From: Candidatus Omnitrophota bacterium
Lineage (GTDB): Bacteria; Omnitrophota; Gorgyraeia; Gygaellales; Profunditerraquicolaceae
Direction: 5' to 3'
Assembly: GCA_041645145.1 (NCBI GenBank)
Contig: JBAZQO010000001.1
Span: forward strand, 2,327-66,326
Length of the DNA stretch: 64,000 nucleotides
This document shows positions 1 to 64,000 of the stretch, piece after piece (within the stretch, counting starts at the first letter, position 1; each line of letters starts with the position of its first letter). The notes beneath the pieces are model-generated. The model searched no databases, was not told where the DNA came from, and saw only the letters and a list, made by a program, of their open reading frames with translations. Made by a program: the position numbers and the translations under genes.

Positions 1-1078
1 AAATGCACCTTTATACCTGACCTCTTTGTATATTCGATCATCTTTTTAGCATTAGCCAGGTTCATATCCTTTTTGCAGAGTTTTAAAACCTCGTCATTCG
101 CTGATTCAATCCCATATTTAACCGCGTATAAACCGGCACCGGCCATGGAGCGCAATAATTCTTCATCCATAAGGTCAACCCTTGCCATCGCTGCCCAGGG
201 AACTTTTATCTTTCTCTTCTTTATTTCTTCGCAAATGCCTAAAACATGGGTTTTGTCAATATTAAATGTATCGTCATCAAAATATACGGCTTTAAAATTG
301 AATTTCTCAATGAGCCAAGCCATCTCTTCAACGACATTTGCCGGATTTCTTTTCCTGTATTTATGCTCCCCATATATTACCTGCGGCCAAAGACAAAATG
401 TGCATTGGAAGGGACAACCGCGGCTTGACCACATTTGAACATTAGGGACAGGCAAGCCGGAAAAACCGTCATTATATCTGTAAATATCCGGAGCCTCCCT
501 TTGCGGATAAGGTAGGTCATCCAGGTTGCCTATTGCCGGCCTTGGTTTATTAACCACGATATTTTTATTATTTCTGTAGGCCAGGCCTAAAACGGATTTT
601 AGGTCTCTGGAGTTCTCCAACTCCTCTACTAAGCTTAATAAAGTATATTCGTACTCCCCCATCAAAATGTACTCTATATAATCATATTTACTCAAAATAT
701 CTTTTGCGTAGGTCGTGGCATGCGGGCCGCATAGAACTATTTGGGAATTTGGCCTTTTCTGCCTTATTCTATAAGCAAGCCTCATATCGTTGTAAAAAGA
801 AGGGGTTGAGATTTCTATAACTATGAGACCGGGCTTAGCCGCGTCAATTTCATCCATAACTCTTTGTTCATCCAGACCCCTGGCTATGGCATCAATTAAT
901 TTTACATCTTTATTCTTACTTTTTAAAAGAGAGGCGGCGTAGGCGAGAAAAAAGGGGAAGGGAATGTATTTAATATAATTGTTTTCTTCGGCTTCAGATG
1001 TAAAAGGCCAGCGCGAACCGGCTCTTACTCCCCAGCGATTATTTTTGCGCCAGGGAAGATTTAACAGTATTATGCGCA
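1..1078 (-). CDS. B12-binding (class B) radical SAM protein, partial (C-terminus beyond window start)
   Basis: Translating the minus strand from ATG near 1078 gives MRIILLNLPWRKNNRWGVRAGSRW..., typical of an N-terminal cobalamin-binding domain. Further on is SSRGCPFQCTFC, a CxxxCxxC radical SAM cluster motif. The frame stays open to position 1. The plus-strand track ORFs 73-438 and 246-428 are shadow ORFs inside this gene. Confidence 0.6.
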
Positions 1079-1516
1079 TTATTTCTTAAGATCCAGGTGC
1101 CTTTCAATTTGCTCAAAGAAAACCCTGATCTGTTGAATATTCTGATTCATATCTCTCGAATCACAATTCATCTGATCAAAATTATCTTTTATGGCTCCGA
1201 GCTTCTGAGCTATGGACTGAAGATTTTGAATAAGAGCTTCATCCTGGGCCTCCCCTGATTCTTTAGCCTGCCTGAATGAATTCTGGATATCCGCTTTTAT
1301 ATCAAATGTCATCTGCCCGATATTAGCAAACATTTTTATTAAAGCTGCCAAGAGCAAGCTGCCCATTAAAATCAAAAAACCATAAATAAATGCATTAATA
1401 TCCTTGAATTTGAATATCATCCATAAACTTCCGGCAGCAACACCGCAAATTGCGATGAAATAAGAAAAAAACAGCAAGATTATCGTAATCGGCATCTTGT
1501 TGGCAATCTTTATCAT
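1079..1516 (-). CDS. hypothetical small membrane protein with C-terminal coiled coil
   Basis: 145 aa. Two hydrophobic helices (ITIILLFFSYFIAICGVAAGSLW; FIYGFLILMGSLLLAALI) are followed by a charged, Q-rich helical tail. It is tightly packed between rSAM and GT2 genes on the same strand. Confidence 0.35.
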   Translation of the reverse strand: MIKIANKMPITIILLFFSYFIAICGVAAGSLWMIFKFKDINAFIYGFLILMGSLLLAALIKMFANIGQMTFDIKADIQNSFRQAKESGEAQDEALIQNLQSIAQKLGAIKDNFDQMNCDSRDMNQNIQQIRVFFEQIERHLDLKK

Positions 1517-1526
1517 CTAGTCCTCC

Positions 1527-2840
1527 TTAAGTTACAGTCATTGCCTGATCGGTTTCCCTGGCTGAGTTTTCGATTAATTTGCTTATACCGGAGAAGCGGC
1601 TTGCCAGGCTTTCTATACAAGATTTAAAATTGAGCAATAAAACCTCCAAGAACCCGCTATTGAGATTAACCTGCTGTTTTTTGATTAGCCCGCTCCAATC
1701 CTGGTGCAGTTGGGAGAGATTAAAGAATCTGTCCAATAGCCGGTCATCCCGTATTTTATAAACGGAGAAAAGTAAATGCCTGTGCAACGTTTTATTAAAC
1801 TCCCTATCACTGAATTTCATCCTCATAAAAATAGATAGGATCAGCCCCAAAGCCAAAAAATTCTGCGGAAAGGTATCTTCCTTTTGAATCAGGCTGGAAA
1901 GGTTTCTTTTTGAGCAATCAAAATGATAAAAAAAGGTTAAGTCCAGCAAAGAAAGCCAAAACGAGACCTTGGAATGCATAGCTATATTAAACTGACCCTG
2001 GCTACCGGGAAAATTAAAATAATCAAAATCCCTTAAAGAATGATGCAGGGCTATCAAAAAATCCAAATAAATTAATTTATATCTTTCATTATTCAGGTCT
2101 TCTTCTAAAAAACGGTTAGCCAATCCAATATTATCCTTGATCTTGAAAGCAAATCTTTCCGGATTTTTATAAAACCCTTCTTCCACATAAAAAGCAAAAT
2201 GCCATCTCCAGAAATTATTCAACAGTGAGAATAAATCATCTTCCCTTAAATGCCCTACGGCTGCTTGCGGCTCATAAACTAAATTATATCCGGTTTTCCT
2301 AAGACGCCTGGAAATATCCACATCTTCAAAGTTATTTCTATAGTTATCGTCGTAAAATCCTGCTGAGATCAGCGCCGCTTTGCGGAATAAAGTATTCGAA
2401 CCGAACAAAAAAGGAGGGTTGGTTTTCCGGCGCTCTCCCCAATGTTGCTGCATATGGACAGAGCGCCAAATGTCAAAGATACTAGAGGCCCCGGTTTCCA
2501 CAACTCTTCCCCCTGCTCCCGCCACATTTGACAGATTAATTCTTCCAACCAAATACTTAAGCCAATCTTTATCCGGCTTGCAATCGCTGTCTAAGGAAGC
2601 GATAAATTCGGCATCGGTATTTTTAATAGCGGTATTTCTTGCCGCTGCTAACCCCATGTTTTTAGCATGCTTAATGATCTTTACCGGATATTTCCCGGCA
2701 ATTGCAGCAGTCATATCGGTTGAGCCGTCATCAATAACCAGTATCTCATCCGCGGGCATACTCTGGTGCAACGCCCCCTCCAAACAAGCCCCCAGAGTCT
2801 TTTCTGAATTGAAGCAAGGAATACAGAGGGAGATTTTCAT
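1527..2840 (-). CDS. glycosyltransferase family 2 with long C-terminal extension
   Basis: N-terminus MKISLCIPCFNSEKTLGACLEGALHQS...ILVIDDGSTDMT is a GT2 (GT-A fold) signature including the DDG motif. Its ATG overlaps the stop of the upstream rSAM gene (2837-2840). Confidence 0.7.
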   Translation of the reverse strand: MKISLCIPCFNSEKTLGACLEGALHQSMPADEILVIDDGSTDMTAAIAGKYPVKIIKHAKNMGLAAARNTAIKNTDAEFIASLDSDCKPDKDWLKYLVGRINLSNVAGAGGRVVETGASSIFDIWRSVHMQQHWGERRKTNPPFLFGSNTLFRKAALISAGFYDDNYRNNFEDVDISRRLRKTGYNLVYEPQAAVGHLREDDLFSLLNNFWRWHFAFYVEEGFYKNPERFAFKIKDNIGLANRFLEEDLNNERYKLIYLDFLIALHHSLRDFDYFNFPGSQGQFNIAMHSKVSFWLSLLDLTFFYHFDCSKRNLSSLIQKEDTFPQNFLALGLILSIFMRMKFSDREFNKTLHRHLLFSVYKIRDDRLLDRFFNLSQLHQDWSGLIKKQQVNLNSGFLEVLLLNFKSCIESLASRFSGISKLIENSARETDQAMTVT

Positions 2841-4069
2841 AGCGAATGGATCTCTTCCCTTAATTTTCTTTTTAGCCGGCTGATCTCCGAAAGGATGATC
2901 TCTTTGTCTTCCCCGCCGCTTTCCCTTATGCGCCGGAATTTGTTAAAAATACCGGGTAGCCTCCTTTTGAGGAGGTTCGTTACCGAACCCTTGTAAGAAG
3001 AATAGAACCTGTACCTTAATTTCATTTTTATTACCTGGCTCTTTAAAAACTGCAAGGCCTTATTAGTCAGCTTTCGGTAACTGGCGATCCTTTTTACCTT
3101 TTTAGCCTTATCCAATATGTACGCTTTTGAGAATCGGCTGCCGAAAACTTCATCATAACAGCTCATCAGGCACCCGCTGCATCCGTTATTGATAATAGAA
3201 TTGATCAACTTCCTTCTTTTTTCAGACAACCATAATTCATACAGGCTTTCTTCCCTTATATTTCCAATCAGCTTATTATGCGAAGCTTCGATCCAACAAG
3301 GAAATATATCTCCGTTTGAATTAATGGGGCATGAATACCGAAGCGCGCCGCAATTATCCGGATGGAATTTCTTACCGGTTAAATATGCGGGTATTTTAAA
3401 TAAATAGTTTGCTGGATTAGTAGAAATTTTGCGTTCTTGAGAAATATCGATAAATCTGTGGATTATGTCCTCTATCTTCGGAATCTCCCGCTTATCTATT
3501 AAGAATTCACCCGCGCGTGCAGAATCCTTTAAAAAGATTGCATTAAAAGGCTGTAATCTTACGGTGGTAGCTCCGTACTCTCCAGCTATCTCTAAAACGT
3601 AAAGCAAGTCTTCATAATTATACCTTGATACAGTTGAAGCAACAGTAGTCTCTATTTTATATTTCCTGAGGTTGGCCAGGGCAGAGGCCGCTTTATCAAA
3701 ACTGCCGGGGCCCCTTAAGTAATCGTGCGTCCCCTTGGTTCCTTCTATAGAAATATTCACCACATTGGCCCCGGACGCGCTAAGCCTGGAGGCAACCTGC
3801 TCATCGATTAAACACCCGTTCGAAGTAACGCATGCGTTTAAATTATTCTTCTTTGCAAAGAAAATAAGTTCAAAAATATCCTCTCTTAATAGCGGCTCTC
3901 CTCCGCTAAAAACTACAGTCTGCGCTCCTAATCTAGAGGAGTCATTAATGACTTTTTTCCATTGATCAGTAGATAATTCCTCAATTTTTCCGCAAGGAAT
4001 ATCGCACATCCTGCATCGCAAATTACATCTATTGGTGATAGAAAATATGACTTCCTTTAGGTTAAGCAT
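2837..4069 (-). CDS. radical SAM / SPASM-domain protein (paralog 1)
   Basis: CNLRCRMC (CxxxCxxC) near the N-terminus; GGEPLLREDIFELI SAM-binding glycine-rich motif. The C-terminal Cys-rich region (CGALRYSCPINSNGDIFPC...GCSGCLMSC) is consistent with a SPASM or twitch auxiliary Fe-S domain. Confidence 0.75.
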   Translation of the reverse strand: MLNLKEVIFSITNRCNLRCRMCDIPCGKIEELSTDQWKKVINDSSRLGAQTVVFSGGEPLLREDIFELIFFAKKNNLNACVTSNGCLIDEQVASRLSASGANVVNISIEGTKGTHDYLRGPGSFDKAASALANLRKYKIETTVASTVSRYNYEDLLYVLEIAGEYGATTVRLQPFNAIFLKDSARAGEFLIDKREIPKIEDIIHRFIDISQERKISTNPANYLFKIPAYLTGKKFHPDNCGALRYSCPINSNGDIFPCWIEASHNKLIGNIREESLYELWLSEKRRKLINSIINNGCSGCLMSCYDEVFGSRFSKAYILDKAKKVKRIASYRKLTNKALQFLKSQVIKMKLRYRFYSSYKGSVTNLLKRRLPGIFNKFRRIRESGGEDKEIILSEISRLKRKLREEIHSL

Positions 4070-5205
4070 TCTTTCAGCAATTCTTCGTAATCTGTTAATT
4101 TGAATAATGCGGTAGATAATGATTCCTTTTTGCTTTTTCCATCAATATTATCTTTTTTCAGATCATAAATAAACGTATCAATAATGTTTGTCAATGAATC
4201 TGCCTTGGGATTGGCCCAGCAAGTTTGCAGGCAGGGTTTTTGACAATTCTTCATTGTTCTTCTGGCCTGATCAGCCTCCCTGGTTTTTAAACATTCCCCT
4301 AAACTCAAACCTTGGATATTTCCAAAGGCCGAGCCACAACTACGAACATTGCCGTCAGGGCCAACATTTACAAAAACAAACGGATTACATTTCCACTCTC
4401 TTTTGGTCAGTTCGCCCTTAAAATGCTTAACCCACATATACGGATCGTGAAGAAAAGCTACCAAACCATGATGTTTTTTATAATTAACTATTTTGTCAAT
4501 TTGCTGCTTTAATAACTCAATATCATTATCTTTAAGCCAAAAACGGGCTTTGGGCGAGGTATTCTGCATATCATCCTGATTAACAATAACCGGATGATAA
4601 ACTAAACACTCTGCGCCGGCTTCTTTAACAAGAAGTATGATATCAAAAAGTTCACCGACATTCTCCCTCATGATTGTAGCCCAAACTGATATTTGGGGGC
4701 CGGTCCCCAACTTACTCTTACTTTCGGCTAAATTATTAATAGCGGCTATGGCCTTATTAAAAGCCCCTTTTTGTCTTATGGCATCATGGGTCGCTTCTTC
4801 AGCTCCATCAAGTGAGATGGCGATATTCTTTAAACCGGATGATATAATCCTATCGGCTAAATCTTTAGTGATTAAAGCCCCGTTAGAAACAGCTTCTATT
4901 TTTAATCCTTTAGCGAATCCATATTCTACGATCTCAAATATATCGTTTCTTAAAAAAGCTTCTCCTCCGGTTATAACAACGGTCAAATCCCATCCCCAGG
5001 CAGCAATTTCATCAAATAGATTTTTCACTGCATCCTTATGCAATTCATAACCCTGCAAAATGTTGACTACCCCGCACATTTGGCAACGATAAGTACATTT
5101 ATGGCTAAGGCTTAAATAAATCCAAAGAGGCTTTGCCAAAGGCCTTTCCAATAACTCCGAGAAATAATACGCTAAGTCCTGCTCGAATCTTTTAATATAA
5201 CTCAT
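4057..5205 (-). CDS. radical SAM / SPASM-domain protein (paralog 2)
   Basis: CTYRCQMC; GGEAFLRNDIFEIV. C-terminal CNPFVFVNVGPDGNVRSCG...CQKPCLQTC. Overlaps its neighbour gene by 13 nt. Confidence 0.75.
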   Translation of the reverse strand: MSYIKRFEQDLAYYFSELLERPLAKPLWIYLSLSHKCTYRCQMCGVVNILQGYELHKDAVKNLFDEIAAWGWDLTVVITGGEAFLRNDIFEIVEYGFAKGLKIEAVSNGALITKDLADRIISSGLKNIAISLDGAEEATHDAIRQKGAFNKAIAAINNLAESKSKLGTGPQISVWATIMRENVGELFDIILLVKEAGAECLVYHPVIVNQDDMQNTSPKARFWLKDNDIELLKQQIDKIVNYKKHHGLVAFLHDPYMWVKHFKGELTKREWKCNPFVFVNVGPDGNVRSCGSAFGNIQGLSLGECLKTREADQARRTMKNCQKPCLQTCWANPKADSLTNIIDTFIYDLKKDNIDGKSKKESLSTALFKLTDYEELLKECLT

Positions 5206-5222
5206 AAGATAACTTTTTAAAA

Positions 5223-6512
5223 TTATGCCGCCAGTTTATAGTTTTTTAATACTTCTTTTTTAAGTATATTCAATTTATAAACCTCTAATCTTTTCTGATT
5301 AAAATTACCCAAGAAATTGGGCTTTACGCGCTTTAACAACTCATTGATACAATAATCTATCCTGGATATTATTCGTTCACGGGCATTAGCATTATCCAAG
5401 CATCCTTCTATTCCGGTAAGAAAATGTTTCACCTGCCCTGAAATATCCATGGGAAAATATACACAATCTTGAAGGCAATGAGCTTTGCATTTATTCACAG
5501 TATCTCTAATCTTTTGTGCTTGCAGCGAAAACCAAATCTGTCTTAAATTTTCTTTTTTAAAATCGCCATAGAGCCCCTTACAACTCCATAATTTACCATC
5601 GCACGTTATAACTATCCGCTTAATCCCCTCATAACATTTAAAACGCCTCCCAGGCTTTTTGCCCCTGAAATAACCAGGGATGGACTTCAATATGGCAGGG
5701 TCTGTGTATATGAGAATGTCCTTGGTTTCTTCTTTAATGTTGACTAGCTTACATATATTTTCCTCTAAAAGTGGCATCTCTTCCACCGATGGCCATAATG
5801 AATTTTTCTTACGTTCATACATGCTAACATTGCTCATCAAAACAGGCTGAAACACAACGGTATTGCATTTTTTGCTTTTGGCAAATTCAACGATCTTCAG
5901 CATATCGTTAATATTTTTATTCATGATGGTAAAATTTATGCCGATGGACGGACTGGTTACCTTCATTTTTTCTTTGTAATAATTCAATTTATCGATTGCA
6001 TCAACGGACTTAGCGAAAGAGCCTTCACCCCTTATCGCGTCATTTACTCCGGAAATACCGTCTAATGAAATAGTAACGTGGTTTAACCCCGAACCGATTA
6101 AACTTTGCGCCGCTTCATCATTGCATAATGCTCCGTTTGTAATAATATCCACCCAGGGAATACCGCTCTCCCTGGAAAATCTTATAAGCTCCGTAAGATC
6201 TCCGCGCAGCAGCGGCTCGCCTCCAGAGAAAATAAGATGTTTCACGCCTAAATCTTTTATTTGTAATATAATTTTCTTTATCTCGTCAGTATTCAACTCA
6301 TCTTCCTGCCTACCCGGAGATTTAGGTATATCGCACATAACACAGCGTAAACAACATCTATTGGTTAACGAGAAATAAACATGTTCAGGTGGCACCAGAG
6401 GATAAGAAACTATCCGGCTGGCATAGAATCCTATCATATCCTCGACTTTTATCAGTTCTCTTTCTAAGTACTTATCCATTACTGCCCTTGCCGGTAGATA
6501 TCCCAAATACAT
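5223..6512 (-). CDS. radical SAM / SPASM-domain protein (paralog 3)
   Basis: CCLRCVMC; GGEPLLRGDLTELI. C-terminal CYEGIKRIVITCDGKLWSC...CKAHCLQDC. The true start is probably an internal Met (M12 or M26), because the first 41 nt overlap the upstream gene. Confidence 0.75.
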   Translation of the reverse strand: MYLGYLPARAVMDKYLERELIKVEDMIGFYASRIVSYPLVPPEHVYFSLTNRCCLRCVMCDIPKSPGRQEDELNTDEIKKIILQIKDLGVKHLIFSGGEPLLRGDLTELIRFSRESGIPWVDIITNGALCNDEAAQSLIGSGLNHVTISLDGISGVNDAIRGEGSFAKSVDAIDKLNYYKEKMKVTSPSIGINFTIMNKNINDMLKIVEFAKSKKCNTVVFQPVLMSNVSMYERKKNSLWPSVEEMPLLEENICKLVNIKEETKDILIYTDPAILKSIPGYFRGKKPGRRFKCYEGIKRIVITCDGKLWSCKGLYGDFKKENLRQIWFSLQAQKIRDTVNKCKAHCLQDCVYFPMDISGQVKHFLTGIEGCLDNANARERIISRIDYCINELLKRVKPNFLGNFNQKRLEVYKLNILKKEVLKNYKLAA

Positions 6513-7527
6513 TCCTTAAGCTGGAAGATGATTCCCTGGAGTAACAGGATTGTAGACATAACTTTTCGCATTTTTTTGAATGCCTCCTCAATTCATGGGC
6601 CTCTTTTGATCTCCAGGCCCCTTTTAACGACATCATGTTCAAATTTCCGCATATCCCGTGGCAGGTATAAACAAGCGGTTCGTTCTTAGAAAAACATATG
6701 AATACAGTCTTAAGCCCTCCGAAACAAACCCAATCCGGTTTCTTAAGTGTGCCCTGATAATATTTAATTAATAATTCCGGGCGTGGTTCTTTTAACACAA
6801 CAATATGTTTCCATGCGGTTTTTTCTATTTTTTCAATTTGATCTCTTAATAACGGTATCTTCTCTGCGGCCACCCAGTTTTGCGGAATCTTTCTTTCCAC
6901 GAAATTGGCATTATCGCTGATCAGCGGCTGAAAGTTAATCACATCGACGTTTAGGTCATCGGCTAATTGCGCGATATCATGAAGCTGGGAAACATTTTCA
7001 TCCATAACCGTGACAGCGATACCCAATGAGAAATTCCTGCCTGCGGCCTTCTTCTTGCCAAGCAATTTAATGCCTTCAACGGTTTTAGCGAAAGTATGCT
7101 TTCCTCTGTAATAATCATTCGTATTTTCCAGGCCATCGAGCGAGAAATGGATATGGTCTAAGTTTGATCCAGCTATCCGCTCTGACATATCAGCGTCTAT
7201 AAGCACGCCGTTAGTAGTAATAATATTTCTCAATCCCTTGGCATGAGAATAATCGCATATACTAAACAGGTCTTTCCTTAAAAAAGGCTCCCCCCCTGTT
7301 AAAAGCAGCTCTTTTACCCCATAAGAAGCGGTTTCATCAACTACCCTGTATATCTGTTCGGTAGACAATTCTTCATCCGGCGGCAACAAATCAACTATAC
7401 TGCACATGCGGCACCTTAAGTTACACCTGTAACTAAGGGAGATTTGTACCACCTCCGGATGGATTAAAGGATAATTCATCTTCCGGGATAACCAATAAAA
7501 CAGGTTATTCATCATTTCTCTCCGCAA
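6472..7527 (-). CDS. radical SAM / SPASM-domain protein (paralog 4)
   Basis: CNLRCRMC; GGEPFLRKDLFSIC. C-terminal CFGGLKTVFICF...CHGICG...CEKLCLQSC. The N-terminus (FYWLSRKMNYPLIHPEVVQISLSYRC) closely parallels paralog 5. Confidence 0.75.
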   Translation of the reverse strand: MRREMMNNLFYWLSRKMNYPLIHPEVVQISLSYRCNLRCRMCSIVDLLPPDEELSTEQIYRVVDETASYGVKELLLTGGEPFLRKDLFSICDYSHAKGLRNIITTNGVLIDADMSERIAGSNLDHIHFSLDGLENTNDYYRGKHTFAKTVEGIKLLGKKKAAGRNFSLGIAVTVMDENVSQLHDIAQLADDLNVDVINFQPLISDNANFVERKIPQNWVAAEKIPLLRDQIEKIEKTAWKHIVVLKEPRPELLIKYYQGTLKKPDWVCFGGLKTVFICFSKNEPLVYTCHGICGNLNMMSLKGAWRSKEAHELRRHSKKCEKLCLQSCYSRESSSSLRNVFGISTGKGSNG

Positions 7528-7540
7528 AAACTACCCCTAA

Positions 7541-9517
7541 CTATTTCGTAGCCCAAAGAGTAATGGCCGGGCCATGTTCATGCTTCTCTTTCCCGATTAT
7601 CTCAATTGAATTAAAGCCCGCATCTCTGATTGCTGCAAGCAAATCTTCTTCAAATAACCAAAACACCCTTTTCTCCAAACCACACACAATATCATTGATA
7701 TTCTCATCAAAATATTTTCCGCGGTAAATGCGATTATTCCACCTGGTTCCTTCAGCCGGAGCGATAGGATAACTATCATTGGCGTAATGCGACCAGACAA
7801 AAAGGCTGTTGCAGAGCTGGCCAATTCGATAAAGCAGCGCAACTGGGTTATTTAGATGATATAGAACTCCTGATGCCAGGCATAAATCAAAATGACCGGA
7901 AAAAGAGCTTAACACTTCATTCGCGTCACCAAATAAAAATTCGCATTTATCTAATTTGAACGCATTCTTAACGATCAGCGCTTTCAGAAAGTTTTCTTTT
8001 CTGCCTTCGATAGAGATAACCTTTTTAGCTCCGTTCCCCTGCAGTAGAGATGAATGCATCCCTTCCAAACAACCCATATCCAGAATAGTTAACCCTTTCA
8101 GGTTTATTCTTTTTCTTATCTCATTGATCTTTGATTCAAAAGGAACGCCTGGTTTAGGCTGTCCCGAAACAGAAATCTCTTCAAACGAAAAATTACCCAC
8201 CCAATTTTGAAAAATCCCAAACCCATATAATTGGGATATTGTTAACGACCCCCTAAAAGAGTTGAGTATATTCTCTAATTTCTTTAACGTATTTACAATA
8301 TCGCTATCCGGCTCTTCAGTCTTTGAATTAAGGACCCCTCTCATTGATTGCAAAAAAAAGTATTCTTCTTTGCGAATGGTAATTTGGGCGTCCCGAGGCA
8401 AGTTTCTTATTTCTATCTCTAATTGTTCATGAATTAAACTAATGTCGTCCGATTGTGAGCGTTCTGAACAAAATTGGGTGCAGCTTTTTTTACAATTCTT
8501 GATCATTTCCCTGATTTTACCGGTATCCTCTGCATACCATAATTGTTTCAGGCTGTCTTTTTTGATATTCCCGAATGACTGTAAGCATACAAAACTCATA
8601 TCTCCCTGCGGATTTACAAAAATCCTGTTGAATCCCGCAAAACAGGTATTCTCAAATCCCTCTCCCCGGAAATGTTTGATGGTTTTCTCCGGCATGATAT
8701 CTATATGCATGAAACCTGAAAATTGTCTCTTTTTGGCAATCAAAATATCGAAAATTTGCTGCAGCCTGGGGATATCCTTTTCTTCAATCCAGAGTTCATT
8801 ATTTTCTAAAGGTGCGGGTAAATCCCCGTTATTCACCAAGGGCTGGAAGGCTATATAACAACAACCTATTTTTCTTGCCAAATCAGCCAAGGCAGGCAGT
8901 TCCTCCATATTCTTCTTCATGATCACGCTTACCATTGCAATATCCAAAACCCTATCTTCGCTATTACGGCCGCGGCCATATTTTTTTTTATAGTAATTAA
9001 GATACTCAATGGAACGCATCGCTTTCTCAAATATTCCTTCACCCCGGAAAAAATTATGCGTTTTGGGGCTTGCCCCGTCGATAGAAAAACTTATATTCCT
9101 TAATCTTGACCTTACTATTTTTTCAGCAGTCTCTTCGTTGATAAAACCACCATTAGTATTAATTGTAGTGACGATCCCAGGGCGAGCAGCGTAATCGATT
9201 AACTCAAATATGTCTTTTCGCAGGAGCGCTTCGCCTCCGGTAAAATAAATCGTCTTTATACCCATAGATAGGGCTTCATCAATAAACCTTTTAATGTCTT
9301 CTGCACCTGCTTCTTCCTGAAACCGCTGCTTCCATACATTACACATCTTACACTGAAGCTGACAACGGGACGTAACCATAAGCTGCAGCATATCAGGCTC
9401 AACCATTGCTTTATTTAATAAGCGGGAAAAATTAAACAAATAATCCCTTTTGTGCTTATTAAAAATTTCTTCCATCCTATCCACGACCATGATACTCCCC
9501 CATTCTGGAAATAACAA
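7541..9517 (-). CDS. fusion protein: N-terminal radical SAM/SPASM domain + C-terminal class I SAM-dependent methyltransferase domain
   Basis: N-terminal half: CQLQCKMC, GGEALLRKDIFELI, CFAGFNRIFVNPQGDMSFVC...CKKSCTQFC. C-terminal ~200 aa: LTILDMGCLEGMHSSLL resembles the Rossmann-fold methyltransferase motif I (hhDhGCGxG-like), followed by hydrophobic and acidic motifs. Confidence 0.65.
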   Translation of the reverse strand: MLFPEWGSIMVVDRMEEIFNKHKRDYLFNFSRLLNKAMVEPDMLQLMVTSRCQLQCKMCNVWKQRFQEEAGAEDIKRFIDEALSMGIKTIYFTGGEALLRKDIFELIDYAARPGIVTTINTNGGFINEETAEKIVRSRLRNISFSIDGASPKTHNFFRGEGIFEKAMRSIEYLNYYKKKYGRGRNSEDRVLDIAMVSVIMKKNMEELPALADLARKIGCCYIAFQPLVNNGDLPAPLENNELWIEEKDIPRLQQIFDILIAKKRQFSGFMHIDIMPEKTIKHFRGEGFENTCFAGFNRIFVNPQGDMSFVCLQSFGNIKKDSLKQLWYAEDTGKIREMIKNCKKSCTQFCSERSQSDDISLIHEQLEIEIRNLPRDAQITIRKEEYFFLQSMRGVLNSKTEEPDSDIVNTLKKLENILNSFRGSLTISQLYGFGIFQNWVGNFSFEEISVSGQPKPGVPFESKINEIRKRINLKGLTILDMGCLEGMHSSLLQGNGAKKVISIEGRKENFLKALIVKNAFKLDKCEFLFGDANEVLSSFSGHFDLCLASGVLYHLNNPVALLYRIGQLCNSLFVWSHYANDSYPIAPAEGTRWNNRIYRGKYFDENINDIVCGLEKRVFWLFEEDLLAAIRDAGFNSIEIIGKEKHEHGPAITLWATK

Positions 9518-9547
9518 TATTTCACATTAGCTTATAGGAAAAGAATA

Positions 9548-10912
9548 TTAAGAAATACCGCCCTTATAAACTCCTAAGATTTTAGCCAACCCGAATAACA
9601 TTCCTCTTCTTATTTCCCGGATCCTTGGGCTGTTCTTCCCCCTGATATACCATTCTGAGTTATTATTATAGCGGATATTCAAAGAACCCTGCTCTCTCCA
9701 TAACCGCGATTTATGCGGGATATAACAGCTGCTGACACTTACGAACTCATCAATATATTCCCGGTTATTAAATAAAAAGATCATAGTCTCTATAACGTCG
9801 CTCCATCTTTCCGCAGGATAGCCTACCATCCATAATGTATTAACCCTGATTCCGGAATCGTGAGTTCTCCGTAAAGCTTGAGAAATATGTTTTTTTAGCG
9901 GCTTGCCCATATGCGCCAGGACTCTGGCGGCCCCGCTTTCAATGCCATATGTAAAATAAATCCCGCCTGCTTTCTTTATTTTGCACAGAAATTCCTGCGA
10001 CATTTCTATCCGCGCCCGGGCCATACCTCCCCATTCAAAATTATTCTTACTGGCGATTATTTTATCCGTTAATTGCCCCAATTTCTCTAAATCTCCGTTA
10101 ATCATTAAATCGTTGCACTTAAAACGCCTGCGGCCAAAGAGCTCGCCATGCTTTATCATTTCTTCAAGGATGTTATCGGCGCTCCTCATGCGATACCTTC
10201 CCCACATAGGCGCGTCCGTACAGAATGCGCAGCTATAATTACATCCCCGGCTGAAAATAATCGGGATTTCTAATTTATTAGTATAGCGCTCGAGATCAAA
10301 TAGTTTTAGTGCAGGAGACAGGATGCTATCAACATCCAAAGGATTCGCATCCCAACCATTATCTTTGAAACCGGTGCCCGTATTAACCAATGTGCCTTCT
10401 AAGGCTAAATCCATTATGGATTCGCCACGCTCAATTATTTTCGCTATTCTACTAATGATCTTCTCGCCTTCCCCCCGGACATAAACATCAACATTGTTAT
10501 TCAACTCTCCGGATTCTATAATCTCCGTGCACAAGGGACCGCCAAATACAATACAGGCATCCTTCGCTTTCTTCTTTAATACATCCGCCAATAAATTAGC
10601 CAATATTCTGGAATGGCTGTTAACGCTTAAACCTATAATTTTTGGATCACACTCCAAAACGGTTTCTGTCCATTTTTCTACCAAATCCGAAACATTAAAA
10701 TTTCTATTTATTTTTTCTAAAGAAGCCCAGTGATCGGAATTTTCCCAGTCCCACAAAAATTGTTTATCTTTACTCTCTACGTATAGTTGAGAATTGAAAC
10801 AAAAAACAGAAACTTTATATCCGTCATTCATTAACTGGCTGGCTATATATGCTATGCCCAAAGGTGGCATATCAACTCCGTAGAGAGGAGGAAAGACCAA
10901 GGCTACATTCAT
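9548..10912 (-). CDS. B12-binding (class B) radical SAM protein
   Basis: The N-terminus MNVALVFPPLYGVDMPPLGIAYIASQL...GYKVSVF is typical of a cobalamin-binding domain. Further on is IIFSRGCNYSCAFCTD (CxxxCxxC). Its stop overlaps the next gene's start (ATGA). Confidence 0.75.
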   Translation of the reverse strand: MNVALVFPPLYGVDMPPLGIAYIASQLMNDGYKVSVFCFNSQLYVESKDKQFLWDWENSDHWASLEKINRNFNVSDLVEKWTETVLECDPKIIGLSVNSHSRILANLLADVLKKKAKDACIVFGGPLCTEIIESGELNNNVDVYVRGEGEKIISRIAKIIERGESIMDLALEGTLVNTGTGFKDNGWDANPLDVDSILSPALKLFDLERYTNKLEIPIIFSRGCNYSCAFCTDAPMWGRYRMRSADNILEEMIKHGELFGRRRFKCNDLMINGDLEKLGQLTDKIIASKNNFEWGGMARARIEMSQEFLCKIKKAGGIYFTYGIESGAARVLAHMGKPLKKHISQALRRTHDSGIRVNTLWMVGYPAERWSDVIETMIFLFNNREYIDEFVSVSSCYIPHKSRLWREQGSLNIRYNNNSEWYIRGKNSPRIREIRRGMLFGLAKILGVYKGGIS

Positions 10913-11970
10913 TTTTGCTTTCTAAAGTTATTTTTTAAGATATCCCTTAAGCTGGCTGATTCCTGCCGGGCGTGACAATCCTGAAGGCAGTAATTACGGC
11001 ATTTTTTGATTTTAACCCTTCTTTTCTTAGCCTTAAGAGAAAACCAATTATTTTTTACCGAAGGCTCTCTTCTTATATTCCCGATTTCTTCGCCGCACAT
11101 TTGGATTGAGCCGCCGGGGACTACTACAAACCTGCGATAACCTGCAAAACAAACCCAATCACCCTCACACAGATCCCTCCTGAAATATTTCTTTATTAAA
11201 TAAAAACTGGGATAGTTCAGGCCGTATCCTTTCTGTTGAAGAAGATCGATTTTATCTATCATCTCATCCAGCTTTTTTAAACGGTCACCAGTAATCCACA
11301 AATTTCCTTCACTGCTCCCAGAGTCCTGCTTATACAACTTAACATTGTTCAGGACAACAGAAGTTATATACAAGGCGTCAACCGACAAACCTTTGGCAAG
11401 ATGGAAATATTCCTCTAATTCATCAAGGTTATAATTAGATAGGGTCAATATCAATACCTTGATTAATTTCTTTTCCTCCGGGGAATTATTTAAATGCCTT
11501 ATTCCCTGCATTATTTTATCGTAAGCGCCGGGTTGGGCTCTAATTTTATCATGCGTTTTGCCTCTGGCGCCATCAAGGGATATCGTAATTACATCAAGCT
11601 TAGACTGAATTAACCTTCTTGCCACCTCTTCAGTTATCAGCGTGCCATTCGTGGTTAGAATAACGGTTAAGCCCAGCGATTTTGCATATTCTATAACATC
11701 AAAACATATCTCGCACAAAAGAGGCTCTCCTCCGCATAGATTGACTTCCTTAACCCCCCATTCGCGGCACTGATTCAGAATATCCTTAATTTCTTTAAGG
11801 GTTAATTCCTCGCTTATGTTTGCAGCCTTCCATACGCTACACATCTCGCATCTAAGATTGCATCTACTGGTAAGGGATATCTGCAGGGTATCGGGTGGAA
11901 CAAGAGGGAAATTAATCTTTCGCGACAGCCAAAATCCGAAATCCCTTTTTATTTTATCAATTTTATTCAT
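10909..11970 (-). CDS. radical SAM / SPASM-domain protein (paralog 5)
   Basis: CNLRCEMC; CGGEPLLCEICFDVI. C-terminal CFAGYRRFVVVPGGSIQMCGEEIGNI...CRNYCLQDC. Confidence 0.75.
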   Translation of the reverse strand: MNKIDKIKRDFGFWLSRKINFPLVPPDTLQISLTSRCNLRCEMCSVWKAANISEELTLKEIKDILNQCREWGVKEVNLCGGEPLLCEICFDVIEYAKSLGLTVILTTNGTLITEEVARRLIQSKLDVITISLDGARGKTHDKIRAQPGAYDKIMQGIRHLNNSPEEKKLIKVLILTLSNYNLDELEEYFHLAKGLSVDALYITSVVLNNVKLYKQDSGSSEGNLWITGDRLKKLDEMIDKIDLLQQKGYGLNYPSFYLIKKYFRRDLCEGDWVCFAGYRRFVVVPGGSIQMCGEEIGNIRREPSVKNNWFSLKAKKRRVKIKKCRNYCLQDCHARQESASLRDILKNNFRKQK

Positions 11971-11991
11971 AATCCAGCGGTAATGTTATTT

Positions 11992-13914
11992 TCAATCGCA
12001 AAAACAAGGCAAAAGACAGGGATTTTTGCACTCCCTGACCCTTTTTCTTGCCTGCACACTCTTTTCAGATTCGAAAATCTTTCTTAAGGAGTCTTTCCGG
12101 ATATTACCATAACTTTCAAAACAAGTAGCTACATCGCCGTTGTTAGCAACCAGAACCGTCTTAGCTGCATAAAGGCACTTTACATCGCCTTGGGATAAAT
12201 ACCCCCGGAAATATTTTTTTACAAGCCTGAGGTTATTCTCTGAATTACGCACAAGGAGATAATTATCTTTTTTAAATTCAAGCAATTTATCTATTACCGC
12301 ATCTAATACTGCCAGCCTCTCCTGAGGTATCCAGTATTTAGTTCCCCCCCTCCTCTCTTTCATTATTAGATTATTGGGAAGCAGGGGTTGAAACTGGATA
12401 GAATTAACATTGAGTGATTTTAAAAAAACAGCTAAGTCCAAAAGCTCTTCCAGATTCTCATTAAGAATTATAGAGATAGTGTTAAAATTTATACCTCGAC
12501 CCCTTTTCTTTAATCGGGAAAGTTTTTCCAGGGCAGCGGATGTCTTCTGGAAAGCTCCTTCGACCCCACGTATTTCATCATGAATTCCAGGGTTCAACGC
12601 GTCAAGTGAAATACTCAAAGAGAGGCTCCCCGAATTAAAATATGGCAGTAACTTATTAATAAAATATTCATTCAATATAATGCCATTAGTCAGCACGCCT
12701 ATATGGTAATTTTTTTCTTTTACAAAATCTAATATTTCAAAAATGTCCTCTCTTATAAAGGGTTCTCCGCCGGATAAAACAAATTCCCTGACTCCCCAGC
12801 CAATAGCTTCATTTATAAGATTTTTTATTTCATCCGAGGTGTACTCCCCGATTGGCTTATCTTTTCTTATTTCACAGATATTACATTTAAGATTACACCT
12901 GTGCGTAATATCCAAAATAATAACTTCCGGCTTGGGAGGATTGCTGACGGTGTTATTTTGGCCATTATTTAAGTCATTCTCCGGTATTTTTGCTGCTCTT
13001 ATATGCTCTACCGTATTACCGATTAAATAATTCACTTTATGCAACGCAAAATAAAGGAAAATTTGGAACTTTTCATATAAAGTAATGTGGGTAAGCGACC
13101 GGATTAAACGCCTGCCCAAAAGATAAGAAAAGCGCGGGATCTTGAAAAAATTTATGATTGACCCAAAAATAAAATAAGTGTTATTTTGAGTCTTTATTTC
13201 CTTTAATAGGGGGTGGTCTTTATGCACATGTTGCACCAAGTAATTCCCCCGGCCGTACATATACGCCTGTTTTAAAAATGAAATGATGTTTGTATGACAA
13301 TCGTGGAATATTTTTATATCTTGCTTATAGCTAAGCCTGCCGCCATTTTTAAAAATCCTCCAGAATAAATCTAGATCTTCACCTGCGGGAAAAGGGAACA
13401 GTTCATTGAAACCATTGACAAGATAATCTCGCTTAAAAGACACATTGCAAGTCGGGAAAAATATAGTTTCGGGCTTTCCCTTTATCTCGGTTGCTATTGC
13501 TCCGTCACTTAAAAATTGGCTAACCTTCGCCTTAATATTATGGCTGGCGACCTCAGTAGTACCCCCAATTGCTGCGATATGTTTCTCTAATCTATGCGCC
13601 TGAACCATCTGCCTGACCCAATCTTTATTCAAGATACAATCGCTATCCGTAAAACCGATTATTTCTGCAGATGCATATTTTATGCCTAAATTTCGCGCAA
13701 CAGCAGGGCCTTTGTGCTGTTGAATAAAATACCTCAAGTTAGGATTTATTTTAGAAAGCGCCTCAAGCATATCTTTAGTTCCATCATTAGAACCATCATC
13801 TATTACAATTATCTCAAAGGCATCTTTTGGATAAATCTGCGCGAATAAGGAATCGAGGCATTGTCTGAGTTTGAGCTTTCGATTATAAGTAGGAACTACT
13901 ATAGTAAAATCCAT
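11992..13914 (-). CDS. fusion protein: N-terminal GT2 glycosyltransferase + C-terminal radical SAM/SPASM domain
   Basis: N-terminus MDFTIVVPTYNRKLKLRQCLDSLFAQ...IIVIDDGSNDGT (GT2). C-terminal half: ILDITHRCNLKCNICEIR (CxxxCxxC), GGEPFIREDIFEIL, CLYAAKTVLVANNGDVATCFESYGNI...CKNPCLLPCFCD. Confidence 0.7.
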   Translation of the reverse strand: MDFTIVVPTYNRKLKLRQCLDSLFAQIYPKDAFEIIVIDDGSNDGTKDMLEALSKINPNLRYFIQQHKGPAVARNLGIKYASAEIIGFTDSDCILNKDWVRQMVQAHRLEKHIAAIGGTTEVASHNIKAKVSQFLSDGAIATEIKGKPETIFFPTCNVSFKRDYLVNGFNELFPFPAGEDLDLFWRIFKNGGRLSYKQDIKIFHDCHTNIISFLKQAYMYGRGNYLVQHVHKDHPLLKEIKTQNNTYFIFGSIINFFKIPRFSYLLGRRLIRSLTHITLYEKFQIFLYFALHKVNYLIGNTVEHIRAAKIPENDLNNGQNNTVSNPPKPEVIILDITHRCNLKCNICEIRKDKPIGEYTSDEIKNLINEAIGWGVREFVLSGGEPFIREDIFEILDFVKEKNYHIGVLTNGIILNEYFINKLLPYFNSGSLSLSISLDALNPGIHDEIRGVEGAFQKTSAALEKLSRLKKRGRGINFNTISIILNENLEELLDLAVFLKSLNVNSIQFQPLLPNNLIMKERRGGTKYWIPQERLAVLDAVIDKLLEFKKDNYLLVRNSENNLRLVKKYFRGYLSQGDVKCLYAAKTVLVANNGDVATCFESYGNIRKDSLRKIFESEKSVQARKRVRECKNPCLLPCFCD

Positions 13915-16629
13915 TTATTTATCTTGTATAGTTAGAAGACCGGAAAAATAATGATATTTGCCGGGGGAAAAATTTGTTTGCGCGGAAGAAGAGTATTGTA
14001 AAATCCTGCCGCGATGATATCTATCGGAATTTATTATTTTAAGATGCCATTGTGGATTTGATTTTTTGAGAGACAAAGAAACCCGCGGTAAATTATATAT
14101 AGGATTCTCTCTTAAGCTAATAATTCGATCGTCTTTTTTACCACTCCATAAACAATCCCAGTTATCATCAACATCATCTGCGAATTCGGGAAAGAAACCC
14201 TCTTCCTTGTCAACCAGCCATTGAGAAAATCTCTCAGAAAACATAATATTGGACTGAAGACAATCTACCTCAATTTCTTTTTCTACTTCCAGCCTGACCA
14301 TCCATTCAAATAACCCATCATCTTTAATCGCTATCTCCCATTCCTGAGACAAGGGCAGCTGGAGCCATTTGCCAACAGCTTTAATTTGCTGGCTATCTTT
14401 ATAGATAATTTTCCAAGAAGCAGAAGAAAAAGAGTCATGCCAACGCCCCTTTGAACGCATTGAGGTATAGAGGGCGATATTCTTGGTAAGCTCCTCACCG
14501 TTTTTATAAAACCTCCCGCTTCCTTTATTAAATACAAATCTGATATTTTTATCTTCGATGATATTATTAAGCTTATCAATGTCCGTTGTTTTGTTTCTAT
14601 CCAAAACAAACCGCGTCCTAAAGCATTCATATTTACCCGGGGAAAACATAACGTTTATTTCCGGCTCAACCTTTTCCAAATGTAAGAGCCTTGCTTTACT
14701 ATAATGATCGGAGTTAAAAACTTTTATAAAATTGCCTAATTTTTCGGAGAAAAACAAAGAGACCTGGGGGAGACTTCCCGTAGGATCCCTTAATCCCACT
14801 TCTCCCGTAGAAACACACCTTTGCAATAAATCTACCTCCGTATCATTAAATGTGTCGCTGAATTTCTCAGAAACAAACTTACTAAAGAAAAGCTTAAAAT
14901 CTGCGGGGAAAAAACACCTTAGGCGCTGATGTTCAATAGCGATATCCCGTTTGGCTTCAATATCAACATCCCAGGTAAAAGAAAGACCATTGCATATATT
15001 GATGCGCCATGTTTGAGAAATTCCAAGATCATCCCAGTTACCTCGGGCAATCAATATATTATCTGACTCTTTTTCTAGCGTCCAGCGAGCCAAATCTGAA
15101 GTAAACCATCTCTGCTTTGTAAAAAATGCGGAATACATATGGCCGGCCTTAGTTAAAGGGATGTTATCAAAGAATACACTTAGCCTGCCATTATCAAATA
15201 TCAATTTTAACTTTTTGTTTGAAATAATAAACTCGTTTTGTATCTTAGAGACATAATCATGAATATCGGCAATATTAACCTTTATCGCGCCTGAAAAACA
15301 GATAAACCTACTGGGCTGGTTAATTGGGTTGCTGGAGATAGGTATCGTTTTATACTGCAGTATACGTCCGGGATTCAAATAATCAGAATTTAATACGGTC
15401 CCCTGACCAAGATATCTTAAGCGGGATTGTTCAAAAAACAAAGCTGGAAGCTTACCGGAAGCAGATTCCTGCGGATATACGCCAATGCAGACACTGGGTC
15501 CATTCTTGAAAAATATGGATTTCCAGTTCTTATCCTCTTCTTTTATAACAGGAAATTCTCCTTGTTCCGAGTCAACAAACCACTGCTTATAGCCGTCAAC
15601 GAGCATAACGTTAGCGTATATCTGGTGTAATTGTATATCTGTCTCCGTTTCAATTTCTATGTCCCACTTAATCTCATAATTATCAGATACCTCTATCCTC
15701 CAAATCTGAGACAGTGCAAGATGATAAAACTTACCCGTTGCTACCAACTTACCATTTGATTCCTCAACATCCCATTCTGCCTGAGTAGAACTATACCATA
15801 CGCCGGATATTCCAAATGTCGTATAAACTCCGGGAAAAGACGTGATTAATTTACCTTCCCAATTCAACAATAGGCGGCCGTTATTGAATACAAGGCTAAG
15901 CTGTTTTCTCGCAACAATGGCTATTCCCTTCGGGCTGCCGACTGCCTGCGAATAAAAAGACGCTACCTTGGCCGTTTCTCCATCTTTAATCATCATTCCA
16001 TTTTTCAAAAATATCGTTCTTTTGCACAGTTTCTGCAGCATTGCCATATCGTGGGTAACGATGATAACTGTTTTGCCGCTTTCTCCCACTTTAAATATTT
16101 CTTTAATACATTTTTTTTGGAAATACTCATCTCCCACGGCAAGCGTATCATCTATCAGGAAAATTTCCGGCTCCATATGAATGGCTATGGCAAAAGCCAA
16201 CCGCACAAACATGCCTTGCGAATAACACTTTACCGGGGCGTCTATAAACTTGCCGATCTCGGCAAAGTCGATAATCTGCTGATACCTTTTATTAATTTCA
16301 TCGCGGCTTAAGCCAAATAATTCAGACTGTAAAAAAATATTCTCTCTTCCCGTAAGCTCCGCTTGAAAGCCCGCGCCCAATTCCAGGAGCCCCGATACGC
16401 TGCCGGAGATATTTGCCTGGCCGCGGTCAGGATTTAACATTCCGGCAATTAATTTTAAAATGGTCGACTTACCCGAACCATTCTCGCCGATAATCCCCAG
16501 CGACTCACCCCTCTCCATAGAAAAACTGATTCCCCGCAAGGCCCAGAAATTTTGCCATGAGGCCTTACCCTCAATAATAAACTTGATGCGATACATCTCC
16601 CATACATCATTAAATTTAATTATAGGCAT
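13915..16629 (-). CDS. wzt: Wzt/KpsT-type ABC transporter ATP-binding protein with ~670-aa C-terminal extension of three tandem repeat modules
   Basis: N-terminal ~235 aa: Walker A GENGSGKST, signature-like YSQGM, Walker B IFLIDD, H-loop VTHD. This is the polysaccharide-exporter ATPase family. The remaining ~670 aa form three ~220-aa repeats, each with an L.L.FNNGRL...W..L..SQ.WRI...W.V.IE...DI core and an NSD(Y/H/R)...RILQY...SPGKY(E/H)(C/Y)F tail. Confidence 0.75.
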   Translation of the reverse strand: MPIIKFNDVWEMYRIKFIIEGKASWQNFWALRGISFSMERGESLGIIGENGSGKSTILKLIAGMLNPDRGQANISGSVSGLLELGAGFQAELTGRENIFLQSELFGLSRDEINKRYQQIIDFAEIGKFIDAPVKCYSQGMFVRLAFAIAIHMEPEIFLIDDTLAVGDEYFQKKCIKEIFKVGESGKTVIIVTHDMAMLQKLCKRTIFLKNGMMIKDGETAKVASFYSQAVGSPKGIAIVARKQLSLVFNNGRLLLNWEGKLITSFPGVYTTFGISGVWYSSTQAEWDVEESNGKLVATGKFYHLALSQIWRIEVSDNYEIKWDIEIETETDIQLHQIYANVMLVDGYKQWFVDSEQGEFPVIKEEDKNWKSIFFKNGPSVCIGVYPQESASGKLPALFFEQSRLRYLGQGTVLNSDYLNPGRILQYKTIPISSNPINQPSRFICFSGAIKVNIADIHDYVSKIQNEFIISNKKLKLIFDNGRLSVFFDNIPLTKAGHMYSAFFTKQRWFTSDLARWTLEKESDNILIARGNWDDLGISQTWRINICNGLSFTWDVDIEAKRDIAIEHQRLRCFFPADFKLFFSKFVSEKFSDTFNDTEVDLLQRCVSTGEVGLRDPTGSLPQVSLFFSEKLGNFIKVFNSDHYSKARLLHLEKVEPEINVMFSPGKYECFRTRFVLDRNKTTDIDKLNNIIEDKNIRFVFNKGSGRFYKNGEELTKNIALYTSMRSKGRWHDSFSSASWKIIYKDSQQIKAVGKWLQLPLSQEWEIAIKDDGLFEWMVRLEVEKEIEVDCLQSNIMFSERFSQWLVDKEEGFFPEFADDVDDNWDCLWSGKKDDRIISLRENPIYNLPRVSLSLKKSNPQWHLKIINSDRYHRGRILQYSSSAQTNFSPGKYHYFSGLLTIQDK

Positions 16630-16630
16630 A

Positions 16631-17422
16631 TTAAATACGTTTTAAGGCGCTGGATTCAAGACAAACCGACACCGACAGCCCGATAAATAAACTGAAAAAA
16701 GCCCAACCGATAACCCCCAAGAACGTCCCGACATCCGGTATCCTGCCGTAAAGAATTATCTCCCGGTAACAGATAATAAACGGAGACATCGGATTAAAAT
16801 TAAAAGCCCACCGGAATTCAGGCGGAATCATCTCTATAGAGTAAAAAACAGGGGTGACCCAAAACCAAAACATAAGCAGGATTCCAAGCAAATGTTCCAG
16901 GTCACGGAAAAGAATGTTAATTACGCTAAATAACAAACTAATCCCGCAGGTAAAAAAATAAGTCAACAAAAATATAACCGGCAACAAAGGGGTCAGGGGG
17001 ATAATCTTGGGATTGTGGAAAGAAAATACCGGATAGACAATGCACCAACTCATAAGAAAACTCATAAAATAAGACAAGACAGAACTCAAGGGCAGTATCT
17101 CTTTCGGTAAACTGAATTGATGGAGGACGCTTTTCTGGACTAAAAGAGAGGGAGTGGCTTCGGATAGAGCCCCGGAAAAAAACATCCACGGTAAAATACC
17201 CGAAAGCACAAACAAAGCGAAATCTTTTACTCCGGTTTTAAAAACAGCGGTAAATACAAAGGTTATTACCAGCATCATGAGCAAAGGGTTTATTATCACC
17301 CAGAAAAAACCTAAAACAGAACCGGCGTATTTAGCCTTAAATTGCTTTAATGACATGCTCCATAAAGAGCGCCGGTAAGAATATATTTTCTGAATTCTTT
17401 TTATAATTAATTTTACGGGCAT
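16631..17422 (-). CDS. wzm: ABC-2 type polysaccharide exporter permease (Wzm/KpsM/TagG family)
   Basis: 263 aa with six predicted TM helices. It lies immediately downstream of the ABC ATPase, 1 nt apart, which is the typical Wzm-Wzt pair. Confidence 0.75.
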   Translation of the reverse strand: MPVKLIIKRIQKIYSYRRSLWSMSLKQFKAKYAGSVLGFFWVIINPLLMMLVITFVFTAVFKTGVKDFALFVLSGILPWMFFSGALSEATPSLLVQKSVLHQFSLPKEILPLSSVLSYFMSFLMSWCIVYPVFSFHNPKIIPLTPLLPVIFLLTYFFTCGISLLFSVINILFRDLEHLLGILLMFWFWVTPVFYSIEMIPPEFRWAFNFNPMSPFIICYREIILYGRIPDVGTFLGVIGWAFFSLFIGLSVSVCLESSALKRI

Positions 17423-17430
17423 TCCGCTCC

Positions 17431-18741
17431 CTACAGCTTAGGGCCTTTGTTCAACCTGGATATTTCATTGTCTATAAAACTTTTGCCTGAGGAAAGCTGC
17501 TTTGCTTTTTCTAAACTATTTAATGCTAAATCATGTTTATCCATTTTTTCGTATATCTTAGATATAGTAAGACGCGCCTGCCTGTAGCGGGGATACGTAG
17601 AAACCAAACCTTCTGCTATTTCCCGCGCCCTGCTTGATTCGCCGGCGCCATTTAACGCGTAGGCATAATTATTCAATAGAGCAGGATCTGCAGGTGAGTT
17701 TTTGAGTTTTTCCCGGCAATACTTTGCTTCTTGCCGGTATTCCGCAAGCGCCTGTTCACCTCTGCCCAAGTTAACATAAATATCAGCCAAGTCATTATGT
17801 AAATTGGGATAATCATTTTTTAACACCCTCACCTTATTATACTCCAATATTGCCTGATTAAACATTTTGTCATCGCGATATACACTCCCCAGGCTATAAA
17901 TATAATCCACATTATCCGGAGCCAGGCTGACTGCCTTCTGTAAATAAGGCAGCGCTTCTCTGTAACGTTCAAGGCGCATCAATAATAATCCCAGCTCATT
18001 GTAACTGGATGCGTCGTCGCTATCCAAAGATATTGTCTTTTGCGCGTAGAAAACTGCCTTCTCAATATCTCTTTTTCTAAAATAGATGTCAGAAAGCAAT
18101 CTGTAAGCATGGCGAAACTGCGGATCTATTGTGATAGATTTATTCAGGTTTATTTCGGCATTATTGTAATCCTGCCCGGAGAGATAATAATAGCCCAAGG
18201 TATAATACGCCAAGACGTTCCCCGGGCAGAAGAGAAGAACATTCTCCAGTATAGAGATCGCCTCTTTATTCTTCTGCGCCAGGTGCAACCCTGCGCTCGT
18301 GCCTAAGGCGCCGGCAAAATAGGTATCGCAGCAGTTTTTGAATGACTCCTTTATTCTTTCATCTGACGGATTTTCCTTCTGCCCCTGGAGTAAAATCCTC
18401 AGCGCTTCCGCGTAATTTCCCTCCTCATGATAGATGCGGGCTAAAGAATCATACGCCCTGGCGCAAAGAGGATTAATACCCAGCGCTTTTTTGTATTCCC
18501 GGGCTGAAGTCTGGTAATCCTTACTTTCCAAATAAAGATCTGCCAACCCTAAATGCGCCATCCAGGCTTTGGGATTAATCCTCAGAGAGTTTCTGTAAGC
18601 GGCCTCTGCTTTTTTGTAATCCCGGTGTTCAAAATAATAATTTCCCTGGTTACAAAAGAATGCCCCCAGCTTACCCCAGGCCGAGTATGCGAAGATCGCT
18701 AACAAAACCAAAAACAGTGAATATTCAATTGCCTTCTTCAT
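17431..18741 (-). CDS. TPR-repeat protein with N-terminal membrane anchor
   Basis: N-terminal hydrophobic helix (YSLFLVLLAIFAYSAWG) is followed by more than eight ~34-aa repeats with the TPR consensus (W/Y..LG..Y....Y..A...Y..AL...P). Confidence 0.7.
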   Translation of the reverse strand: MKKAIEYSLFLVLLAIFAYSAWGKLGAFFCNQGNYYFEHRDYKKAEAAYRNSLRINPKAWMAHLGLADLYLESKDYQTSAREYKKALGINPLCARAYDSLARIYHEEGNYAEALRILLQGQKENPSDERIKESFKNCCDTYFAGALGTSAGLHLAQKNKEAISILENVLLFCPGNVLAYYTLGYYYLSGQDYNNAEINLNKSITIDPQFRHAYRLLSDIYFRKRDIEKAVFYAQKTISLDSDDASSYNELGLLLMRLERYREALPYLQKAVSLAPDNVDYIYSLGSVYRDDKMFNQAILEYNKVRVLKNDYPNLHNDLADIYVNLGRGEQALAEYRQEAKYCREKLKNSPADPALLNNYAYALNGAGESSRAREIAEGLVSTYPRYRQARLTISKIYEKMDKHDLALNSLEKAKQLSSGKSFIDNEISRLNKGPKL

Positions 18742-20039
18742 AATTTGATTTCCCCGGCTGCCCTCCTGCCGTCAAGTATCGCATCCTCCATAGACATATA
18801 CTCCCAGCTTCCGTAACGGCCGCAGGCAATTATATTGTTGCGCGACAAGAATTCTTTTATTCCCGCGGTTGCCCGGGAATAATATTGATCATAAATGGGA
18901 TACCCGTATTTTATATCGTTTGTATCCAGAACCGCTATCCTGTTTTTTTTACTTAAGATCCCGGTTCTATGGAGGTCATTTAAAACCCGTTTAACAATAT
19001 TTTCCCTGTTGATAGGTTTGCTTTTTGAATATGAAACCTCCGCATATAAAGAGCTTGTACCGCCAGGAGCATTATTATGAGAAAAATTATGGAAGAATCC
19101 AACCCTGAAAAAAATGGTTTCTTTGCGCGGGAAGTACACCCAGTGCTTATTATCCTGGCAGCTTCCTTCTACGCCAAGATTCAAATTAAAAATCGAATTC
19201 CAGCGCAGCTTTTTAAGGCTGTTAATAATTTTATCAGGCAGCGGCTTAATTATCTTTATCAATTCGGGTAGAGGTATCGTCAAAATCAGGGTATCAAATC
19301 TTTCCGAACCAGCGCCTTTGATGGTTATCTCCTTTTTCTTAAGATCAATCCCGCTAACGCAACAATTCTTGGAGACATAGCCTATTTGTTTTTCAAATGC
19401 ACCAGCAAGCTGAGCGATCCCCCCTTTTCCGGGATACCAAAAAGTGGCGTTATAACCAAAACGGTCTCTGTTTTCCGCAAAGAACCCGTTAACCATATCG
19501 GCTAGGCTGGGCTGGGGAATAAATCTTTCTGACCACGGACAAGCCATCCGGCTTAAAGGAACTGTCCAGAATTTACTGTTATAAGGGATCATAAAATGCC
19601 TGGCTATGCCTTTGCCAAAGGTAGCATTTATCCATTTTAAGAAATCTGCCTGGCTATTACCTCTCCTGGGGAACTTGCCGGCCCAGATAAATTCCCATAA
19701 GCATTCCCAGGCTATTGGCCCAGGTAAGGCGCAGAGATTAGCCTGAAAGGGGTAGCGGCTAAAAATCCCGAAATTATTGACCCAGGCGCTCCTTTCATGG
19801 CGCGCCAGATTACCTTTCAATAGCCTTCTGGCCAATTGCAGCGTATAATTGTTTCTAAAATGCAGGAGGTGGCCGTCATAATCAAAAATAAAACCCTTGA
19901 TCTGCTTGGAACGGCACAGTCCGCCGACGGTGTCTTCTCTTTCAAATACGGCAGATTCTATCCCTCTTTTCTTAAGATGCCAGGCAGCGCTTAGGCCTGC
20001 CAGGCCCGCTCCTAAAATAATAATCTTCTTCTTAGCCAT
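18738..20039 (-). CDS. FAD-dependent oxidoreductase, UDP-galactopyranose mutase (Glf)-like
   Basis: N-terminal dinucleotide-binding motif IIILGAGLAGLSAAWHL...VFERED.VGG. GHLLHF... and the C-terminal ...ACGRYGSWEYMSMEDAI resemble UGM (GxHIFH...GRLAEYKYYDMHQ). Confidence 0.5.
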   Translation of the reverse strand: MAKKKIIILGAGLAGLSAAWHLKKRGIESAVFEREDTVGGLCRSKQIKGFIFDYDGHLLHFRNNYTLQLARRLLKGNLARHERSAWVNNFGIFSRYPFQANLCALPGPIAWECLWEFIWAGKFPRRGNSQADFLKWINATFGKGIARHFMIPYNSKFWTVPLSRMACPWSERFIPQPSLADMVNGFFAENRDRFGYNATFWYPGKGGIAQLAGAFEKQIGYVSKNCCVSGIDLKKKEITIKGAGSERFDTLILTIPLPELIKIIKPLPDKIINSLKKLRWNSIFNLNLGVEGSCQDNKHWVYFPRKETIFFRVGFFHNFSHNNAPGGTSSLYAEVSYSKSKPINRENIVKRVLNDLHRTGILSKKNRIAVLDTNDIKYGYPIYDQYYSRATAGIKEFLSRNNIIACGRYGSWEYMSMEDAILDGRRAAGEIKL

Positions 20040-21015
20040 TTACTTCTATCTTAATCAGTCTCTGAAATATGCCTATGCTAAATAAAAAAACCGCCATAAT
20101 GATGCCTGCTGCGGACAGATTGGTTACCCTTGTCAAAACAACACCGCAGACGGCAAAAATAGAACATAATAAATACATAATCAAAATTGTTTTGGTCCGC
20201 GAAAGCCCCAGGGCATCGATCTTTAATGCCATATGGTCATTACTTTTCTTAAAAGGCGGCCTTCTTTTGATTACCCTGAAGATAATAAGCAATATTGTAT
20301 CCATAATAGGCAGGCCGAGAATCATTACCGGGCTAAGCAGGGCAAAAACATTGTCTCTGGATGCATAATGCGTAATTAAGGCAATGCAAGAAATGAGCAT
20401 ACCCAAGAAATGGCTGCCGGAATTACCCAGATAGGCCTTGGCGGGAGGAAGGTTAAAGATTAAAAATCCGGTGCTTGAGGCGCATAAAATAAGGCTAAGG
20501 ATCTGCACATTTAAATCTGCGCTTAATAAACCTATGAGCAGGAATGCGCTACTTACAATCAAAGCCGTACCCGCGGCTAGCCCATCCATAATATCAAGCA
20601 GATTAAAGGCATTGGTCATGCCTAAAATCCAGAAAAAAGTAATTACGGCATTGCCCCAAAAACCAAAATAAATGATGTCGGTTCTTATACCAAATGAAAC
20701 TAATAAAACTGCGCAAAATGATTGGGCCAGAAATTTCTGCGTTACCGACAATTCCCTCAAATCATCTATTACGCCTAAAAATAGCACCAAGAGAGAAACG
20801 CCTGCTACCGCTAATATCTTAGTTAAAGAAAGCCCAAATACAAAAATACCTAAACACGAAGAGAAAATAAAAGACAGCCCTATTCCCGGACCCCCTGCCA
20901 AAGGAATATTCCCTACTTTAAGTATTTTATATCTTAAAGAAACTCTTGCTATTAAGAAAGTGCAAAGCAGACAGGAGATTAGGGCCGCGGTAAAGATAAT
21001 CAGGTATTTAAGCAT
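20032..21015 (-). CDS. polyprenyl-phosphate N-acetylhexosamine-1-phosphate transferase (WecA/MraY family, GT4 superfamily) - initiating glycosyltransferase
   Basis: Polytopic membrane protein of ~10 TM helices with the conserved NAFNLLDIMDGLAAG motif (N.xN.xDG.DGL) of the MraY/WecA/WbpL family. Confidence 0.75.
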   Translation of the reverse strand: MLKYLIIFTAALISCLLCTFLIARVSLRYKILKVGNIPLAGGPGIGLSFIFSSCLGIFVFGLSLTKILAVAGVSLLVLFLGVIDDLRELSVTQKFLAQSFCAVLLVSFGIRTDIIYFGFWGNAVITFFWILGMTNAFNLLDIMDGLAAGTALIVSSAFLLIGLLSADLNVQILSLILCASSTGFLIFNLPPAKAYLGNSGSHFLGMLISCIALITHYASRDNVFALLSPVMILGLPIMDTILLIIFRVIKRRPPFKKSNDHMALKIDALGLSRTKTILIMYLLCSIFAVCGVVLTRVTNLSAAGIIMAVFLFSIGIFQRLIKIEVNG

Positions 21016-22177
21016 TTTGTCCGTTTTTCCATAAATTAAAATATATTTCTTCGGTATTTTTAAGCATGTTACTTAATAAAAACTCCTCAGAATCGATGGC
21101 TATCCTGGATAGCCTTGCGAATTCATCTCTCTGCCGAGCGTCTTCTAATAGTTCCCTCACCCGGTTCCGCATGGATTGTATGTCCCCTGCCTTAATCAAA
21201 TAACCTGTTTTCCCGTTTACAACAACCTCGCCAATACCTCCGGTATCAGTAGCCACCAGCGGAACCCCCGCGGCCATTGCTTCCAAAGCAGCTATCGGCA
21301 GGCCCTCCCATCGTGAGGTAAGCACAAAAACATCCAGGCAGGATAAAATTAAAGGTATATCATTGCGCCAACCGGTTAAGATAACCGCCTCTTCCAAATT
21401 AAGTTTCTTGATCAGGGCGCAAACCTTCCTGCGCAACGCCCCATCGCCTGCGAGGATAAATCTAGTATCCGGGAAATCTTTTTTAACAGCACTGGCTAAT
21501 TTTATAAAATCCAAAGGGGATTTCTGTTTTTTAAGACAAGCAACCGTGCCTACGACTAAACCTGCCCCGGACAACCCCAGCTTTTCCCTGGCGGCAGAAG
21601 ATACAGCGCCACCCTTGAACTCCCGGGCATTTATGGCATATTTTACCAGCGCATATTTATCCCGGCTGCCGACTGCATGAGCTAATCCTTTATTTTTATC
21701 AGATTGGGAAACCACGATTATTTTGCTGGTAAAAACCGCGCATGCCTTTTCTAAAAACAGATACAAATGATACGCGACCTTATGCTGATAATCATGAAAA
21801 CTCCAACCGTGGACAGTATGGATAATAATCTTGATACCGGCCGCCTTGGCAGCCCACCTGCCCAAAATACCGGCTTTTGAGCTATGTGTATGTATAATAT
21901 CTATATTGTTATTTTTTATATAAAAATAAAGGGAAAATAAAGCCAGGGTGTCTTTAACCGGATGGATCGGGCGCTCAAGAAATCTGCAGCAGGTTAACTT
22001 TAGATTAGGAATCTTTGCCGCTGCGTCAAGCAGTAAGCCATCTTTTGCGGTAACAAGATGGGGGTTGAATCTTTCTTTGTTTAACCCTTGAATAAGGCTT
22101 AAAAGCTGCTTTTGGGCCCCGCCTAATTCCAGCTTGGTAATTACATAAAGGATATTGACTTTCCGCTCAAAGCCCAT
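21008..22177 (-). CDS. glycosyltransferase family 4 (GT-B, group 1)
   Basis: C-terminal EGLPIAALEAMAAGVPLVATDTGGIGEVVVNGKTGYL is the canonical GT4 E-x7-E region. Confidence 0.75.
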   Translation of the reverse strand: MGFERKVNILYVITKLELGGAQKQLLSLIQGLNKERFNPHLVTAKDGLLLDAAAKIPNLKLTCCRFLERPIHPVKDTLALFSLYFYIKNNNIDIIHTHSSKAGILGRWAAKAAGIKIIIHTVHGWSFHDYQHKVAYHLYLFLEKACAVFTSKIIVVSQSDKNKGLAHAVGSRDKYALVKYAINAREFKGGAVSSAAREKLGLSGAGLVVGTVACLKKQKSPLDFIKLASAVKKDFPDTRFILAGDGALRRKVCALIKKLNLEEAVILTGWRNDIPLILSCLDVFVLTSRWEGLPIAALEAMAAGVPLVATDTGGIGEVVVNGKTGYLIKAGDIQSMRNRVRELLEDARQRDEFARLSRIAIDSEEFLLSNMLKNTEEIYFNLWKNGQNA

Positions 22178-22201
22178 TTTATTATTATATTACCTTGGGA
22201 G

Positions 22202-22825
22202 TTAAACCGCAATGATATTAAGGCCGGCCAGGTCTTTGGTCAGCCCTAAGGTATCCCTAAAAATAAAGCTTTTAATTCCCAGGCTGGCGGCGCTTTCAAC
22301 CAATTCCGGCCGGTCGTCGGTGTAGAATATCTCTTCAGCTGATACACCAAGGCTTGAAATTACTTTCTGGTAAATCAGTTTGTCCGGCTTGGCCAAACCT
22401 AACTCGTAAGAAAAAAACAGCTTATGGAAGACATCAAAGACCGGAAAGTTCTTCTTCAAATATTCATAATGCAGAATGTTGATATTTGAAAGAAGCGCAG
22501 TCTGATAATCCGCTTTCAACAGGTTAAGCAGCGCATAAACCTTGCGGTTCCTTGCGCTTAAGAAGAATATATCATTCCATATGGGGACAAACGAATCATA
22601 GCTGAGTTTTAAATCAAGCATCTCTTTAACTTTAGAATAAAATTCCTGCGGGGCAATCTTTCCTTCTTCAAAGACTGCGGTTACCTGCGAATCAAAAAAG
22701 AGGTTATATATTTCAAGAGGGCTCCTCGCGCAGAAACCCGAGATCCTTTCTGCTGAGCGCTTATGGTTAAAATCCACCAGGACATTCCCCAGGTCAAACA
22801 AAACAACTTTTATCTGATCTGCCAT
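22202..22825 (-). CDS. HAD-superfamily hydrolase
   Basis: N-terminal motif I VVLFDLGNVLVDF (DxG with catalytic Asp); ~207 aa as expected for small HAD phosphatases. Confidence 0.6.
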   Translation of the reverse strand: MADQIKVVLFDLGNVLVDFNHKRSAERISGFCARSPLEIYNLFFDSQVTAVFEEGKIAPQEFYSKVKEMLDLKLSYDSFVPIWNDIFFLSARNRKVYALLNLLKADYQTALLSNINILHYEYLKKNFPVFDVFHKLFFSYELGLAKPDKLIYQKVISSLGVSAEEIFYTDDRPELVESAASLGIKSFIFRDTLGLTKDLAGLNIIAV

Positions 22826-22828
22826 TTT

Positions 22829-23800
22829 CTAATTTCCCTGCTCCTTATTCTTCCTAAATAGGTCCAGAAACCTGTCTTCATACTCCTTATAAACATTCCA
22901 TTTATCCAGTTCCGCTTTCAATACATTGGCCTTGGCTATCTCCAGCCTGCTTTCCTCAAAAAGTTTTTCGATCTTTTCTTTAACCGAACCCGGCAGTTTG
23001 GTAAGCTGGCTTAATGTTTTCTTGATCAACTCCACCTCCTCCTCACCGATAGGAGAAGATTGGCCGGGAGTGCCCAGCTTAAGAAAATCTAAAAGCTTGT
23101 TAATCTCATTCTCCATGACAAGCGCCTGCTCTTTTAACGGCTGCACATCTATCTGCATATTTAATATTTTTCCCAGGCCTTCGAGCACCGCGGCTGAAGC
23201 CTTGGGATTTTCAATCTGGATGGTATAAAGAGGAATATCCCCGAGCAGGCAGAACCCTTTTAATCCCGCTTTCTTGGCCAGGGTTAAGAATAGCCCGTTC
23301 ATCCCGCTGATCTGGCCATCCTCTAAAACGCTAAAATTATATTTCTTCAGATTTTCTTTTGTTTTCTGGTCCGTAGCCGCAAACCATACGCGCGAATCCT
23401 GCATGTGGTCGGTTGCCTGCGGCATAGAGGCAAAACTCACCACCGTCTCTACCTGGAATTTCTTAGCCAAGGTTAAAATCTCCCGGGAATACTCCTCCGC
23501 TTTGGAGAGATCAGGCTGGGCATTGCTTAAGAATATAATCAAGTCATTCTTTCCTGCCTTATTCCTCCAAAAATAGAATTTGCTCTCCGGCAATTGCGGC
23601 TTTTCCAAGATGCCGGACGCGATTACGCTGCCGGTAAGATAAAAAAATCCTTCAGCCTCTATACTGGCCAACTCCTCGGCTTTTAAATGTTCCACCAGGT
23701 AGTTGGCCGCCTTAAAAGCCACATCCCCCATCCCCGGCCAGGCCACAACCAGGTAAGGCTTCTTGAGGTGCACCCGGCGCTTGATCTTCAATGTTTCCAT
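22829..23800 (-). CDS. PAC2-family (proteasome assembly chaperone 2-like) protein
   Basis: KPYLVVAWPGMGDVAFKAANYLVEHL matches the conserved N-terminal hhh.PG.G.V...A..hL block of PAC2-family proteins. The C-terminal half is coiled-coil rich. Confidence 0.45.
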   Translation of the reverse strand: METLKIKRRVHLKKPYLVVAWPGMGDVAFKAANYLVEHLKAEELASIEAEGFFYLTGSVIASGILEKPQLPESKFYFWRNKAGKNDLIIFLSNAQPDLSKAEEYSREILTLAKKFQVETVVSFASMPQATDHMQDSRVWFAATDQKTKENLKKYNFSVLEDGQISGMNGLFLTLAKKAGLKGFCLLGDIPLYTIQIENPKASAAVLEGLGKILNMQIDVQPLKEQALVMENEINKLLDFLKLGTPGQSSPIGEEEVELIKKTLSQLTKLPGSVKEKIEKLFEESRLEIAKANVLKAELDKWNVYKEYEDRFLDLFRKNKEQGN

Positions 23801-23828
23801 TTTGTCTCCTTGTGATTTTTAAGAATTA

Positions 23829-24950
23829 TTAAAATTTGTAATTCTTAAGGAACCCGCTTAAAACCTCTGCCCCTTTATATAAATTGCTGATCCTGGCATA
23901 TTCATCCGCAACATGCGCGCAACCCTCGCTTCCAAAACCAGTAGCAACAGCCGGGATATTTCTGGCTTTAAAGAATGTAATTACGGTTGCTCCCTCCGAG
24001 CCGCTGATGCGCCCTTTAACCTTAGCCTTGCGCATCGCCGAAACCAAATGCGTAACCAACGGATGTTCAGGGTTAATATAATACGGCTCCTGGACACCCT
24101 GGATCTCAACCTTAAAATTACGGCTGTAGCGGGAGATGGTTTCTTTTAAGTTCCGCAAAATCCGCATCTGGCTTGTTCCGGGAAGGAAACGAAAATCCAG
24201 CTCAAATTCACACCAGTCGCTAACCACATTTACTTTATCCCCGCCTTTTATGGTGCCGACATTAACCGTAGGTTCCCGCAAATATTTGTTCTTTTGATAA
24301 CTTATTTTTTGATTTTTAAGGTCGGTAATTATCCTGGCTGCCATCTCTATGGCATTAACCCCCAGCCAAGGATAGGCCCCGTGCGCTTTTTTACCTTTAA
24401 TGGATACTTTTAGATGCATCAACCCTTTCTGCGTGACCACGATCTCGAAATCATCAGCATCCAGAACTACTGCCGCATCTACTTTTAAGATCAAGCGCTC
24501 CAGCAAAGGTATCAGCCCCAGGAATGAGCCACTTTCCTCATCGGCAGTAGCAGCAAAAACCAGATTATAATTAAGTTTAGCGCCCTCTTCAACCAGACTA
24601 TGGATAGCCTCCATAGCGCAGGCGACATTTCCCTTGCAATCCGTTGCCCCTAAGCCGTATATTTTATCCCCGCAAATTTTCCCCAGGAAAGGGTTGGTTT
24701 TCCAGCTTTTCCCGGCCGGGACAGTATCAAGATGCGGGGTAAGCAAAAGTGATTTAGCGGATTTACCATTAAGGACCGCAATTACATTGGCCCTTTTACT
24801 TTTAAAGCTATATGTTCTAACATCCAGGCCAAGCTTGCGCAAATACCGGGCTACAAAACCGGCTATCTTAGATTCATCGCCAGGAGGATTCTGGGAATCC
24901 AGGCTGATTAATTTCCGGATGGTTCTTATCAGGCGTTTTTTATTGACCAT
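23829..24950 (-). CDS. M20-family metallopeptidase (ArgE/DapE/acetylornithine deacetylase-like)
   Basis: HLDTVPAG and GATDCKGNVA (metal-binding His/Asp blocks of M20). ~373 aa. Confidence 0.7.
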   Translation of the reverse strand: MVNKKRLIRTIRKLISLDSQNPPGDESKIAGFVARYLRKLGLDVRTYSFKSKRANVIAVLNGKSAKSLLLTPHLDTVPAGKSWKTNPFLGKICGDKIYGLGATDCKGNVACAMEAIHSLVEEGAKLNYNLVFAATADEESGSFLGLIPLLERLILKVDAAVVLDADDFEIVVTQKGLMHLKVSIKGKKAHGAYPWLGVNAIEMAARIITDLKNQKISYQKNKYLREPTVNVGTIKGGDKVNVVSDWCEFELDFRFLPGTSQMRILRNLKETISRYSRNFKVEIQGVQEPYYINPEHPLVTHLVSAMRKAKVKGRISGSEGATVITFFKARNIPAVATGFGSEGCAHVADEYARISNLYKGAEVLSGFLKNYKF

Positions 24951-25581
24951 GGAGCGGGCAAATTACGCATTTAGGATCCTGCTTGCGGCAGTAATCCTTG
25001 CCCAACCTTACTAAAAGGGCATGGTATTCATTAAACATCTTCACGCTATTTTTAAGATTGCGCATAAAAATATCCTGCACCTGGGCGTAATCAGCTTCCT
25101 CTTTAATTAATCCGTGCCGGGAAAATATTCTTTTGGTGTAAGCATCCACCACGAATACCGGCTTATTCAAAGCATAGAGAAGGATCGAATCCGCTGTTTC
25201 CGGGCCTATTCCGTTTACCGAAAGCAAAAGCTTACGCAGTTGGCGGGGGTTAGCTTGCGACATTTTCTTAAGATCCCCCTTGTAAACCTCAAAAAAGAAC
25301 TTCAGGAACTCTTTAATCCGCCTGGCCTTAATATTATGGTAACCTGCGCTTTTAATCAGCGCGGAAATTTTAGCCGGGCTCATCCGGTAAAGTTTCTCCG
25401 GGCGCAACACTTTTTTAGCCTTAAGCCTGGCTATGGCTTTTTCCACATTCAACCAATTAGTACCCTGGGTAAGGATTGCTCCGATGATAACCTCAAAACT
25501 ATTCTCCGCAGGCCACCAGTGCTGCGGCCCAAATTTAGAATAAAGCCTGCGAAAAATAACCTTTAATTTCCGCTGCATCAA
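24940..25581 (-). CDS. HhH-GPD base-excision DNA glycosylase, endonuclease III-like with C-terminal 4Fe-4S cluster loop
   Basis: Helix-hairpin-helix GPD region LLSVNGIGPETADSILLYAL, catalytic Asp VVDAYTKRIF, and C-terminal Cys ladder CRKQDPKCVICPL. Confidence 0.65.
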   Translation of the reverse strand: MMQRKLKVIFRRLYSKFGPQHWWPAENSFEVIIGAILTQGTNWLNVEKAIARLKAKKVLRPEKLYRMSPAKISALIKSAGYHNIKARRIKEFLKFFFEVYKGDLKKMSQANPRQLRKLLLSVNGIGPETADSILLYALNKPVFVVDAYTKRIFSRHGLIKEEADYAQVQDIFMRNLKNSVKMFNEYHALLVRLGKDYCRKQDPKCVICPLHGQ

Positions 25582-27512
25582 TCAAGTTCCAGAGGGTTAT
25601 AACCGTAATAGGCAAAAATGGCATAAGCAGTCCCGGATACCGAACCGGTATACTTGCCTTTAGGGGTTCTCCAGCCATGCCCGGTATCCACAAAATCCTG
25701 CGTTGCGTACGGCAGGCAGCCTTCCCCCTGGCCCGAAGGAGAAGGGCTGGAAATAATCATATTCCCTAATTGTGCCAGGTAATTATCTGCTTTATCCCGA
25801 TAAGCAGCGGATTTAGCTGTTTGTCCTCCTTTAGAATAATAATCAGCCATAATTTTAAATGATACAGCCATCTGGGCTGTCCATTCGCTTGAGACCACCC
25901 CTCCCCGGGCAACATTGCGCTGCGGCGCAAAATCAAAACCCCGGATCTTAACTGTCTGGCCTCCCGGCCGGATAAAATCGACCTGGGCTTCGCAATTCTC
26001 CTCGACAAACTCCATTATTTTATCCGGGTCCATACCCAAGGTTTTAAGCCTTGCCGGGCCGATAGCGGCAATAGACCAGGCATAGGTATCTGTGGCAATC
26101 GTGGAATCACCTTTACCGCGCTTAACCGGCAGATCCTCCCGGCCATAAGTATTGCGCATCAGCCACCCTAATGTTTTTTCCGCGGCCCGGACATACTTTT
26201 CCTTATTGGTAACTTTAGCGAGCATCTCAAAAAAAGCATAAGCATCCAGATTATGCTCTGTGGAATACCAGCTCATCTGCGGGCCTCCGCGGATACCGCC
26301 ATCAACATCAGAATCCTGCAGCTTGATTATATTCCGGGCAATCTCTTCGGCTATCTCCAGGTAATTCCTGTCTTGGGTTTTCCGGGTATACTGGAGAATG
26401 GCAATACCCAGCCAGATATTCGGTCCGCAGTGCATGACATATTCCGCAGGGGAGCCGGTATCGGCATAATAAACATTAAAAAACCAACCGTTCTCCCTTT
26501 TGGCCTGATCGCTAAAAAAATCCAGCAGCTTCTTTGCCCGGTCATAATCACCGAAGTTATTAAAAATCTGGATCATCAGCGCCTGGTCATAAGTAAACGC
26601 CCAGCTGGCGATATCCTTGTCTCCTTCAAAACTCATTACTAAGCCCGTGCGTGGATTCTGGTGAATTTTAAGCCACTGGTACATCTTGTCCAGGTTTGCC
26701 TTTGTCAGGATTACCTTTTTACTATCCAAGCGCAGGGATTCTTCTTGAGCTGCCTTCTCGTTAATTTGCAACGCAGCCAGTTCCGCTTGAAAAAGATCCC
26801 TTTCCCTAACCAGCCTTAAAATTAAACCATTTAATTCCTTTGTCTTGTCAACGGCAGCAGGCGCCTGAACGCTCTTTGTCTGGGAGGCAGATTTAATTTG
26901 TGAAACCAGCGATTTGATCTTCTGCTGCAAAGCGCCTCTCTGCTGGGCTATCTGGTTTATCTTCTGCCTGGCAAGATCAGACTCATGCAATACGCCGACC
27001 AGCTCCTCAACGAGCATCTTATTCTTTTGGGTCAACTGTATATTTAAATAGGCGCCAAAAGCCAAAAAGAGGGTTAAGCAGGCGATAAACAAGGTTATTA
27101 CCGGTATAAACAGCTTCTTTGCCCGGGCATAACGCATAAGCATGTTATTCTCGGAGGGATTAATCTGTTCGTAGGATAAGCCGATAAGGTAGCGGTTGGG
27201 TGAGCCTGGAATTTCTTTTGTCCAGGCCACGCAGGTAAAAGCGACTATCGGGTTCCTAAATAAAGGCGCCTCTGTCTCTATGGATAATTTAACTTTTTTT
27301 TCTTTGATCAGGTTGAATAAATCGGGAGCAAGGCCGTTTACCGAAAGGCATATGCCACCGCGGCTGATACTGTTGGTAAATCCCTGCAGCCATGGCGAAA
27401 AAAACTGCGACCTATCCGGGCTTTCTAAACGGAACTGCACGGGAAAAACAGTATCCAGGCGGATATACTTTCTGCGCTCAAGGTCAAAATCAATTTTAGT
27501 TTTAAACCACAT
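25578..27512 (-). CDS. PilZ-domain membrane protein with coiled coil and C-terminal (alpha/alpha)6 glycoside-hydrolase-like domain
   Basis: N-terminus RRKYIRLDTVFPVQF...FTNSISRGGICL is the PilZ RxxxR...DxSxxG c-di-GMP-binding signature. One TM helix (LFIPVITLFIACLTLFLAFGAYL) and a ~130-aa heptad-rich segment follow. The ~370-aa C-terminal domain has recurring aromatic/Gly-rich helical hairpins resembling six-hairpin glycosidases. Confidence 0.5.
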   Translation of the reverse strand: MWFKTKIDFDLERRKYIRLDTVFPVQFRLESPDRSQFFSPWLQGFTNSISRGGICLSVNGLAPDLFNLIKEKKVKLSIETEAPLFRNPIVAFTCVAWTKEIPGSPNRYLIGLSYEQINPSENNMLMRYARAKKLFIPVITLFIACLTLFLAFGAYLNIQLTQKNKMLVEELVGVLHESDLARQKINQIAQQRGALQQKIKSLVSQIKSASQTKSVQAPAAVDKTKELNGLILRLVRERDLFQAELAALQINEKAAQEESLRLDSKKVILTKANLDKMYQWLKIHQNPRTGLVMSFEGDKDIASWAFTYDQALMIQIFNNFGDYDRAKKLLDFFSDQAKRENGWFFNVYYADTGSPAEYVMHCGPNIWLGIAILQYTRKTQDRNYLEIAEEIARNIIKLQDSDVDGGIRGGPQMSWYSTEHNLDAYAFFEMLAKVTNKEKYVRAAEKTLGWLMRNTYGREDLPVKRGKGDSTIATDTYAWSIAAIGPARLKTLGMDPDKIMEFVEENCEAQVDFIRPGGQTVKIRGFDFAPQRNVARGGVVSSEWTAQMAVSFKIMADYYSKGGQTAKSAAYRDKADNYLAQLGNMIISSPSPSGQGEGCLPYATQDFVDTGHGWRTPKGKYTGSVSGTAYAIFAYYGYNPLELD

Positions 27513-27588
27513 TTTTTCTACGGCTTAAGGGTGAATGTTACGGATTATATTTTATAACAAATGAAGTTTAATACAATGTGAATATTCC

Positions 27589-28410
27589 TTAGACAATCTC
27601 AAGGCTCAAAATATTATCTATGCGAAAGGTGCGCTCCTCTTTTTTTAAACAACAATATCCTGCAAGATACTTATGCCCCTTATCCTGTTTTATCTCTTTA
27701 GGGATAACCTGGCGCTCGGTTACTTCAGCGCTATGGGTAGAGAGGTAACGTATCTTTAATGTTGCCTTTAAATCGATGCATTCCCGGATTTTAGAGGCCT
27801 TCTGCTCGTTGAAACTTTCCAGCAAGCCGGGATTAAAAGCAAAAAGGTTGGAGAAGCCGGCAAAATCAGTTATCCCCTTGGCCTGGCAGATAGCTTTGAG
27901 TTTACCAAAAACATCCCAGGTCATCTCCACGTCGGAGAAAGCGCGGTGCTCCTGTTTTGATTTAACCCCCAGCTTATCCGCTACAAACCAAAGCGCGTAA
28001 CGGCTCAAGCCCGGTATAAGCCTTTTAGCCATAGTGAGCAGGTCAAAAACAACCATATTGTTAACCGCAGGAAGAGAGATGAGCTTAAGCTCATTATTCA
28101 AAAAACCTAAATCAAACTCCGCGTTATATGAACAAAGGCAGCTGCCCCGGATAAATTCCAAGAATTGCAGGATAACCTCTTTAGGTTCCCTGGCGCTTTG
28201 CAGCATCTGGAGAGTTATTCTATTTACCGCAAAGGCAGCTTCAGAAACAGGTTGTCCAGGATTAACCAAAGAGGAGAACGTGGCGATTCTCTCCTTGCCT
28301 TTAAACCTTAAGCCCGCTATCTCAACTATGCGGTCTCCGGTTTGCCAATTAAGCCCAGTAGTCTCAGTGTCAAATATAGTAAACTCTACATCATCAATAT
28401 CTTTATGCAT
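27589..28410 (-). CDS. DnaQ-like (DEDDh) 3'-5' exonuclease with C-terminal WYL-like domain
   Basis: Exo I FTIFDTETTGLN, Exo II SYNAEFDLGFL, Exo III H..FSDVEMT. C-terminal ~90 aa: ...KYLAGYCCLKKEERTFRIDNILSLEI resembles the WYL ligand-binding domain core. Confidence 0.6.
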   Translation of the reverse strand: MHKDIDDVEFTIFDTETTGLNWQTGDRIVEIAGLRFKGKERIATFSSLVNPGQPVSEAAFAVNRITLQMLQSAREPKEVILQFLEFIRGSCLCSYNAEFDLGFLNNELKLISLPAVNNMVVFDLLTMAKRLIPGLSRYALWFVADKLGVKSKQEHRAFSDVEMTWDVFGKLKAICQAKGITDFAGFSNLFAFNPGLLESFNEQKASKIRECIDLKATLKIRYLSTHSAEVTERQVIPKEIKQDKGHKYLAGYCCLKKEERTFRIDNILSLEIV

Positions 28411-29299
28411 TCCTGGTCACTATATAAGCGGGAATTAACCGCTCCGGGTGATATGAGAGTTTTGTTTTACGTAAATTCTCCAAGCCCGAATCATCCATAA
28501 TATTAATGTATTTATAACTCTTTAACCCTTCGCAGAACCTGCGGAAGATAAATTGCGCCAGGCCCTTGACAGAAAGGTCGGTTATCTCATAAAGCACGCA
28601 GAATGTATCATAGCTCAACCTATAGCCAAAAGTAAACCCCTTGATTTGTTTATTAACCTTAACGACAATCCCCTCAAAACCCAGCTGCCTGTAATTAGCC
28701 AGGGCGACTTTGATTACCTTACGGTTATCCTCAAGCATCCCGCAATAAATATCGTCACCGCCCTGCCCCTTACGCGCCTGTGCCCAGGAACTAAATAAGC
28801 CTAAACAATCCGCCGCGTCCGCCGGAAGCAACGCCCTTGAATCAAAATCATAATGCTTGATAAAATAATTATAAGAGGCGCGCTGGGATTTAAATTTATT
28901 TCCCCTTAATAGCGCCAAATCGCGACACACACAAAGATAATCCGGATATTTATCTTGAGCCAGATAACCTAAGGCGCGGTAATATCCCAAATCCTGCTGC
29001 CGGACATTTTCAATACGGGAGATATCTTTATTTTTATTAATACCGTCCATAATTTCAAAAGCCTGTTTTATAATTAAAGGGTTTGGCTCTTTTCCCAGCA
29101 CAGGAAGATACATGAAGCAGCCGATCTTATCGCGGAAGAATACGCAAAGGCTGTTTTGGATCAAAACCCATTGGATATCAAAGAGGGCTTTCCAGATGTA
29201 GATATCGGGAAAAGAAAACGCTGCCAGTTCGTGCCTGCCTTGGGCAAGGTATCGATTAAACAGCTTTTGGTCTTTTAAGGTTAGCTTATTCAGTTTCAT
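28403..29299 (-). CDS. DUF2156-like protein (fold related to the aminoacyl-tRNA-dependent C-terminal domain of MprF-type lysyl-phosphatidylglycerol synthases)
   Basis: The N-terminal block LTLKDQKLFNRYLAQGRHELAAFSFPDIYIWK is characteristic of the DUF2156 family. ~298 aa; overlaps the upstream gene by 8 nt. Confidence 0.4.
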   Translation of the reverse strand: MKLNKLTLKDQKLFNRYLAQGRHELAAFSFPDIYIWKALFDIQWVLIQNSLCVFFRDKIGCFMYLPVLGKEPNPLIIKQAFEIMDGINKNKDISRIENVRQQDLGYYRALGYLAQDKYPDYLCVCRDLALLRGNKFKSQRASYNYFIKHYDFDSRALLPADAADCLGLFSSWAQARKGQGGDDIYCGMLEDNRKVIKVALANYRQLGFEGIVVKVNKQIKGFTFGYRLSYDTFCVLYEITDLSVKGLAQFIFRRFCEGLKSYKYINIMDDSGLENLRKTKLSYHPERLIPAYIVTRNA

Positions 29300-29796
29300 G
29301 GGGTGAGCTTTAATTCAGCGACCTCTCTTACTTCTTCATAAGCCTGGATGATCTGCGGGTTATCTTTAAGAATTTTCAGCTGTTTTGGCGAGTTAAGGTA
29401 GGTGGAAAGATAGGTAATATAATCCTGCATCTTTGGGCTGTCTATTGTCTCGACGACATAAGGGCAGTTTAAATCAACGGTCAGAAGCACTTTGCCTTTG
29501 CGCAGATTGATCAGAAAAGGGTAGAGCTGGCATTCAAAGGGCCGCAGATTGTAAATGCGGCATTGGTTATTCGCGTTGTTAAAAAAGGGGCAAATAAATC
29601 CATCGCCGCCAGGATCAGCCACAGCTTGGATACGCCGGTCTATAGATATAGAGGCTGCGGGTATGCCTTCCCTGTCCACCAACTCCTGCATCTCCTCATC
29701 CAATAAGCATGGGCTCCACACTGAATTTGCTTCTTTAAAGCGACAGCAAGAGCGGCATTTAAGGCAAAACTCCTGCGGCACAAATTGTTTGATCAT
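29296..29796 (-). CDS. YkgJ-family putative zinc/iron-chelating CxxCxxCC protein
   Basis: N-terminal CLKCRSCCRF matches the CxxCxxCC motif of PF03692-type proteins. Additional conserved Cys at CPFF, CRIY, CQLY, CPYV. Confidence 0.5.
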   Translation of the reverse strand: MIKQFVPQEFCLKCRSCCRFKEANSVWSPCLLDEEMQELVDREGIPAASISIDRRIQAVADPGGDGFICPFFNNANNQCRIYNLRPFECQLYPFLINLRKGKVLLTVDLNCPYVVETIDSPKMQDYITYLSTYLNSPKQLKILKDNPQIIQAYEEVREVAELKLTP

Positions 29797-29929
29797 TTAA
29801 CAATGCTCCCTCGGCCACCTAAATCCACGGTTAAAATCAATAATTTATCCGCGTTCGGATGGTCATTCACCTCTTTTATCTCCCCAATCCTTAACTCTAA
29901 CTTCCTGAAATCTTCAACAGTAACCATCT
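29795..29929 (-). pseudogene. 44-codon ORF encoding only the N-terminal part of a tRNA-binding (Trbp111/CsaA/MetRS C-terminal) domain - likely gene remnant
   Basis: Minus strand has AGGAGG, 7 nt, then ATG. The ORF encodes MVTVEDFRKLELRIGEIKEVNDHPNADKLLILTVDLGGRGSIVK, which is the conserved start of the OB-fold tRNA-binding domain. It ends at a TGA overlapping the ykgJ-like ATG. It is absent from the ORF track because it is under 60 aa. Coordinates +/-2. Confidence 0.35.
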
Positions 29930-29939
29930 TAAATCCTCC

Positions 29940-31454
29940 TTAGAATTTTAATTCCGCATAAAATTCAATCTGGTAAGCGTTATTCGCCCGGCCATCCCCG
30001 CGCACAAAAGGGCTAAACAGGCTTCCCTCTGCATCATCGCGGCTTTCTTTATAAAACCTGCCCGGGAAAAAACAACCACCCAGAAAACCAACCGTCATAT
30101 GCCTGTTTATCTTATAATCAATATAAAGATCCGCTTCATATCCCAGGTCGCGGGAGAGGTATTTCCCCTGGCCGTCTAAAGTTCCCACCGGACGGTTAAA
30201 TGCCCTTAGATAATAGCCGTACAAACTTACGCAAAGCTTATCCGTAAAATTATAATCAAAGCCTATTGAAGGCATGATTAGGTTTTCAAAATCACCTGAG
30301 AAAAATGTTTTTGGCCGCGGTACTCCGTAATTCAGACCATAACCTCCACCCATCGCTACAATAGGAAGCATATCTGCATTACTGCTGCTTATTGTATCCC
30401 CCAGGTTCATGTTGGTGGGGGAAAAATAACTAAAAGCGCGGTTTTTCCCCGAAACATACAGTGCCGTCGGGTCCCCCGCCATATCCGGCGTTACTTTATT
30501 GCCCGAGCAAAGCAAGAACTGCAATTCCGGGACGAATTTTCCCAGCACATAATCCAATCCGGAATAAAACATGTATCCGGTGTGCGCGATATCTTTATAA
30601 GCGCTATCCTGGCTCTGGGCGTATCCGAAATTATGCGCTGCCTCTAACTTTAAAGAGAAATCCTCTCCCTTAAACTTCCAGGCAGTGCCAAATGTCCCCA
30701 ACAGGTCTCTTTTTATGGGCGCCGCAAAAAGATTATCCCGCTTGCCATTAGAGGTATAATCCGCCAACATGCCTACATACGGCCAAAAAGTCTGCTTACC
30801 CGCGGTGATCTTAACGTCCGTAGAGAAGAAATTAGCCGCGTTAGGTTCGTATTTCTGGCCCTGCTCATTTTCCTGTTTAATATACGGGCCTAATTGATTT
30901 TTGTAAACCAGGTCCGAGCGGCAATAATAAAGGCGCCAGAGTAAATCTTGCGTTTCTTTATACAGGGTAATCCCGTAATTTTCATAATTGCCGTTAAGAC
31001 TGAAACCATTGCCTACTTCGTAGATATACAGCCCGGCTTTAAGGCCAAAGTTACCAAATATCCGGGAATCAAACCAGAATTCTTCAATCTGCGGAAGCAG
31101 TTCTGCGTTACGGTATTTCTCAATCCTGCCCCCGGAATTAATCAGCGTGTTGTGGATAAAAATAGGCGCGCTGTAATCATAAGGGCCGTTGCGCTCAAGC
31201 TTGATAAAAAACTTGTTTCCTGAATCTTTAAAATCCGCGCTAAAAGCAAAACTGTAATCTATCCCCAGATAGGTGGTATGGTCATCTTTATTGTGGCTAT
31301 CCAGATCCGCTACGTTCTTAAAACTTACCAGGTCGGTGCGCAAATAGGTATCTAATCCCAACGCCAGATGCTCAGTATTCAGCAGTTCGTAGCTGTGTGC
31401 GCAAGGAATAAAACTCAGGGCTAAAATTAAAACAAGCCAGGATTTTCTTAACAT
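29940..31454 (-). CDS. outer-membrane beta-barrel protein (secreted, C-terminal Phe)
   Basis: Signal peptide MLRKSWLVLILALSFIPCAHS. Alternating amphipathic beta-strand pattern rich in Y/G/N, and a terminal ...YAELKF aromatic residue typical of BamA-dependent OMPs. Confidence 0.5.
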   Translation of the reverse strand: MLRKSWLVLILALSFIPCAHSYELLNTEHLALGLDTYLRTDLVSFKNVADLDSHNKDDHTTYLGIDYSFAFSADFKDSGNKFFIKLERNGPYDYSAPIFIHNTLINSGGRIEKYRNAELLPQIEEFWFDSRIFGNFGLKAGLYIYEVGNGFSLNGNYENYGITLYKETQDLLWRLYYCRSDLVYKNQLGPYIKQENEQGQKYEPNAANFFSTDVKITAGKQTFWPYVGMLADYTSNGKRDNLFAAPIKRDLLGTFGTAWKFKGEDFSLKLEAAHNFGYAQSQDSAYKDIAHTGYMFYSGLDYVLGKFVPELQFLLCSGNKVTPDMAGDPTALYVSGKNRAFSYFSPTNMNLGDTISSSNADMLPIVAMGGGYGLNYGVPRPKTFFSGDFENLIMPSIGFDYNFTDKLCVSLYGYYLRAFNRPVGTLDGQGKYLSRDLGYEADLYIDYKINRHMTVGFLGGCFFPGRFYKESRDDAEGSLFSPFVRGDGRANNAYQIEFYAELKF

Positions 31455-31540
31455 CTTCCGGATTTTGGGATACCTTCGCTTAAAGACTTAGGTTTATGCT
31501 AACACTTGCGGCGGGAAAACTCAAGGAAAACAAAATTAAG

Positions 31541-31616
31541 CGGGGCCGACGAGATTCGGACTCGCGATCTCCTCCGTGACAGGGAGGCGCTTTAAACCAG
31601 GCTAAGCTACGACCCC
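31541..31616 (-). tRNA. tRNA-Asp (anticodon GTC)
   Basis: Minus-strand cloverleaf with a 7-bp acceptor GGGGTCG/CGGCCCC containing one G-U pair. D-arm GCTT/AAGC. Anticodon arm CCTCC-CTGTCAC-GGAGG with anticodon GTC. 5-nt variable loop. T-arm GCGAG-TCCGAAT-CTCGT. Discriminator G, no encoded CCA. Confidence 0.8.
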
Positions 31617-31690
31617 CGCATTAACTAAAATTTTAGAAATTTATTATACTTTCTTTTGAATCAAAGTCCACTATTTATTTTGCAATTTAA

Positions 31691-31767
31691 TGGTGGGCGA
31701 TAGAGGACTTGAACCCCTGACCCTTTGCGTGTAAAGCAAATGCTCTAACCAACTGAGCTAATCGCCC
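31691..31767 (-). tRNA. tRNA-Val (anticodon TAC)
   Basis: Reverse complement reads GGGCGATTAGCTCAGTTGGTTAGAGC ATTTGCTTTACACGCAAAG GGTCAGGGGTTCAAGTCCTCTATCGCCCACCA. Anticodon loop TTTACAC gives TAC. Canonical GTTCAAGTC T-arm. CCA encoded. Confidence 0.85.
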
Positions 31768-31772
31768 AAAAT

Positions 31773-32231
31773 TTATAATCCGGATAGCTTCCCCAGGATA
31801 ATCAGAGTAAAAACCATTACAAAAAGCGCAACCGTTTCAGTAATACCCAAAACTGCCAGGTAATTTCCGAAACCCTTGCCAGTCTCACCCATAGCATCGC
31901 AGGCACAGGCAGCGCATTTACCTTGGAAATAAGCGGAAAGGCCTATTGCCATGCCGGCAAAAGCACCTACTCCCCAAAGATATTGCCCTTTATTGGCCAG
32001 TTCGATCATCTTGGTCATTACGATATTGCCATAAATTGTCTGCGTTAGAGGCGCACCGACCAAAGCAACCAGCAAGAATGAAGCGCTTTTATTCTGGTTG
32101 AAGTTTTTCTTCCATGCCCCTATTGCAGCCATTCCTGCTACACCTGCCCCTGCGGCAGAGCCCAAAGCTGAAAGACCAAGCACTAGCCCTAACCCCAAAT
32201 CCTTAAACTGTATTAAAGCCCCTGTTTCCAT
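31773..32231 (-). CDS. atpK: V/A-type ATP synthase proteolipid subunit K (duplicated 4-TM c subunit)
   Basis: 152 aa with four hydrophobic helices. Helix 2 carries LTQTIYG, helix 3 carries YFQG, and helix 4 carries GITETVALF with the conserved carboxylate. Confidence 0.8.
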   Translation of the reverse strand: METGALIQFKDLGLGLVLGLSALGSAAGAGVAGMAAIGAWKKNFNQNKSASFLLVALVGAPLTQTIYGNIVMTKMIELANKGQYLWGVGAFAGMAIGLSAYFQGKCAACACDAMGETGKGFGNYLAVLGITETVALFVMVFTLIILGKLSGL

Positions 32232-32314
32232 CTTAATTCTCCTTTAAATGAGCACTAAACTTACGGGGTACGAAGTCACGAAGTGAGGCGTAAGTTTATG
32301 TGCGGGAACATACT

Positions 32315-34090
32315 TTATTCTTCCTTACAAAACGGTTTATAGGCAAAACCATCCCAGACAACATTGGCGTGGCTGCAAAACTCCAGCACATTAAGCCTTA
32401 CCCCATGGACTAAAACCGACATCGGCCCCAAGATAATATTAAGTGCATGCCCACAGGCAATAATTAAAGCGGCTATAATTATAGTTAAAAAGTCGCCTTT
32501 TTTAATTATTCCGGCAGCCATGGCGTTAAAAGCATCTGCGATAGCTACGCCTGCCAAACCCACCGCAAAAAGACGGATATAGGAAACTACGTCGGTAAAG
32601 TTATTTACCAGGGTTAAAGCTATTGTACCTAAGCCTGCGCCGATTGTCTTAAATATGTTTTTTTGCGGGTTGGTAAAAAATAAAATCAAAATTAAGCCGG
32701 CTATAATCAACCAGTTTCCGAATAATGGGAAAGCATTGCTCAAAAGCAAGCTTTTGGCTAAGAAAAATACTGCCCAGATAATAAAAATCCAGCCTATATC
32801 CGCCAGGGCTGATAATGTCGGAGCCTTTAGTATTGCCCTCCAGCCATGAGCCAGAGATAGGTGTAGCGCACCAATAAAAAAACATAACGCCTGGACAAAG
32901 GCCGCATTATGCAGCGCCGGAACCAGAGGTTTTACCCCTATATCGAACAACCATTCCTGGCCAAAAAATGTTCCAGTCAATAACCCCCATATAATAGCGC
33001 AAAAACTCAGGTTATAAAAGAGAAAAAATACGCTTTTATCTTTAACTTTATATCCAATTTTCTTCTGTAGCCAAAAGTTAAGCAGCAAATAAACCGCTCC
33101 GTATCCAGCATCACCAATAAGCATGCCAAAAAAAATACTAAAAAATATAATAAAAAGCGGGCTGATATCAAGTTCACGGTACCCCGGAATAAGCTCCAGC
33201 AGTTTTAGTACCGGTTTTATAAGTGAAATCCAGGCGGGATTACGGACCAAGGTTGGTACGGCATCTTCCTCATTGGGCTCAAGGGTTAAGATTCCCCAGC
33301 CGTTTTGTTTTGCCTGCTTAACCAACATATCTTCTACATCAATTGGTATATAGCCTTTCAAATATACAATCTCATTTGCCTGCCCCATACCTTTTAAGAC
33401 AGAATAAAAATCTTTTTGATTTAAAAAGGCTTCTTCGACGGCAATAAAATCACGATTATAAACCAAATGCGCGGATAGCTCTTCTCTTATGTTTTGCATA
33501 ACCTTAGTATCTTCACTAAACTTGTTTCTCATGCCAGATAGTGATAATTTAGGTAATTCTAATTCCTTAAAACCAATCTCTATATTTTCTGTTGCCACAA
33601 CTAGACAATTTATTAATGCGCCCTGTACAGAAATCTTCTTTAATAGTATACCTGGCGGCAAACTTTTGATCTTATCCTTGGGAATCTGGTAAAATTTAAT
33701 CAGAACATTCTTTTGTTGCAGAGCCTTTATCTGGGCAGGGTCAAAATCACCCCAAGACTCCCATAAATCTATCCAGTTATTCAAGGTTACCGAATACTCC
33801 CTTAATTGATCATACCTTTTCTGTAAATCAATGACGTGGCGACAGACGGCATCCAAATCTTCTGATTTACGGATTATATGTTTTCCCGGATGTTTCTGGT
33901 TAGCCGCCGATAAAACAGACCTGGCTTGTTCAATCAGATTTAGCTTCTCGCTGATTTCATTAAGCTCAGAGCCACAAGGAATATTCTCGTGCTCAACATG
34001 AACTACCCCCAAGACACGTAAATCATCCAAAGCGCCTTGGGCATGGTTCTGCTGGATAAGCAGAAATACTTTTTTCATTTTAACAATCAT
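32315..34090 (-). CDS. atpI: V/A-type ATP synthase subunit I (a-subunit)
   Basis: 591 aa. A soluble N-terminal coiled-coil half is followed by a polytopic C-terminal half containing the conserved Arg-bearing helix (...SYIRLFAVGLAG...). Confidence 0.8.
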   Translation of the reverse strand: MIVKMKKVFLLIQQNHAQGALDDLRVLGVVHVEHENIPCGSELNEISEKLNLIEQARSVLSAANQKHPGKHIIRKSEDLDAVCRHVIDLQKRYDQLREYSVTLNNWIDLWESWGDFDPAQIKALQQKNVLIKFYQIPKDKIKSLPPGILLKKISVQGALINCLVVATENIEIGFKELELPKLSLSGMRNKFSEDTKVMQNIREELSAHLVYNRDFIAVEEAFLNQKDFYSVLKGMGQANEIVYLKGYIPIDVEDMLVKQAKQNGWGILTLEPNEEDAVPTLVRNPAWISLIKPVLKLLELIPGYRELDISPLFIIFFSIFFGMLIGDAGYGAVYLLLNFWLQKKIGYKVKDKSVFFLFYNLSFCAIIWGLLTGTFFGQEWLFDIGVKPLVPALHNAAFVQALCFFIGALHLSLAHGWRAILKAPTLSALADIGWIFIIWAVFFLAKSLLLSNAFPLFGNWLIIAGLILILFFTNPQKNIFKTIGAGLGTIALTLVNNFTDVVSYIRLFAVGLAGVAIADAFNAMAAGIIKKGDFLTIIIAALIIACGHALNIILGPMSVLVHGVRLNVLEFCSHANVVWDGFAYKPFCKEE

Positions 34091-34725
34091 GCTATCGCCT
34101 CTTCTAAAGCCAGCTCCTCAATCTTTCTTTTAGCAATTTTACAGCGGCCCACGGCATTAGCCATCTGGTCACCTATATAAATCTTAATCAACCGAATATC
34201 CTCTTCTGCCTGCGGAATTTTAACCTTTTCAAAAAGATTAACCCGTTGAGTCGTAATGCGCAGTTCATGCCGCAATATGGCAATACCTTCCTGACGCATC
34301 AAGATCTCTTTTTTTAAAATAATAGTTTCCCTAAGCGCCTCGATTGCTGCGTCAATCCATAAAGGGGTAGAGAACAAATCATATTCGCCTGTGTCAAATT
34401 CCAACGCATCAAATACAGGGATATCCACACCGGCGATATTCTTAAAATGGGTATTTGTTTTGCTTGGCAATAAAAATGGTTTCAGGTCAACTTCCGGCTG
34501 ATTGAGCAAACCAATCCAGTGGTCAATCGCCTGTCTTTTTTTAATCAGAGATTGTTTTCTTTCTTCGAGGATTAAATTCTGCTGCAGGATTTCCAGCTGC
34601 AACTGCTGTTTTTTCAATTGCAAAGTAGGTAGATAGCGCTGGAATTGTTTTAATGCATCGCGCTGCCTCTTTAATTCACCCTTAGTAAGCCTTATCTTTG
34701 CCATTATTTCTTCAGCCAGCCCCAT
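34087..34725 (-). CDS. atpD: V/A-type ATP synthase subunit D (central stalk)
   Basis: 212 aa, highly helical with long coiled coil (LQLKKQQLQLEILQQNL...). It sits between B and I as in V-type operons. Confidence 0.7.
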   Translation of the reverse strand: MGLAEEIMAKIRLTKGELKRQRDALKQFQRYLPTLQLKKQQLQLEILQQNLILEERKQSLIKKRQAIDHWIGLLNQPEVDLKPFLLPSKTNTHFKNIAGVDIPVFDALEFDTGEYDLFSTPLWIDAAIEALRETIILKKEILMRQEGIAILRHELRITTQRVNLFEKVKIPQAEEDIRLIKIYIGDQMANAVGRCKIAKRKIEELALEEAIA

Positions 34726-34775
34726 TAGAAACAGGTTACCAGAGGCAACCGTGAGGTATCTCTGATGTATTGTTT

Positions 34776-36068
34776 CTAACGGGGCCAGTACTGCTCAACA
34801 ATTGAACGCTTGATCCCGGTTTCCTCCGGGCTGAAAGAATCCGCTAAGATTTGCCAACCCAGATCTAAGGCTTTTTCCAAAGGGATATTTACTTTAAGCG
34901 ACATCATGTTCTTTTCAAAAAGCTCCCCGTATTTAAGCAGTTTCTTATCCCAGGCGCTCATCTGAAAACCCATGGATTGTTTTTCAACAGTCTGGCGATA
35001 GCTGGCAAAAAGCTGGATCATCGTATCCATAATAGCGCGGTGGTCTGGCCGGGTCTTACCGTTTACCTGCTGCTTGAGCCGGCTTAATGAACCAAACGGT
35101 TCAATAACCCCATCTTTAAGATAAAACTGGCCCTCCGTAATATAACCTGTATTATCCGGGACAGGGTGTGTTACATCATCGCCCGGCATGGTAGTTGCCG
35201 CAAGAATCGTGATCGAACCTGCCCCTTCAAAATCAACTGCCTTTTCATAACGGCTGGCCAACTGACTGTAAAGATCCCCGGGATAACCGCGGTTAGAGGG
35301 GACCTGTTCCATGGTTATGGAGATTTCTTTTAAGGCGTCGGCAAAATTGGTCATATCGCTTAACAGGACTAATACGCGTTGGCCTTTTAAAGCAAAATCC
35401 TCGGCTACTGCCAGGGCCATATCCGGCACTAAAAGGCATTCCACCACCGGATCAGAAGCGGTATGCATAAAAAATATGGAACGGCTTAAAGCCCCGTGCT
35501 GCTTTAATGTCTCCTTAAAAAATAAATAATCATCATATTTTAGGCCCATGCCGCCTAGAATAATAATGTCGATCTCGGCCTGAATAGCGATCCTGGCTAA
35601 TAGTTCATTGTAAGGCTGGCCGGCAATGGAGAAAATAGGCAGCTTCTGCGATTCCACCAAAGAATTAAATACATCGATCATGGGGATGCCGGTGCGGATC
35701 ATCTTATTAGGCACGATTCTTTTTACCGGGTTAACCGGCGGGCCGCCTATATCAATCATATTCTCGGAAAGTTCCGGGCCACGGTCTAAAGGCATACCGC
35801 TGCCGTTAAATATGCGGCCTAATAGATTCTCTCCCGTGCCTACGCGCATAGGGCGGCCTAAGAAACGCACCTTATCCCCCGTAGAAATACCCCGGCTTCC
35901 GGCAAAGACTTGCAAAGACACTTTCCTGCCGTCAATACGGATGACCTGGGCAAAGCTTGAGCCCTGGCGCACCGAGACCTGGGCGACATCATTATAACCT
36001 ACCCCTTCAGCCTCAACGGTGATCACGTCTCCGGCAATCTGAATAATATTGGTATATACCTTTTGCAT
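34776..36068 (-). CDS. atpB: V/A-type ATP synthase subunit B (regulatory)
   Basis: 430 aa. The nucleotide-binding fold lacks a full P-loop, as expected for B subunits. Conserved blocks [32 protein letters not shown]. Confidence 0.85.
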
Positions 36069-36069
36069 T

Positions 36070-37824
36070 TTATTTTTCTTCCGGGATTCTCTTCTCTTCC
36101 AGTAATATAGAGATCTCTTCTTCGGTCTGCCTAAACTCTGCGCTCATCCAGGCGCTTGAATTCCAGGTACGCAACAGCTGCCTTAATCTCTGAAAAAAGC
36201 GCAAAGCCTTTTCTTTGTCCTCTAATTTAAAGTCGCTAAGCAGTATATTATGGATAAAATCAAATATATAAACCTGCCTTTCTTGAGATGTGGCCTCATC
36301 CACCGCATCAAAAGCATTCTGCTGCAGATAAACAAAATCAAAAAACTCACCCTTAAGATACCCTATGTAATCTTTAAGTGAGATCCCTTCCTCTCCGATA
36401 ACCTTCATCATCTGGGAGATCTCATAGCTTCTGCGCAAGGCCTCATGCCCGTAATTTTCTTTTTTCTCGTCGATAAATCCCTTATATTTGCTCCAGCTGA
36501 TCAGCGGGTCGATCGCCGGATACCTGCGCGCATCGGAACGTTCGCGGGAAAGGCCGTGAAATGCCCCCACTACTTTAAGCGTGGCCTGGGTAACCGGCTC
36601 TTCGAAGTTTCCTCCGGCAGGGCTGACTGCCCCTCCGATAGTAACCGAACCGAAAGAGCCGTCATGCAACCTGACTAACCCGGCCCTTTCATAAAAAGAG
36701 GCGATGCGCGATTCAAGATAGGCAGGAAATGCCTCTTCTCCCGGAATCTCTTCTAATCTTCCGGACATCTCGCGCATGGCCTGGGCCCAGCGCGAAGTTG
36801 AATCCGCAAGCAGCAAAACATTTAAACCCATCTGGCGGTAATACTCCGCCAGTGTCACCGCGGTATAAACGCTGGATTCCCTGGCAGCAACAGGCATAGA
36901 GCTTGTATTGCAGATGATCACTGTGCGGTCAATAAGCGGTGAGTTTGTGCGCGGATCAATTATCTCAGGGAAGCTCTTAAGTGTCTCAACTACCTCTCCG
37001 GCGCGCTCGCCGCAGGCGGCAATAATCACAATATCCACCTCTGCGTGGCGGCTGGTTAGTTGCTGTAAAACGGTTTTTCCCGCGCCAAACGGCCCGGGTA
37101 TGCAATAAGTGCCTCCGCGGGCCACCGGAAACAAGGAATCAATAAGGCGCATCTTGGTTATCAGCGGCTCGCCGGGCTTTAGTTTCTCGGCATATGCCTG
37201 GATAGGAATCTTAACCGGCCAAATCTGTTGTAAAAAAACATCATGTATTCTCCCCGCGGCATTTCTAACTTGAGCAATCGATTGCTTTAAATTATACTTT
37301 CCTGGCGCAGCGACATTTGTTACCTCTAGACTACCAGAAAGCGCGAAAGGAACCATAATATAATGCTTAAAGATTTTCTCTGGGACAAAACCCAACCAAC
37401 TGCCGGCTAAAACTTTATCCCCTAGTTTTACCAAAGGAGTAAAATCCCATTGCGCTTCATCAGAAAGAGCTTCGAGATATACGCCACGTTTAAGAAAAAA
37501 ACCACATTTTTCCGCCAATGCCGGAAGAGGATTTTGCAAACCGTCAAAAATCTGACCCAACAATCCCGGGCCCAACTCAACAGAAAGCAATTCATCACTA
37601 AATTCAACTTCTTGGCCAACCCTTAAACCCGCGGTATTTTCATAAACCTGCATCTCGGCGCGATTTTCTCTTACGCGGATTACCTCTGCCTTTAAACGCT
37701 CAGCGCCATGCAAAATATAGGCAACCTCATTCTGAATAATATGGCCATCGACTTCTGCGACAACCATATTGGCATTAACTTTTACGACGCGCCCGGTTCT
37801 TTTCTTTTCCATATTAGTTTGCAA
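36070..37824 (-). CDS. atpA: V/A-type ATP synthase catalytic subunit A
   Basis: 584 aa. P-loop GPFGAGKT. N-terminal beta-barrel plus the non-homologous insert typical of A subunits. Walker B region [17 protein letters not shown]. Confidence 0.9.
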
Positions 37825-38344
37825 CTACTTGATTAAATAAACGTTCTTTATCCGTCTTTTGTGCTTTATCCCAACGCTCTAAAATCTTCAGTTTTAAAAG
37901 ATAAGTCAGAAGAAAATCAAAATCAAAATAATGGCCAAGGCTTAAAGATTCTAGAAAATTCCACCTGGCTTGATCCAGGATCTTTTCCGCTCCCAATATA
38001 GAGGTGCTTCTATAAGCAGTCATAGCTACATGGATAATATACGCCTCGGGATCATCGGGAAGACGGGTAAATTTTAAAGCATCTACCTTCTTACGCCTGG
38101 CCCGCGCGCGGGCCAATTCATTTCTTAAGCCTATCTCAAAGTTAGCCCATTTCCCCAGAATGCCTGTTGCTGCGGCGTTTAAAAAAGATGCCTCTTTATA
38201 ACAGGCATTACGCAAAAGCTCAATCTCTGTTTCCGGGATTAACCCCTTACACTTAGCAAAGAAGTCCTCTAAGCTAAAAGGCGGCCGGGAAGCAAAACTA
38301 AGCATTGGCAGGCTAGAGATCAGATATGTATAATAAGCTCCCAT
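37814..38344 (-). CDS. hypothetical protein at the subunit C/F position of the V-ATPase operon (DUF2764-like?)
   Basis: 176 aa, helical. Conserved location between atpE and atpA, which mirrors the chlamydial atpE-hypothetical-atpA arrangement. Confidence 0.4.
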   Translation of the reverse strand: MGAYYTYLISSLPMLSFASRPPFSLEDFFAKCKGLIPETEIELLRNACYKEASFLNAAATGILGKWANFEIGLRNELARARARRKKVDALKFTRLPDDPEAYIIHVAMTAYRSTSILGAEKILDQARWNFLESLSLGHYFDFDFLLTYLLKLKILERWDKAQKTDKERLFNQVVAN

Positions 38345-38947
38345 TTATTCGGATTTTAAGACCCTGTTTAGCTCAGGCCTTAAGGAGCCGGATATATACT
38401 CTGTTAAAGCCTGGGTGCTAAAATCAAAGGTGGACTTACCGGAATCAAAGCTGATCATAAACCCGCTATCAATTTCATCCGCGGACTTTAAGATTATCTG
38501 TTTTTTTGTTTCCTCCGCCAACTGCTTTAAAAATCCCTTTTCTAATTTATCCTTATCTTGCCGAGCAAGGGAAATAACAATCTGGCTGCCTAAAGAAAGC
38601 GGCGCGTTCTTAATCAAGTCCCTAATAATTCTGGTTAATTCTTCTACGGTCAAAGCCTGACGTATATTTAACTTAACCAACCTGTCCAGCATAGAATTGA
38701 TTTCTTTTCTTAAACTAATCAGTAAATCTCGGCCTGCCTGTTTTAGAGAGGCGTTGGTGGAATTATCCAGTTTTTTCGCCTCAAAGTTAGCCTGCTCAAT
38801 AATTTTCTCAGCCTGCATTTTTGCCTCAGCAATTATTCTTTGAGCCCTGGAATCTGCTTCAGCTTTTATTTGCGCAGCCTGCTTTTCAGCCGCCACTATC
38901 CCTTCCTGTTGTATCTTGGCAATCAAATCCTTAATCTCTTCTGCCAT
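38345..38947 (-). CDS. atpE: V/A-type ATP synthase subunit E (peripheral stalk)
   Basis: 200 aa. N-terminal long charged helix MAEEIKDLIAKIQQEGIVAAEKQAAQIKAEADSRAQRIIAEAKMQAEKI typical of subunit E. First gene of the V-ATPase block. Confidence 0.7.
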   Translation of the reverse strand: MAEEIKDLIAKIQQEGIVAAEKQAAQIKAEADSRAQRIIAEAKMQAEKIIEQANFEAKKLDNSTNASLKQAGRDLLISLRKEINSMLDRLVKLNIRQALTVEELTRIIRDLIKNAPLSLGSQIVISLARQDKDKLEKGFLKQLAEETKKQIILKSADEIDSGFMISFDSGKSTFDFSTQALTEYISGSLRPELNRVLKSE

Positions 38948-39626
38948 ATAAATCTCCTAAAAGTTCTTCTGTTTTCGCCAGTGGGTTATCCGCCTTTAAT
39001 ATCGGCCTGCCAATTACCAAAAAATCGCTTCCTGCTTTTACTGCCTGCTTAACGGTGGCGGTTCTTTTTTGATCATCCGCGGCAGATTTATCCGGCCGTA
39101 TCCCGGGCGTAATGATAAAAAAATCTTTTTTTATTTTCTTACGCAAAAGACCGGCCTCTTTAACTGAACAGACTATGCCGTCTAAACCGCTCTCTATGCC
39201 TTTTCTTGCTAAAACCAGCACCTCTTTGGGTTTTGCATGGCTGCTGGTTAAAACCGTGACCCCGATCAATAATGGCCTGGTTGCGTTTGTTGCCTTTGCC
39301 TCTGCTTCTGCGGAAACAACAGCAGCCTCTAGCATTTCTTTGCCTCCGGAAATATGCAAGGTAAGCATCCTGACTTTATGGCGGACTGCCGCAGCCACTG
39401 CCTGGGCTACGGTATTGGGAATATCAAAATACTTCAGGTCTAGGAAAACCTCGGCGCCTTTTTTATGGATCAATTCAATGATCTGGGGGCCGTAAGCAGT
39501 AAAAAGATGGCTGCCTACCTTATAAATCTTTATCTTTGGATAAAGCTTGTCCACAAAACCTGCGGCGCTCTCTATAGTATCTACGTCCAAAGCAAGGATA
39601 ATCTCAGGCTTTCTTAGCTCTCGCAT
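38931..39626 (-). CDS. pyrF: orotidine-5'-phosphate decarboxylase
   Basis: IILALDVDTIESAAGFVDKL...KIYKVG, FLDLKYFDIPNTV (catalytic Lys in DxKxxD), ~231 aa. Overlaps atpE start by 17 nt. Confidence 0.8.
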   Translation of the reverse strand: MRELRKPEIILALDVDTIESAAGFVDKLYPKIKIYKVGSHLFTAYGPQIIELIHKKGAEVFLDLKYFDIPNTVAQAVAAAVRHKVRMLTLHISGGKEMLEAAVVSAEAEAKATNATRPLLIGVTVLTSSHAKPKEVLVLARKGIESGLDGIVCSVKEAGLLRKKIKKDFFIITPGIRPDKSAADDQKRTATVKQAVKAGSDFLVIGRPILKADNPLAKTEELLGDLYGRRD

Positions 39627-40537
39627 GCCTTTAAACTTCCGATAAGATTGTTTAAATTATGGATATTGTTATCCGCCATATATTCCTTTAACCCGGAAAT
39701 AATCTCCAGACTTGCCCGGGGATTAATGAAGTTTGCTGTCCCTACGCTTATAGCAGTAGCGCCGGCAATAAAAAATTCCAAAGCACTTTGAATATCTATT
39801 ATACCACCTGAGCCGATAATGGGAATCTTAATTTTATTATACGCCTCCCAGACCATCTTCACTGCCACCGGCCTGATTGCCGGGCCGCTTAAGCCGCCTG
39901 ACCATGAGCCTATTTTAGGGGTGCGCTTATCTACATCAATGCTCATACCGCCAAGCGTATTAATCAAAGCCACGGCATCACTACCAGCTCTTTCGGCAGC
40001 TAAAGCGATCTCTGAAGCTGAAGTAACATTAGGAGACAGCTTGGTGATCAGGCATTTTTCCGTAAGTTTGCGCACTGCACTGACCAATGCAAAGGTATCT
40101 TTAGCATCCTGAGAGATTAGCCTCTCTTTGTGTAGGTTGGGGCATGAAATATTCAATTCAATAGCGGAAACTTCTTTTATTCTATCCAGCTGTTTAACCA
40201 GGATAGTAAATTCTCCCGGGTCGTCAACGCTGGCGATACTTACAATAACCGGGATACCCAGCTTCTTTAAGAAGGGCATTTTCTCTTTGATAAATTTATC
40301 TATTCCGGGGTTTTCCAGGCCGATAGAATTAAGCATACCGGAGGGAGTTTCGCAGGTTCGGGGAGGAAGGTTGCCTAGCCGCGGCTTAATAGTAATAGTT
40401 TTAGTAACAATAGCGCCGAGTTTTTTTAAGTCGATAAAATCCCCGAACTCTTCGGCATAACCAAAGGTTCCGGAGGCAACCATCACCGGATTCTTTAAGT
40501 CAAGCTTTCCTATTCTTACGCTTAAATCTGGCTTCAT
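39614..40537 (-). CDS. pyrD: dihydroorotate dehydrogenase catalytic subunit (class 1B)
   Basis: DLSVRIGKLDLKNPVMVASGTFGY, NISCPN (active-site Cys), GGIIDIQSALEFFIAGATAISVGTA. Confidence 0.85.
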   Translation of the reverse strand: MKPDLSVRIGKLDLKNPVMVASGTFGYAEEFGDFIDLKKLGAIVTKTITIKPRLGNLPPRTCETPSGMLNSIGLENPGIDKFIKEKMPFLKKLGIPVIVSIASVDDPGEFTILVKQLDRIKEVSAIELNISCPNLHKERLISQDAKDTFALVSAVRKLTEKCLITKLSPNVTSASEIALAAERAGSDAVALINTLGGMSIDVDKRTPKIGSWSGGLSGPAIRPVAVKMVWEAYNKIKIPIIGSGGIIDIQSALEFFIAGATAISVGTANFINPRASLEIISGLKEYMADNNIHNLNNLIGSLKACES

Positions 40538-40542
40538 CTGTT

Positions 40543-41325
40543 TTACCAGGTTAACTCCTTGCCTGAAAAAACCGGGCCATCCTTACAGACTCTTTTGTAG
40601 CCGGATTTAGTAGATACAACGCAGCCTAAACAAGCCCCGATCCCGCAGGCCATATGCTCTTCCAAGGAAAGCTGGCTATCAATATTGTTTTCGCAGGCCA
40701 TCCGGGAAACAGCCTTTAACATGGCTCCCGGGCCGCAGGCGTATATAGCTAATTGCCTGGCGCCTTGAGCCTGGCGCAGAACCTGGCCTAATAACTCTGT
40801 AACCCTGCCTTTAAATCCGGCTGAGCCGTCATCAGTGGCTATTTTTACCGCGCAACCTAAAGCTTTGAATTCTTGCAAACAAAGAATTTGCTTCTTTGTC
40901 TTAGCACCGATTAAAACCAGCGGTTTCTTTAACTTTATGCTCTCGGCCAGAAAAACCAGCGGCGCAACCCCCATGCCTCCGGCAACTAATATGGTCGCTT
41001 GTCGCTTGTCGCTTGTCGCTTGTAAATCAAAGCCGTTACCCAGCGGCCCGATAACATCTAAAAGCTCGCCCGGCTTTCTGCTTGATAAAATCTGCGTGCC
41101 TTTGCCTATAACTTCGTAAAAAAGCTTAACCTTCGGGCCTTTTGTCCCGTGGATACTGATCGGTCTTCTTAATAGCGGATCAATACTACTATTTACTTTT
41201 ATATTTACAAACTGGCCGGGCAGGGCATGCATGGCAATTAAGCCGGACTCAAACTCTAAATGCCAGTAATTATCTTTAAATCTTTTATTGGAAATTATCT
41301 TAGCTTTTATTTGTGCCTGGTTCAT
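40543..41325 (-). CDS. pyrK: dihydroorotate dehydrogenase electron-transfer subunit (FAD / 2Fe-2S)
   Basis: Ferredoxin-reductase-type FAD/NAD fold (RRPISIH, ILVAGGMGVAPL) and C-terminal cluster loop MACGIGACLGCVV. Confidence 0.8.
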   Translation of the reverse strand: MNQAQIKAKIISNKRFKDNYWHLEFESGLIAMHALPGQFVNIKVNSSIDPLLRRPISIHGTKGPKVKLFYEVIGKGTQILSSRKPGELLDVIGPLGNGFDLQATSDKRQATILVAGGMGVAPLVFLAESIKLKKPLVLIGAKTKKQILCLQEFKALGCAVKIATDDGSAGFKGRVTELLGQVLRQAQGARQLAIYACGPGAMLKAVSRMACENNIDSQLSLEEHMACGIGACLGCVVSTKSGYKRVCKDGPVFSGKELTW

Positions 41326-42016
41326 CCCTTTTATCCGTCAATTTGCTAAGCAGGGTTACGAAAATAATAAATAAAGCAAATGTAAAAAACAGCCAGAGAG
41401 ACTGCCTAAGATAAGCCGCGATGCCTTCCTGGTAGATGTCCTCCCAGGATTCCGCTAATAAAGTAAGGAAAAGAAGCGCAGAAATCGAGCCGATCTCTTT
41501 TTTAAACCAGGACAATTTTATTGGCAGATACTCACTTATATCCAGATCGATTATACTGGATAATTTCGGAAAAATGCAGGGTATCCTTCCGCGGTATTCC
41601 CGGTATGCGTCTGGGAATGCCGCCAAAAGTTTCTTTTCCTCCTTGCGGATAAGAAGTATATAGCGCATCGCAAAAACCGCGAGAAAGATAATCGCTACCC
41701 ACAATTTAAAAACTGCCAATACTACGCCTAAGCCGATGAAAAGTATACCTAGATACATGGGGTTGCGCACAACCTGATAAGGCCCGCCCTGGATTAATGC
41801 CTGGCTTTCCCGGGAATGCTCTGCCTTATATCCCCGCGCGGAAACGCGGATGATTTGTCCCAGGAAAATAAGGGAAAAACCCAGAATCTCTATATATTCC
41901 TGTATCGTGCCGCTAGCATTGTTACGAAAGAAAACACGGGGGAAAAACGCGACTATAATTGCGGCGCAGACCATAATTATCCCGTTTATTTTAAGGCGTT
42001 GTTTCATTTTTGACAC
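41300..42016 (-). CDS. isoprenylcysteine carboxyl methyltransferase (ICMT)/phospholipid methyltransferase-family membrane protein
   Basis: Polytopic membrane protein. C-terminal region VVRNPMYLGILFIGLGVVL matches the conserved SAM-binding block of the ICMT/PEMT family. Confidence 0.55.
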   Translation of the reverse strand: MSKMKQRLKINGIIMVCAAIIVAFFPRVFFRNNASGTIQEYIEILGFSLIFLGQIIRVSARGYKAEHSRESQALIQGGPYQVVRNPMYLGILFIGLGVVLAVFKLWVAIIFLAVFAMRYILLIRKEEKKLLAAFPDAYREYRGRIPCIFPKLSSIIDLDISEYLPIKLSWFKKEIGSISALLFLTLLAESWEDIYQEGIAAYLRQSLWLFFTFALFIIFVTLLSKLTDKRDEPGTNKS

Positions 42017-42804
42017 TTAGGGCAGAAATAAGTTCCTCTGCCTCCCTGGGCAATCCTTTTAACCGGGTTTCCACATACAAAACAGGGTTTACCGTCCCGG
42101 CCATAAACCTGATGAAACCGCGCATAATCCCCGGGTTTCCCTGAAACCCGCACGTAATTATCTACCGAAGAGCCCCCATGCTTAATCGCGCTGCTTAATA
42201 CCTGTTTTGTTTCCTTATACAGGGTCTCTTTTTCTTTCCCGGTTAAGCTTTGGCTGGATCTTTCCGGATTAATCTTTGCCCGGAATAAAATCTCGGCAGC
42301 ATAGAGATTACCAATGCCTGAGATAAAACCCTGCTCCATAAGCAAAGGCTTGATCTTAGTTTTCTTCTTAGAAAGCATATCCTTAAAATCTGCGGAAGTC
42401 AAATCAAAAGGTTCCGGGCCCAGGCCTTGCACAAATTTCAGCTTTTTCCAGTCGCGAACTACGCGCAGCTCGCCGAATAAACGCTGGTCATTAAAATCTA
42501 AAACTTTTCCTCCGGAAAGATGAAAAGCCACGCGGCTGTTCTTGGCTTTTCCCGGATAAACCAATTGTCCGGTCATTTTTAAATGTATTGTCAGGGCCTG
42601 GCCGTTGGATAATTCCAAAATTAACAGTTTCGCCCGGCGCAGGATATTCTTTATAGTTGCGCCTTCAAGAGACTTTTTAAATGCCGCGGGCGAAGGCTCG
42701 CGGATAACCATAGGATTATTCACGCAAACCTCGGTTATTTTTTTGCCCAGGATTACCTTTTCTAAGTCCCTTTTTATGGTTTCAACCTCTGGAAGTTCAG
42801 GCAT
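42004..42804 (-). CDS. mutM: formamidopyrimidine-DNA glycosylase
   Basis: The N-terminus MPELPEVE (catalytic Pro2/Glu3) is canonical Fpg. The H2TH region and C-terminal zinc finger CFVCGNPV...YFCPKCQ are present. Confidence 0.85.
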   Translation of the reverse strand: MPELPEVETIKRDLEKVILGKKITEVCVNNPMVIREPSPAAFKKSLEGATIKNILRRAKLLILELSNGQALTIHLKMTGQLVYPGKAKNSRVAFHLSGGKVLDFNDQRLFGELRVVRDWKKLKFVQGLGPEPFDLTSADFKDMLSKKKTKIKPLLMEQGFISGIGNLYAAEILFRAKINPERSSQSLTGKEKETLYKETKQVLSSAIKHGGSSVDNYVRVSGKPGDYARFHQVYGRDGKPCFVCGNPVKRIAQGGRGTYFCPKCQK

Positions 42805-42834
42805 AATCTTTCCCTATATTCTGGCTACTACCTG

Positions 42835-44409
42835 TTATCTGCCCTTCTTATTCTTTGTCTTATAATACTCCTGCAAAGATTTGACTCTGAGTTTTTTCTT
42901 CAGCAGCACCTCTATACCGCCGACCGTGGCAAACGCCCCGAATATGGTCGTGGTATAAGGTATGCCATACAAAATAACCTGCGAGCGGATTTTTACCTCA
43001 TCAAGCCGGGGGATCCTGCCTGAGGGTGTATTGATCACCAGCTGGATCTTACCCTCCTTCATCAGGTCCAATATGTTTGTTTTCCCCTCGGAGATCTTAG
43101 GCAAAACCTTTGCAGAAATACTGCTCTTTACTAATGCCGCGGCTGTCCCGGCTGAGGCATAGATCTTAAAACCCATATCTTTTAGCTTCTTAGCCACCAG
43201 GATAACATCCCTCTTGTCCCGGTCATGCACGGAGATAAAGACATTGCCTTTTTTGGGCAGCTTCTGGCCTGCGGCTAACTGGCTCTTTATATACGCCTGG
43301 CCAAAATCCGCGTCAATACCCATAACCTCGCCGGTAGATTTCATCTCCGGGCCAAGAATTATATCAACCCCCGGGAAACGGTTAAAAGGGAACACCGATT
43401 CTTTGATCGACACGTGTTTAGGAATAATTTCTTTGGTAAAGCCGAGCCTTTTTAATTTTCTGCCCAGCATAACCTTGGTAGCCAGCTTTGCCAAAGGCAC
43501 CCCGATCGCTTTTGAAACAAAAGGCACGGTGCGGCTGGCCCGCGGATTGACCTCTAAGACATAAACCAGGTTATCCTTTACCGCATACTGCACATTCATT
43601 AACCCCACCACATTCAATTCTTTAGCCATAGCCACGGTTGCCTGGCGGATATTCTTTAATACTTCGGAGGATAGAGTGTAGGTGGGAATGGACATGGCTG
43701 CGTCGCCGGAATGAACCCCGGCCTGCTCAATATGCTCCATTATCCCGCCGATTATAAAATCCTGGCCGTCTCCAATTAAATCAACGTCAACCTCAATAGC
43801 ATCTTCCAGGAATTTATCAACCAGGATAGGATGCTCCCCGGAAACCTCCGCTGCCTCTTTGATAAATCTTTCCAGCACGCTCTGGTCATAAACAATCTCC
43901 ATGGCCCGGCCGCCTAATACATATGAAGGCCGCACCAACACCGGATATCCAATCCTGCTGGCTATCTCCTTTGCTTCGCTAAATGTAAATGCCGTGCCGT
44001 TAACCGGCTGCAAAAGGCCAAGTTTATCCAGCATCTGCTTAAAGCGCTTGCGGTCCTCGGCAATATCAATGCTATCAGCGCTTGTCCCAAGAAGATTGAC
44101 CCCGGCCTGGCGCAAAGGAACAGCCAGGTTAAGCGGGGTCTGGCCGCCAAACTGCACGATCACGCCAAACGGCTTCTCCAACTCAATAATATTCATGATA
44201 TCTTCAAAGGTAAGCGGCTCAAAATAAAGCCGGTCCGAGGTATCATAATCAGTGGAAACTGTTTCCGGATTACAGTTGACCATAATGCTAACAGCGCCTT
44301 CCTCTTTAAGCGCGTATGCCGCATGGCAACAGCAGTAATCAAACTCAATGCCCTGGCCAATCCTGTTCGGCCCGCCTCCTAAAATAACCACCTTTTTCTT
44401 CATTATCAA
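42835..44409 (-). CDS. carB: carbamoyl-phosphate synthase large subunit, C-terminal half (split carB: second ATP-grasp + MGS-like domain)
   Basis: 524 aa starting KVVILGGGPNRIGQGIEFDYCCCHAAYALKEEG, which corresponds to the start of the second CPSase ATP-grasp repeat (~residue 550 of full-length CarB). C-terminal MGS-like domain GNVFISVHDRDK...GFKIYASAGTA. No N-terminal half is present in this window. Confidence 0.8.
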   Translation of the reverse strand: MIMKKKVVILGGGPNRIGQGIEFDYCCCHAAYALKEEGAVSIMVNCNPETVSTDYDTSDRLYFEPLTFEDIMNIIELEKPFGVIVQFGGQTPLNLAVPLRQAGVNLLGTSADSIDIAEDRKRFKQMLDKLGLLQPVNGTAFTFSEAKEIASRIGYPVLVRPSYVLGGRAMEIVYDQSVLERFIKEAAEVSGEHPILVDKFLEDAIEVDVDLIGDGQDFIIGGIMEHIEQAGVHSGDAAMSIPTYTLSSEVLKNIRQATVAMAKELNVVGLMNVQYAVKDNLVYVLEVNPRASRTVPFVSKAIGVPLAKLATKVMLGRKLKRLGFTKEIIPKHVSIKESVFPFNRFPGVDIILGPEMKSTGEVMGIDADFGQAYIKSQLAAGQKLPKKGNVFISVHDRDKRDVILVAKKLKDMGFKIYASAGTAAALVKSSISAKVLPKISEGKTNILDLMKEGKIQLVINTPSGRIPRLDEVKIRSQVILYGIPYTTTIFGAFATVGGIEVLLKKKLRVKSLQEYYKTKNKKGR

Positions 44410-44864
44410 TTATCTCCTAAGATTTTTTTGGACTGCGCAAGGGCTTCTTCGACCGTAGAAACTTTAATAACCCCCTTAATATCCCAGGAGCCTAAACTAA
44501 TCACCGGGATCCCAAACTGCAAACAATAGGCGATCTCAGAAAGCGTGCCGGCCTCACCCGGAAGGGCTATTACCAGGTCCGCAGCCTTTACCACCAGCAC
44601 ATTCCTGGCTAGCCCCATGCCTGTGGGGATAACTATATCTACAAATGCATTGGCGTCTTTCTTGTTATAACCAGGTATAATACCAATAGTTAGGCCGCCT
44701 CCAGCTTTAAATCCCTGGCAAACCGCCTTCATTGTTCCCCCTAAACCGCCAGATACAAGGATATCAACCACTTTAGCCAATTTTATGCCTAAATTATGGG
44801 CTAATTGCTCCACTTCTGCATTACAAATGCGTCCACCGATCACTGAGACTATCTTTTTTTGCAT
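44406..44864 (-). CDS. LOG-family / TIGR00725-like Rossmann-fold nucleotide-binding protein
   Basis: 152 aa. VSVIGG...VSGGLGGTMKAV...PGEAGTLSE blocks resemble the LOG/YvdD/DprA-like phosphoribohydrolase fold. Confidence 0.45.
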   Translation of the reverse strand: MQKKIVSVIGGRICNAEVEQLAHNLGIKLAKVVDILVSGGLGGTMKAVCQGFKAGGGLTIGIIPGYNKKDANAFVDIVIPTGMGLARNVLVVKAADLVIALPGEAGTLSEIAYCLQFGIPVISLGSWDIKGVIKVSTVEEALAQSKKILGDN

Positions 44865-44871
44865 ATTTTTT

Positions 44872-44943
44872 TGCGCCTGGCAGGAATTGAACCTGCACCA
44901 CCAGCTTCGGAGGCTGGTGCGCTATCCGTTGCGCTACAGGCGC
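44872..44943 (-). tRNA. tRNA-Arg (anticodon CCG)
   Basis: Reverse complement reads GCGCCTGTAGCGCAACGGATAGCGCA CCAGC CTCCGAA GCTGG TGGT GCAGGTTCAATTCCTGC CAGGCGCA. Anticodon loop CTCCGAA gives CCG. 72 nt, no encoded CCA. Confidence 0.8.
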
Positions 44944-44947
44944 ATAT

Positions 44948-46186
44948 TTAGAATAAACTTAACTGCTGCTCGCCTCTCCCCTCTTTTTTATCATCCTCAA
45001 ATATGGAGATCGTGCCATATTCGCCGTCAAAACCGGCTTTAATATTAACCTTACCTTGGCGCACCCGCAAAACTCCCTCTGCAACCTTTTTCGGCAGGCT
45101 CTTAAGTAGTTCTTCTTTTGATGCCCTAAGCAAAACCTCAAACTCTGTTCCGAACTTGGCCAGATAGCCGTGATAATCCCTTGCCACGCTTACCGAGGCC
45201 TTACCCACACCTTTTGCCTCGGCAATTATTTCCTCAAAGGGGATCAAATTCTTAAAGGGTATGGCGTTCTCCGGCTTAAAACCTTCCGGGCGGTCAGCAA
45301 GTTTTTCTACGCGATTGGCCACGCCTACTGTGACGGGTTTTCCGCATTTAGGACACCTGCCGTTATTTTGCCTGGTTTCCTCCGGCGAGAAGCGCACCCC
45401 GCAGAGGCGGTGGCCGTCAAAATGGTATTTACCTTCTTCGGGAAAGAATTCAATAGTATATAAAAATCTCTTCCTGTCCTTGGTTTTTAAAACCTCGCGG
45501 ATAGTTTGGTAATCTAATTCGCAATTAAAGACATTGGCCTCGCGGCCGATTTTAGACGGGGAATGCGAATCGCTGTTTGAGATCAAGGTGAATTTATCTA
45601 AAGCGGAAAGCCGCCAATTCATACCAGGATCCGAGCTTAATCCCGTCTCCAGCGCAAAGATTTTCGGCGTCTGTTCCTCAAAACAATCCTGGATTCTATC
45701 AAATCCTGACATAGACCCAAATAGAGAAAACCAGGGGGTCCAGATATGGCCCGGGACGATCATGCAGTTTTCGTCAATATCAAAGACAATACGCGCTAAC
45801 TCCGCCGCGTCTAAACCCAATATCGGACGGCCGTCGCTGGCCAGGTTCCCTATCCTGCTTAAACGCTCATTTATCTTGTCTACGCTTTTAAATGAAGGGC
45901 TAAAAATCAAATTATGGATACGGTATGTGCGCCCCCCCTTGGAATAAATACTGCTTACCTCGGCGGTAAGCATAAAATATATTCCTGCGTGCTTAAACAG
46001 GCCGTTTCCGCAATCCTCTAATGTATGCTTTAACTCTTCCAGCCAGAGATGATGCGTAAAATCTCCGGTGCCCATCAAAGTTATGCCTTTTAATCTCGCC
46101 CACTCTGCCAAATGCTTAATATCCATATCCCGGCTGGTTGCCCGGGAGTATTTTGAGTGGATATGAAAATCAGCGATAAATTCCAT
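44948..46186 (-). CDS. PHP-domain endonuclease Q-like protein (EndoQ family) with C-terminal zinc finger
   Basis: MEFIADFHIHSKYS (PHP metal-binding His), GTGDFTH, SNSDSHSP, IGREANVF, then GKYHFDGHRLCG...CPKCGKP zinc ribbon, ending ...LSLF. Block order matches archaeal EndoQ as far as I can recall it. Confidence 0.6.
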   Translation of the reverse strand: MEFIADFHIHSKYSRATSRDMDIKHLAEWARLKGITLMGTGDFTHHLWLEELKHTLEDCGNGLFKHAGIYFMLTAEVSSIYSKGGRTYRIHNLIFSPSFKSVDKINERLSRIGNLASDGRPILGLDAAELARIVFDIDENCMIVPGHIWTPWFSLFGSMSGFDRIQDCFEEQTPKIFALETGLSSDPGMNWRLSALDKFTLISNSDSHSPSKIGREANVFNCELDYQTIREVLKTKDRKRFLYTIEFFPEEGKYHFDGHRLCGVRFSPEETRQNNGRCPKCGKPVTVGVANRVEKLADRPEGFKPENAIPFKNLIPFEEIIAEAKGVGKASVSVARDYHGYLAKFGTEFEVLLRASKEELLKSLPKKVAEGVLRVRQGKVNIKAGFDGEYGTISIFEDDKKEGRGEQQLSLF

Positions 46187-46188
46187 GT

Positions 46189-47463
46189 TTACTTTTTATA
46201 TACTATTTTTCCGTTACAGATCGTGTAATCCACCACGCCTTTTAAAATGCGGCCAAGAAATGCGCAGTTTTTGGATTTAGAAATCAGCTCGCTTTTTCTA
46301 ACCTCCCATTCTTCTTCGCTAGAGATAACCACTATATCCGCGGCCTTACCTTCACTTAAGGTGCCTTTATCTATGCCTAAAATCCTGGCGGGATTAAGAG
46401 AGAACTTTTCAAACAGTTTCCCCCAGTCCAATACCTTAAGATGAACCAGCTCGGTTACACCCACGGCTAATTCGGTTTCTAAACCAACCACCCCGAACTC
46501 CGCGCGCTCAAACTCAATATCCTTTTCATTCTCCGTATGCGGGGCATGATCGGAAGCAATCGCGTCAATGGTCCCGTCTTTTAATCCCTGTTTTATCGCC
46601 GCGAGGTCCTCTTTGCTTCTTAAAGGTGGATTCATCTTCATATTTGTATCATACCCTAAAAGAGCATCCTCAGTAAGAGAAAAATAATGCGGGGTAGTTT
46701 CGCAGGTTACCTTAATGCCTTTTTTCTTGGCCTTAGAGATTATCTCTACTGATTCCCGGCAGCTTACATGAGCAATGTGCACTGCTGCACCGGCTTTTTC
46801 TGCCAACTCAATATCCCGCTCTATTCTTTTATACTCTGATGCATTTGATATCCCGCGCAGGCCCAAGCGCGTAGAATTAAAACCCAGGTTAATTACCCCC
46901 TTGCCGGAAAGTTTTTTATCCTCAGAATGGCAGATAGTTAAAATTCCGGCCTGGCTTGCTTTCTTAAATGCCTCCAGCATCAGCTCATCGCTATCCACTG
47001 AGCAACCATCGTCAGATATGGCATAAACCCCGCTTTTCTTTAACGCAGGGATCTCGCATAATTCTTTGCCCAGGCGTGCCTTGGTAATCGCCCCGCAGAT
47101 AAGCACATTGACTTTCGCGTCTTTTCTGATTATTCCTTTTAACAATTCAATACTCTCCGCGCAATCCATAGCCGGATTAGTATTCGGCATGGCTAAAACA
47201 GTAGTCACCCCGCCTTTGGCAGCGGCAGCTGTGGCAGTAGCCACTGTCTCTTTATCTTCTCTTCCGGGCTGGCGCAGATGCACGTGCATATCAATGATCC
47301 CCGGGGCAACAATTTTACCTGCCGCATCAATTACGCTATCTGCCTGCGCTTTAATATTTTTGGCAACCTTGGATATTTTTTTATCCTCAATTAAAATATC
47401 CAGCAGGGCGTCAATTTTTTTCGCCGGGTCAATTACCCTTCCGCCTTTAACCAGTATACTCAT
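46189..47463 (-). CDS. pyrC: dihydroorotase
   Basis: Amidohydrolase metal ligands DMHVHLRQPG, carboxylated-Lys region, AIASDHAPH. 424 aa. Start overlaps pyrB stop (4 nt). Confidence 0.8.
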   Translation of the reverse strand: MSILVKGGRVIDPAKKIDALLDILIEDKKISKVAKNIKAQADSVIDAAGKIVAPGIIDMHVHLRQPGREDKETVATATAAAAKGGVTTVLAMPNTNPAMDCAESIELLKGIIRKDAKVNVLICGAITKARLGKELCEIPALKKSGVYAISDDGCSVDSDELMLEAFKKASQAGILTICHSEDKKLSGKGVINLGFNSTRLGLRGISNASEYKRIERDIELAEKAGAAVHIAHVSCRESVEIISKAKKKGIKVTCETTPHYFSLTEDALLGYDTNMKMNPPLRSKEDLAAIKQGLKDGTIDAIASDHAPHTENEKDIEFERAEFGVVGLETELAVGVTELVHLKVLDWGKLFEKFSLNPARILGIDKGTLSEGKAADIVVISSEEEWEVRKSELISKSKNCAFLGRILKGVVDYTICNGKIVYKK

Positions 47464-48392
47464 GTTTTTGCTTCCCTTGCCTGGGCTACCAGGAATAAAA
47501 CCGCCATTCTTACGGCAATACCATTGGTTACCTGCTCTAAAATCACCGAATTTGCCCCATCCGCTACTTCGCTGGACATCTCAATCCCCCGGTTAATCGG
47601 GCCGGGGTGCATAACAACTATATCTTTTTTGGCCTTGGCTAATCTTTCTCCGGTAATCCCGAACCTCTTAAAATAATCCAGCTGCTCGGGGAATGCCGCG
47701 CCTTCATCGCGCTCAAACTGCATCCTTAAGACATTTACCGCGTCAGCGTTTTTTAAAGCCTCATCAATACTGCTGGAAGCCCTCACCCCGGTTTTTTCTA
47801 TTCCAACCGGAAGCAGCATCTCAGGTGCGCATACCGTAACATTGGCGCCTAACTTAGTCAACCCCCAGATATTAGAGCGGGCAACCCGCGAATGCGCGAT
47901 ATCACCTACGATAGTTACATTCAAGCCTTTTATTTTCCCCAGTTTTTCTTTGAGCGTAAAAATGTCCAGCAGTGCCTGGGTGGGATGCTCATGCCAGCCA
48001 TCCCCGGCATTTACCACGCTGATATCCAGCGCGCGGGCAAGCATGTTCGCCGCCCCTGAGCAGTTATGCCGCATAATAATTATATCGGCTTTTAGCGCCT
48101 GGATATTCTTCCCTGTATCAATCAAGGTCTCCCCTTTACGCACGCTGGAGGTTTCTGTTGCAATATTAATTACGTCCGCGGATAATCTTTTTGCCGCTAC
48201 TTCAAAAGAAACCCTTGTCCTGGTAGACGGCTCGTAGAAAAGATTTACCGCGGTCTTGCCGCGCAAGGCCGGGACCTTCTTGATCTCTCTTGTAGAAACC
48301 TCTTTGAAGGAATCCGCGGTATCTAAAATTAACTCAATCTCTTCTTGTGTTAAATACTCCAATCCTAAGAGATCCTTCTTTGTCCAAAACAT
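47460..48392 (-). CDS. pyrB: aspartate carbamoyltransferase catalytic subunit
   Basis: STRTR carbamoyl-phosphate motif (EPSTRTRVSFE), HPTQ, and HCLP-equivalent region. 310 aa. Confidence 0.9.
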   Translation of the reverse strand: MFWTKKDLLGLEYLTQEEIELILDTADSFKEVSTREIKKVPALRGKTAVNLFYEPSTRTRVSFEVAAKRLSADVINIATETSSVRKGETLIDTGKNIQALKADIIIMRHNCSGAANMLARALDISVVNAGDGWHEHPTQALLDIFTLKEKLGKIKGLNVTIVGDIAHSRVARSNIWGLTKLGANVTVCAPEMLLPVGIEKTGVRASSSIDEALKNADAVNVLRMQFERDEGAAFPEQLDYFKRFGITGERLAKAKKDIVVMHPGPINRGIEMSSEVADGANSVILEQVTNGIAVRMAVLFLVAQAREAKT

Positions 48393-48931
48393 TATTCCTT
48401 CTCCGCAATTAATACTTCATCACTACCATCGGATTCTTGCAAATGCACTTCCACAGATTCTTTTTTTGAAGTAGGAATATTCTTGCCTACAAAATCCGCG
48501 CGAATGGGTAACTCGCGGTGGCCGCGATCAACTAAAACTGCCAGCTGTATGGACTTAGGCCGGCCAAAATCAATTAAAGCATCTAAAGCAGCCCTGATTG
48601 TACGGCCCGTATAAAGTACATCATCAACCAACACCAGGTTTTTATTATTAATATCAAAATCTATCTCCGTCTTACGCACCAAAGGCTGGCCGCTGGCTAA
48701 AGCCAGGTCGTCACGATAAAGCGTGATATCTAACGCCCCAGTTGCAATCTCCTTGCCTTCAATCTTTTTAATGCATTCTGCCAGGCGCAAAGCGATATAA
48801 ACCCCGCGGTTCCTAATGCCTATAACGCATAACTCTGTAGTTCCCTTATTTTTCTCAATAATTTCATGCGCAATGCGCATGATCGCGCGATTAATACCTT
48901 CCTGATCTAGTATTTTAGCTTTTTCTTTCAT
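48392..48931 (-). CDS. pyrR: bifunctional pyrimidine operon regulator / uracil phosphoribosyltransferase PyrR
   Basis: PRPP-binding loop [18 protein letters not shown]-terminus [24 protein letters not shown] matches the PyrR start. The track ORF extends 30 nt further ([10 protein letters not shown]), but those codons are the attenuator poly-U tract, so the start is called at the internal ATG near 48931. Confidence 0.85.
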
Positions 48932-48942
48932 GGACTTAGGAG

Positions 48943-48974
48943 CAAAAAAAATCCGCCACATTATTTTGGCGGAT
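48943..48974 (-). terminator. PyrR-type transcription attenuator: intrinsic terminator hairpin + U8 tract in the pyrR leader
   Basis: Minus-strand RNA reads GCAUCCGCCA aaauaaug UGGCGGAU UUUUUUUU, an 8-bp GC-rich stem, 8-nt loop and U8, ending 11 nt before the pyrR ATG. Confidence 0.6.
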
Positions 48975-48984
48975 GCTTTTACAA

Positions 48985-49045
48985 TGATACAATTTTATTT
49001 TCATTTTATTTACCTTGCCAGCTTCACGGAGCCGGACTTAAAGGT
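48985..49045 (-). promoter_or_regulatory. candidate PyrR-binding anti-terminator region of the pyr leader
   Basis: The leader RNA contains AAGUCCGGCUCCGUGAAGCUGGCAAGG, with a CCGGCU/AGCUGG stem and purine-rich flank GCAAGG. This resembles PyrR binding-loop consensus elements (UCC...GAGGCU...GCAAGG) and lies upstream of the terminator. Confidence 0.35.
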
Positions 49046-49057
49046 TTATTTATTTAC

Positions 49058-49092
49058 ATAAATATAGCATCTAAAAAATAGCTTGTCAAGCC
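49058..49092 (-). promoter_or_regulatory. putative sigma70-type promoter for the pyr operon
   Basis: Minus strand has TTGACA (plus ~49085-49090), then 19 nt, then TATATT (plus ~49060-49065). Perfect -35 but the spacer is 1-2 nt longer than optimal. Confidence 0.35.
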
Positions 49093-49108
49093 ATTAATTC
49101 ACAGGCTC

Positions 49109-49138
49109 GTAGGTAACAGGCATGCCTGTTACCTACGA
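49109..49138. terminator. perfect 30-nt palindrome (13-bp stem, CATG loop)
   Basis: cgtaggtaacagg catg cctgttacctacg. The two arms are exact reverse complements. It lies between the giant-gene stop and the pyr promoter. Confidence 0.5.
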
Positions 49139-49150
49139 ATTTCGCAAATA

Positions 49151-49218
49151 AAAGGGACGCTTAATTGGAGACCTTCTTATTGGCTGATAAACCTTTGGGA
49201 AGGTTAGCGTCCCTTTTA
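49151..49218 (-). terminator. long-range stem (12 bp) enclosing an inner hairpin, immediately 3' of the giant ORF stop
   Basis: aaaagggacgct ...45 nt... agcgtccctttt. The inner part has ccttc..gaagg pairing. On the minus strand it is followed by UUAUUUG. Confidence 0.45.
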
Positions 49219-52200
49219 TTGAGCTATCAATTGTGGCTCTTTAGCGAGAACCTGCACCTTTGCTAATGCCAGTCTTAATTCATTTACCGGTTTATCCGAT
49301 TCAAGTAGAACCAGGATTTCTCTTAAAGATGATTCCGTGTAACAGGCCTTTTCTTCCTCCTGCCTTAGGATATCCGCAATGCAGGCAAGAACCTTATCTA
49401 CCTGGCTATTTGGATCTTGCAAAGACAAAAGATATTCTCTTAAGCGTTCGCAGGAGGGAGCTATGCCTGAATTTGCCATCCTCTCTATCTCCTGCCATTC
49501 TTTATCAGAAACAGGGACAGGCCCCTTCGGGGACAGTCCCTGTTTTAAAGCTTTTGATGCCGCCATCGGCTGGATAACCGTATTCTTGGACAATGACCGC
49601 ATATCAATTCCGCCGACATTTTCTTCAAGTGGGCTAGCGGTCTTAGTTTTATCATATACTGCATCATATTGCTCCAGGGTGGCACCGTTGATTCTCCGCC
49701 AATGCCAACGCTCTCCTCCATCAATAATTTCCTTTGTTGGATCCTCGTAGCCATCGAAATGTGGCGCAAATCTTCCTCCAGCTCCGGTAACAACAGGCGA
49801 GGTATAAATATCACTGAACGGTTTACCTCGTTCTTCAATCTCTTTTTTTACAACTGCTTGAATAAAATTAGCAGGTATATTGTTAATACCGGATTCGCGT
49901 AAGCTTCTTACTTCTTTTTTCTTTCTCTCAATATATTCCAACTTCAAAATTTCTCCTTCTTGTCGAATATGCGTATAGACAGCTACACTATTATTAACAA
50001 CTCCAAAATATAGTTTTCCGCCTGTTGATGGCCTAATTAAAGCCAATGCCTGGTCATATTGTTTGCCCGACAATTCTCCAAGTAGACTGATTTCAATTTC
50101 ATTGTCATTTGCGGCGATAGCAACATCTTGCCCAAGCTGTTGCTCTAGGCTAGCAGATCGATCTTGCGTGGCAACCGGCGAGCCGGCTGACTCACCGTAT
50201 ATGCGTTTCTCAGTATAATTATACTTCTGGCCATCATTTAGGCTGCCAACTTTTTCTTTTAACCTCCAGAAATCGCCATTTACCGGATTTATGATATTTT
50301 CGTAGAGATCCTTTATTTGTTCGTCATTTTGACAGGAAAAAAATGCTCTGCGATTTTTCACATATCTTGCATCGTTCCCCCAATAATACTCTAATGACAA
50401 ATATAACTTAATCAGACGGCTATAATATGCTCCTTCGGGATTTTTGGTAACATCAATGAGGCTGTTTAAGTCGGTTTTTAGTATGGCTATTTGGTTCAGG
50501 ATTACTTGCTCGCGTTGCCCCGAAGAATGAAGCCAGTTTACGACCTGGATATTTATGTCCATGTTGTCAGCCAATCCCGATATCCCCATGGAACTAACTG
50601 ATTGTTTAATTTTATCGGATAATTCGCGCTTGAACCCAAATTCCTCGCCTCGTTTTGCCCAGGGCACAGCAATATCTATATCTCTGATAGAATCTAGGGG
50701 CACCAACCCCGATTCATCCGCCAAATATCTGGCGCTGCCTACCAAGACAGCATCGCTACCTGCAGCTTCCTTCAACATAGATTCAAATAATCTTATGTTC
50801 AACCAAATGCTCCCGTCTTCTTTAGCTATAGTTAATCCGCTAACAGGAGAACTGGCGGGCTTGCCTGCAACCGGCGAGCCGGCGGATTGCTGCTGCATCC
50901 GACCAGCTATTACTTCTCCATAATTATTTTTAATCCAGGACAATATGTAATCCCTTCGATGTTTCAAGGTGTCTTGCAAATAAGTCCGGTCAACTCTGCT
51001 CATGCGTATACTATCCACTAAGGTGTTAATAGCGTCATCAGTTAGCCGTGTTTTTAAAACCGCTCCTTGTTCAATAATATCTTTTGGGGTTAGTCCATAT
51101 GCTTCATAGGCCTGGCGCATACCATAGCCTAATCTCTCAAAATTATCACCTCTTTCGAGTTCTCGAACGGGAGCCTGTGGCCCAAACAAATCTTTGTCCT
51201 TTCTTTGTCCGCGTGCACGGAAAAGTAGTGCGCCTCCATTATCTATCCTATAGAGCAACCCTCCGGAAATCAATGTATTGCGATCTATAGCGTAAGGAAT
51301 ATCCCAGTTAGCCATTAAGGTATCTGCCAAAAATCCATGGATAACCAGCTGCTTATGTGCCTCGAGAGTAGCTGTCATGTCAAGGGGCAATATCCTAGAG
51401 GCATGCCCATAGTTTCCGGCGACTTTAACGATTTTTGTTTCAGGAACAGGGATTCCGAGAACTCTGTACAACTTATTTGCCAAATCCTCTACCCAAATAT
51501 GTGACTCCTCTTCATGCTGGGCAAACTTCACATAATATGGTGAAGGACCGCTATCTGTAGGAACGGTGAATTCTGCTCCGGGATTGCTTCCTTTTTGTTC
51601 GCCTGTCTTTAGAGAATAATCCCATACTTCAACTGGAACTGAATAGTTGAAGTTTGAACGGATAGAATCATATTCATCAGCGCTGAATAATAACGTTCCT
51701 TGCAAATTATAAAGAGGAATATAAAAGCCATTTTCTACAATTGCTCTCTTGACCTTTTCCAATGTCTTATCGGGACTACGCAAGACGATTGATGCTATCT
51801 CAGTTGCTGGCATTCCTCCTAAAAGTAGCGAGTGATGAGAAGAAGGCCCATACTCTTTCCCTTCCTCCCAACATCCCTTTCCGCGATGATATACATACCA
51901 TAACTGACCATCTGACCCTAATAAACCTCTACCCCCATAACCGTTTGAAAGTGATGCGGTGATAATACGCTCCGTCTCCTGGTGCAGCCCTATAAAATCC
52001 CGCGTAAGACGGGTGAAATCTACATGGAATGGATATGAATCGGTTGTCGCTCCTTCACCCAATGCCTCTCTAGGAAGATTGCCGTTTCTAAGCACAGATT
52101 CAAGGACATCAACTGTCGAACCATGCAAATAATCTCCGTCTTGCAAACTTAATTTCTTAATGACGACTTGCCGGTTTCGTGCATCTGCTTCGGCTTTACT

Positions 52201-55200
52201 TTTCTCGTCCTGACTTGTTTCTATTGTTTGTTTTAAATAGTGCCGAAAAATCCACGGCTTATAGTCAGTTTCCAGTTCCGAAAATGGAATAGAATGAATT
52301 TGTCCAGACTCTAGCTGGGTAATCAAGGACTGATTAACAACTATGCCCTCTAATCGCGTCTTTGTGTTCGGATTGTTCTGTTTAGCCGCTATATGTTCTG
52401 CGACAATATCAGTCAAAGGAACAACTGTCCCATCTTCAAATGCTATCTCAGTTAACGGATACTCAGACGCAGCAGATCTTAATTGCGAACCAAGCCGCGT
52501 CTCAGCAAAAAGAAACAATTGCTGCCAATACGCTGTGGGCTTCGTAAATATTGATTCAATTACCTGGGCTCTAGCTACCGCATTATCATTGGAGAAAATA
52601 TCCTGCATGATAAGCATGCGGTTTTCATGTAAAGGGCCACCAACTTGCAAAAGACTAAAAAGATTTGGTGCGTATTCCGATAGAGATACGATTTCATTAA
52701 TCTTGTCTGGCCTGCGCGCCAGATATGCCAACACAGCTTTATCTAAATAAAAATCTTGATGTACGTATAACTTCCCGTTCGGCTCAAAAAGATTCATAAG
52801 CAACATCTGTACGGCTTTATTAAATAAAACATGGTGCTTCTCGTCCGCTGTCCTGTAATCCCACCTTGCTTTCAATTGATAATCAGTAGAGCCTAACCAC
52901 TTCAAGATTCCATTAGTTAACGCCTGCGATAGAAAACCCTGCGCTTGCTGGATTGTATAGAGATGATAAAAGAACGGCCGTAGGCCTTCATTCCTATTAG
53001 CGTAAAATCGCATCAAATTCTCATACGGATCTATAATAAAAATCCTATCGTAGCCTCTCGGGCTATCCTTATTGTTTTCTATTTCATAAAATAAGTGGTA
53101 CTGAAAATCGGGGGATATCTTTTTAATTTCGTAAAGCGCACTGATTATGTCGGCTTTTTGTTCATATATCCCTGGCAAAATCTTATAATGCTCAATAGAG
53201 AACAAGTATCCAAGGGGTCTCAAATCTTCTATGCATTGTACAATTTCATCTCGGTTAGCTAACATAATATACTGTTTAAGATATTCAGGATCATAGAAGC
53301 CCCCATATCCGGTTTCATAGATATCGCGGACTCTTTTAAGAAATGAAATTGTTTTTTTCAAGGCCTGAATCTTTTGTCTAGTGGAAGCGTGAGGAGGAAA
53401 ATAATCATCCCCTAAAGCGGGGATGAATAAACTAATCTCGGAGTCTGCAATACCCTCCTTTTCTATAGTAGCCAAAAACATCTGGGGTGCAAGAGCACGG
53501 ATTTTCTCCTGCAGGTAATCTGGCACATGTGTGAAACTACGCAGGACGACCTCCACAGCGGCAAAGTTATTCGGATCATCGAAGTATCGTGATTTAAAGA
53601 CGACCATGTCTAAAAGCTCTGCCTGCAACCGATGATTACGCGAAGTCCGTAAAATATCTTCCATAATTGCGTATCCTAGGCTCAAATTTACATCCTTGAG
53701 GCGCTCGAGAAGCGCCATAACAAAAAACTGTTTAGCTTCATTATATCCTCCTCTCCCATCTCTCTCCCGGAGGAAAGTTATACACATCTCTGCTAAATTT
53801 TGCTTAATTTGCTTATAAATAGGATTGTCTACAAGAGATGCGGACATTGTTCTATCCTTAACAATACCTGGCTGCATACCGATATCTTTACAGGCGCTCT
53901 CAATCGCTTCCCGCAAAGATAAAACTGTGTCTCTTCTTCCTATTTCCCAAATTGTCTCCTCTCTGCCTTCTTGATAAGCAAACATTAACTCATCAAATTT
54001 GTCTATGTTAGGAGAAAAATACCTTTTCTCAAACGCTTCTTTTAATCGTTTCCATTCAGGATTGTCAATCATCAACGCGCTATAAGTATTAGGGTGAGTG
54101 CGTACTGTCTCAATGATTTCTATTAAACCCGGGATATTTTTCTGCTTTAAGGTAATTCGTTCGCTTTCAGTCAGAGACAATATGAAATAGGTCACCCGCC
54201 CTGGGAGAAAAGGATACTCTCCTGAATAGCCCGGCTCTCTCCAAGAATTCATAATAATTAAAGGTGCCAATTCTACTTTTAATCCCGGGCTTTCTTCTGC
54301 TAACCAGAATAATCGATATCCTAAGTCGATTGATTCATTTGTATGTTCTTTTTCCTCAAGCAGATCATTAACCGTTCGCTTAGCAAGTGTTCGCTCAAGC
54401 GCATCGAACGTATAGTCGCCAAACATACTTTTGATTTTAGGGTTAGCCTTGAATGTACTCCAGCGTTGCTTGAAGCTTTCATTTATAAAATGATCTTTAA
54501 GAATTGCTTTAGGCATCAATGAGATATCCAACGGCAAATTCTCTCGGTGTTCGCTAATATGCCGTTCAACATTGGCCGTGATATTTCCTGATCCTATCCG
54601 GATAAATTCTTTTCTCATTGTATTTTGTTTAGCTTCGCTTTGGCCTAATGTGTCTCTGATTATTTCTTTTACTTGGTTCACCAAAGATATGGGTAAATTT
54701 TCCGCTTCAAGAGCATTGATAAAACTCAAGAGCAATTCATGCGCATGTTGTCTTATCAATAAATCGGTTATTCTCCCATATGCTTTATCTTGGTCGCCCC
54801 GTTGTAGACCGATCTGTCCGCCTAATTCACTTAGTTTAAAACTACACTCTCGATTTAATTCATCGAGCCTGTTATTCCGCTGGCGAACGCGATCGCTCTC
54901 TTCCTGGCTTCCCCCCCATCCACTATATATTGCGGCAATTCCTTCTCTTAGCTGTTCTCTTGCAAGCGCCAAGTACTCCTTGGCCTGCTCAGGAGTTATA
55001 TTTCCTTTTCGCTCTAACTCACGAAGCCCCGGCATTATTTTCTTATCTATCAATTCTTCATTTAATTCTGCGTATAAGCTATCATTATTTACTAAAGACT
55101 CTTCCGCCCGAGTATATTTTGCCAAAACCCCAGTTATAATGCTCTTTATTTTATCAAGATATTCCACACATTTATCGTCCATTTCGTTTTGCAACGACTC

Positions 55201-56853
55201 TGTTCTTGAGTTGAGCTGATTAATCTCATTGGCGATTTCTTGTTTCTTATTTTCTAACTGCAACTGGAGAGTATCAATTTCTGACTGCATTCGTGTTATA
55301 TTTTGCTTTGTGTCTTTTCGCATCCCCCAACTCTTGAACCAAATCAACCAGGGCTTATTTTTTTCATCACGCAAAATCTGTTTTTCCTTTTCTATATTAC
55401 CTTGGATTTCTTCTATTTTTGTTTTAGATATAAAATCTGCCTGTTCTCTTTGTTTTATCAAGATAGCTATTCTCTGTTCACGTGCTTTCTTCTCTTGTTC
55501 TAATCCTTTAATTCTTTCTTTAAGCCCAGCAATGTTTATTAGATCATTTTTAAAAACCGCTTCTATCTCTATGCCGATAGTACCTAAGGGAAAACTGGTC
55601 GACTTGGACTGTAAAGTCGCCGACGAGCTGGCGGCGGGCGGCTGCTCAACCGCAGATGAAGCTAGCTCTGTTTCCCCATCAAAAGGATTGCTTACAATAC
55701 CACCTTTAAATTTAAAGCCTAATCCATATGGCCGAATTAACGCCTTAGCATCTCTCCGCAGTACAAGTCCTTGCGTAATCGCTGAAGATACTGATGCCAA
55801 AGCAATGCCACCACTCATATAGCTCCTGATAGTCTGACCATAGGGAGTGTAGCGCGGCTCTTTAATGTTATATTCTCCTTGCTGGAAAGAAGCTTTGTAG
55901 GCATTAAAGTAAGTTGTTTTAGACCAAGAGGTTTTGGAGGTTAAACCAGTCAGGTTGTGTCTGTCTATGAGGTAGGGATATACGCCTGATTTACCGTAGA
56001 ATTTCTGTTTAAACCACTGCGCCAGGATAAGTGAATAGTAAACCTGCCTTAAGGGAGCGTATCTTTTGGAGGAATTAATTTCTTTGGTTAACTTAGGAAT
56101 AATGGTTTCTCTGATGAGTTGTGAGGAGTATTCGTTCAGAGCTTTGGAGCGCTCATCCTTGAAATTATAGGTAGATGAATCCTTAAGATAGTCTTGCTCA
56201 AGCATGACCTTCAGCGTGGCTTTGTAGATGTAAGCATTGTCAGAGCTCTCTCTGATGATGATTTCATCCGGGACTATCCATGGACGAGTGAGCGTAGGAA
56301 TGGTTATATTTTCAGAACCGTAGAGCTCTTCTGCTTTCTTGTAAAGCTTGTCCCAATAGTCTTTTCCTTCTAGAGTTTGGGGGGAGGTAAAATTAGCGGT
56401 ATCTTTCTTTAGCTGGAGGTCTGCCTCAAGCAGAATCTTTCCTACGTCAGTTTCGCCCAGTTCGCTATCTATAATGTTGTCTTCTGCATCTGGCCTTAAA
56501 TTTACCCAAAAGGCTTCATTGGGCAAGGATATGCCGATGAAAAAATAATTGAGCAGGGTTTTGGTTTCTTGTTGCAAACTCTCCTTAGGGTCAGTTCCCT
56601 TCGGGGACAGACCCTTCACAAAATCTCCTTTGTCTAGAAGCAGATTAAAGTTGTTGACGCTTGGGTCATAAGAGAGGTACCTTAAATGAAGAGGCCGGAA
56701 TCTGTCCTGAATGAAGCTATTTCGCAGGGCAAGAAAATGGCTTGAGAGATCCAACTCTCCGGCAATTTGGGCAAAGCCGGATTGCTCAAATACCATGAAA
56801 AAACATATGGCAATAGCAATGATTTTAAATAATTTACTAGATTTAATCTTCAT
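49216..56853 (-). CDS. giant secreted/surface protein (2545 aa), largely alpha-helical with coiled-coil segments; contains an atypical kinase-like motif region
   Basis: Signal peptide MKIKSSKLFKIIAIAICFFMVFEQSGFAQIA. Heptad-rich region around residues 430-560. Low-complexity linkers (PPAASSSATLQS; GESAGSPVA twice). Region ~1700-1790 HGFLADTLMANWD...LLYRIDNGGALLFRARG has the D-x4-N ... D-x-G spacing seen in protein-kinase-like folds. Confidence 0.6.
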   Translation of the reverse strand: MKIKSSKLFKIIAIAICFFMVFEQSGFAQIAGELDLSSHFLALRNSFIQDRFRPLHLRYLSYDPSVNNFNLLLDKGDFVKGLSPKGTDPKESLQQETKTLLNYFFIGISLPNEAFWVNLRPDAEDNIIDSELGETDVGKILLEADLQLKKDTANFTSPQTLEGKDYWDKLYKKAEELYGSENITIPTLTRPWIVPDEIIIRESSDNAYIYKATLKVMLEQDYLKDSSTYNFKDERSKALNEYSSQLIRETIIPKLTKEINSSKRYAPLRQVYYSLILAQWFKQKFYGKSGVYPYLIDRHNLTGLTSKTSWSKTTYFNAYKASFQQGEYNIKEPRYTPYGQTIRSYMSGGIALASVSSAITQGLVLRRDAKALIRPYGLGFKFKGGIVSNPFDGETELASSAVEQPPAASSSATLQSKSTSFPLGTIGIEIEAVFKNDLINIAGLKERIKGLEQEKKAREQRIAILIKQREQADFISKTKIEEIQGNIEKEKQILRDEKNKPWLIWFKSWGMRKDTKQNITRMQSEIDTLQLQLENKKQEIANEINQLNSRTESLQNEMDDKCVEYLDKIKSIITGVLAKYTRAEESLVNNDSLYAELNEELIDKKIMPGLRELERKGNITPEQAKEYLALAREQLREGIAAIYSGWGGSQEESDRVRQRNNRLDELNRECSFKLSELGGQIGLQRGDQDKAYGRITDLLIRQHAHELLLSFINALEAENLPISLVNQVKEIIRDTLGQSEAKQNTMRKEFIRIGSGNITANVERHISEHRENLPLDISLMPKAILKDHFINESFKQRWSTFKANPKIKSMFGDYTFDALERTLAKRTVNDLLEEKEHTNESIDLGYRLFWLAEESPGLKVELAPLIIMNSWREPGYSGEYPFLPGRVTYFILSLTESERITLKQKNIPGLIEIIETVRTHPNTYSALMIDNPEWKRLKEAFEKRYFSPNIDKFDELMFAYQEGREETIWEIGRRDTVLSLREAIESACKDIGMQPGIVKDRTMSASLVDNPIYKQIKQNLAEMCITFLRERDGRGGYNEAKQFFVMALLERLKDVNLSLGYAIMEDILRTSRNHRLQAELLDMVVFKSRYFDDPNNFAAVEVVLRSFTHVPDYLQEKIRALAPQMFLATIEKEGIADSEISLFIPALGDDYFPPHASTRQKIQALKKTISFLKRVRDIYETGYGGFYDPEYLKQYIMLANRDEIVQCIEDLRPLGYLFSIEHYKILPGIYEQKADIISALYEIKKISPDFQYHLFYEIENNKDSPRGYDRIFIIDPYENLMRFYANRNEGLRPFFYHLYTIQQAQGFLSQALTNGILKWLGSTDYQLKARWDYRTADEKHHVLFNKAVQMLLMNLFEPNGKLYVHQDFYLDKAVLAYLARRPDKINEIVSLSEYAPNLFSLLQVGGPLHENRMLIMQDIFSNDNAVARAQVIESIFTKPTAYWQQLFLFAETRLGSQLRSAASEYPLTEIAFEDGTVVPLTDIVAEHIAAKQNNPNTKTRLEGIVVNQSLITQLESGQIHSIPFSELETDYKPWIFRHYLKQTIETSQDEKSKAEADARNRQVVIKKLSLQDGDYLHGSTVDVLESVLRNGNLPREALGEGATTDSYPFHVDFTRLTRDFIGLHQETERIITASLSNGYGGRGLLGSDGQLWYVYHRGKGCWEEGKEYGPSSHHSLLLGGMPATEIASIVLRSPDKTLEKVKRAIVENGFYIPLYNLQGTLLFSADEYDSIRSNFNYSVPVEVWDYSLKTGEQKGSNPGAEFTVPTDSGPSPYYVKFAQHEEESHIWVEDLANKLYRVLGIPVPETKIVKVAGNYGHASRILPLDMTATLEAHKQLVIHGFLADTLMANWDIPYAIDRNTLISGGLLYRIDNGGALLFRARGQRKDKDLFGPQAPVRELERGDNFERLGYGMRQAYEAYGLTPKDIIEQGAVLKTRLTDDAINTLVDSIRMSRVDRTYLQDTLKHRRDYILSWIKNNYGEVIAGRMQQQSAGSPVAGKPASSPVSGLTIAKEDGSIWLNIRLFESMLKEAAGSDAVLVGSARYLADESGLVPLDSIRDIDIAVPWAKRGEEFGFKRELSDKIKQSVSSMGISGLADNMDINIQVVNWLHSSGQREQVILNQIAILKTDLNSLIDVTKNPEGAYYSRLIKLYLSLEYYWGNDARYVKNRRAFFSCQNDEQIKDLYENIINPVNGDFWRLKEKVGSLNDGQKYNYTEKRIYGESAGSPVATQDRSASLEQQLGQDVAIAANDNEIEISLLGELSGKQYDQALALIRPSTGGKLYFGVVNNSVAVYTHIRQEGEILKLEYIERKKKEVRSLRESGINNIPANFIQAVVKKEIEERGKPFSDIYTSPVVTGAGGRFAPHFDGYEDPTKEIIDGGERWHWRRINGATLEQYDAVYDKTKTASPLEENVGGIDMRSLSKNTVIQPMAASKALKQGLSPKGPVPVSDKEWQEIERMANSGIAPSCERLREYLLSLQDPNSQVDKVLACIADILRQEEEKACYTESSLREILVLLESDKPVNELRLALAKVQVLAKEPQLIAQ

Positions 56854-56896
56854 TTTTTATAAAGGTCTATCAGCCTTGGTTATATTATAAGTTTAT

Positions 56897-56924
56897 ATTA
56901 TAGGTAAGCGATTACAAGGACAAA
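56897..56924 (-). promoter_or_regulatory. putative promoter of the giant gene
   Basis: Minus strand has TTTGTC/TTGTCC, then 15-16 nt, then TATAAT (perfect -10; plus ~56897-56902), ~45 nt upstream of the ATG at 56853. Confidence 0.3.
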
Positions 56925-56948
56925 AAGGTGGTTTTGGGAAAGCGCTTG

Positions 56949-57602
56949 CTAAATGACTATTACAAATTCACCGCGGGGTTTTTGTTGCCGGAATTCTTCT
57001 AACAGAAGCTGGGGGTTAGCGCGTCTTATTTCTTCAAATTTTTTAGTCAATTCCCTGGCGCAGACTATCTCTTGTTCGCCAAAGACTTCCTTGATATCCT
57101 GGAGGGTTTTTAGAATACGGTGGCAGGATTCATAAAAAACTAAGGTGCAGCCAATCTTTTTTAGCCTTTCCAGCTGGTTTTTGCGCGCCTGAGAGCGATT
57201 CGGAAGAAACCCGGCAAAGAAAAATTCATGAGCTGGCTTCCCGGAAAGCACGAGGGCATTTATAAAAGCCGCGGCTCCCGGGATAAAAGTCATTTCCAGA
57301 TTATTTTTTATCGCCAGATTAATCAGGTTATAGCCAGGATCAAGTATGCCAGGCGTGCCGGCATCAGAAACCAAGGCAACATTTTTGCCTGCTTGCAACA
57401 GGCCGATAATATATGCGCCTTTGCTGAATCTGTTATGCTGATAAAAGCTTGTAGTAGGGGTTTTGATGCCGTAATGTTGGAGCAGGATTTTGGTATGCCG
57501 GGTATCTTCACAGGCAATTAAATCTACATTTTTTAAAACCTCGATTGCCCGCAAAGTTATATCTTTTAAATTCCCTACCGGCGTGGCGACAATATAAAAC
57601 AT
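56949..57602 (-). CDS. rsmI: 16S rRNA (cytidine1402-2'-O)-methyltransferase RsmI (tetrapyrrole-methylase fold)
   Basis: MFYIVATPVGNLKDITLRAIEVLKNVDLIACEDTRHTKILL is the canonical RsmI N-terminus. Its start abuts the glmS stop. Confidence 0.75.
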   Translation of the reverse strand: MFYIVATPVGNLKDITLRAIEVLKNVDLIACEDTRHTKILLQHYGIKTPTTSFYQHNRFSKGAYIIGLLQAGKNVALVSDAGTPGILDPGYNLINLAIKNNLEMTFIPGAAAFINALVLSGKPAHEFFFAGFLPNRSQARKNQLERLKKIGCTLVFYESCHRILKTLQDIKEVFGEQEIVCARELTKKFEEIRRANPQLLLEEFRQQKPRGEFVIVI

Positions 57603-59437
57603 TATTCCACGGTTACTGATTTAGCGAGGTTGCGCGGTTGGTCCACGTCGCATCCGCGTTTTACTGCGATATGGTATGCTAATAACTGCAGCGGCAATAC
57701 TACCAGGAGAGGAGAAAACAGCTCCTCGCATTTAGGGATATAAATTACCTCTGCGGTCAGCTCCTTGATATTAGAATCTCCATCAGTGGCAATAGCAATG
57801 ATTTTGCCGCGCCGGGAGCGGATCTCCTGGATGTTGGAAGCCATCTTTTCATATACCTTGGACTCCGGGGTAATGCAGACCACGGCGCGGTATTCATCAA
57901 TTAAAGCGATGGGGCCATGCTTCATCTCTCCGGCGGCATAACCTTCTGCCGGGATATACGAAATTTCTTTTAATTTCAGCGCCCCCTCCAAAGCTGACGG
58001 ATAATTTATATTTCTACCTAAATACAAAAATGAACCAAAATGCGAATGCCTGCGGGATAAACGGGCAATGTCATCCTGTTCTTTAAGGATCGCCGCCTGC
58101 TTCTTAGGTATACCTCTTAACTCTTCGAGTAATTTATTTATTTTATTCTGTGGGATTATATCGCGCACCTCTGCCAGATACAAGGCAAATAAATAAATCG
58201 CGGCCAGCTGCGCAGTATAGGCCTTAGTAGATGCAACCCCGATTTCCGGGCCGGCGTGGGTATACATCACCCCGTCTGATTCGCGGGTTAAGGTTGAGCC
58301 CAGGACATTACATATAGAAATTACCGAAGCGCCCAGCTTTTTCGCCTCCCTGATTCCTGCCAGAGTATCCGCGGTCTCGCCGGACTGGCTGATCGCCAAT
58401 ACCAGGGTATCCTTATCAATAAGCAGGTCCCGATAACGGAATTCGCTTGAAACATCTATATGCGTGGGTATTTTACAGAGGGATTCTAAGGCATATTTGC
58501 CTACCAGGCCCGCATGATAAGCTGTGCCGCAGGCAACGATAAAAATACTCTTTATGCTTTTCAACTTTTCAAGCGGGATATCCTGCTCCTGGAAAAGAAT
58601 GCCGTTGTCGTTTTGTATCCTCAGGCCGAGCAGGTCCTCGATGATCTTAGGCTGCTCATTAATTTCTTTGAGCATAAAATACTTATACCCCTGCTTCTGC
58701 GCCTGCTCAATATCCCAGTTGAGCCGCACTGCCTCCCTGATTACTGTCTTGCCGTTAAGATCCGTTATTTTGCAGCTGTTTTTGCTTAACACCACCACCT
58801 CGTTCTCATCCAGGAAAATTATATCTTTGGTGTGTTCAAGGATTGCCGGAGCATCCGAGGCAAGAAAATTCTCATTTTCCCCTATTCCTATTATCAAAGG
58901 GCTTCCTGAGCGAGCGCCGACCAATTTTCCTGGCTCACGCTTAGCGATAACCGCAATGGCAAAAGAACCGGTGACTAATTTCAGGGCTTTGCGCACCGCG
59001 TCTTCTAATGGAATATTTTTATAAAACTTCTCGATAAGATGCACGATGACTTCGGTATCAGTCTGGCTGCGAAAGACATGCCCCTCCTTAAGCAGCTGCG
59101 CTTTAAGGGGCTCGTAGTTTTCGATTATTCCGTTATGCACAAGCGCTATTTCATTTTCACAGTCAGTATGCGGATGGGCATTATTTTGGGTAGGCGCGCC
59201 ATGGGTAGCCCAGCGGGTATGCGCAATGCCTACTGTTCCTGCAAGGGGTTTTGATTTAAGCAATTTATCCAGGGCGCTGATCTTACCGGGAGACTTTCTG
59301 ACAGAAGGAGTGTTTTTAGCGGGGAGAATAACGGCTATACCGCTGGAATCATAACCGCGGTACTCCAGGCGCTTAAGGCCAGTCAAGAGTATTTCTTGCG
59401 CTGGCCTTTCACCGATATATCCGACTATTCCGCACAT
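57602..59437 (-). CDS. glmS: glutamine--fructose-6-phosphate aminotransferase (isomerizing)
   Basis: MCGIVGYIG catalytic Cys2 N-terminus. The start is called at this internal Met; the track ORF carries a spurious 30-codon leader. Two SIS domains and C-terminal ...SVTVE. Confidence 0.9.
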   Translation of the reverse strand: MCGIVGYIGERPAQEILLTGLKRLEYRGYDSSGIAVILPAKNTPSVRKSPGKISALDKLLKSKPLAGTVGIAHTRWATHGAPTQNNAHPHTDCENEIALVHNGIIENYEPLKAQLLKEGHVFRSQTDTEVIVHLIEKFYKNIPLEDAVRKALKLVTGSFAIAVIAKREPGKLVGARSGSPLIIGIGENENFLASDAPAILEHTKDIIFLDENEVVVLSKNSCKITDLNGKTVIREAVRLNWDIEQAQKQGYKYFMLKEINEQPKIIEDLLGLRIQNDNGILFQEQDIPLEKLKSIKSIFIVACGTAYHAGLVGKYALESLCKIPTHIDVSSEFRYRDLLIDKDTLVLAISQSGETADTLAGIREAKKLGASVISICNVLGSTLTRESDGVMYTHAGPEIGVASTKAYTAQLAAIYLFALYLAEVRDIIPQNKINKLLEELRGIPKKQAAILKEQDDIARLSRRHSHFGSFLYLGRNINYPSALEGALKLKEISYIPAEGYAAGEMKHGPIALIDEYRAVVCITPESKVYEKMASNIQEIRSRRGKIIAIATDGDSNIKELTAEVIYIPKCEELFSPLLVVLPLQLLAYHIAVKRGCDVDQPRNLAKSVTVE

Positions 59438-59579
59438 TTGAGCACACTCCTGGGCTTGCCTAACGGCAAGCCCATTTAGCGAAATCCCGACGAATGCTGC
59501 AAAATTTTGGAACAAAATTTTGCGCATCTTATGAGTCGGGAGTGGCTACCTGTAATCCCTAAAACGCCGGCAAATTTAA

Positions 59580-59654
59580 TGACCCTGACGGGATTTGAAC
59601 CCGTGTCGAGAGCTTGAAAAGCTCTTGTCCTAGACCAGGCTAGACGACAGGGTC
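59580..59654 (-). tRNA. tRNA-Glu (anticodon TTC)
   Basis: Reverse complement reads GACCCTGTCGTCTAGCCTGGTCTAGGACA AGAGC TTTTCAA GCTCT CGAC ACGGGTTCAAATCCCGT CAGGGTCA. Anticodon loop TTTTCAA gives TTC. The D-arm TCGTCTAG...GGAC is typical of tRNA-Glu. No CCA. Confidence 0.8.
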
Positions 59655-59659
59655 GGAAT

Positions 59660-62600
59660 TTACTCTTCCTCCTCGGCGATTACCGGGGCAACGCAGGAAA
59701 CCCGGTCTTTATCCTGCAGCTTAATCAACCGAACACCTTGCGCTGAACGACCGGTTTCACGGATATCCTTTATGGCGCAGCGCAAGAATATGCCATTTTG
59801 AGTAATTACCATAAGCTCATCATTGTCATTTACGGTCTTTAAATTTACTGCCTGGCCGTTCTTATCCGTAACCTTAATATTGATCACCCCTTTGCCGCCG
59901 CGGCTGGTTAAGCGATACTCATCAATGGTGGTGCGTTTTGCAAAACCCAATGCCGTAACCGTCAATATTGTAGAATCCTTTTGCGGGACAACCATATCGA
60001 TAACTTCGTCCTTTTTAGCCAGAGATATCGCGCGCACGCCATGCGCCCCCCTGCCCATATCGCGCACATTTTCCTCAGAAAATCTTATGGCCTTACCTTG
60101 CCTGGTCCCGATAAGCAGTTCCTGTTTTCCGTCGGTCATCTCCACGCCGATCAACGCGTCATCCTTATCTAAGGTAATCCCGATAATCCCGCCTTTGCGC
60201 GGATTACCATAAGCCTCTAGCTTAGTTTTCTTAATTTGCCCCAGCTTAGTCACCATGACCAAATATTTATCCGGTGAAAAATCCTTAACCGGAATAGTAG
60301 AGCTAATTTTCGCTACCTGCTCCATCTGCACCAAATTCACAATAGCCTTGCCCTTAGAGACACGGCTAGCTTGGGGTATCTCATAAACCTTTAGCCAGTG
60401 CACCTGTCCTTTATCTGTAAAAATCAAAAGGTAGTCTTTGGTAGAAGCCACAAAAAGATGTTCACTAAAATCTTCCTCTTTTAAATCCGCTCCGGTTGCC
60501 CCTGTGCCCCCGCGTTTTTGCTTACGGTATGCGCTTACCGGCAGGCGCTTAATATAGCCACCATGACTAATTGTCACCACTACATCCTCATCGGCAATTA
60601 AATCCTCAACCTCCAACTCTTCTGCTTCACCCACTATATCTGTACGCCTTTGGTCACCATATTTTTTCTTTAAATTATCCAGCTCTTCCTTAATAATCCC
60701 TTCAATTTTTTTATCCGAACCTAAGATCGCCCGGCAGATTTCAATTTTCTTTAAAAGCTCGGCATACTCCGCGTCAATTTTATCGCGCTCAAGAGCAGTT
60801 AAGCGCTGCAACTGCATTTCAAGAATTGCCTGCGACTGCAACTCCGAAAGCTCAAACTCCTTCATTAAGTTTACCTTGGCCGCCTCAACACTCTTAGAGG
60901 TCTTAATGACTTTGATAATCCGGTCAATAAACTTAAGCGCTATCTTTAAACCTTCTAAAATATGCGCGCGCCTTAAAGCCTTGTCTAATTCAAACTGGGT
61001 GCGTCGGCGGATAACAATCTTGCGATGCTCAATATAACAATCTAATACCTGGCGTAAATTTAATACCCTGGGCCGATTATCCACCAGAGCCAGCATAATA
61101 ATGCCAAATGTGGTTTCCAGTTGAGTATGTTTAAAAAGTTGATTCAAAACAATCTGGGATTCGATATCACGCTTAAGTTCAACCACAATGCGCATGCCAT
61201 CCTTATCAGATTCATCGCGGATATCAGATATGCCTTCAATTTTTTTATCATCAACCAAAGCCGCAATAGCTTCAATAAGCCCCGATTTCTGCACCTGATA
61301 AGGAATTTCAGTAATAATAATTAAATCTTTGCCATTCTTTTGATGCTCTACAGTTGCCCGGGAACGTATGAGTAATTTACCTCTTCCGGTAGTATACGCA
61401 TCTTTAATCCCCGCCTTGCCGCAGATTAATCCTCCAGTAGGAAAATCCGGCCCTTTTACATAACGCATCAGGTCCTTAATCTCTGCCTCGGGGTGATCAA
61501 GTAGATAAATAATGGCATCACAAACTTCATTTAAATTATGCGGCGGTATATTGGTGGCCATGCCCACGGCAATACCGCTTGAGCCGTTGACTAAAAGATT
61601 GGGAAGGCTCGCCGGTAAAAGTAAAGGCTCCTTTAAAGAAGAATCAAAGTTCGGACCAAAATTAACGGTTTCTTTTTCAATATCACCAAGCATCTCTTCA
61701 GAAACCGCAGCCAGGCGGGCCTCGGTATTATGACTTATGAATCCATTGGATACAAATGAGTGACATGGACTATCCACTTTAATTGAATAGACTCTTTTCT
61801 TACCGGCATCTTCTATCGAAACAATTTTATCAAAGATATATCTATTTTTTATCAAACCCTCAAACAAACTAACATCGTCTTTATCAAGAGCCCTTCTTAG
61901 CCTAGGCCAGTATTTTTCTATTTTTGGGTACCTATCGATGTTGTGTTTTTTTAGCCATTCTATGTTCCCCCAATATTTTCTCCTGCACCGTGTGCTTTTT
62001 TTACGAATATAGTCGGCGATGTAGGGAATAAAATCTGTCTTGGACATAGCCCAATCAGTTTTATTGCGATTACAAATATCTATCAGCCTTTCACGACTTT
62101 TCTTGGTAGCAAAATTTATTTGATTTTTAAATAAATCGAGATTATTGCGGCCTCTAATAAACAACCTAAAATAGTTTTTTTGCTTATGAAATCTATGCGA
62201 AGAATCGATGCCAAACATTAGCAGAAAAACTTGTAAACCTTGAATCAATTTTCCGCTGGTTGATATCAAGCTAACATCGGGGTTTCTCTTGCCAACACAA
62301 ATACTACCATCTCCCTCCGCATAACCTTTTATAAATGCAGCAACCGATTTTTTCGAGGAAGAAAAAATTATATCTGGAATGGTTTTATCATAAGCTCGCA
62401 ACTGGCGTAACCCTAGATTTTTCAAAAAATCTATAACATGCATTGAATGAATTTCTAAATAAGTACACTTCTTTTTCCCATAACCCAATGGTTTTCTTAC
62501 AAATTCATGCAGCCTGCAATCGGGGAATACTCGCTGGAAGCACGATTTAAATTCCCGTAGAAACTCTTTATCCCCATTACAGAATCCAATTTGTTCTTTG

Positions 62601-63415
62601 CTAATAGAACCTTCTGAAATTAGCGCTCCCAAAATAAAGGCCAGATCTGCATTCATAGCGCGAGGGAGTTTATGACCCTGCCTTCTGTTTCGAAGTTCTG
62701 GATAAAATTTCTTTAATAAAGGTTCCCTTGAAGGGAATAACAAACCGCTCCTGCTGACTACGACAAAATCGCCATTTTCTACATTATTCAATAGTGTCCA
62801 AACTAATTTTGGCTTTGTTCCATTGCGTTGCCACGTTAAAATAGGATGATTCAGGCTCCCGCATAAGCTAAAACCTCTAAAGGTAGTAATTTTTTTAGTT
62901 AAATGCTCTCCGGAATCAAACCATTTTGAAACATGATTTATCTTATTATTGCATGAAAGTACTCGAAAATCTGTTTTGGAATGATGGGGCAGCTCGTCTA
63001 TTCTTTGCAGTCCTTTATCTGTAACAATCAGGGCGTCGCCGGTGACGCAGTATCTCATCGCCGCAGCTGCGTCCCCGTCGACCGATCCGAAATTTCCTTG
63101 ACCATCCACGAGCGGATAGCGCAGGGAAAAATCTTGTGCCATGCGCACCAGGGTATCATAAATAGCCACATCACCATGTGGATGATACTTACCCATGGTT
63201 TCACCGACAATACGCGCACATTTCTTATAAGGCTTAGAGTGTTCGAGATTAAGCTCCTGCATTGCGTAAAGAATTCTGCGATGCACCGGCTTTAACCCGT
63301 CGCGCACATCAGGCAGGGCTCGACCGACAATTACGCTCATTGCATAATTCAAATAGGAGTCTTTAACCTCGTCCTCAATATAAACCGGAATTATTTTTTC
63401 GTTGCGTGTATACAT
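59660..63415 (-). CDS. gyrA: DNA gyrase subunit A interrupted by an in-frame intein (1251 aa precursor; ~810-aa mature GyrA)
   Basis: The N-terminus has the GyrA-box region through ...[10 protein letters not shown] (catalytic Tyr). Canonical GyrA resumes at [10 protein letters not shown].... C-terminal beta-pinwheel repeats and acidic tail are present. Confidence 0.9.
61727..63049 (-). mobile_element. GyrA intein (441 aa) with LAGLIDADG homing-endonuclease domain, inserted directly after the active-site Tyr
   Basis: Starts CVTGDALIV (Cys1, block A). Ends ...[11 protein letters not shown] (block G His-Asn), followed by extein Thr+1. Two LAGLIDADG motifs ([14 protein letters not shown]; [14 protein letters not shown]). 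Coordinates +/-2. Confidence 0.8.
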
Positions 63416-63416
63416 A

Positions 63417-64000
63417 TTAAATATCCAAATTCTTTACTTGATGCGCGTAATCTTCTATAAATTGACGGCGCGGCTCAACCTGGTCACCCATTAAAACCGT
63501 AAACATCTTATCCGCCGCAACCGCATCCTCTAAGATCACCTGTAAAATCGTTCTTTTTTCCGGATCCATAGTAGTATCCCAAAGCTGACGTGGATTCATT
63601 TCACCCAGGCCTTTGTATCTTTGGATGTGCATGCCTTTTGTCGCCACTTCTTTAATATACACCAGAACCTCTTTTAAACTAAAAACCTCTTTTGCGTCCT
63701 CTTCATTAGTAATGCGGTAAACTGCCTTTAATTTTTTCTCCCCTTCTTTAACTGTGCCGGCCTTAGGAACTATAATGCCGCTAAAATAAGTTTCAATCCC
63801 CAGGCCGAGTTTTTCAATCTTAGCTACTACCTCCTCAACCTCCTGAGATTCAAAGAGCTGCAAAACATCCTGCTCTAACCCTTTACCTTCTTGCTCAGTG
63901 AGGGCAGCAAGTTCTTTATCAGAATATAGAAAATGGTCTTTTCCATCCACTTTTACCCTATAAACTGGCATTTTTTTGGTCTTTTGGTGCCTAAAACCCA
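63417..64000 (-). CDS. gyrB: DNA gyrase subunit B, C-terminal part (5' end beyond window)
   Basis: Ends with the conserved GyrB C-terminus ...[27 protein letters not shown]...[13 protein letters not shown]. The frame stays open to position 64000. Confidence 0.85.

Follow-up and report, generated by a model that had tools for sequence, protein, structure and literature searches.

The window (the whole 64,000-nt stretch of DNA that was analysed) carries a gene cluster that is best explained as the Omnitrophota form of a vertically inherited, translationally coupled operon, the most likely function of which would be tRNA-dependent aminoacyl transfer by a CxxCxxCC (YkgJ-type) protein and a DUF2156 protein, helped in Omnitrophota by a tRNA-binding protein; this explanation, taken as a whole, is given an even chance of being right. 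The true, obligate partner of the DUF2156 protein is the CxxCxxCC protein, rather than the exonuclease of the same cluster, and the two probably represent the N- and C-terminal halves of one split two-domain enzyme. Membranes, cell walls and natural products are shaped by enzymes that take aminoacyl-tRNA out of translation, among them MprF, Fem, L/F-transferase, VlmA and ErdS/ErgS; Omnitrophota is a phylum of ultra-small, mostly uncultured bacteria.

Table 1. Features of the cluster and its upstream flank (positions in the window).
Feature	Position	Strand	Basis or remark
Truncated tRNA-binding ORF, 44 aa	29793..29927	minus	RBS GGAGG upstream
CxxCxxCC (YkgJ-type) protein, 166 aa	29296..29796	minus	PF03692
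DUF2156 (LPG_synthase_C) protein, 298 aa, soluble and freestanding	28403..29299	minus	PF09924
Exonuclease-WYL protein, 273 aa	27589..28410	minus	RNase_T and WYL
DnaQ/PolC-type DEDDh 3'-5' exonuclease domain, about aa 1–175 of the 273-aa protein	27886..28410	minus	RNase_T
WYL domain, C-terminal, aa 206–272 of the exonuclease	27595..27795	minus	PF13280
GGAGG ribosome-binding site	29935..29939	minus	7 nt 5' of the ATG of the 44-codon ORF; read from sequence
Deletion junction ...GATTTAGGTGGCCG^AGGGAGCATTGTTAAATGA in the tRNA-binding gene	29811..29812	minus	Alignment to relative
tRNA-Asp(GTC) gene	31540..31616	minus	Same orientation as cluster; sigma-70-like promoter match before gene
tRNA-Val(TAC) gene	31691..31767	minus	Usually 55–250 nt upstream of tRNA-Asp
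504-aa outer-membrane beta-barrel-like protein, signal peptide	29940..31454	minus	Weak Alginate_exp match; N-terminus MLRKSWLVLILALSFIPCAHS

The four consecutive minus-strand genes described in the original prediction were found exactly where it had placed them, their junctions being overlaps of ATGA, ATGA and 8 nt, and its domain assignments (DEDDh exonuclease, WYL, DUF2156, YkgJ CxxCxxCC, tRNA_bind) held, the Pfam matches of all four proteins exceeding the curated cut-offs. The strong ribosome-binding site ascribed to the 44-codon ORF was likewise present, immediately 3' of the stop codon of the 504-aa gene. An HhH-GPD DNA glycosylase gene (Pfam) lies two genes downstream of the exonuclease.

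CxxCxxCC protein: PF03692, 35.7 bits (cut-off 23; Pfam); eight cysteines (C11, C14, C17, C18, C69, C79, C89, C111) each recur in at least 97% of the 80 sequences aligned, of which 79 come from relatives and one from the window. Its gene adjoined the DUF2156 gene in 73 of 73 assessable loci. Family representatives were 50%-identity clusters, 299 of which were among the matches of the profile at E ≤ 1e-30; in 59 of the best 149 representatives (40%) the CxxCxxCC domain was fused N-terminally to DUF2156, the fusions being single proteins of 420–545 aa, and both domains were confirmed by Pfam in 9 of the 10 fusions tested. A search against NCBIfam gave no FliB hit, and the protein is therefore not a FliB ortholog; a PHROG search gave no match to phage DpdM-type families. 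Metal or Fe–S binding and a FliB/DpdM-like methyltransferase role are possible by analogy. A description of the CxxCxxCC–DUF2156 pairing was not found in the literature searched. The original prediction had overlooked this obligate partner, fused as it is in two-fifths of the best 149 representatives.

DUF2156 protein: PF09924, 83.1 bits (cut-off 27.5, aa 47–294; Pfam), about three times the gathering threshold; AF2 model, pLDDT 89, pTM 0.88. Foldseek matched the model to 2hqy (TM 0.84) and to MprF synthase domains (TM about 0.6–0.66); MprF C-domains, Sbb17/Sba18 and FemX were returned at a probability of 1.00, in agreement with a tandem GNAT fold. All functionally characterised matches in the top 21 were aminoacyl-tRNA-dependent transferases (MprF domains, Sbb17/Sba18), and FemX followed from rank 24. 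The protein thus models as a tandem-GNAT aminoacyl-tRNA-transferase fold; the link to these transferases comes from the Pfam family model and the fold, at TM about 0.6 and 9–16% identity, and sequence profiles of the protein reached only 2hqy, not MprF, VlmA or FemX directly. A tRNA acceptor-stem-binding basic helix between the GNAT halves defines the family (PMC6103681; PMC8913301). The model contains a basic helix at aa 136–149, within GNKFKSQRASYNYFIKH, which by analogy with PMC6103681 may bind the acceptor stem; K137 and R140 each recur in at least 97% of 81 aligned DUF2156 sequences, the corresponding helix Arg is invariant in 47 fused relatives, and the protein is net basic (44 K+R vs 31 D+E). 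No transmembrane segment was seen in the DUF2156 protein, its neighbouring proteins or the fusions; the maximum 19-residue Kyte–Doolittle hydropathy of the DUF2156 protein is 1.26, and its 298 aa comprise the DUF2156 domain alone. None of the DUF2156 family representatives carries a tRNA_bind domain, and because of this the tRNA-handling module was apparently never fused to the enzyme, contrary to the decayed fusion that had been suggested.

Truncated tRNA-binding gene: tRNA_bind (PF01588), 31.2 bits, model positions 1–29 of 96 only (Pfam). Alignment to a relative of 95–96% identity revealed a 186-nt in-frame gap in the window gene: codons 40–101 (62 of 106) are gone, codon 39 is a hybrid codon, and residues 1–39 are joined in frame to residues 102–106 (GSIVK) of a 106-aa protein. 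The ORF had been taken for the first 40 or so residues of the domain only, which is correct for residues 1–39 and incorrect for the last five; the lesion is an internal deletion of 186 bp and not the frameshift that had been suspected. Being in frame, the deletion leaves the reading frame unchanged, together with the ATGA overlap with the CxxCxxCC gene and, through it, the coupling to the intact downstream genes. No flanking direct repeat was seen at the breakpoints in the sequence of the relative, and the deleted 186 nt were not found elsewhere in the window. As had been anticipated, a full-length gene of the Trbp111/MetRS-C type occupies the same spot in relatives, and 72 of the 73 related species that could be assessed have it intact; the intact protein of the relative scored 126.9 bits with TIGR00399 metG_C_term (cut-off 116.65), and its best PDB matches were the MetRS C-domain 1mkh (1e-32) and Trbp111 1pyb (1e-24), with 3ers also matched. 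The 44-codon ORF is a truncated allele of this gene, the ancestral product being free-standing, 106 aa long and tRNA-binding (MetRS C-terminal/Trbp111 type). The window ORF falls short of a complete OB fold of about 100 aa, which the intact orthologs possess; because the deletion removes most of this fold, the 44-aa product is almost certainly inactive. By itself the 44-codon ORF is a strain-level deletion allele. The other three genes of the window strain are intact after this loss, which suggests that the tRNA-binding protein is dispensable; its sequence would fit a generic MetRS beta-subunit-like cofactor, and this counts against a dedicated role.

Conservation was assessed in 80 GTDB species loci (DUF2156 at 52–77% identity). 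The order tRNA_bind, CxxCxxCC, DUF2156, DEDDh exonuclease was kept across these species-level Omnitrophota genomes, and the flanks varied: core, full tRNA_bind 72/73, CxxCxxCC 73/73, exonuclease 73/76 assessable loci; flanks, porin-like gene 35/59, PilZ 38/72 assessable relatives. Of the four proteins, tRNA_bind varies least (mean identity 78%); the median intergenic gaps among the relatives are −1, 4 and 1 nt. In L091, L092, L156 and L167 tRNA_bind remains directly upstream of the enzyme despite unrelated flanks (upstream, an RF-1-domain gene in L091 and PhoU in L092). The earlier supposition that a tRNA-binding gene beside a transferase-fold gene is no coincidence is thus borne out, the neighbourhood being found in 72 of 73 related species and persisting with entirely different flanks; since all Omnitrophota loci share ancestry, these adjacency counts are non-independent events. 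Among the relatives the cluster is often preceded by tRNA-Val and tRNA-Asp genes: 37 of 56 relatives have a tRNA-Asp gene upstream in the same orientation, and in 11 of the 24 loci that have no porin-like gene it lies within 270 nt of the tRNA_bind start. The tRNA-Asp gene is the ancestral upstream neighbour of the cluster, and the 504-aa porin-like gene is a lineage-variable flank between the two, outside the conserved core. The upstream tRNA-Val and tRNA-Asp genes had escaped notice in the original prediction. Outside Omnitrophota, neither tRNA_bind nor the exonuclease neighbours the enzyme in 41 of the 45 fused loci that could be assessed, most of them on high-GC contigs, and the same holds for the Bacteroides ortholog 2hqy; it follows that the enzyme requires neither of them.

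Exonuclease-WYL protein: RNase_T, 116.4 bits, aa 12–168 (Pfam); WYL (PF13280), 44.7 bits (cut-off 21.8), aa 206–272, model positions 4–70 of 70. The motifs Exo I (DxE), Exo II (D) and Exo III (Hx4D) are all present, and D14, E16, D100, H155 and D160 are each found in at least 97% of 75 aligned exonucleases (74 relatives and the window). The protein scored 95.7 bits with the dnaq family model TIGR00573 (cut-off 71.5) and lay below the epsilon equivalog cut-offs (TIGR01406, 98.3 vs 222.7; NF004316, 102.9 vs 196); the PHROG match was 'DNA polymerase exonuclease subunit' (7.5e-39), and the best matches were the PolC exonuclease and phage DNA polymerase exonuclease subunits. A linker motif FxxF[S/L]xLF is conserved at aa 183–192, the position of the clamp-binding motif of E. 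coli epsilon; the linker FSNLFAF resembles QTSMAF just loosely. The WYL tail is present in 54 and missing from 19 of the 73 relatives having the exonuclease, and is an accessory module that was lost in part of the clade; the exonuclease is itself missing in L053, L068, L080 and L092 and degraded in L018. It looks like a DNA proofreading domain, and how it would serve aminoacyl transfer is not obvious. No description of a DnaQ–WYL fusion turned up in a literature search.

The anatomy of the locus, its conservation, the fusions and the fold are shown by these data; the mechanism is a proposal. In it, the core enzyme would be made up of two pieces, an eight-cysteine metal or Fe–S module and a soluble DUF2156 tandem-GNAT module. 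The latter would bind the acceptor stem of aminoacyl-tRNA through the conserved basic helix and move the aminoacyl group onto a hydroxyl or amine of a non-ribosomal acceptor, which would be soluble or at the membrane surface, as neither a flippase nor a transmembrane domain is present in the enzyme. Either the CxxCxxCC module would bind or present the acceptor, or it would perform a coupled metal-dependent step; the analogy with FliB and DpdM makes N-methylation of the amine just introduced one candidate. More (aminoacyl-)tRNA would be available locally through the tRNA-binding protein, a task that in LysX, ErdS and VlmL/VlmA falls to aaRS genes, fused or co-clustered; the exonuclease, usually with its WYL nucleic-acid-binding tail, follows the core in the Omnitrophota operon. 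A more far-reaching version, rather doubtful as a whole, is put forward tentatively: CxxCxxCC and DUF2156, split or fused, might constitute an undescribed class of tRNA-dependent non-ribosomal aminoacyl-transferases with an obligatorily coupled metal-cluster module, e.g., making and then N-modifying an aminoacylated lipid or metabolite, for which Omnitrophota would have recruited a Trbp111-type hand-over protein and co-transcription with tRNA genes, the substrate possibly being Asp-tRNA(Asp).

The main alternative, a real contender although it falls clearly short of an even chance, is synteny without shared function: only CxxCxxCC and DUF2156 would cooperate, tRNA_bind would be a general trans-acting cofactor of the MetRS-beta/Trbp111 type, and the exonuclease would be a housekeeping DnaQ-family proofreading or repair nuclease with a WYL tail that binds single-stranded DNA; both would accompany the enzyme because an old operon downstream of tRNA genes stayed unbroken in the phylum. 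Consistent with this, the intact tRNA_bind protein passes a curated 'methionine--tRNA ligase subunit beta' model and matches MetRS C-domains best, the exonuclease passes TIGR00573 and matches polymerase-associated exonucleases (PolC, phage subunits) best, the linker peptide lies where epsilon binds the clamp, and a DNA glycosylase is encoded two genes downstream; the fused enzymes of other lineages do without both neighbours, the window strain lost tRNA_bind with the rest intact, and the exonuclease was lost or degraded in the five loci named above. Against it stand the tight start/stop overlaps, as reflected in the median gaps, the retention of tRNA_bind directly upstream of the enzyme in four loci with unrelated outer flanks while the porin and PilZ flanks were lost in about half of the relatives, and the agreement with a known tendency of DUF2156 enzymes to recruit partners that supply tRNA (LysX, ErdS, VlmL/VlmA). 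Considerably less probable is a tRNA-independent DUF2156 protein, the 2hqy-like subfamily then comprising acyl-CoA-dependent acyltransferases of the tandem-GNAT type, or scaffolds without catalytic activity, that cooperate with the cysteine-cluster protein, and the tRNA surroundings being coincidental. The sole close solved relative, 2hqy, has no assigned function and its Bacteroides gene adjoins an ordinary GNAT acetyltransferase, acyl-CoA tandem-GNAT enzymes such as 2wpw and 3n7z are among the fold matches too, and the profiles link to no proven aminoacyl-tRNA transferase; but the threefold excess of the PF09924 score over its threshold, the higher rank of aminoacyl-tRNA transferases than of acyl-CoA enzymes among the fold matches, the basic and conserved inter-GNAT helix (K137, R140; Arg invariant in the fused family), the net basic charge, and the tie to a tRNA-binding protein and tRNA genes throughout the Omnitrophota clade argue for tRNA dependence.

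Also improbable, and slightly more so, is an assembly artefact, in which case the 44-codon ORF would stand for an intact 106-codon gene in the true genome. The source is a metagenome-assembled genome, the full gene is present in all other species, and the contig of a second assembly of the same strain (L005, MEGAHIT k141) breaks 18 nt from the junction; that assembly, however, contains the same junction independently (100% identity over 7,427 nt), so that reads span it, the breakpoints show no repeat able to cause a collapse, and the gap, at exactly 186 nt, keeps the frame. Anti-phage defence or a ligand-sensing nuclease system, as implied by the earlier reading of the exonuclease-WYL protein as a ligand-regulated nuclease, can be set aside as highly improbable. 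WYL domains are frequent in defence regulators, and PADLOC matched the exonuclease to generic cas-associated DEDDh and WYL domain models and to PDC-S48; these matches are, however, at the domain level, the other three proteins matched no PADLOC model and no complete known system was returned, the gene keeps a fixed chromosomal place in 73 of 76 related species (43–84% identity), its surroundings consist of housekeeping genes (V-ATPase, tRNA, glycosylase, peptidase) and show no signatures of integrases or mobile elements, and relatives can do without the WYL tail (absent in 19/73).

The work identifies a large DUF2156 subfamily that is always paired with, and often fused to, a predicted eight-cysteine metal module; in Omnitrophota, a free-standing tRNA-binding protein and tRNA genes go along with the pair as well. 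It offers a defined two- or three-protein system for expression and assay, and possibly a first functional handle on the widespread small YkgJ/CxxCxxCC proteins. If the tRNA-binding protein is indeed a dedicated hand-over protein, the window strain would be a natural knockout of the tRNA-delivery component.

Comparison with known systems. The window exonuclease shares the DEDDh motifs with the DnaQ/PolC proofreading exonucleases; epsilon has a C-terminal alpha-binding segment, whereas the window protein carries WYL instead, a complete domain of the kind shared by WYL-domain proteins (PafBC, PIF1-WYL, Cas13d WYL1). The gene of the intact relatives encodes a 106-aa free-standing OB-fold tRNA-binding protein akin to Trbp111, the MetRS C-terminal domain, E. 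coli YgjH and CsaA; no report of a Trbp111-family member in an operon with an aminoacyl-tRNA-transferase-fold enzyme was found in the literature searched. FliB is a [4Fe–4S] SAM-dependent lysine N-methyltransferase with a similar cysteine motif (PMC8598068); DpdM, called a YkgJ homolog by its authors, methylates the dPreQ1 amine and was modelled with two 4-Cys metal sites (bioRxiv 10.1101/2023.04.13.536721). Both have eight cysteines in the same number and layout as the window CxxCxxCC protein (N-terminal CxxCxxCC and four more), which is far shorter than FliB; the likeness rests on the motif and on the statements of their authors, with no significant match here. The closest solved relative of the DUF2156 protein is 2hqy of Bacteroides thetaiotaomicron (profile E = 4e-38, TM 0.84, 26% identity, same length), the gene of which adjoins LrgAB and the GNAT acetyltransferase and has no CxxCxxCC, tRNA_bind or exonuclease gene nearby. 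MprF, as well as the aaRS-fused LysX and ErdS, belongs to the same Pfam family and fold (TM about 0.6–0.66), and these systems, like the window locus, couple the transferase to a tRNA-handling module; MprF has a 14-helix flippase domain, whereas the window protein has no transmembrane segment and is 9–16% identical, and the tRNA-handling partner is a separate 106-aa OB-fold protein in the relatives vs a fused synthetase in LysX/ErdS. ErgS (PMC8913301) and VlmA/Ady7 (PMC9379638) are proven freestanding DUF2156 aminoacyl-tRNA transferases. No direct sequence relationship of ErgS/VlmA to the window protein is detectable by profiles, which reach only 2hqy; they have no CxxCxxCC partner, and their acceptors, ergosterol and alkyl-hydroxylamines, are not implied by the window locus. 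Fungal ErgS and Streptomyces VlmA/Ady7 are nevertheless, like the window protein, single soluble PF09924 tandem-GNAT proteins with a basic inter-GNAT helix and without flippase or fused aaRS, and the vlm cluster has its own SerRS, VlmL (PMC9379638), a dedicated tRNA-supply gene comparable to the tRNA-binding protein at the window locus.

The four minus-strand ORFs of this Candidatus Omnitrophota metagenome-assembled genome were found exactly where the original prediction had placed them, and its domain calls (tRNA-binding, CxxCxxCC, DUF2156, exonuclease with WYL) were borne out by Pfam, every domain score of the cluster exceeding the curated threshold. Start/stop overlaps between the genes, read from the sequence, are ATGA, ATGA and 8 nt; GGAGG is located 7 nt 5' of the ATG of the 44-codon ORF and abuts the stop codon of the 504-aa gene upstream. 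Scanned against Rfam, the window gave four tRNAs and nothing else, with neither a riboswitch nor a T-box close to the cluster. The 644-aa protein encoded downstream combines an N-terminal PilZ-like domain, one transmembrane helix, a coiled coil and a GH76-like/six-hairpin glycosidase-like C-terminal domain, all of these matches being weak and under Pfam cut-offs.

Positions of the features described (window numbering, unless a related locus, L-number, is named)
Feature	Position	Strand	Remarks
tRNA_bind ORF, 44 aa	29927-29793	minus	Pfam 31.2 bits, model positions 1-29 of 96 only
CxxCxxCC gene, 166 aa	29796-29296	minus	Pfam 35.7 bits
LPG_synthase_C/DUF2156 gene, 298 aa	29299-28403	minus	Pfam 83.1 bits
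Exonuclease-WYL gene, 273 aa	28410-27589	minus	Pfam RNase_T 116.4 bits (aa 12-168); WYL 44.7 bits (aa 206-272)
Linker motif of exonuclease-WYL	27835-27864		aa 183-192
tRNA-Val(TAC) and tRNA-Asp(GTC)	31767-31540	co-oriented with cluster	upstream of porin-like gene
Gene for 644-aa protein	25578-27512	minus	downstream of cluster
Radical-SAM gene cluster	1527-22177	minus	eight radical-SAM genes
2,545-aa ORF	49216-56853	minus	no Pfam match at E <= 1e-5
GyrA gene, 1,251 aa	59660-63415	minus	split by intein
Extra segment, L003	4118-4297		~167 nt
RF-1-domain protein, L091	3274-3684		136 aa
PabB/PabC-like genes, L068	3022-5402		after cluster
PabB/PabC-like genes, L091	6244-8484		after cluster
PabB/PabC-like genes, L092	5379-7495		after cluster
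Neighbour genes upstream of fused gene			L132, L135, L136, L139, L140, L143, L146, L147, L157, L165, L166, L171, L172

A full 106-aa PF01588 gene, the Trbp111/CsaA-like gene sought by synteny, occupies exactly the position of the 44-codon ORF in relatives at 96%, 79% and 66% identity (order: porin-like, tRNA_bind, CxxCxxCC, DUF2156, exonuclease). DNA alignment of the window with the 95-96% identical relative (L003) gave a single clean 186-nt gap at ...GGTGGCCG^AGGGAGCATTGTTAAATGA; codons 40-101 are gone, a hybrid Arg codon is formed at the junction, the 44-aa product consists of residues 1-39 and the last five residues GSIVK, and the ATGA coupling to the CxxCxxCC gene is preserved. The gene thus carries an internal deletion that keeps the frame and not the frameshift that had been thought possible; remnants in a shifted or alternative frame inside the CxxCxxCC gene were ruled out by the clean gap. 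The deleted DNA was absent elsewhere in the window, no second tRNA_bind copy was found there, and no repeats flank the breakpoints. An assembly artefact is possible but disfavoured; L005, another assembly of this strain with 100% identity over 7,427 nt, has the same junction, and its contig ends 18 nt past it. We consider the deletion real and possibly polymorphic in the population. As deletion alleles go, the 44-codon ORF is ordinary. Among the four cluster proteins tRNA_bind is conserved best (mean 78% identity), which makes this allele an outlier rather than a stage of general decay. The intact protein of the relative passes the NCBIfam 'methionine--tRNA ligase subunit beta' model (126.9 vs 116.65 bits); best solved relatives: MetRS C-terminal domain (1mkh), Trbp111 (1pyb) and YgjH (3ers), CsaA being a much weaker match. 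Between its porin-like gene and tRNA_bind, L003 carries an extra segment in which a GC-rich, hairpin-like repeat of ~45 nt (CCTTGTGGGCTAACACCCGGCCTTAAAGGA..GGCCGGTGT) occurs twice in tandem; segment and repeat are absent from the window and may represent a small mobile or REP-like element.

The scan covered one genome for each GTDB species, and each of the resulting 80 loci, nearly all labelled Omnitrophota (DUF2156 identity 52-77%), was scored with phmmer for every cluster member. Presence among assessable loci: full-length tRNA_bind, 72/73; CxxCxxCC, 73/73; exonuclease, 73/76 (54 with WYL, 19 without); porin-like gene, 35/59; adjacent PilZ gene, 38/72; core intergenic gaps had medians of -1, 4 and 1 nt. 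The exceptions show the tightest links in the cluster: CxxCxxCC-DUF2156 alone of the core is kept in L068, and the exonuclease is missing from L053 and L080 and fragmented in L018. On the same strand upstream, tRNA-Asp was found in 37 of 56 relatives and, in 11 of the 24 loci that lack the porin-like gene, at <=270 nt from where tRNA_bind starts; in the window a promoter-like site directly precedes tRNA-Asp. The ancestral layout was likely tRNA-Val, tRNA-Asp, tRNA_bind, CxxCxxCC, DUF2156, exonuclease; the porin-like gene would be a later insertion.

An exhaustive search by profile across 1.84 billion representatives gave 4,512 relatives (299 at E <= 1e-30). Among the best 149 new representatives, 59 were proteins of 351-545 aa (most 420-545 aa) in which DUF2156 forms the C-terminus and the N-terminal domain matches an HMM built from the Omnitrophota CxxCxxCC protein; PF03692 and PF09924 were both confirmed by Pfam in 9 of 10 fusions tested. 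The overlapping window genes CxxCxxCC and DUF2156 therefore specify the halves of a polypeptide that is single in many relatives, classical gene-fusion evidence of shared function and a link missed by the original prediction. AF2 model of a natural fusion: pLDDT 91, pTM 0.73. Each domain family in the cluster is already known; literature searches yielded no description of PF03692 together with PF09924, no paper on an obligate CxxCxxCC-DUF2156 pairing or fusion, and none on its association, in an operon, with tRNA genes and a free-standing tRNA-binding protein.

The DUF2156 protein was modelled (AF2, pLDDT 89) as a tandem-GNAT fold; Foldseek ranked 2hqy, a Bacteroides thetaiotaomicron protein (TM 0.84), before MprF synthase domains, Sbb17/Sba18 (aa-tRNA-dependent peptide synthases) and FemX. 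The protein is net basic. Helix 136-149, which joins the two GNAT halves, is basic too, and K137 and R140 in it are almost invariant. Sequence profiles of the subfamily reached 2hqy only and no characterised enzyme; no profile bridge to MprF, VlmA or FemX was obtained in PDB, even when the diverse profile of the fused family was run at E <= 10.

Scanning metagenomes with the alignment of the fused family, combined with five other fusion loci, gave two groups: split (occasionally fused) forms from low-GC, Omnitrophota-like contigs, preceded by tRNA_bind and in most cases followed by the exonuclease, and fused forms having neither within 4 kb (41 of 45 assessable). The latter (median GC 0.59 vs 0.42) come from other lineages, because they lie mostly on 57-64% GC contigs. 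In more distant Omnitrophota with a fused enzyme, tRNA_bind is directly upstream and overlapping, while the genes farther out vary; L091: RF-1-domain protein, tRNA_bind, fusion, exonuclease-WYL, PabB, PabC; L092: PhoU, tRNA_bind, fusion, PabB, PabC. Linkage beyond the phylum, tried via the Bacteroides 2hqy ortholog, was not found there, neither tRNA_bind, CxxCxxCC nor exonuclease being among its neighbours. Given the fused forms with neither neighbour and this unlinked ortholog, the universal core is CxxCxxCC with DUF2156, and tRNA_bind and exonuclease are Omnitrophota-specific additions.

The L091 RF-1-domain protein, directly upstream of and abutting tRNA_bind, has the size of an ArfB-type peptidyl-tRNA hydrolase and is, in a single lineage, one more neighbour with a link to tRNA. 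Three Omnitrophota loci of otherwise differing context have PabB-like (chorismate-binding) and PabC-like (class IV aminotransferase) genes after the cluster. In the high-GC fused lineage a lysine-2,3-aminomutase-like radical-SAM gene is nearby in 13 loci, a glutaredoxin/GST_N-like small protein in 12 and an unannotated 384-547 aa protein in 22; the aminomutase-like neighbours might hint at a beta-lysine-type substrate, or may be synteny within one clade only.

Elsewhere in the window, two of the eight clustered radical-SAM genes carry SPASM, one is a methyltransferase fusion, one B12-binding and one a GT2-radical-SAM fusion. The cluster also contains genes for glycosyltransferases (GT2, GT4 and GT1), an ABC exporter, a TPR protein and an amine oxidase, and has the appearance of a locus that makes a surface glycan or lipid with heavy modification. 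The GyrA intein contains a LAGLIDADG homing-endonuclease domain. Giant proteins, such as that of the 2,545-aa ORF, are a known Omnitrophota feature.

We give about even chances to the reading that the split metal-cluster/DUF2156 enzyme performs tRNA-dependent aminoacyl transfer to an acceptor other than a membrane-spanning substrate, with a Trbp111-type helper in Omnitrophota of which the window strain is the natural knockout. The enzyme would move aminoacyl from tRNA to the acceptor, and the helper would concentrate tRNA or hand it over. In the main rival, which is less probable but has appreciable weight, tRNA_bind and the exonuclease would be housekeeping genes without relation to the enzyme, kept in an old operon. 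The upstream tRNA genes fit the tRNA theme of the cluster and could equally be explained as inherited synteny; an encoded CCA end, looked at as a hint to exonucleolytic tRNA maturation, is present in tRNA-Val and absent in tRNA-Asp. The cluster is very unlikely to be a defence system, PADLOC giving generic domain matches only.

Any unified model is at its weakest over what the exonuclease does. The exonuclease falls in the dnaq family by NCBIfam TIGR00573 (95.7 vs 71.5 cut-off), far under every epsilon-subunit equivalog cut-off, and is predicted to be of the DNA-polymerase-proofreading type. The motif FxxF[S/L]xLF[A/S/G][F/I/L] is conserved between exonuclease and WYL domains and kept in WYL-less relatives; E. 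coli epsilon has its clamp-binding peptide at this position, the likeness of FxxF[S/L]xLF to a clamp-binding motif being loose only. DnaQ-WYL fusions: no description in a literature search.

Among known systems, FliB has a motif similar to that of the CxxCxxCC protein, eight conserved cysteines (the number also conserved in the latter) and a [4Fe-4S] cluster, and performs SAM-dependent lysine N-methylation (PMC8598068); DpdM, a YkgJ homolog per its authors, methylates the dPreQ1 amine and was modelled with two four-cysteine sites (bioRxiv 10.1101/2023.04.13.536721). Both are leads, not matches, NCBIfam and PHROGs giving no significant result; FliB orthology of the CxxCxxCC protein was rejected for lack of an NCBIfam match, and phage origin or DpdM relationship for lack of a meaningful PHROG match. 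MprF synthase domains share the fold of the DUF2156 protein (TM about 0.6-0.66), but the latter is without a membrane segment and is therefore not an MprF. Freestanding DUF2156 proteins with proven aa-tRNA-dependent activity are ErgS (PMC8913301) and VlmA/Ady7, the latter with SerRS encoded in the cluster (PMC9379638).

Follow-up and report, generated by a model that had tools for sequence, protein, structure and literature searches.

Can seven genes of an Omnitrophota bacterium, with no F, no G/H and a 'hypothetical' protein in place of subunit C, encode a working rotary ATPase, and if so, which ion does it move, and in which direction? The genes are closely packed on the minus strand of a stretch of 64,000 nucleotides, here called the 64-kb window. 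We consider it likely that they encode a complete V/A-type rotary ATPase of the known reduced type of Borrelia, Chlamydia and Bacteroides, predicted to be coupled to Na+ and to work mainly in ATP-driven Na+ export.

The identities of the genes and their order are established. ORF map, Pfam and NCBIfam confirmed the order E, 176-aa protein, A, B, D, I, K, which the initial annotation had read, at the coordinates of Table 1. All seven ORFs are intact. They belong, in this order, to the families vATP-synt_E, DUF2764, ATP-synt_ab (A and B), ATP-synt_D, V_ATPase_I and ATP-synt_C, with a best family E-value of 1e-227. The NCBIfam equivalog cutoffs are passed by B, by D (213 bits against NF002565, cutoff 189) and by K (174 bits against NF005174, cutoff 127). 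E and I match the right models but score below the cutoffs: E reaches 124.5 bits (E 4e-36) with NF002424, the model of V-type subunit E, against a curated cutoff of 241, and I reaches 449.6 bits against 799. Subunit A combines the Pfam domain ATP-synt_ab with the A-specific insert ATP-synt_ab_Xtn (PF16886); an alternative start, ATG at 37812, would shorten it to 580 aa. What characterises a V/A-type rotary ATPase is accordingly found here: A with P-loop and insert, B, D, I with its arginine and K with its carboxylate. With its ATG start, the E gene reaches 17 nt into the end of pyrF, and this adjacency is common to 17 Omnitrophota-type loci. A promoter/terminator scan revealed no clear boundaries of the operon.

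Table 1. Features of the ATPase operon and their positions in the window
Feature	Coordinates	Strand	Basis
Subunit K, 152 aa, four-helix proteolipid, single ion-binding glutamate	31773..32231	-	NCBIfam NF005174, PF00137
K E132-T133, helix 4 principal ligand	31833..31838	-	= NtpK E139-T140; alignment, coordinates checked
K CAACAC (C106, C109, C111), within helix 3	31899..31916	-	AlphaFold helix 3 = residues 86-114
K Q103, helix 3 ligand	31923..31925	-	= NtpK Q110; alignment, coordinates checked
K APLTQTIY, helix 2 ion-site segment, A60-Y67	32031..32054	-	aligned to NtpK L61-Y68
Subunit I/a, 591 aa, membrane stator	32315..34090	-	PF01496, 34 bits vs cutoff 30.7
R506 of subunit I, essential arginine	32573-32575	-	SYIRLFAVG aligned to E. 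hirae SYTRLMALG
Subunit D, 212 aa, central shaft	34087..34725	-	Pfam ATP-synt_D (PF01813), E 2e-35
Subunit B, 430 aa	34776..36068	-	NCBIfam NF002555 equivalog, 752 bits vs cutoff 431
Catalytic subunit A, 584 aa from TTG	36070..37824	-	NCBIfam NF003220, 755 bits vs cutoff 470
P-loop GPFGAGKT of subunit A, residues 244-251	37072-37095	-	coordinates checked
Short-form DUF2764 protein, 176 aa, earlier 'hypothetical'	37814..38344	-	Pfam PF10962
Subunit E, 200 aa, peripheral stalk	38345..38947	-	Pfam vATP-synt_E, E 3.7e-6, residues 20-196

In such an enzyme, A3B3 would form the head that hydrolyses or makes ATP, D would be the central shaft, working without an F subunit, and I the membrane stator bearing the essential arginine R506. 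From the gene content we infer that E builds the peripheral stalk or stalks with no separate G.

The initial annotation had listed C, F and G/H as absent. For F and G/H this holds: the gaps between the genes measure 0-83 nt, so that an F or G/H gene could not fit inside the operon. For C it probably does not, since DUF2764 appears to be a remote relative of C/d (see below). Nor are the genuine subunits found close by. HMMs of C, F (5 models) and G-like (4 models) subunits gave no match at E ≤ 10 in the six-frame ORFs of 40 aa or longer of the 64-kb window, Pfam scans of its other genes disclosed no additional rotary-ATPase subunit, and F-type ATPase genes were not found in it. Related loci, gathered with the B subunit as query, show the same picture. 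The B subunits of 80 genome loci, spread over several phyla, share 74-87% identity with the one here. In every GTDB locus of sufficient length to reveal the order, 80 in all, it is E-DUF2764-A-B-D-I-K; the annotated records of two Bacteroidales, Parabacteroides and B. finegoldii, have it too. Two gaps in related operons were considered as hiding places of an extra subunit and rejected: the insert in one (L061) is a DNA methylase, and the 441-aa ORF in the other (L011) matches none of the C, F and G HMMs.

Canonical bacterial V/A-ATPases have nine subunits, and the homologue of Kuenenia is barely expressed (PMC2936114). One might thus see in the cluster an incomplete or cryptic remnant that yields no working rotor unless C, F and G are supplied by another operon; indeed, in a relative from Omnitrophota (L047), another V/A operon, one that includes a true F subunit, lies immediately upstream. 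Such a second set, however, lies near just 1 of the 80 loci, and it includes A, B and D of its own. The intact ORFs and the conservation of the seven-gene set across phyla also speak against decay. Moreover, some organisms, namely Chlamydia, Borrelia, Treponema and P. gingivalis, have a V-type enzyme as their only rotary ATPase (PMC2359735), and transposon mutants of the seven-gene operon of B. fragilis are strongly impaired in fitness in deoxycholate (bioRxiv 10.1101/2023.05.11.540287). A remnant is highly improbable.

What, then, is the 176-aa protein? It scores 46.1 bits against DUF2764 (PF10962; gathering score 24.1), with only profile positions 200-264 covered, and hhalign relates it to a full-length DUF2764 member with a probability of 98%. 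The model matches 61 of 62 short-form relatives. The link to subunit C comes from the long form: DUF2764 of B. finegoldii reaches 26.7 bits (E 4.4e-6) with PF01992 (vATP-synt_AC39), below the cutoff of 29, and none of the 62 short forms matches PF01992 even at E ≤ 10. DUF2764 is therefore probably a remote C/d relative, and not a family member by the Pfam rule. Comparisons of the DUF2764 profile by hhalign with a 5-sequence C profile, a single NtpC-type sequence and subunit F were not significant, and a Foldseek search of PDB structures with a model of DUF2764 gave nothing significant. Ribosomal eL19 and chorismate dehydratase, which came up in phmmer and profile searches of PDB sequences, are chance matches only. 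A 184-aa 'hypothetical' protein at the equivalent operon position in Tateyamaria could not be confirmed as a DUF2764 protein; it shares a weak N-terminal motif alone (probability 6%).

Judged by these similarities, the 176-aa protein is probably a reduced, C/d-like rotor adaptor; shortened and divergent, it would link D to the K ring. In size it reaches about half of V-ATPase subunit d/C (PF01992), and with only 176 residues the three-domain pseudo-symmetric socket of C/d cannot be complete in it. That DUF2764 as a family is a pared-down descendant of C/d, and that the Borrelia/Chlamydia/Bacteroides-type enzymes hence do have their 'missing C', we hold with moderate confidence.

The ion is indicated by subunit K. 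The AlphaFold model of K has helices at residues 3-43, 48-80, 86-114 and 121-150 and matches 2bl2_A with TM 0.74/0.72 (Foldseek); a phmmer search of the PDB with K as the single query sequence missed NtpK. The correspondence of residues was taken from MAFFT and BLASTP alignments to E. hirae NtpK, whose sequence was verified to be identical to PDB 2BL2; the identity is about 27-29%. The motifs LTQTIYG, YFQG and ITETVAL, from which a Na+-translocating V-type ATPase had first been suspected, are all present and are not displaced from the ion-binding positions: T63/Q64 align with T64/Q65, Q103 with Q110, E132 with E139, Y67 with Y68 and A60 with L61. By analogy, A60 would offer its backbone carbonyl, T63 and Q64 would serve as ligands, and Y67 would stabilise the glutamate. 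In helix 2, the position equivalent to E132 is L62, not a carboxylate; K is a duplicated proteolipid of four helices, each subunit having a single ion site.

Among 60 members of the clade, Q64, Y67, Q103 and E132 are each found in 60; position 63 holds T in 33 of them and S in the other 27. The motif is discriminating: in Tateyamaria, F takes the place of Q65, and the ligands are absent from the c subunit of Streptomyces. Because the full E. hirae-type set is present (A60 carbonyl, T63, Q64, Q103 and E132, plus Y67), Na+ is the predicted coupling ion, and the suspicion of the initial annotation gains support.

Of course, the ligand set alone does not decide selectivity for Na+; ambient Na+ and H+ matter as well. 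The enzyme might be coupled to H+ in vivo despite its ligands, for instance in a habitat low in Na+. The source samples are environmental metagenomes, and rotor rings of the Na+ type can move H+ when Na+ is absent (PMC2359735). The ligand set is, however, strictly conserved in the 60 clade members, which come from varied habitats, and this implies selection for Na+ binding. The Tateyamaria relative, without one ligand, illustrates that a ligand can be lost where it is dispensable. We thus deem coupling to H+ improbable and keep to Na+.

The CAACAC cysteines of K were first assigned to the loop that joins helices 3 and 4. This was not borne out: in the AlphaFold model the loop comprises residues 115-120 (GETGKG), and CAACAC, which aligns to V113-I118 of NtpK, lies inside helix 3. 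Three cysteines inside six residues of a membrane helix may recall a redox or metal-binding site with a regulatory role in the rotor, the more so as C111 is invariant and C106 almost invariant in the closest Omnitrophota relatives. Across the clade, however, the three positions hold cysteine in only 13, 11 and 26 of the 60 members, respectively, and otherwise A, G, S or V; NtpK has V113, A116 and I118 there, and small-residue positions of this kind would usually serve helix packing. In a helix, the spacing i, i+3, i+5 does not bring all three cysteines to one face. As they are not conserved and lie inside a helix, a functional site is rejected as hardly credible. The cysteines are lineage-specific, occupy small-residue positions and are probably without a special function.

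As to the direction of the enzyme, one site per four helices keeps the ion/ATP ratio low, like that of E. hirae, which favours pumping at ordinary ion-motive forces; for E. hirae and eukaryotic V-ATPases this relation is established. On these grounds we regard ATP-driven export of Na+, which would build a sodium-motive force, as the main direction. The enzyme would be reversible, and the same complex could also be the physiological ATP synthase of the cell, the main or only one, driven by a sodium-motive force from, e.g., Rnf or decarboxylases. Rnf is common in Omnitrophota and could supply that force, and a V-type ATPase occurs in some of their lineages (PMC10066038). In vitro, a sodium-motive force lets the E. 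hirae V-ATPase make ATP (PMC12018189), and the authors of the B. fragilis study favour a synthase role for their seven-gene enzyme (bioRxiv 10.1101/2023.05.11.540287). The lack of F-type genes in the window fits this role too; a Na+-pumping redox enzyme, on the other hand, is not encoded in the window either. Together with the low ion/ATP ratio, this makes the synthase possible, if rather unlikely, and export remains our preferred direction.

How does the enzyme compare with known systems? The chlamydial locus of matching order is CT304-CT310; the comparison with Chlamydia draws here on the literature. The order, which the initial annotation had called Chlamydia-like, is indeed that of the known Borrelia/chlamydial-type cluster, as described in PMC2936114, which cites Lolkema, Chaban & Boekema 2003. 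With the Borrelia/Chlamydia/Treponema/Bacteroidetes type our locus has the seven genes and their order in common, F and G being absent, and with B. fragilis (PTOS_002482-88) the complete Na+ ligand set in K; biochemical data do not exist for any enzyme of the seven-gene type, according to the B. fragilis paper (bioRxiv 10.1101/2023.05.11.540287). It differs from the described hosts in its phylum, Omnitrophota, and in the overlap of the E gene with pyrF, from the equivalog models of the type in the low scores of E and I, and from Bacteroidales in its DUF2764 protein, which has 176 instead of 280-292 aa, about 80 internal residues being missing.

Like the E. hirae V-ATPase, the enzyme has a four-helix K of the 2bl2_A fold, with T/Q in helix 2, Q in helix 3, E in helix 4 and the stabilising tyrosine. 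The closest solved relative of its subunit I is that of the E. hirae Na+-ATPase, NtpI (8wci_P, E 4e-26), with the arginine conserved. The E. hirae order, however, is I-K-E-C-F-A-B-D and not E-X-A-B-D-I-K, and its nine subunits (NtpFIKECGABD, complex 8WCI) contrast with seven genes here, where F- and G-like subunits are lacking and the half-size DUF2764 replaces C. The residues of K thus suggest that the enzyme probably works like that of E. hirae at the ion site, outside its operon type. The A/V-type ATP synthases of Thermus thermophilus and archaea have homologous A, B, D, E and I. The Thermus enzyme works as a synthase, with a single-hairpin, H+-coupled rotor and full C, F and G subunits. 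In solved structures its rotor subunit has 73-102 residues; here, K is duplicated and of the Na+ type, and the accessory set is reduced.

The operon is an ordinary member of the already described reduced bacterial rotary ATPases predicted to move Na+, and the current understanding of rotary ATPases is unchanged by these findings. They settle the annotation: the locus in Omnitrophota encodes a complete V-ATPase of the reduced type, a predicted user of Na+. A survey of Omnitrophota (PMC10066038) mentions sodium 0 times, and coupling to Na+ would bear on membrane energisation in these ultra-small, possibly host-dependent bacteria. The strict conservation of the Na+ site in at least five phyla supports viewing all members of the clade as sodium machines. 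What is modestly new in the operon is a single point, the putative link of its 176-aa protein to C/d. The 2023 B. fragilis study names DUF2764 by annotation only, without an assigned function (bioRxiv 10.1101/2023.05.11.540287), and the link offers a concrete hypothesis for the family. If it is true, the short form of Omnitrophota and spirochaetes (about 175-185 aa, half a normal C) would be the smallest known rotor socket and, working with D alone as the shaft and E alone in the stalks, would make a natural minimal V-ATPase.

The ORF listing agrees exactly with the seven packed minus-strand genes of the initial annotation and with their coordinates. The parts of the rotary motor are all present: an A3B3 head with P-loop, the shaft D, the stator I with its arginine and the K ring. 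The intergenic gaps amount to 0-83 nt, and the operon therefore has no room for another gene. The reported absence of F and G/H is borne out by these gap sizes, by Pfam and by HMMs built from genuine subunits of annotated canonical operons (C, 5 sequences; F, 5; G-like, 4). The HMMs yielded zero matches at E<=10 among the six-frame ORFs of the 64-kb window, so that neither C nor F turned up elsewhere in the window. By Pfam, essentially all other window genes were free of further rotary-ATPase subunits, F-type genes, Rnf and Nqr.

Genes of the V-ATPase operon and further features of the window
Feature	Position	Strand	Length	Assignment
E	38345-38947	-	200 aa	vATP-synt_E (Pfam/NCBIfam)
176-aa protein	37814-38344	-	176 aa	DUF2764 (Pfam)
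A	36070-37824	-	584 aa	V-type A, 755 bits (Pfam/NCBIfam)
B	34776-36068	-	430 aa	V-type B, 752 bits (Pfam/NCBIfam)
D	34087-34725	-	212 aa	subunit D (Pfam/NCBIfam)
I	32315-34090	-	591 aa	subunit I (Pfam/NCBIfam)
K	31773-32231	-	152 aa	subunit K (Pfam/NCBIfam)
ORF in pyrimidine cluster	44948-46186	-	412 aa	no Pfam match
Giant ORF	49216-56853	-	2545 aa	zero Pfam matches
gyrA	59660-63415	-	1251 aa	intein with LAGLIDADG homing-endonuclease domain
Radical-SAM cluster	1527-13914	-		seven radical-SAM proteins

A pyrimidine-biosynthesis cluster (pyrB, pyrC, carB-like, pyrK, pyrD, pyrF) precedes the operon upstream; the start codon of E lies within the 3' end of pyrF, the overlap covering 38931-38947. 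Among related loci gathered with the window's B subunit, pyrF immediately precedes atpE in 17 of the 57 with sufficient upstream sequence, often with overlapping stop and start. All 17 belong to those nearest the window (within L001-L056) and include L001, L003, L006, L010, L011, L013, L019, L021, L022, L024 and L027. The arrangement points to joint transcription of the pyrimidine-biosynthesis and V-ATPase genes in this lineage. The 412-aa ORF sits inside the pyrimidine/carbamoyl-phosphate cluster. Downstream follow an outer-membrane-like protein and then unrelated genes. The gyrA intein is recognised by Pfam Intein_splicing and LAGLIDADG_3 (roughly residues 130-563), and giant ORFs are reported to be typical of Omnitrophota (PMC10066038). 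The radical-SAM genes are densely clustered, with glycosyltransferases between them and then an ABC transporter; several carry SPASM, one is B12-binding, one is fused to a methyltransferase and one to a GT2 glycosyltransferase. The set resembles a biosynthetic cluster of the modification or polysaccharide type.

Both K and the 176-aa protein have their nearest homologues in entries named Candidatus Omnitrophota, and environmental contigs carry identical copies. Searching GTDB genomes with B yielded 593 relatives. The best 80 (74-87% identity) span Omnitrophota, Lentisphaerota/Victivallales (including Victivallis vadensis DSM 14823), Kiritimatiellales, Spirochaetia/Treponema, Fibrobacteria and Verrucomicrobia. 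The order E-DUF2764-A-B-D-I-K is found in all sufficiently long loci of these 80, as in annotated Parabacteroides and Bacteroides finegoldii records. The architecture is already covered by the literature, and the window operon belongs to a known type. PMC2936114, citing Lolkema et al. 2003, describes B. burgdorferi, chlamydial and Kuenenia clusters devoid of C, F and G. PMC2359735 places the Chlamydia, Spirochaete and Bacteroidetes enzymes in a single divergent clade; Chlamydia, Borrelia, Treponema and P. gingivalis appear in Table 1 of that paper without an F-type enzyme. B. fragilis has a seven-gene operon with DUF2764 second and all Na+ ligands in K; its operon mutants suffer severe fitness defects in deoxycholate (bioRxiv 10.1101/2023.05.11.540287). 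V-type ATPases and Rnf are recorded in Omnitrophota (PMC10066038).

Variations exist. Omnitrophota UBA10183 (L047, DNHS01000051.1, 1-5105) has a second V/A-type operon (...F, E, A, B, D, then a universal stress protein), genuine F included, directly upstream of the minimal one; it is the only locus of the 80 with two V/A sets within 8 kb. A 441-aa ORF without Pfam match separates B and D in another Omnitrophota operon (L011, 9281-10606), and L061 has a DNA methylase between DUF2764 and A. Two alphaproteobacterial plasmids (Tateyamaria omphalii, L083; Qingshengfaniella alkalisoli, L092) carry a circularly permuted B-D-I-K-hyp-hyp-A operon; their A is 52-54% identical to that of the window, and the hypothetical protein preceding it is at best marginally DUF2764-like. 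Five near-identical Omnitrophota-type operons (L016, L017, L018, L034, L044; B 77-83% identical) come from MAGs labelled Methanobacteriota, Methanomicrobiales, Methanoregulaceae, Syntrophales and Myxococcales, probably by mis-binning. Omnitrophota are, however, reported to associate with hosts including archaea, as the species name V. archaeovorus recalls (PMC10066038).

The ion site was read from concordant MAFFT and BLASTP alignments with E. hirae NtpK (sequence identical to PDB 2BL2), whose Na+ ligands are defined in PMC2359735. The proposed T/Q/Q/E set does fall on the ion-binding positions: T63, Q64 and Q103 correspond to the ligands T64, Q65 and Q110, and E132 to the principal ligand E139; A60 matches L61 (backbone carbonyl) and Y67 the glutamate stabiliser Y68. 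Across 60 K subunits taken from related loci in several phyla, Q64, Y67, Q103 and E132 never vary, and T or S stands at position 63 throughout. The signature discriminates between proteolipids. Firmicute and Parabacteroides K subunits have it; in K of the two plasmids, unlike in the window K, Phe replaces the Q65-equivalent ligand, and the accessory ligands are missing from a Streptomyces c subunit. AlphaFold models K as a four-helix protein (pLDDT 75) that resembles 2bl2_A (TM 0.74/0.72). Among solved structures, subunit I has its best relative in that of the E. hirae Na+-ATPase, with the stator arginine R506 aligned. On these grounds, Na+ is a well-supported prediction for the coupling ion, and together with the gene order the ligand set upholds the initial view of a Na+-type, Chlamydia-like reduced V-ATPase.

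A cysteine cluster had been assigned to the loop between helices 3 and 4 of K. In the model, C106, C109 and C111 lie within helix 3 (residues 86-114), the loop comprising 115-120. They align with NtpK V113, A116 and I118; Cys occurs there in 13/60, 11/60 and 26/60 clade members, the usual residues being A/G/S/V. We regard them as lineage-specific substitutions at helix-packing positions.

The glutamate-equivalent position in helix 2 is L62, hence one site per four-helix K subunit and one carboxylate per subunit of the ring. In the assembled enzyme, DUF2764 would link D to the K ring, the stalks would be built of E alone and Na+ would be the coupling ion. A low density of sites per helix would, by analogy with E. 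hirae, favour ATP-driven Na+ export. However, the motor may also work as an ATP synthase driven by sodium-motive force, as the E. hirae V-ATPase can (PMC12018189), and Rnf is common among Omnitrophota (PMC10066038).

The claim that C is missing needs amendment: it is probably reduced rather than absent. The 176-aa protein is a short-form DUF2764 (Pfam, 46 bits; hhalign probability 98% against Parabacteroides DUF2764) and probably remotely C/d-like. Short forms, mostly 170-190 aa, are a large family in their own right (1,478 representative clusters at E<=0.001). Compared with the long forms of Parabacteroides and B. finegoldii (280-292 aa), they retain ~50 N-terminal and ~125 C-terminal residues but miss about 80 internal ones. 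Public calls (window 38306-38344; L089/L090 3001-3492) begin the gene at Met14 (163 aa, P0121). There is better support for the 176-aa start, which follows immediately on the stop codon of E, since the Met14 start removes the conserved N-terminal YYxLxxSLP motif of the family.

That DUF2764 derives from subunit C/d is rather likely, to judge from three observations. The B. finegoldii protein matches PF01992 (E 4.4e-6, residues 32-245, profile positions 71-314), just below the gathering score. The independent five-sequence C HMM matched, among 14,038 ORFs, only DUF2764 long forms (E about 0.02), the matches resting on two colinear D-x-x-N-l motifs. Finally, the gene occupies the position of C in canonical E-C-F-A-B-D operons. 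The case is weakened, however, by that sub-gathering score, by the failure of all short forms to reach PF01992, by a non-significant profile-profile comparison of DUF2764 with C and by a Foldseek search with the DUF2764 model that returned no significant match. At this V-ATPase locus, the putative link between DUF2764 and C/d is the only, and modestly, new lead.

Follow-up and report, generated by a model that had tools for sequence, protein, structure and literature searches.

A large Omnitrophota protein family with conserved ends and replaceable interiors, represented by a 2545-residue protein that carries a predicted kinase behind an ADP-ribosyltransferase-fold domain

The 2545-aa protein encoded in the window (the whole 64-kb stretch of DNA analysed here) belongs to a so far undescribed and very large family of Omnitrophota proteins that have a bookend architecture. 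One end has a Sec-type signal and an N-terminal domain of ~320 residues, the other a domain of ~130 residues starting with GGID, and the interior enclosed by the two has ~250 to ~7,000 residues and is composed of enzyme modules. The homology of 119 relatives is restricted to residues ~1-410 and ~2402-2545. The conserved ends are matched by 7,461 representative proteins at E<=1e-3 and by 5,633 at E<=1e-30, in all cases at the N-terminus of the matched protein, with protein lengths of 444-7,391 aa. The C-terminal domain is also present in 62 of 94 newly returned relatives, and the shortest protein with both ends, among those checked, has 724 aa.

The open reading frame is uninterrupted, begins with ATG, and its product is identical to WC616_00260 (NCBI, "hypothetical protein", from a Candidatus Omnitrophota MAG). 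The intact 7.6-kb gene and the attribution to Omnitrophota, both proposed in the initial annotation, are thereby borne out, the latter also by the source names of the relatives. Comparison of the whole protein with the Pfam, NCBIfam, PHROGs and PADLOC profiles gave weak coiled-coil-type hits or nothing, and phmmer found no match among PDB sequences; the coiled-coil character noted earlier is confined in these searches to weak hits at residues 439-616. An Rfam scan of the window reported four tRNAs and nothing else, and a promoter scan upstream of the gene gave no match. The gene and its parts are as follows:

49216..56853, minus strand: whole gene, 2545 codons plus stop
56770..56853, minus strand: predicted Sec-type signal peptide, residues 1-28 (hydropathy and cleavage-site heuristic, family alignment)
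55804..56769, minus strand: conserved N-terminal bookend domain, residues ~29-350
56588..56614, minus strand: palindromic element copy 1, GGGTCTGTCCCCGAAGGGAACTGACCC, with 4 mismatches to the canonical 27-mer; encodes GLSPKGTDP
54994..55566, minus strand: Lys/Glu/Gln-rich coiled-coil-like stretch, residues ~430-620, where the interior begins (weak profile hits only)
52669..54993, minus strand: interior region of ~780 residues, ~621-1395, parts of which recur in two family members
51622..52668, minus strand: helical lead-in and ADP-ribosyltransferase (ART)-fold domain, residues ~1396-1744 (ART-fold part ~1564-1744)
50920..51621, minus strand: atypical protein-kinase-like domain, residues ~1745-1978
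50836..50886, minus strand: linker SAGSPVAGKPASSPVSG, residues 1990-2006, with two linker-motif copies
50197..50835, minus strand: G-S...D-x-D module, residues ~2007-2219, common to three other family members
50170..50196, minus strand: linker GESAGSPVA, residues 2220-2228, with the same 17 nt (GCCGGCTCGCCGGTTGC) as the first linker
49639..50169, minus strand: last interior module, residues ~2229-2405, no relative found
49219..49614, minus strand: conserved C-terminal bookend, residues 2414-2545, starting G-G-I-D
49514..49540, minus strand: palindromic element copy 2, GGGACTGTCCCCGAAGGGGCCTGTCCC, with 2 mismatches to the canonical sequence; encodes GLSPKGPVP

The N-terminal bookend is 60-94% identical across thousands of proteins and ends with an invariant S347-G348-G349; no relative was found in Pfam, NCBIfam or the PDB. 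In the C-terminal bookend the G-G-I-D start is followed by a variable loop and then by a conserved, helical-looking stretch of ~100 residues. Residues 2400-2545 matched no family in NCBIfam (0 families) or Pfam, nor the curated sorting-signal models (T9SS CTD, PEP-CTERM, LPXTG). A pentatricopeptide-repeat assignment of this domain was rejected: the match to designed PPR proteins (E 1.8e-7) is the sum of ten insignificant repeats of one 25-residue match and indicates no more than a helical-hairpin resemblance. Both bookends correspond to no known fold or family, and they are not mentioned in the papers on giant Omnitrophota proteins cited here (10.1101/2023.11.21.568195; 10.64898/2026.06.07.730766; PMC10066038).

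The homolog and synteny check suggested in the initial annotation yielded, besides the family itself, a recurrent genomic position. The bookended gene occupies a fixed chromosomal slot near replication genes: the arrangement in which it follows dnaA-dnaN-gyrB-gyrA-glmS-TP_methylase and precedes pyrR-pyrB-pyrC was seen, in full or in part, in four relatives of 1591-3665 aa and in the window, where the neighbours are gyrA, glmS, the methylase and pyr genes. A single-copy gene at one slot was rejected as a general rule, as the methylase lies upstream, as it does in the window, in only 27 of the 72 evaluable metagenome loci; the ~60% of metagenome loci in other genomic contexts, where an EF-G-like gene and a cyclophilin are further recurrent neighbours, indicate that the family also has paralogous slots. 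The initial annotation mentioned neither the conserved ends nor the fixed slot, nor that close relatives differ in their entire interior (see below).

The interior changes by gain, loss and replacement of whole modules, at a pace well above that at which the ends or the adjacent genes diverge. In the two relatives L121 and L122 the flanking proteins are 69-97% identical to those of the window, the N-domain 86% and the C-domain 74-85%, whereas their interiors show no match to that of the 2545-aa protein at E<1e-5. The DNA homology to close relatives stops at residues ~365-401 and restarts at 2413-2414, i.e. at the start of the C-terminal bookend. Among family pairs with 80-90% identical N-domains, 99 of 138 have no common interior, while pairs with 90-97% identical N-domains have mosaic interiors in common. 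At the DNA level the 3' arm is 92% identical to that of L121, compared with ~82% for the 5' arm and flank, which may hint at recombination.

The interior of the 2545-aa protein comprises, in order, the coiled-coil-like stretch, the ~780-residue region, the ART-fold domain fused to the kinase-like domain, the G-S...D-x-D module and the last module. The kinase-like region, first noticed from its motifs, is confirmed to adopt a bilobal protein-kinase-like fold of the CtkA/HipA/CotH/PI4K2 type, and its catalytic residues are conserved (G1755-S-N-P-G1759 loop, K1776, E1789, D1851, N1859, D1871). The loop, K1776 and E1789 are invariant in an alignment of 14 sequences, the Gly and Ser of the loop, the Lys and the Glu are nearly invariant in an alignment of 113 sequences, and D1851, N1859 and D1871 are invariant or near-invariant in both. 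A profile search matched the region to CtkA (E 4.5e-4) over the catalytic segment, with D1851 aligned to D155 of CtkA and D1871 ("IDNGG") to the metal-binding Asp of the CtkA "DCG". The "IDNGG" part of the motif read earlier was therefore placed correctly, but the catalytic pair was not: the catalytic-type pair aligned with CtkA is D1851/N1859 (NWD...DRN) and not the D-x4-N residues D1844/N1849. With its nucleotide-binding and catalytic set intact, judged from the alignments, the domain is a predicted kinase. It resembles CtkA (Helicobacter pylori JHP940)/HipA, CotH and the type II PI4-kinases in its Gly-rich loop, Lys, Glu, Asp/Asn and metal Asp, and differs from the CtkA/HipA kinases in that it is only ~18% identical and matches no Pfam model, has D-x7-N instead of D-x4-N spacing, and follows an ART-fold domain within a protein of 2545 aa. 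In other proteins this kinase domain occurs in fusions with MuF and ADP-ribosyltransferase toxin domains, phosphatases, NUDIX and HD domains.

Residues ~1564-1744, fused to the kinase-like domain, have the ART fold, with no sequence-level match to any ART family. The residues sought were a His in strand 1, an aromatic residue in strand 2 and a Glu in strand 5, or the Arg/His set of Tpt1; in a shallow alignment H1577 (in HG[ST]) is kept in all five homologs covering the site and E1685 in 9 of 10, the catalytic residues being assigned by alignment position alone (5-10 sequences). The nearest known proteins are the DarT / Tpt1(KptA) branch of the ADP-ribosyltransferase superfamily, and the catalytic assignment is putative.

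As for the remaining modules, residues 824-1127 and 1292-1439 recur with ~30% identity in two other family members, and residues ~2007-2219 are 28-40% identical to modules of three others, with G-S...D-x-D invariant. A nucleotidyltransferase reading of the latter was discarded, as a 4-sequence profile gave no support in the PDB and Pfam none either. The modules are separated by linkers with the motif (A/G/S)(G/S)SP(V/I/L), observed 217 times in 120 interiors (4 expected). GESAGSPVA, reported earlier to occur twice, is present once, at residue 2220; the repeated string is SAGSPVA (~1990-1996 and 2222-2228), both copies of which are encoded by the same 17 nt. In the relatives, Pfam lists show as cargo metallophosphoesterase, GNAT, methyltransferase, HATPase, ABC1+M48, GGDEF and HD domains, and further M23, transglycosylase, glycosyltransferase, PGM, glycolytic domains, radical SAM, NUDIX, HAD, PPDK and HEAT. 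The same repertoire was reported for giant Omnitrophota proteins (10.1101/2023.11.21.568195; 10.64898/2026.06.07.730766).

The signal peptide proposed in the initial annotation is plausible. By hydropathy and visual inspection, the sole strongly hydrophobic segment comprises residues 3-21 (Kyte-Doolittle 1.77), no other TM-like segment exceeding 1.4; a Lys-rich start precedes this core, and a (-3,-1) small-residue site, G-F-A/Q (the slash marks the putative cleavage point), and an acidic region follow it, which together fit a Sec signal peptide. If instead the segment were an uncleaved anchor, the 2,500 residues would remain in the producer's cytoplasm as a membrane-tethered signalling or metabolic hub. 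The cargo types are indeed typical cytoplasmic enzymes, and a 2026 preprint classes about half of the long Omnitrophota proteins as TM-anchored cytoplasmic and reports a regulatory module made up of methyltransferase, HATPase, GNAT, HAD and HD domains (10.64898/2026.06.07.730766). We nevertheless regard such a hub as improbable: the charge distribution and the conserved G-F-A/Q fit N-in/C-out export with cleavage, and the near-invariance of "SGFAQ" at the putative cleavage site across the family (thousands of proteins) suggests processing.

Our preferred reading, which we hold with about even confidence, is a Sec-exported, MARTX-like multi-effector carrier, whose ends serve both export or delivery and recombination. 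Exported by Sec, the protein would carry several effector enzymes in the manner of a MARTX toxin or a small Archaeovorin. Export, anchoring or delivery would be the task of the conserved ends, which, because they are the sole conserved DNA, would also act as homology arms for the recombinational exchange of cargo; and the kinase and ART cargo, which depends on ATP and NAD, would be active in a target cell, host or prey, and not in the producer's periplasm. Of the earlier suggestion of a secreted effector or adhesin-like protein, the effector part is compatible with all these findings, while the adhesin part fell away, as searches of Pfam, NCBIfam, PHROGs and PADLOC revealed neither repeats nor domains of the adhesin type.

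The signal peptide and the lack of a further TM segment would equally suit a multi-enzyme scaffold resident in the envelope, i.e. a periplasmic or surface "coat" acting on envelope or external substrates in the cell's own physiology, with no delivery to another cell. The peptidoglycan and sugar enzymes of some relatives (M23, transglycosylase, glycosyltransferase, PGM) and the conserved slot among housekeeping genes agree with this, as do the extracellular coats and extracellular sugar processing proposed for giant Omnitrophota proteins (PMC10066038; 10.1101/2023.11.21.568195). However, the kinase and ART-fold domains here and the HATPase, ABC1, GGDEF, radical SAM and NUDIX domains of relatives need ATP, NAD, GTP or SAM, which are not expected outside the cytoplasm, and a housekeeping envelope function is difficult to reconcile with interiors that are entirely replaced from one near relative to the next; we consider a scaffold of this kind unlikely, though less so than the cytoplasmic hub. 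The rapidly exchanged variable part and a kinase-like domain that recurs in proteins with the MuF and ART fusions typical of polymorphic toxins recall a classical polymorphic toxin of interbacterial competition, with a conserved trafficking part, a variable toxin and an adjoining immunity gene. This is very unlikely: the variable part lies inside the protein and comprises several modules instead of forming a C-terminal tip, and the C-terminus is conserved; Pfam and NCBIfam reveal no Rhs, PAAR, CDI, LXG, WXG or MuF trafficking domain; and pyrR lies directly downstream, with its own promoter and attenuator-like terminator, and hence provides no immunity candidate. Neither a secretion, delivery, immunity nor transporter gene adjoins the 2545-aa gene, the neighbours being housekeeping genes, which also counts against the preferred carrier reading.

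A separate feature of the ends is the peptide GLSPKG, present exactly twice (residues 81-86 and 2439-2444). The copy near residue 85 is where the initial annotation placed it, but the second begins 107 residues before the C-terminal end instead of ~40. Both copies share the DNA CTGTCCCCGAAGGG inside imperfect hairpins (56588-56614 and 49514-49540), as noted earlier; this DNA gave 2 matches compared with 0 expected in 100 shuffles. The identical hexapeptide in each of the two conserved ends might be taken for a functional signal, e.g. a protease or sorting site. This is highly improbable, and (K/Q)GLSPKG does not hold up as a meaningful terminal motif: only 2 of 120 homologs have the peptide at both sites, and compared with the family consensus, which has no GLSPKG there, the N-terminal copy is inserted in a loop that is otherwise shorter; the second lies in the variable loop of the C-domain. 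Each of the two is an in-frame, degenerate version of a palindromic DNA element of 27 nt, and the peptide is a by-product. The palindrome occurs in many phyla, where other frames read RDSPLRGQSL or GTVPxGDSP, and the persistence of its stems while the "GLSP"-to-"GTVP" loop varies in length indicates a nucleic-acid feature. The sequence GGGACWGTCCCC-N3-GGGGACWGTCCC has >118 exact loci in species-representative genomes, several per genome and often paired 41-46 nt apart; in the bookend family it is found in the conserved ends only and never in 308,114 interior residues. It was dismissed as a common repeat of the source genome (two copies in the window, none in 20 kb of the flanks of a relative) and as a cassette boundary (boundaries at residues ~365-401 and 2414, palindromes at 80-88 and 2438-2446).

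REPs are short GC-rich palindromes dispersed in many genomes, often in tandem pairs (PMC3733652, PMC3184786), and Rickettsia palindromic elements (RPEs) lie in frame inside genes. The GLSPKG palindrome resembles the former in being short, GC-rich, dispersed in many copies and frequently in tandem pairs, and the latter in its in-frame position inside a gene. It differs from both in having only 27 nt, in keeping the same sequence across many phyla and, within the bookend family, in its restriction to the conserved ends. The two copies in the window are both intragenic.

Beyond the preferred carrier reading, we speculate that the family may form a dedicated cargo-exchange system, with an export/delivery chassis at a few slots in most Omnitrophota, modules recombining via the ends, possibly helped by the palindromes, and the whole serving as a rapidly evolving arsenal for dealing with host or prey cells. 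We consider this rather unlikely; were it true, the two end domains would represent a novel kind of secretion or translocation module.

The Omnitrophota, uncultured and for the most part ultra-small, are suspected of living on other cells. A central part in this lifestyle is ascribed to their very long proteins, for which poor conservation and difficult comparison have been reported. Here two conserved end domains define more than 7,000 representative proteins at recognisable slots, whose interiors can be catalogued as a candidate effector library, and the ART-kinase didomain, with its catalytic residues named, is a defined, expressible unit. The GLSPKG case documents a cross-phylum 27-nt palindromic element able to sit in frame in genes. 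The role of the conserved ends and the way in which cargo exchanges so fast are the questions raised.

The MARTX toxins of Vibrio and related bacteria are large secreted proteins with an array of unrelated effectors that varies between strains by recombination, is active in the target cell and is enclosed by conserved N- and C-terminal regions. The bookend family shares with them conserved ends around an exchangeable central array of candidate effectors, an analogy of layout only: it belongs to a different phylum, its end domains are unrelated in sequence, it has a Sec-type N-terminal signal instead, no RtxA glycine-rich repeats or cysteine-protease processing domain were detected by Pfam and NCBIfam in the ends or interior, and transporter genes were not found nearby. 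The Archaeovorins and other giant Omnitrophota proteins have 10,000 to 147,000 aa and in most cases numerous TM helices; they often adjoin type II/IV secretion and PilZ genes, are described as poorly conserved singletons, commonly have signal peptides, and have been proposed to act in host or prey interaction (10.1101/2023.11.21.568195; 10.64898/2026.06.07.730766; PMC10066038). The 2545-aa protein falls outside the Archaeovorins as delimited by size (>~10-30 kaa), many TM helices and type II/IV secretion and PilZ neighbours. Its family shares with them the Omnitrophota origin and a mixed enzyme repertoire (HATPase, methyltransferase, GNAT, HAD, HD, GGDEF, NUDIX, radical SAM, PPDK, sugar enzymes, HEAT), but comprises proteins of 0.7-7 kaa with one N-terminal hydrophobic segment and strongly conserved ends, encoded in housekeeping slots.

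The gene at 49216..56853 (-), a single 2545-codon ORF that begins with ATG, encodes a giant protein in which two conserved end domains enclose an exchangeable interior with adjoining kinase and ADP-ribosyltransferase (ART) folds; relatives share its chromosomal slot, the cargo turns over between them, and both ends bear copies of a widespread palindrome. The protein is identical to the deposited "hypothetical protein WC616_00260" from a Candidatus Omnitrophota MAG; used whole as a query against Pfam, NCBIfam, PDB sequences, PHROGs and PADLOC, it gave no useful match. The full-length search identified at least 594 relatives (1,400-4,400 aa), of which all organism-named ones are from Omnitrophota. 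Local BLAST against the relatives confined the homology to residues ~1-410 (60-83% identity) and ~2402-2545 (40-85%), with almost no matches in the intervening 2,000 residues. The exhaustive search with residues 1-350 returned 7,461 representative proteins of 444-7,391 aa (5,633 at E<=1e-30), in every one of which the match is N-terminal. Both ends occur in 62 of the 94 family proteins new to this search, the shortest of which has 724 aa. The N-domain exhibits >90 invariant positions (25 sequences) and terminates at S347-G348-G349, while the C-domain starts with G-G-I-D, found once per protein, ~131 residues before the end, in 106 of 120 proteins; in seven proteins the N-domain end also reads 'SGGID'. 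Gly-Gly-Ile occurs at both cassette boundaries (residues 347-350 and 2414-2417; DNA ~55804-55815 and 49603-49614), with the invariant SGG(I) end of the N-domain set against the GGID start of the C-domain in family proteins, and could be the relic of a formerly contiguous domain or a processing site.

Among the Pfam domains in the cargo of the relatives are metallophosphoesterase, GNAT, methyltransferases, HATPase_c, ABC1 with M48 peptidase, MidA, GGDEF, HD, NUDIX, radical SAM, M23, transglycosylase, hexokinase, PGK and PGM. The modules are joined by a linker of the form (A/G/S)(G/S)SP(V/I/L), observed 217 times in 120 interiors (4 expected). In the giant protein the string GESAGSPVA, reported as duplicated in the initial annotation, occurs once; the repeated string is SAGSPVA, both copies of which are encoded by an identical 17 nt.

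Searches with residues 1470-1900 retrieved proteins ~50% identical across ~1396-1975, as well as remoter ones that cover only ~1749-1975, some of which carry a fused phage MuF or ADP-ribosyltransferase domain. The profile of the distal half (14 sequences) matched the Helicobacter pylori kinase CtkA among PDB sequences (E-value 4.5e-4), with the aspartates of the NWD and IDNGG motifs aligned to those of the CtkA 'NFD' and 'DCG' motifs. The kinase-domain profile identified 167 proteins from many bacteria, mostly small and unannotated, including some fusions to ART, dual-specificity phosphatase, NUDIX or HD domains. AlphaFold2 modeled residues 1475-1980 confidently (113-sequence alignment; pLDDT 90.4, pTM 0.87) as a kinase fold adjoining an ART fold. 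In the homolog alignments (14 and 113 sequences) the Gly-rich loop G1755-G1759, K1776, E1789, D1851, N1859 and D1871 are invariant or nearly so, and in the ART-like half H1577 (HG[ST]) and E1685 are kept in the small number of homologs that span these positions. The kinase-like region proposed initially is therefore correct in substance, given the modeled fold and the CtkA profile match, except that the catalytic pair is D1851/N1859, i.e. D-x7-N instead of D-x4-N.

Relatives of 1970, 3665, 2195 and 1591 aa occupy the same slot as the giant gene, with dnaA, dnaN, gyrB, gyrA, glmS and TP_methylase upstream and pyrR, pyrB, pyrC ... carB downstream (observed wholly or partly, depending on the locus). 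At two such loci, L121 and L122, identity to the window is 69-97% for the flanking proteins, 86% for the N-domain and 74-85% for the C-domain, and comparison of their interiors with that of the giant protein revealed nothing at E<1e-5. The DNA homology extends from the upstream gene to residue ~365-401, breaks, and restarts at 2413-2414, which corresponds to the GGID motif. The 3' arm is 92% identical to that of L121 versus ~82% for the 5' arm and flank, a difference in sequence identity that hints at distinct recombination histories of the arms. Identities of the N- and C-domains are correlated (r 0.63; 15,753 family-protein pairs). No common interior was found in 99 of 138 pairs with N-domains 80-90% identical; pairs at 90-97% have mosaic interiors in common, and among near-identical pairs large indels, several hundred residues long, are sometimes seen. 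The window cargo is absent even from the nearest metagenome relatives, whose N-domains are 84-88% identical, and a few of its modules reappear at ~30-40% identity in unrelated family members. Among the 72 metagenome loci with sufficient upstream DNA, the upstream gene is the methylase in 27, an EF-G-like gene in 17 and a cyclophilin in 12; since each of these recurs, family members are paralogs distributed over two or three recurrent slots at least. At locus L138 and 16 others, a 1054-aa gene that joins a long charged/coiled N-terminal extension to an EF-G-like GTPase lies upstream of family paralogs and marks a second slot.

Every gene in the window is on the (-) strand. Its other features are as follows:

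59660-63415 (-): GyrA, 1251 aa, with an intein that contains a LAGLIDADG homing-endonuclease domain
49107-49138: perfect 32-nt palindrome TCGTAGGTAACAGGCATGCCTGTTACCTACGA, between the giant gene and the pyrR promoter
48951-49089 (-): near-consensus promoter TTGACA-17-TATATT (11/12), followed by a terminator-like hairpin and T-run
42835-44409 (-): carB-like gene, 524 aa, with one ATP-grasp half and an MGS domain
32315-37824 and 1527-16629 (-): V/A-type ATPase operon and glycosyltransferase/radical-SAM (B12-binding, SPASM) cluster with an ABC-type ATPase

GyrA is intein-free (810 aa) in the related loci L001 and L122; GlmS of the metagenome locus L140 contains an intein-like insert, and L121 has an intein in an MJ0043_C-type gene. 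The DNA homology with L121 stops just short of the 32-nt palindrome, where L121 has an inserted AbiEi/AbiEii pair. The hairpin and T-run overlap the called pyrR start, and together with the promoter they look like a pyr attenuator; the Rfam PyrR model scored below threshold at this leader. The half-size carB-like form is common to L121 and the window; L001 encodes a 1079-aa carB and a separate carA.

GLSPKG is found at residues 81 and 2439 of the giant protein, the second copy starting 107 residues from the end and not ~40 as annotated initially. At both sites the DNA forms imperfect hairpins (49514-49540 and 56588-56614). The consensus N-site loop of homologs is shorter and without GLSPKG. 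Different members exhibit related inserts not only at the N-site but also in two or three further loops, and even within the c-region of the signal peptide. GLSPKGTVP, GQSPAGTVP and RDSPLRGQSL are translations, in three frames, of one 27-nt palindrome, GGGACWGTCCCC-N3-GGGGACWGTCCC, from which the window copies differ by 4 and 2 bases. Species-representative genomes contain exact copies at >118 loci, with Omnitrophota, Aminicenantes, Actinomycetes, Gammaproteobacteria, Planctomycetota and Saccharibacteria among the groups concerned. The copies frequently form pairs spaced by 41-46 nt and, in low-GC genomes, often lie within long ORFs; our literature search found no mention of the sequence in any bacterial context. 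Peptides derived from the palindrome were counted in 214 family proteins (P0001-P0120, P0253-P0346): 43 lie in N-domains and 11 in C-domains, and the 308,114 interior residues contain none. The stems of the hairpin are retained and its loop varies in length. A role of the palindromes as cassette boundaries was rejected, as the positions do not coincide. P0036 and P0072 have a second palindromic insert within the signal-peptide c-region, translated as LPAGRQ(A/V)A and encodable by the palindrome CTGCCTGCCGGCAGGCAG, which leaves the A-F-A|Q site intact.

Residues 3-21 are the sole strongly hydrophobic stretch of the giant protein, preceded by a Lys-rich start and followed by G-F-A|Q, a (-3,-1) small-residue site; hydropathy analysis revealed no further TM-helix-like segment. 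Judged on hydropathy and the predicted site, the N-terminus fits a Sec signal peptide, in agreement with the initial proposal. We infer that the protein would be exported by Sec and serve as a carrier of several effector enzymes; a membrane-tethered cytoplasmic hub is conceivable but improbable. Its conserved ends would function in export, anchoring or delivery, and may double as homology arms in cargo exchange. Action in another cell is suggested because the ATP-/NAD-dependent enzymes follow a signal peptide in a protein that lacks other TM segments, and because a host-dependent or predatory life is assumed for Omnitrophota (PMC10066038; 10.1101/2023.11.21.568195). The toxin-type domains fused to relatives of the kinase module also favor the effector reading. 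A classical polymorphic toxin is very improbable. Two observations count against an effector carrier: the neighborhood of the gene contains neither secretion nor immunity genes (nor are secretion-related genes found in the V/A-type ATPase operon or the glycosyltransferase/radical-SAM cluster), and searches with the N- and C-domains identified no recognisable fold. A scaffold residing in the envelope is unlikely, but should be given more weight than the hub.

Bookend domains, housekeeping slots and turnover are not mentioned in the literature searched, the coverage of which is incomplete. The nearest system in layout is that of the MARTX toxins, in which a central effector array recombines between conserved ends. 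The MARTX-defining repeats and processing protease were not detected in the giant protein, so the resemblance is one of logic, not of membership. Nearest in phylum and cargo are the Archaeovorins and other giant multi-enzyme proteins of Omnitrophota, which span 10-147 kaa, have multiple TM segments, are encoded beside secretion loci and are reported to be mostly sequence singletons (10.64898/2026.06.07.730766).
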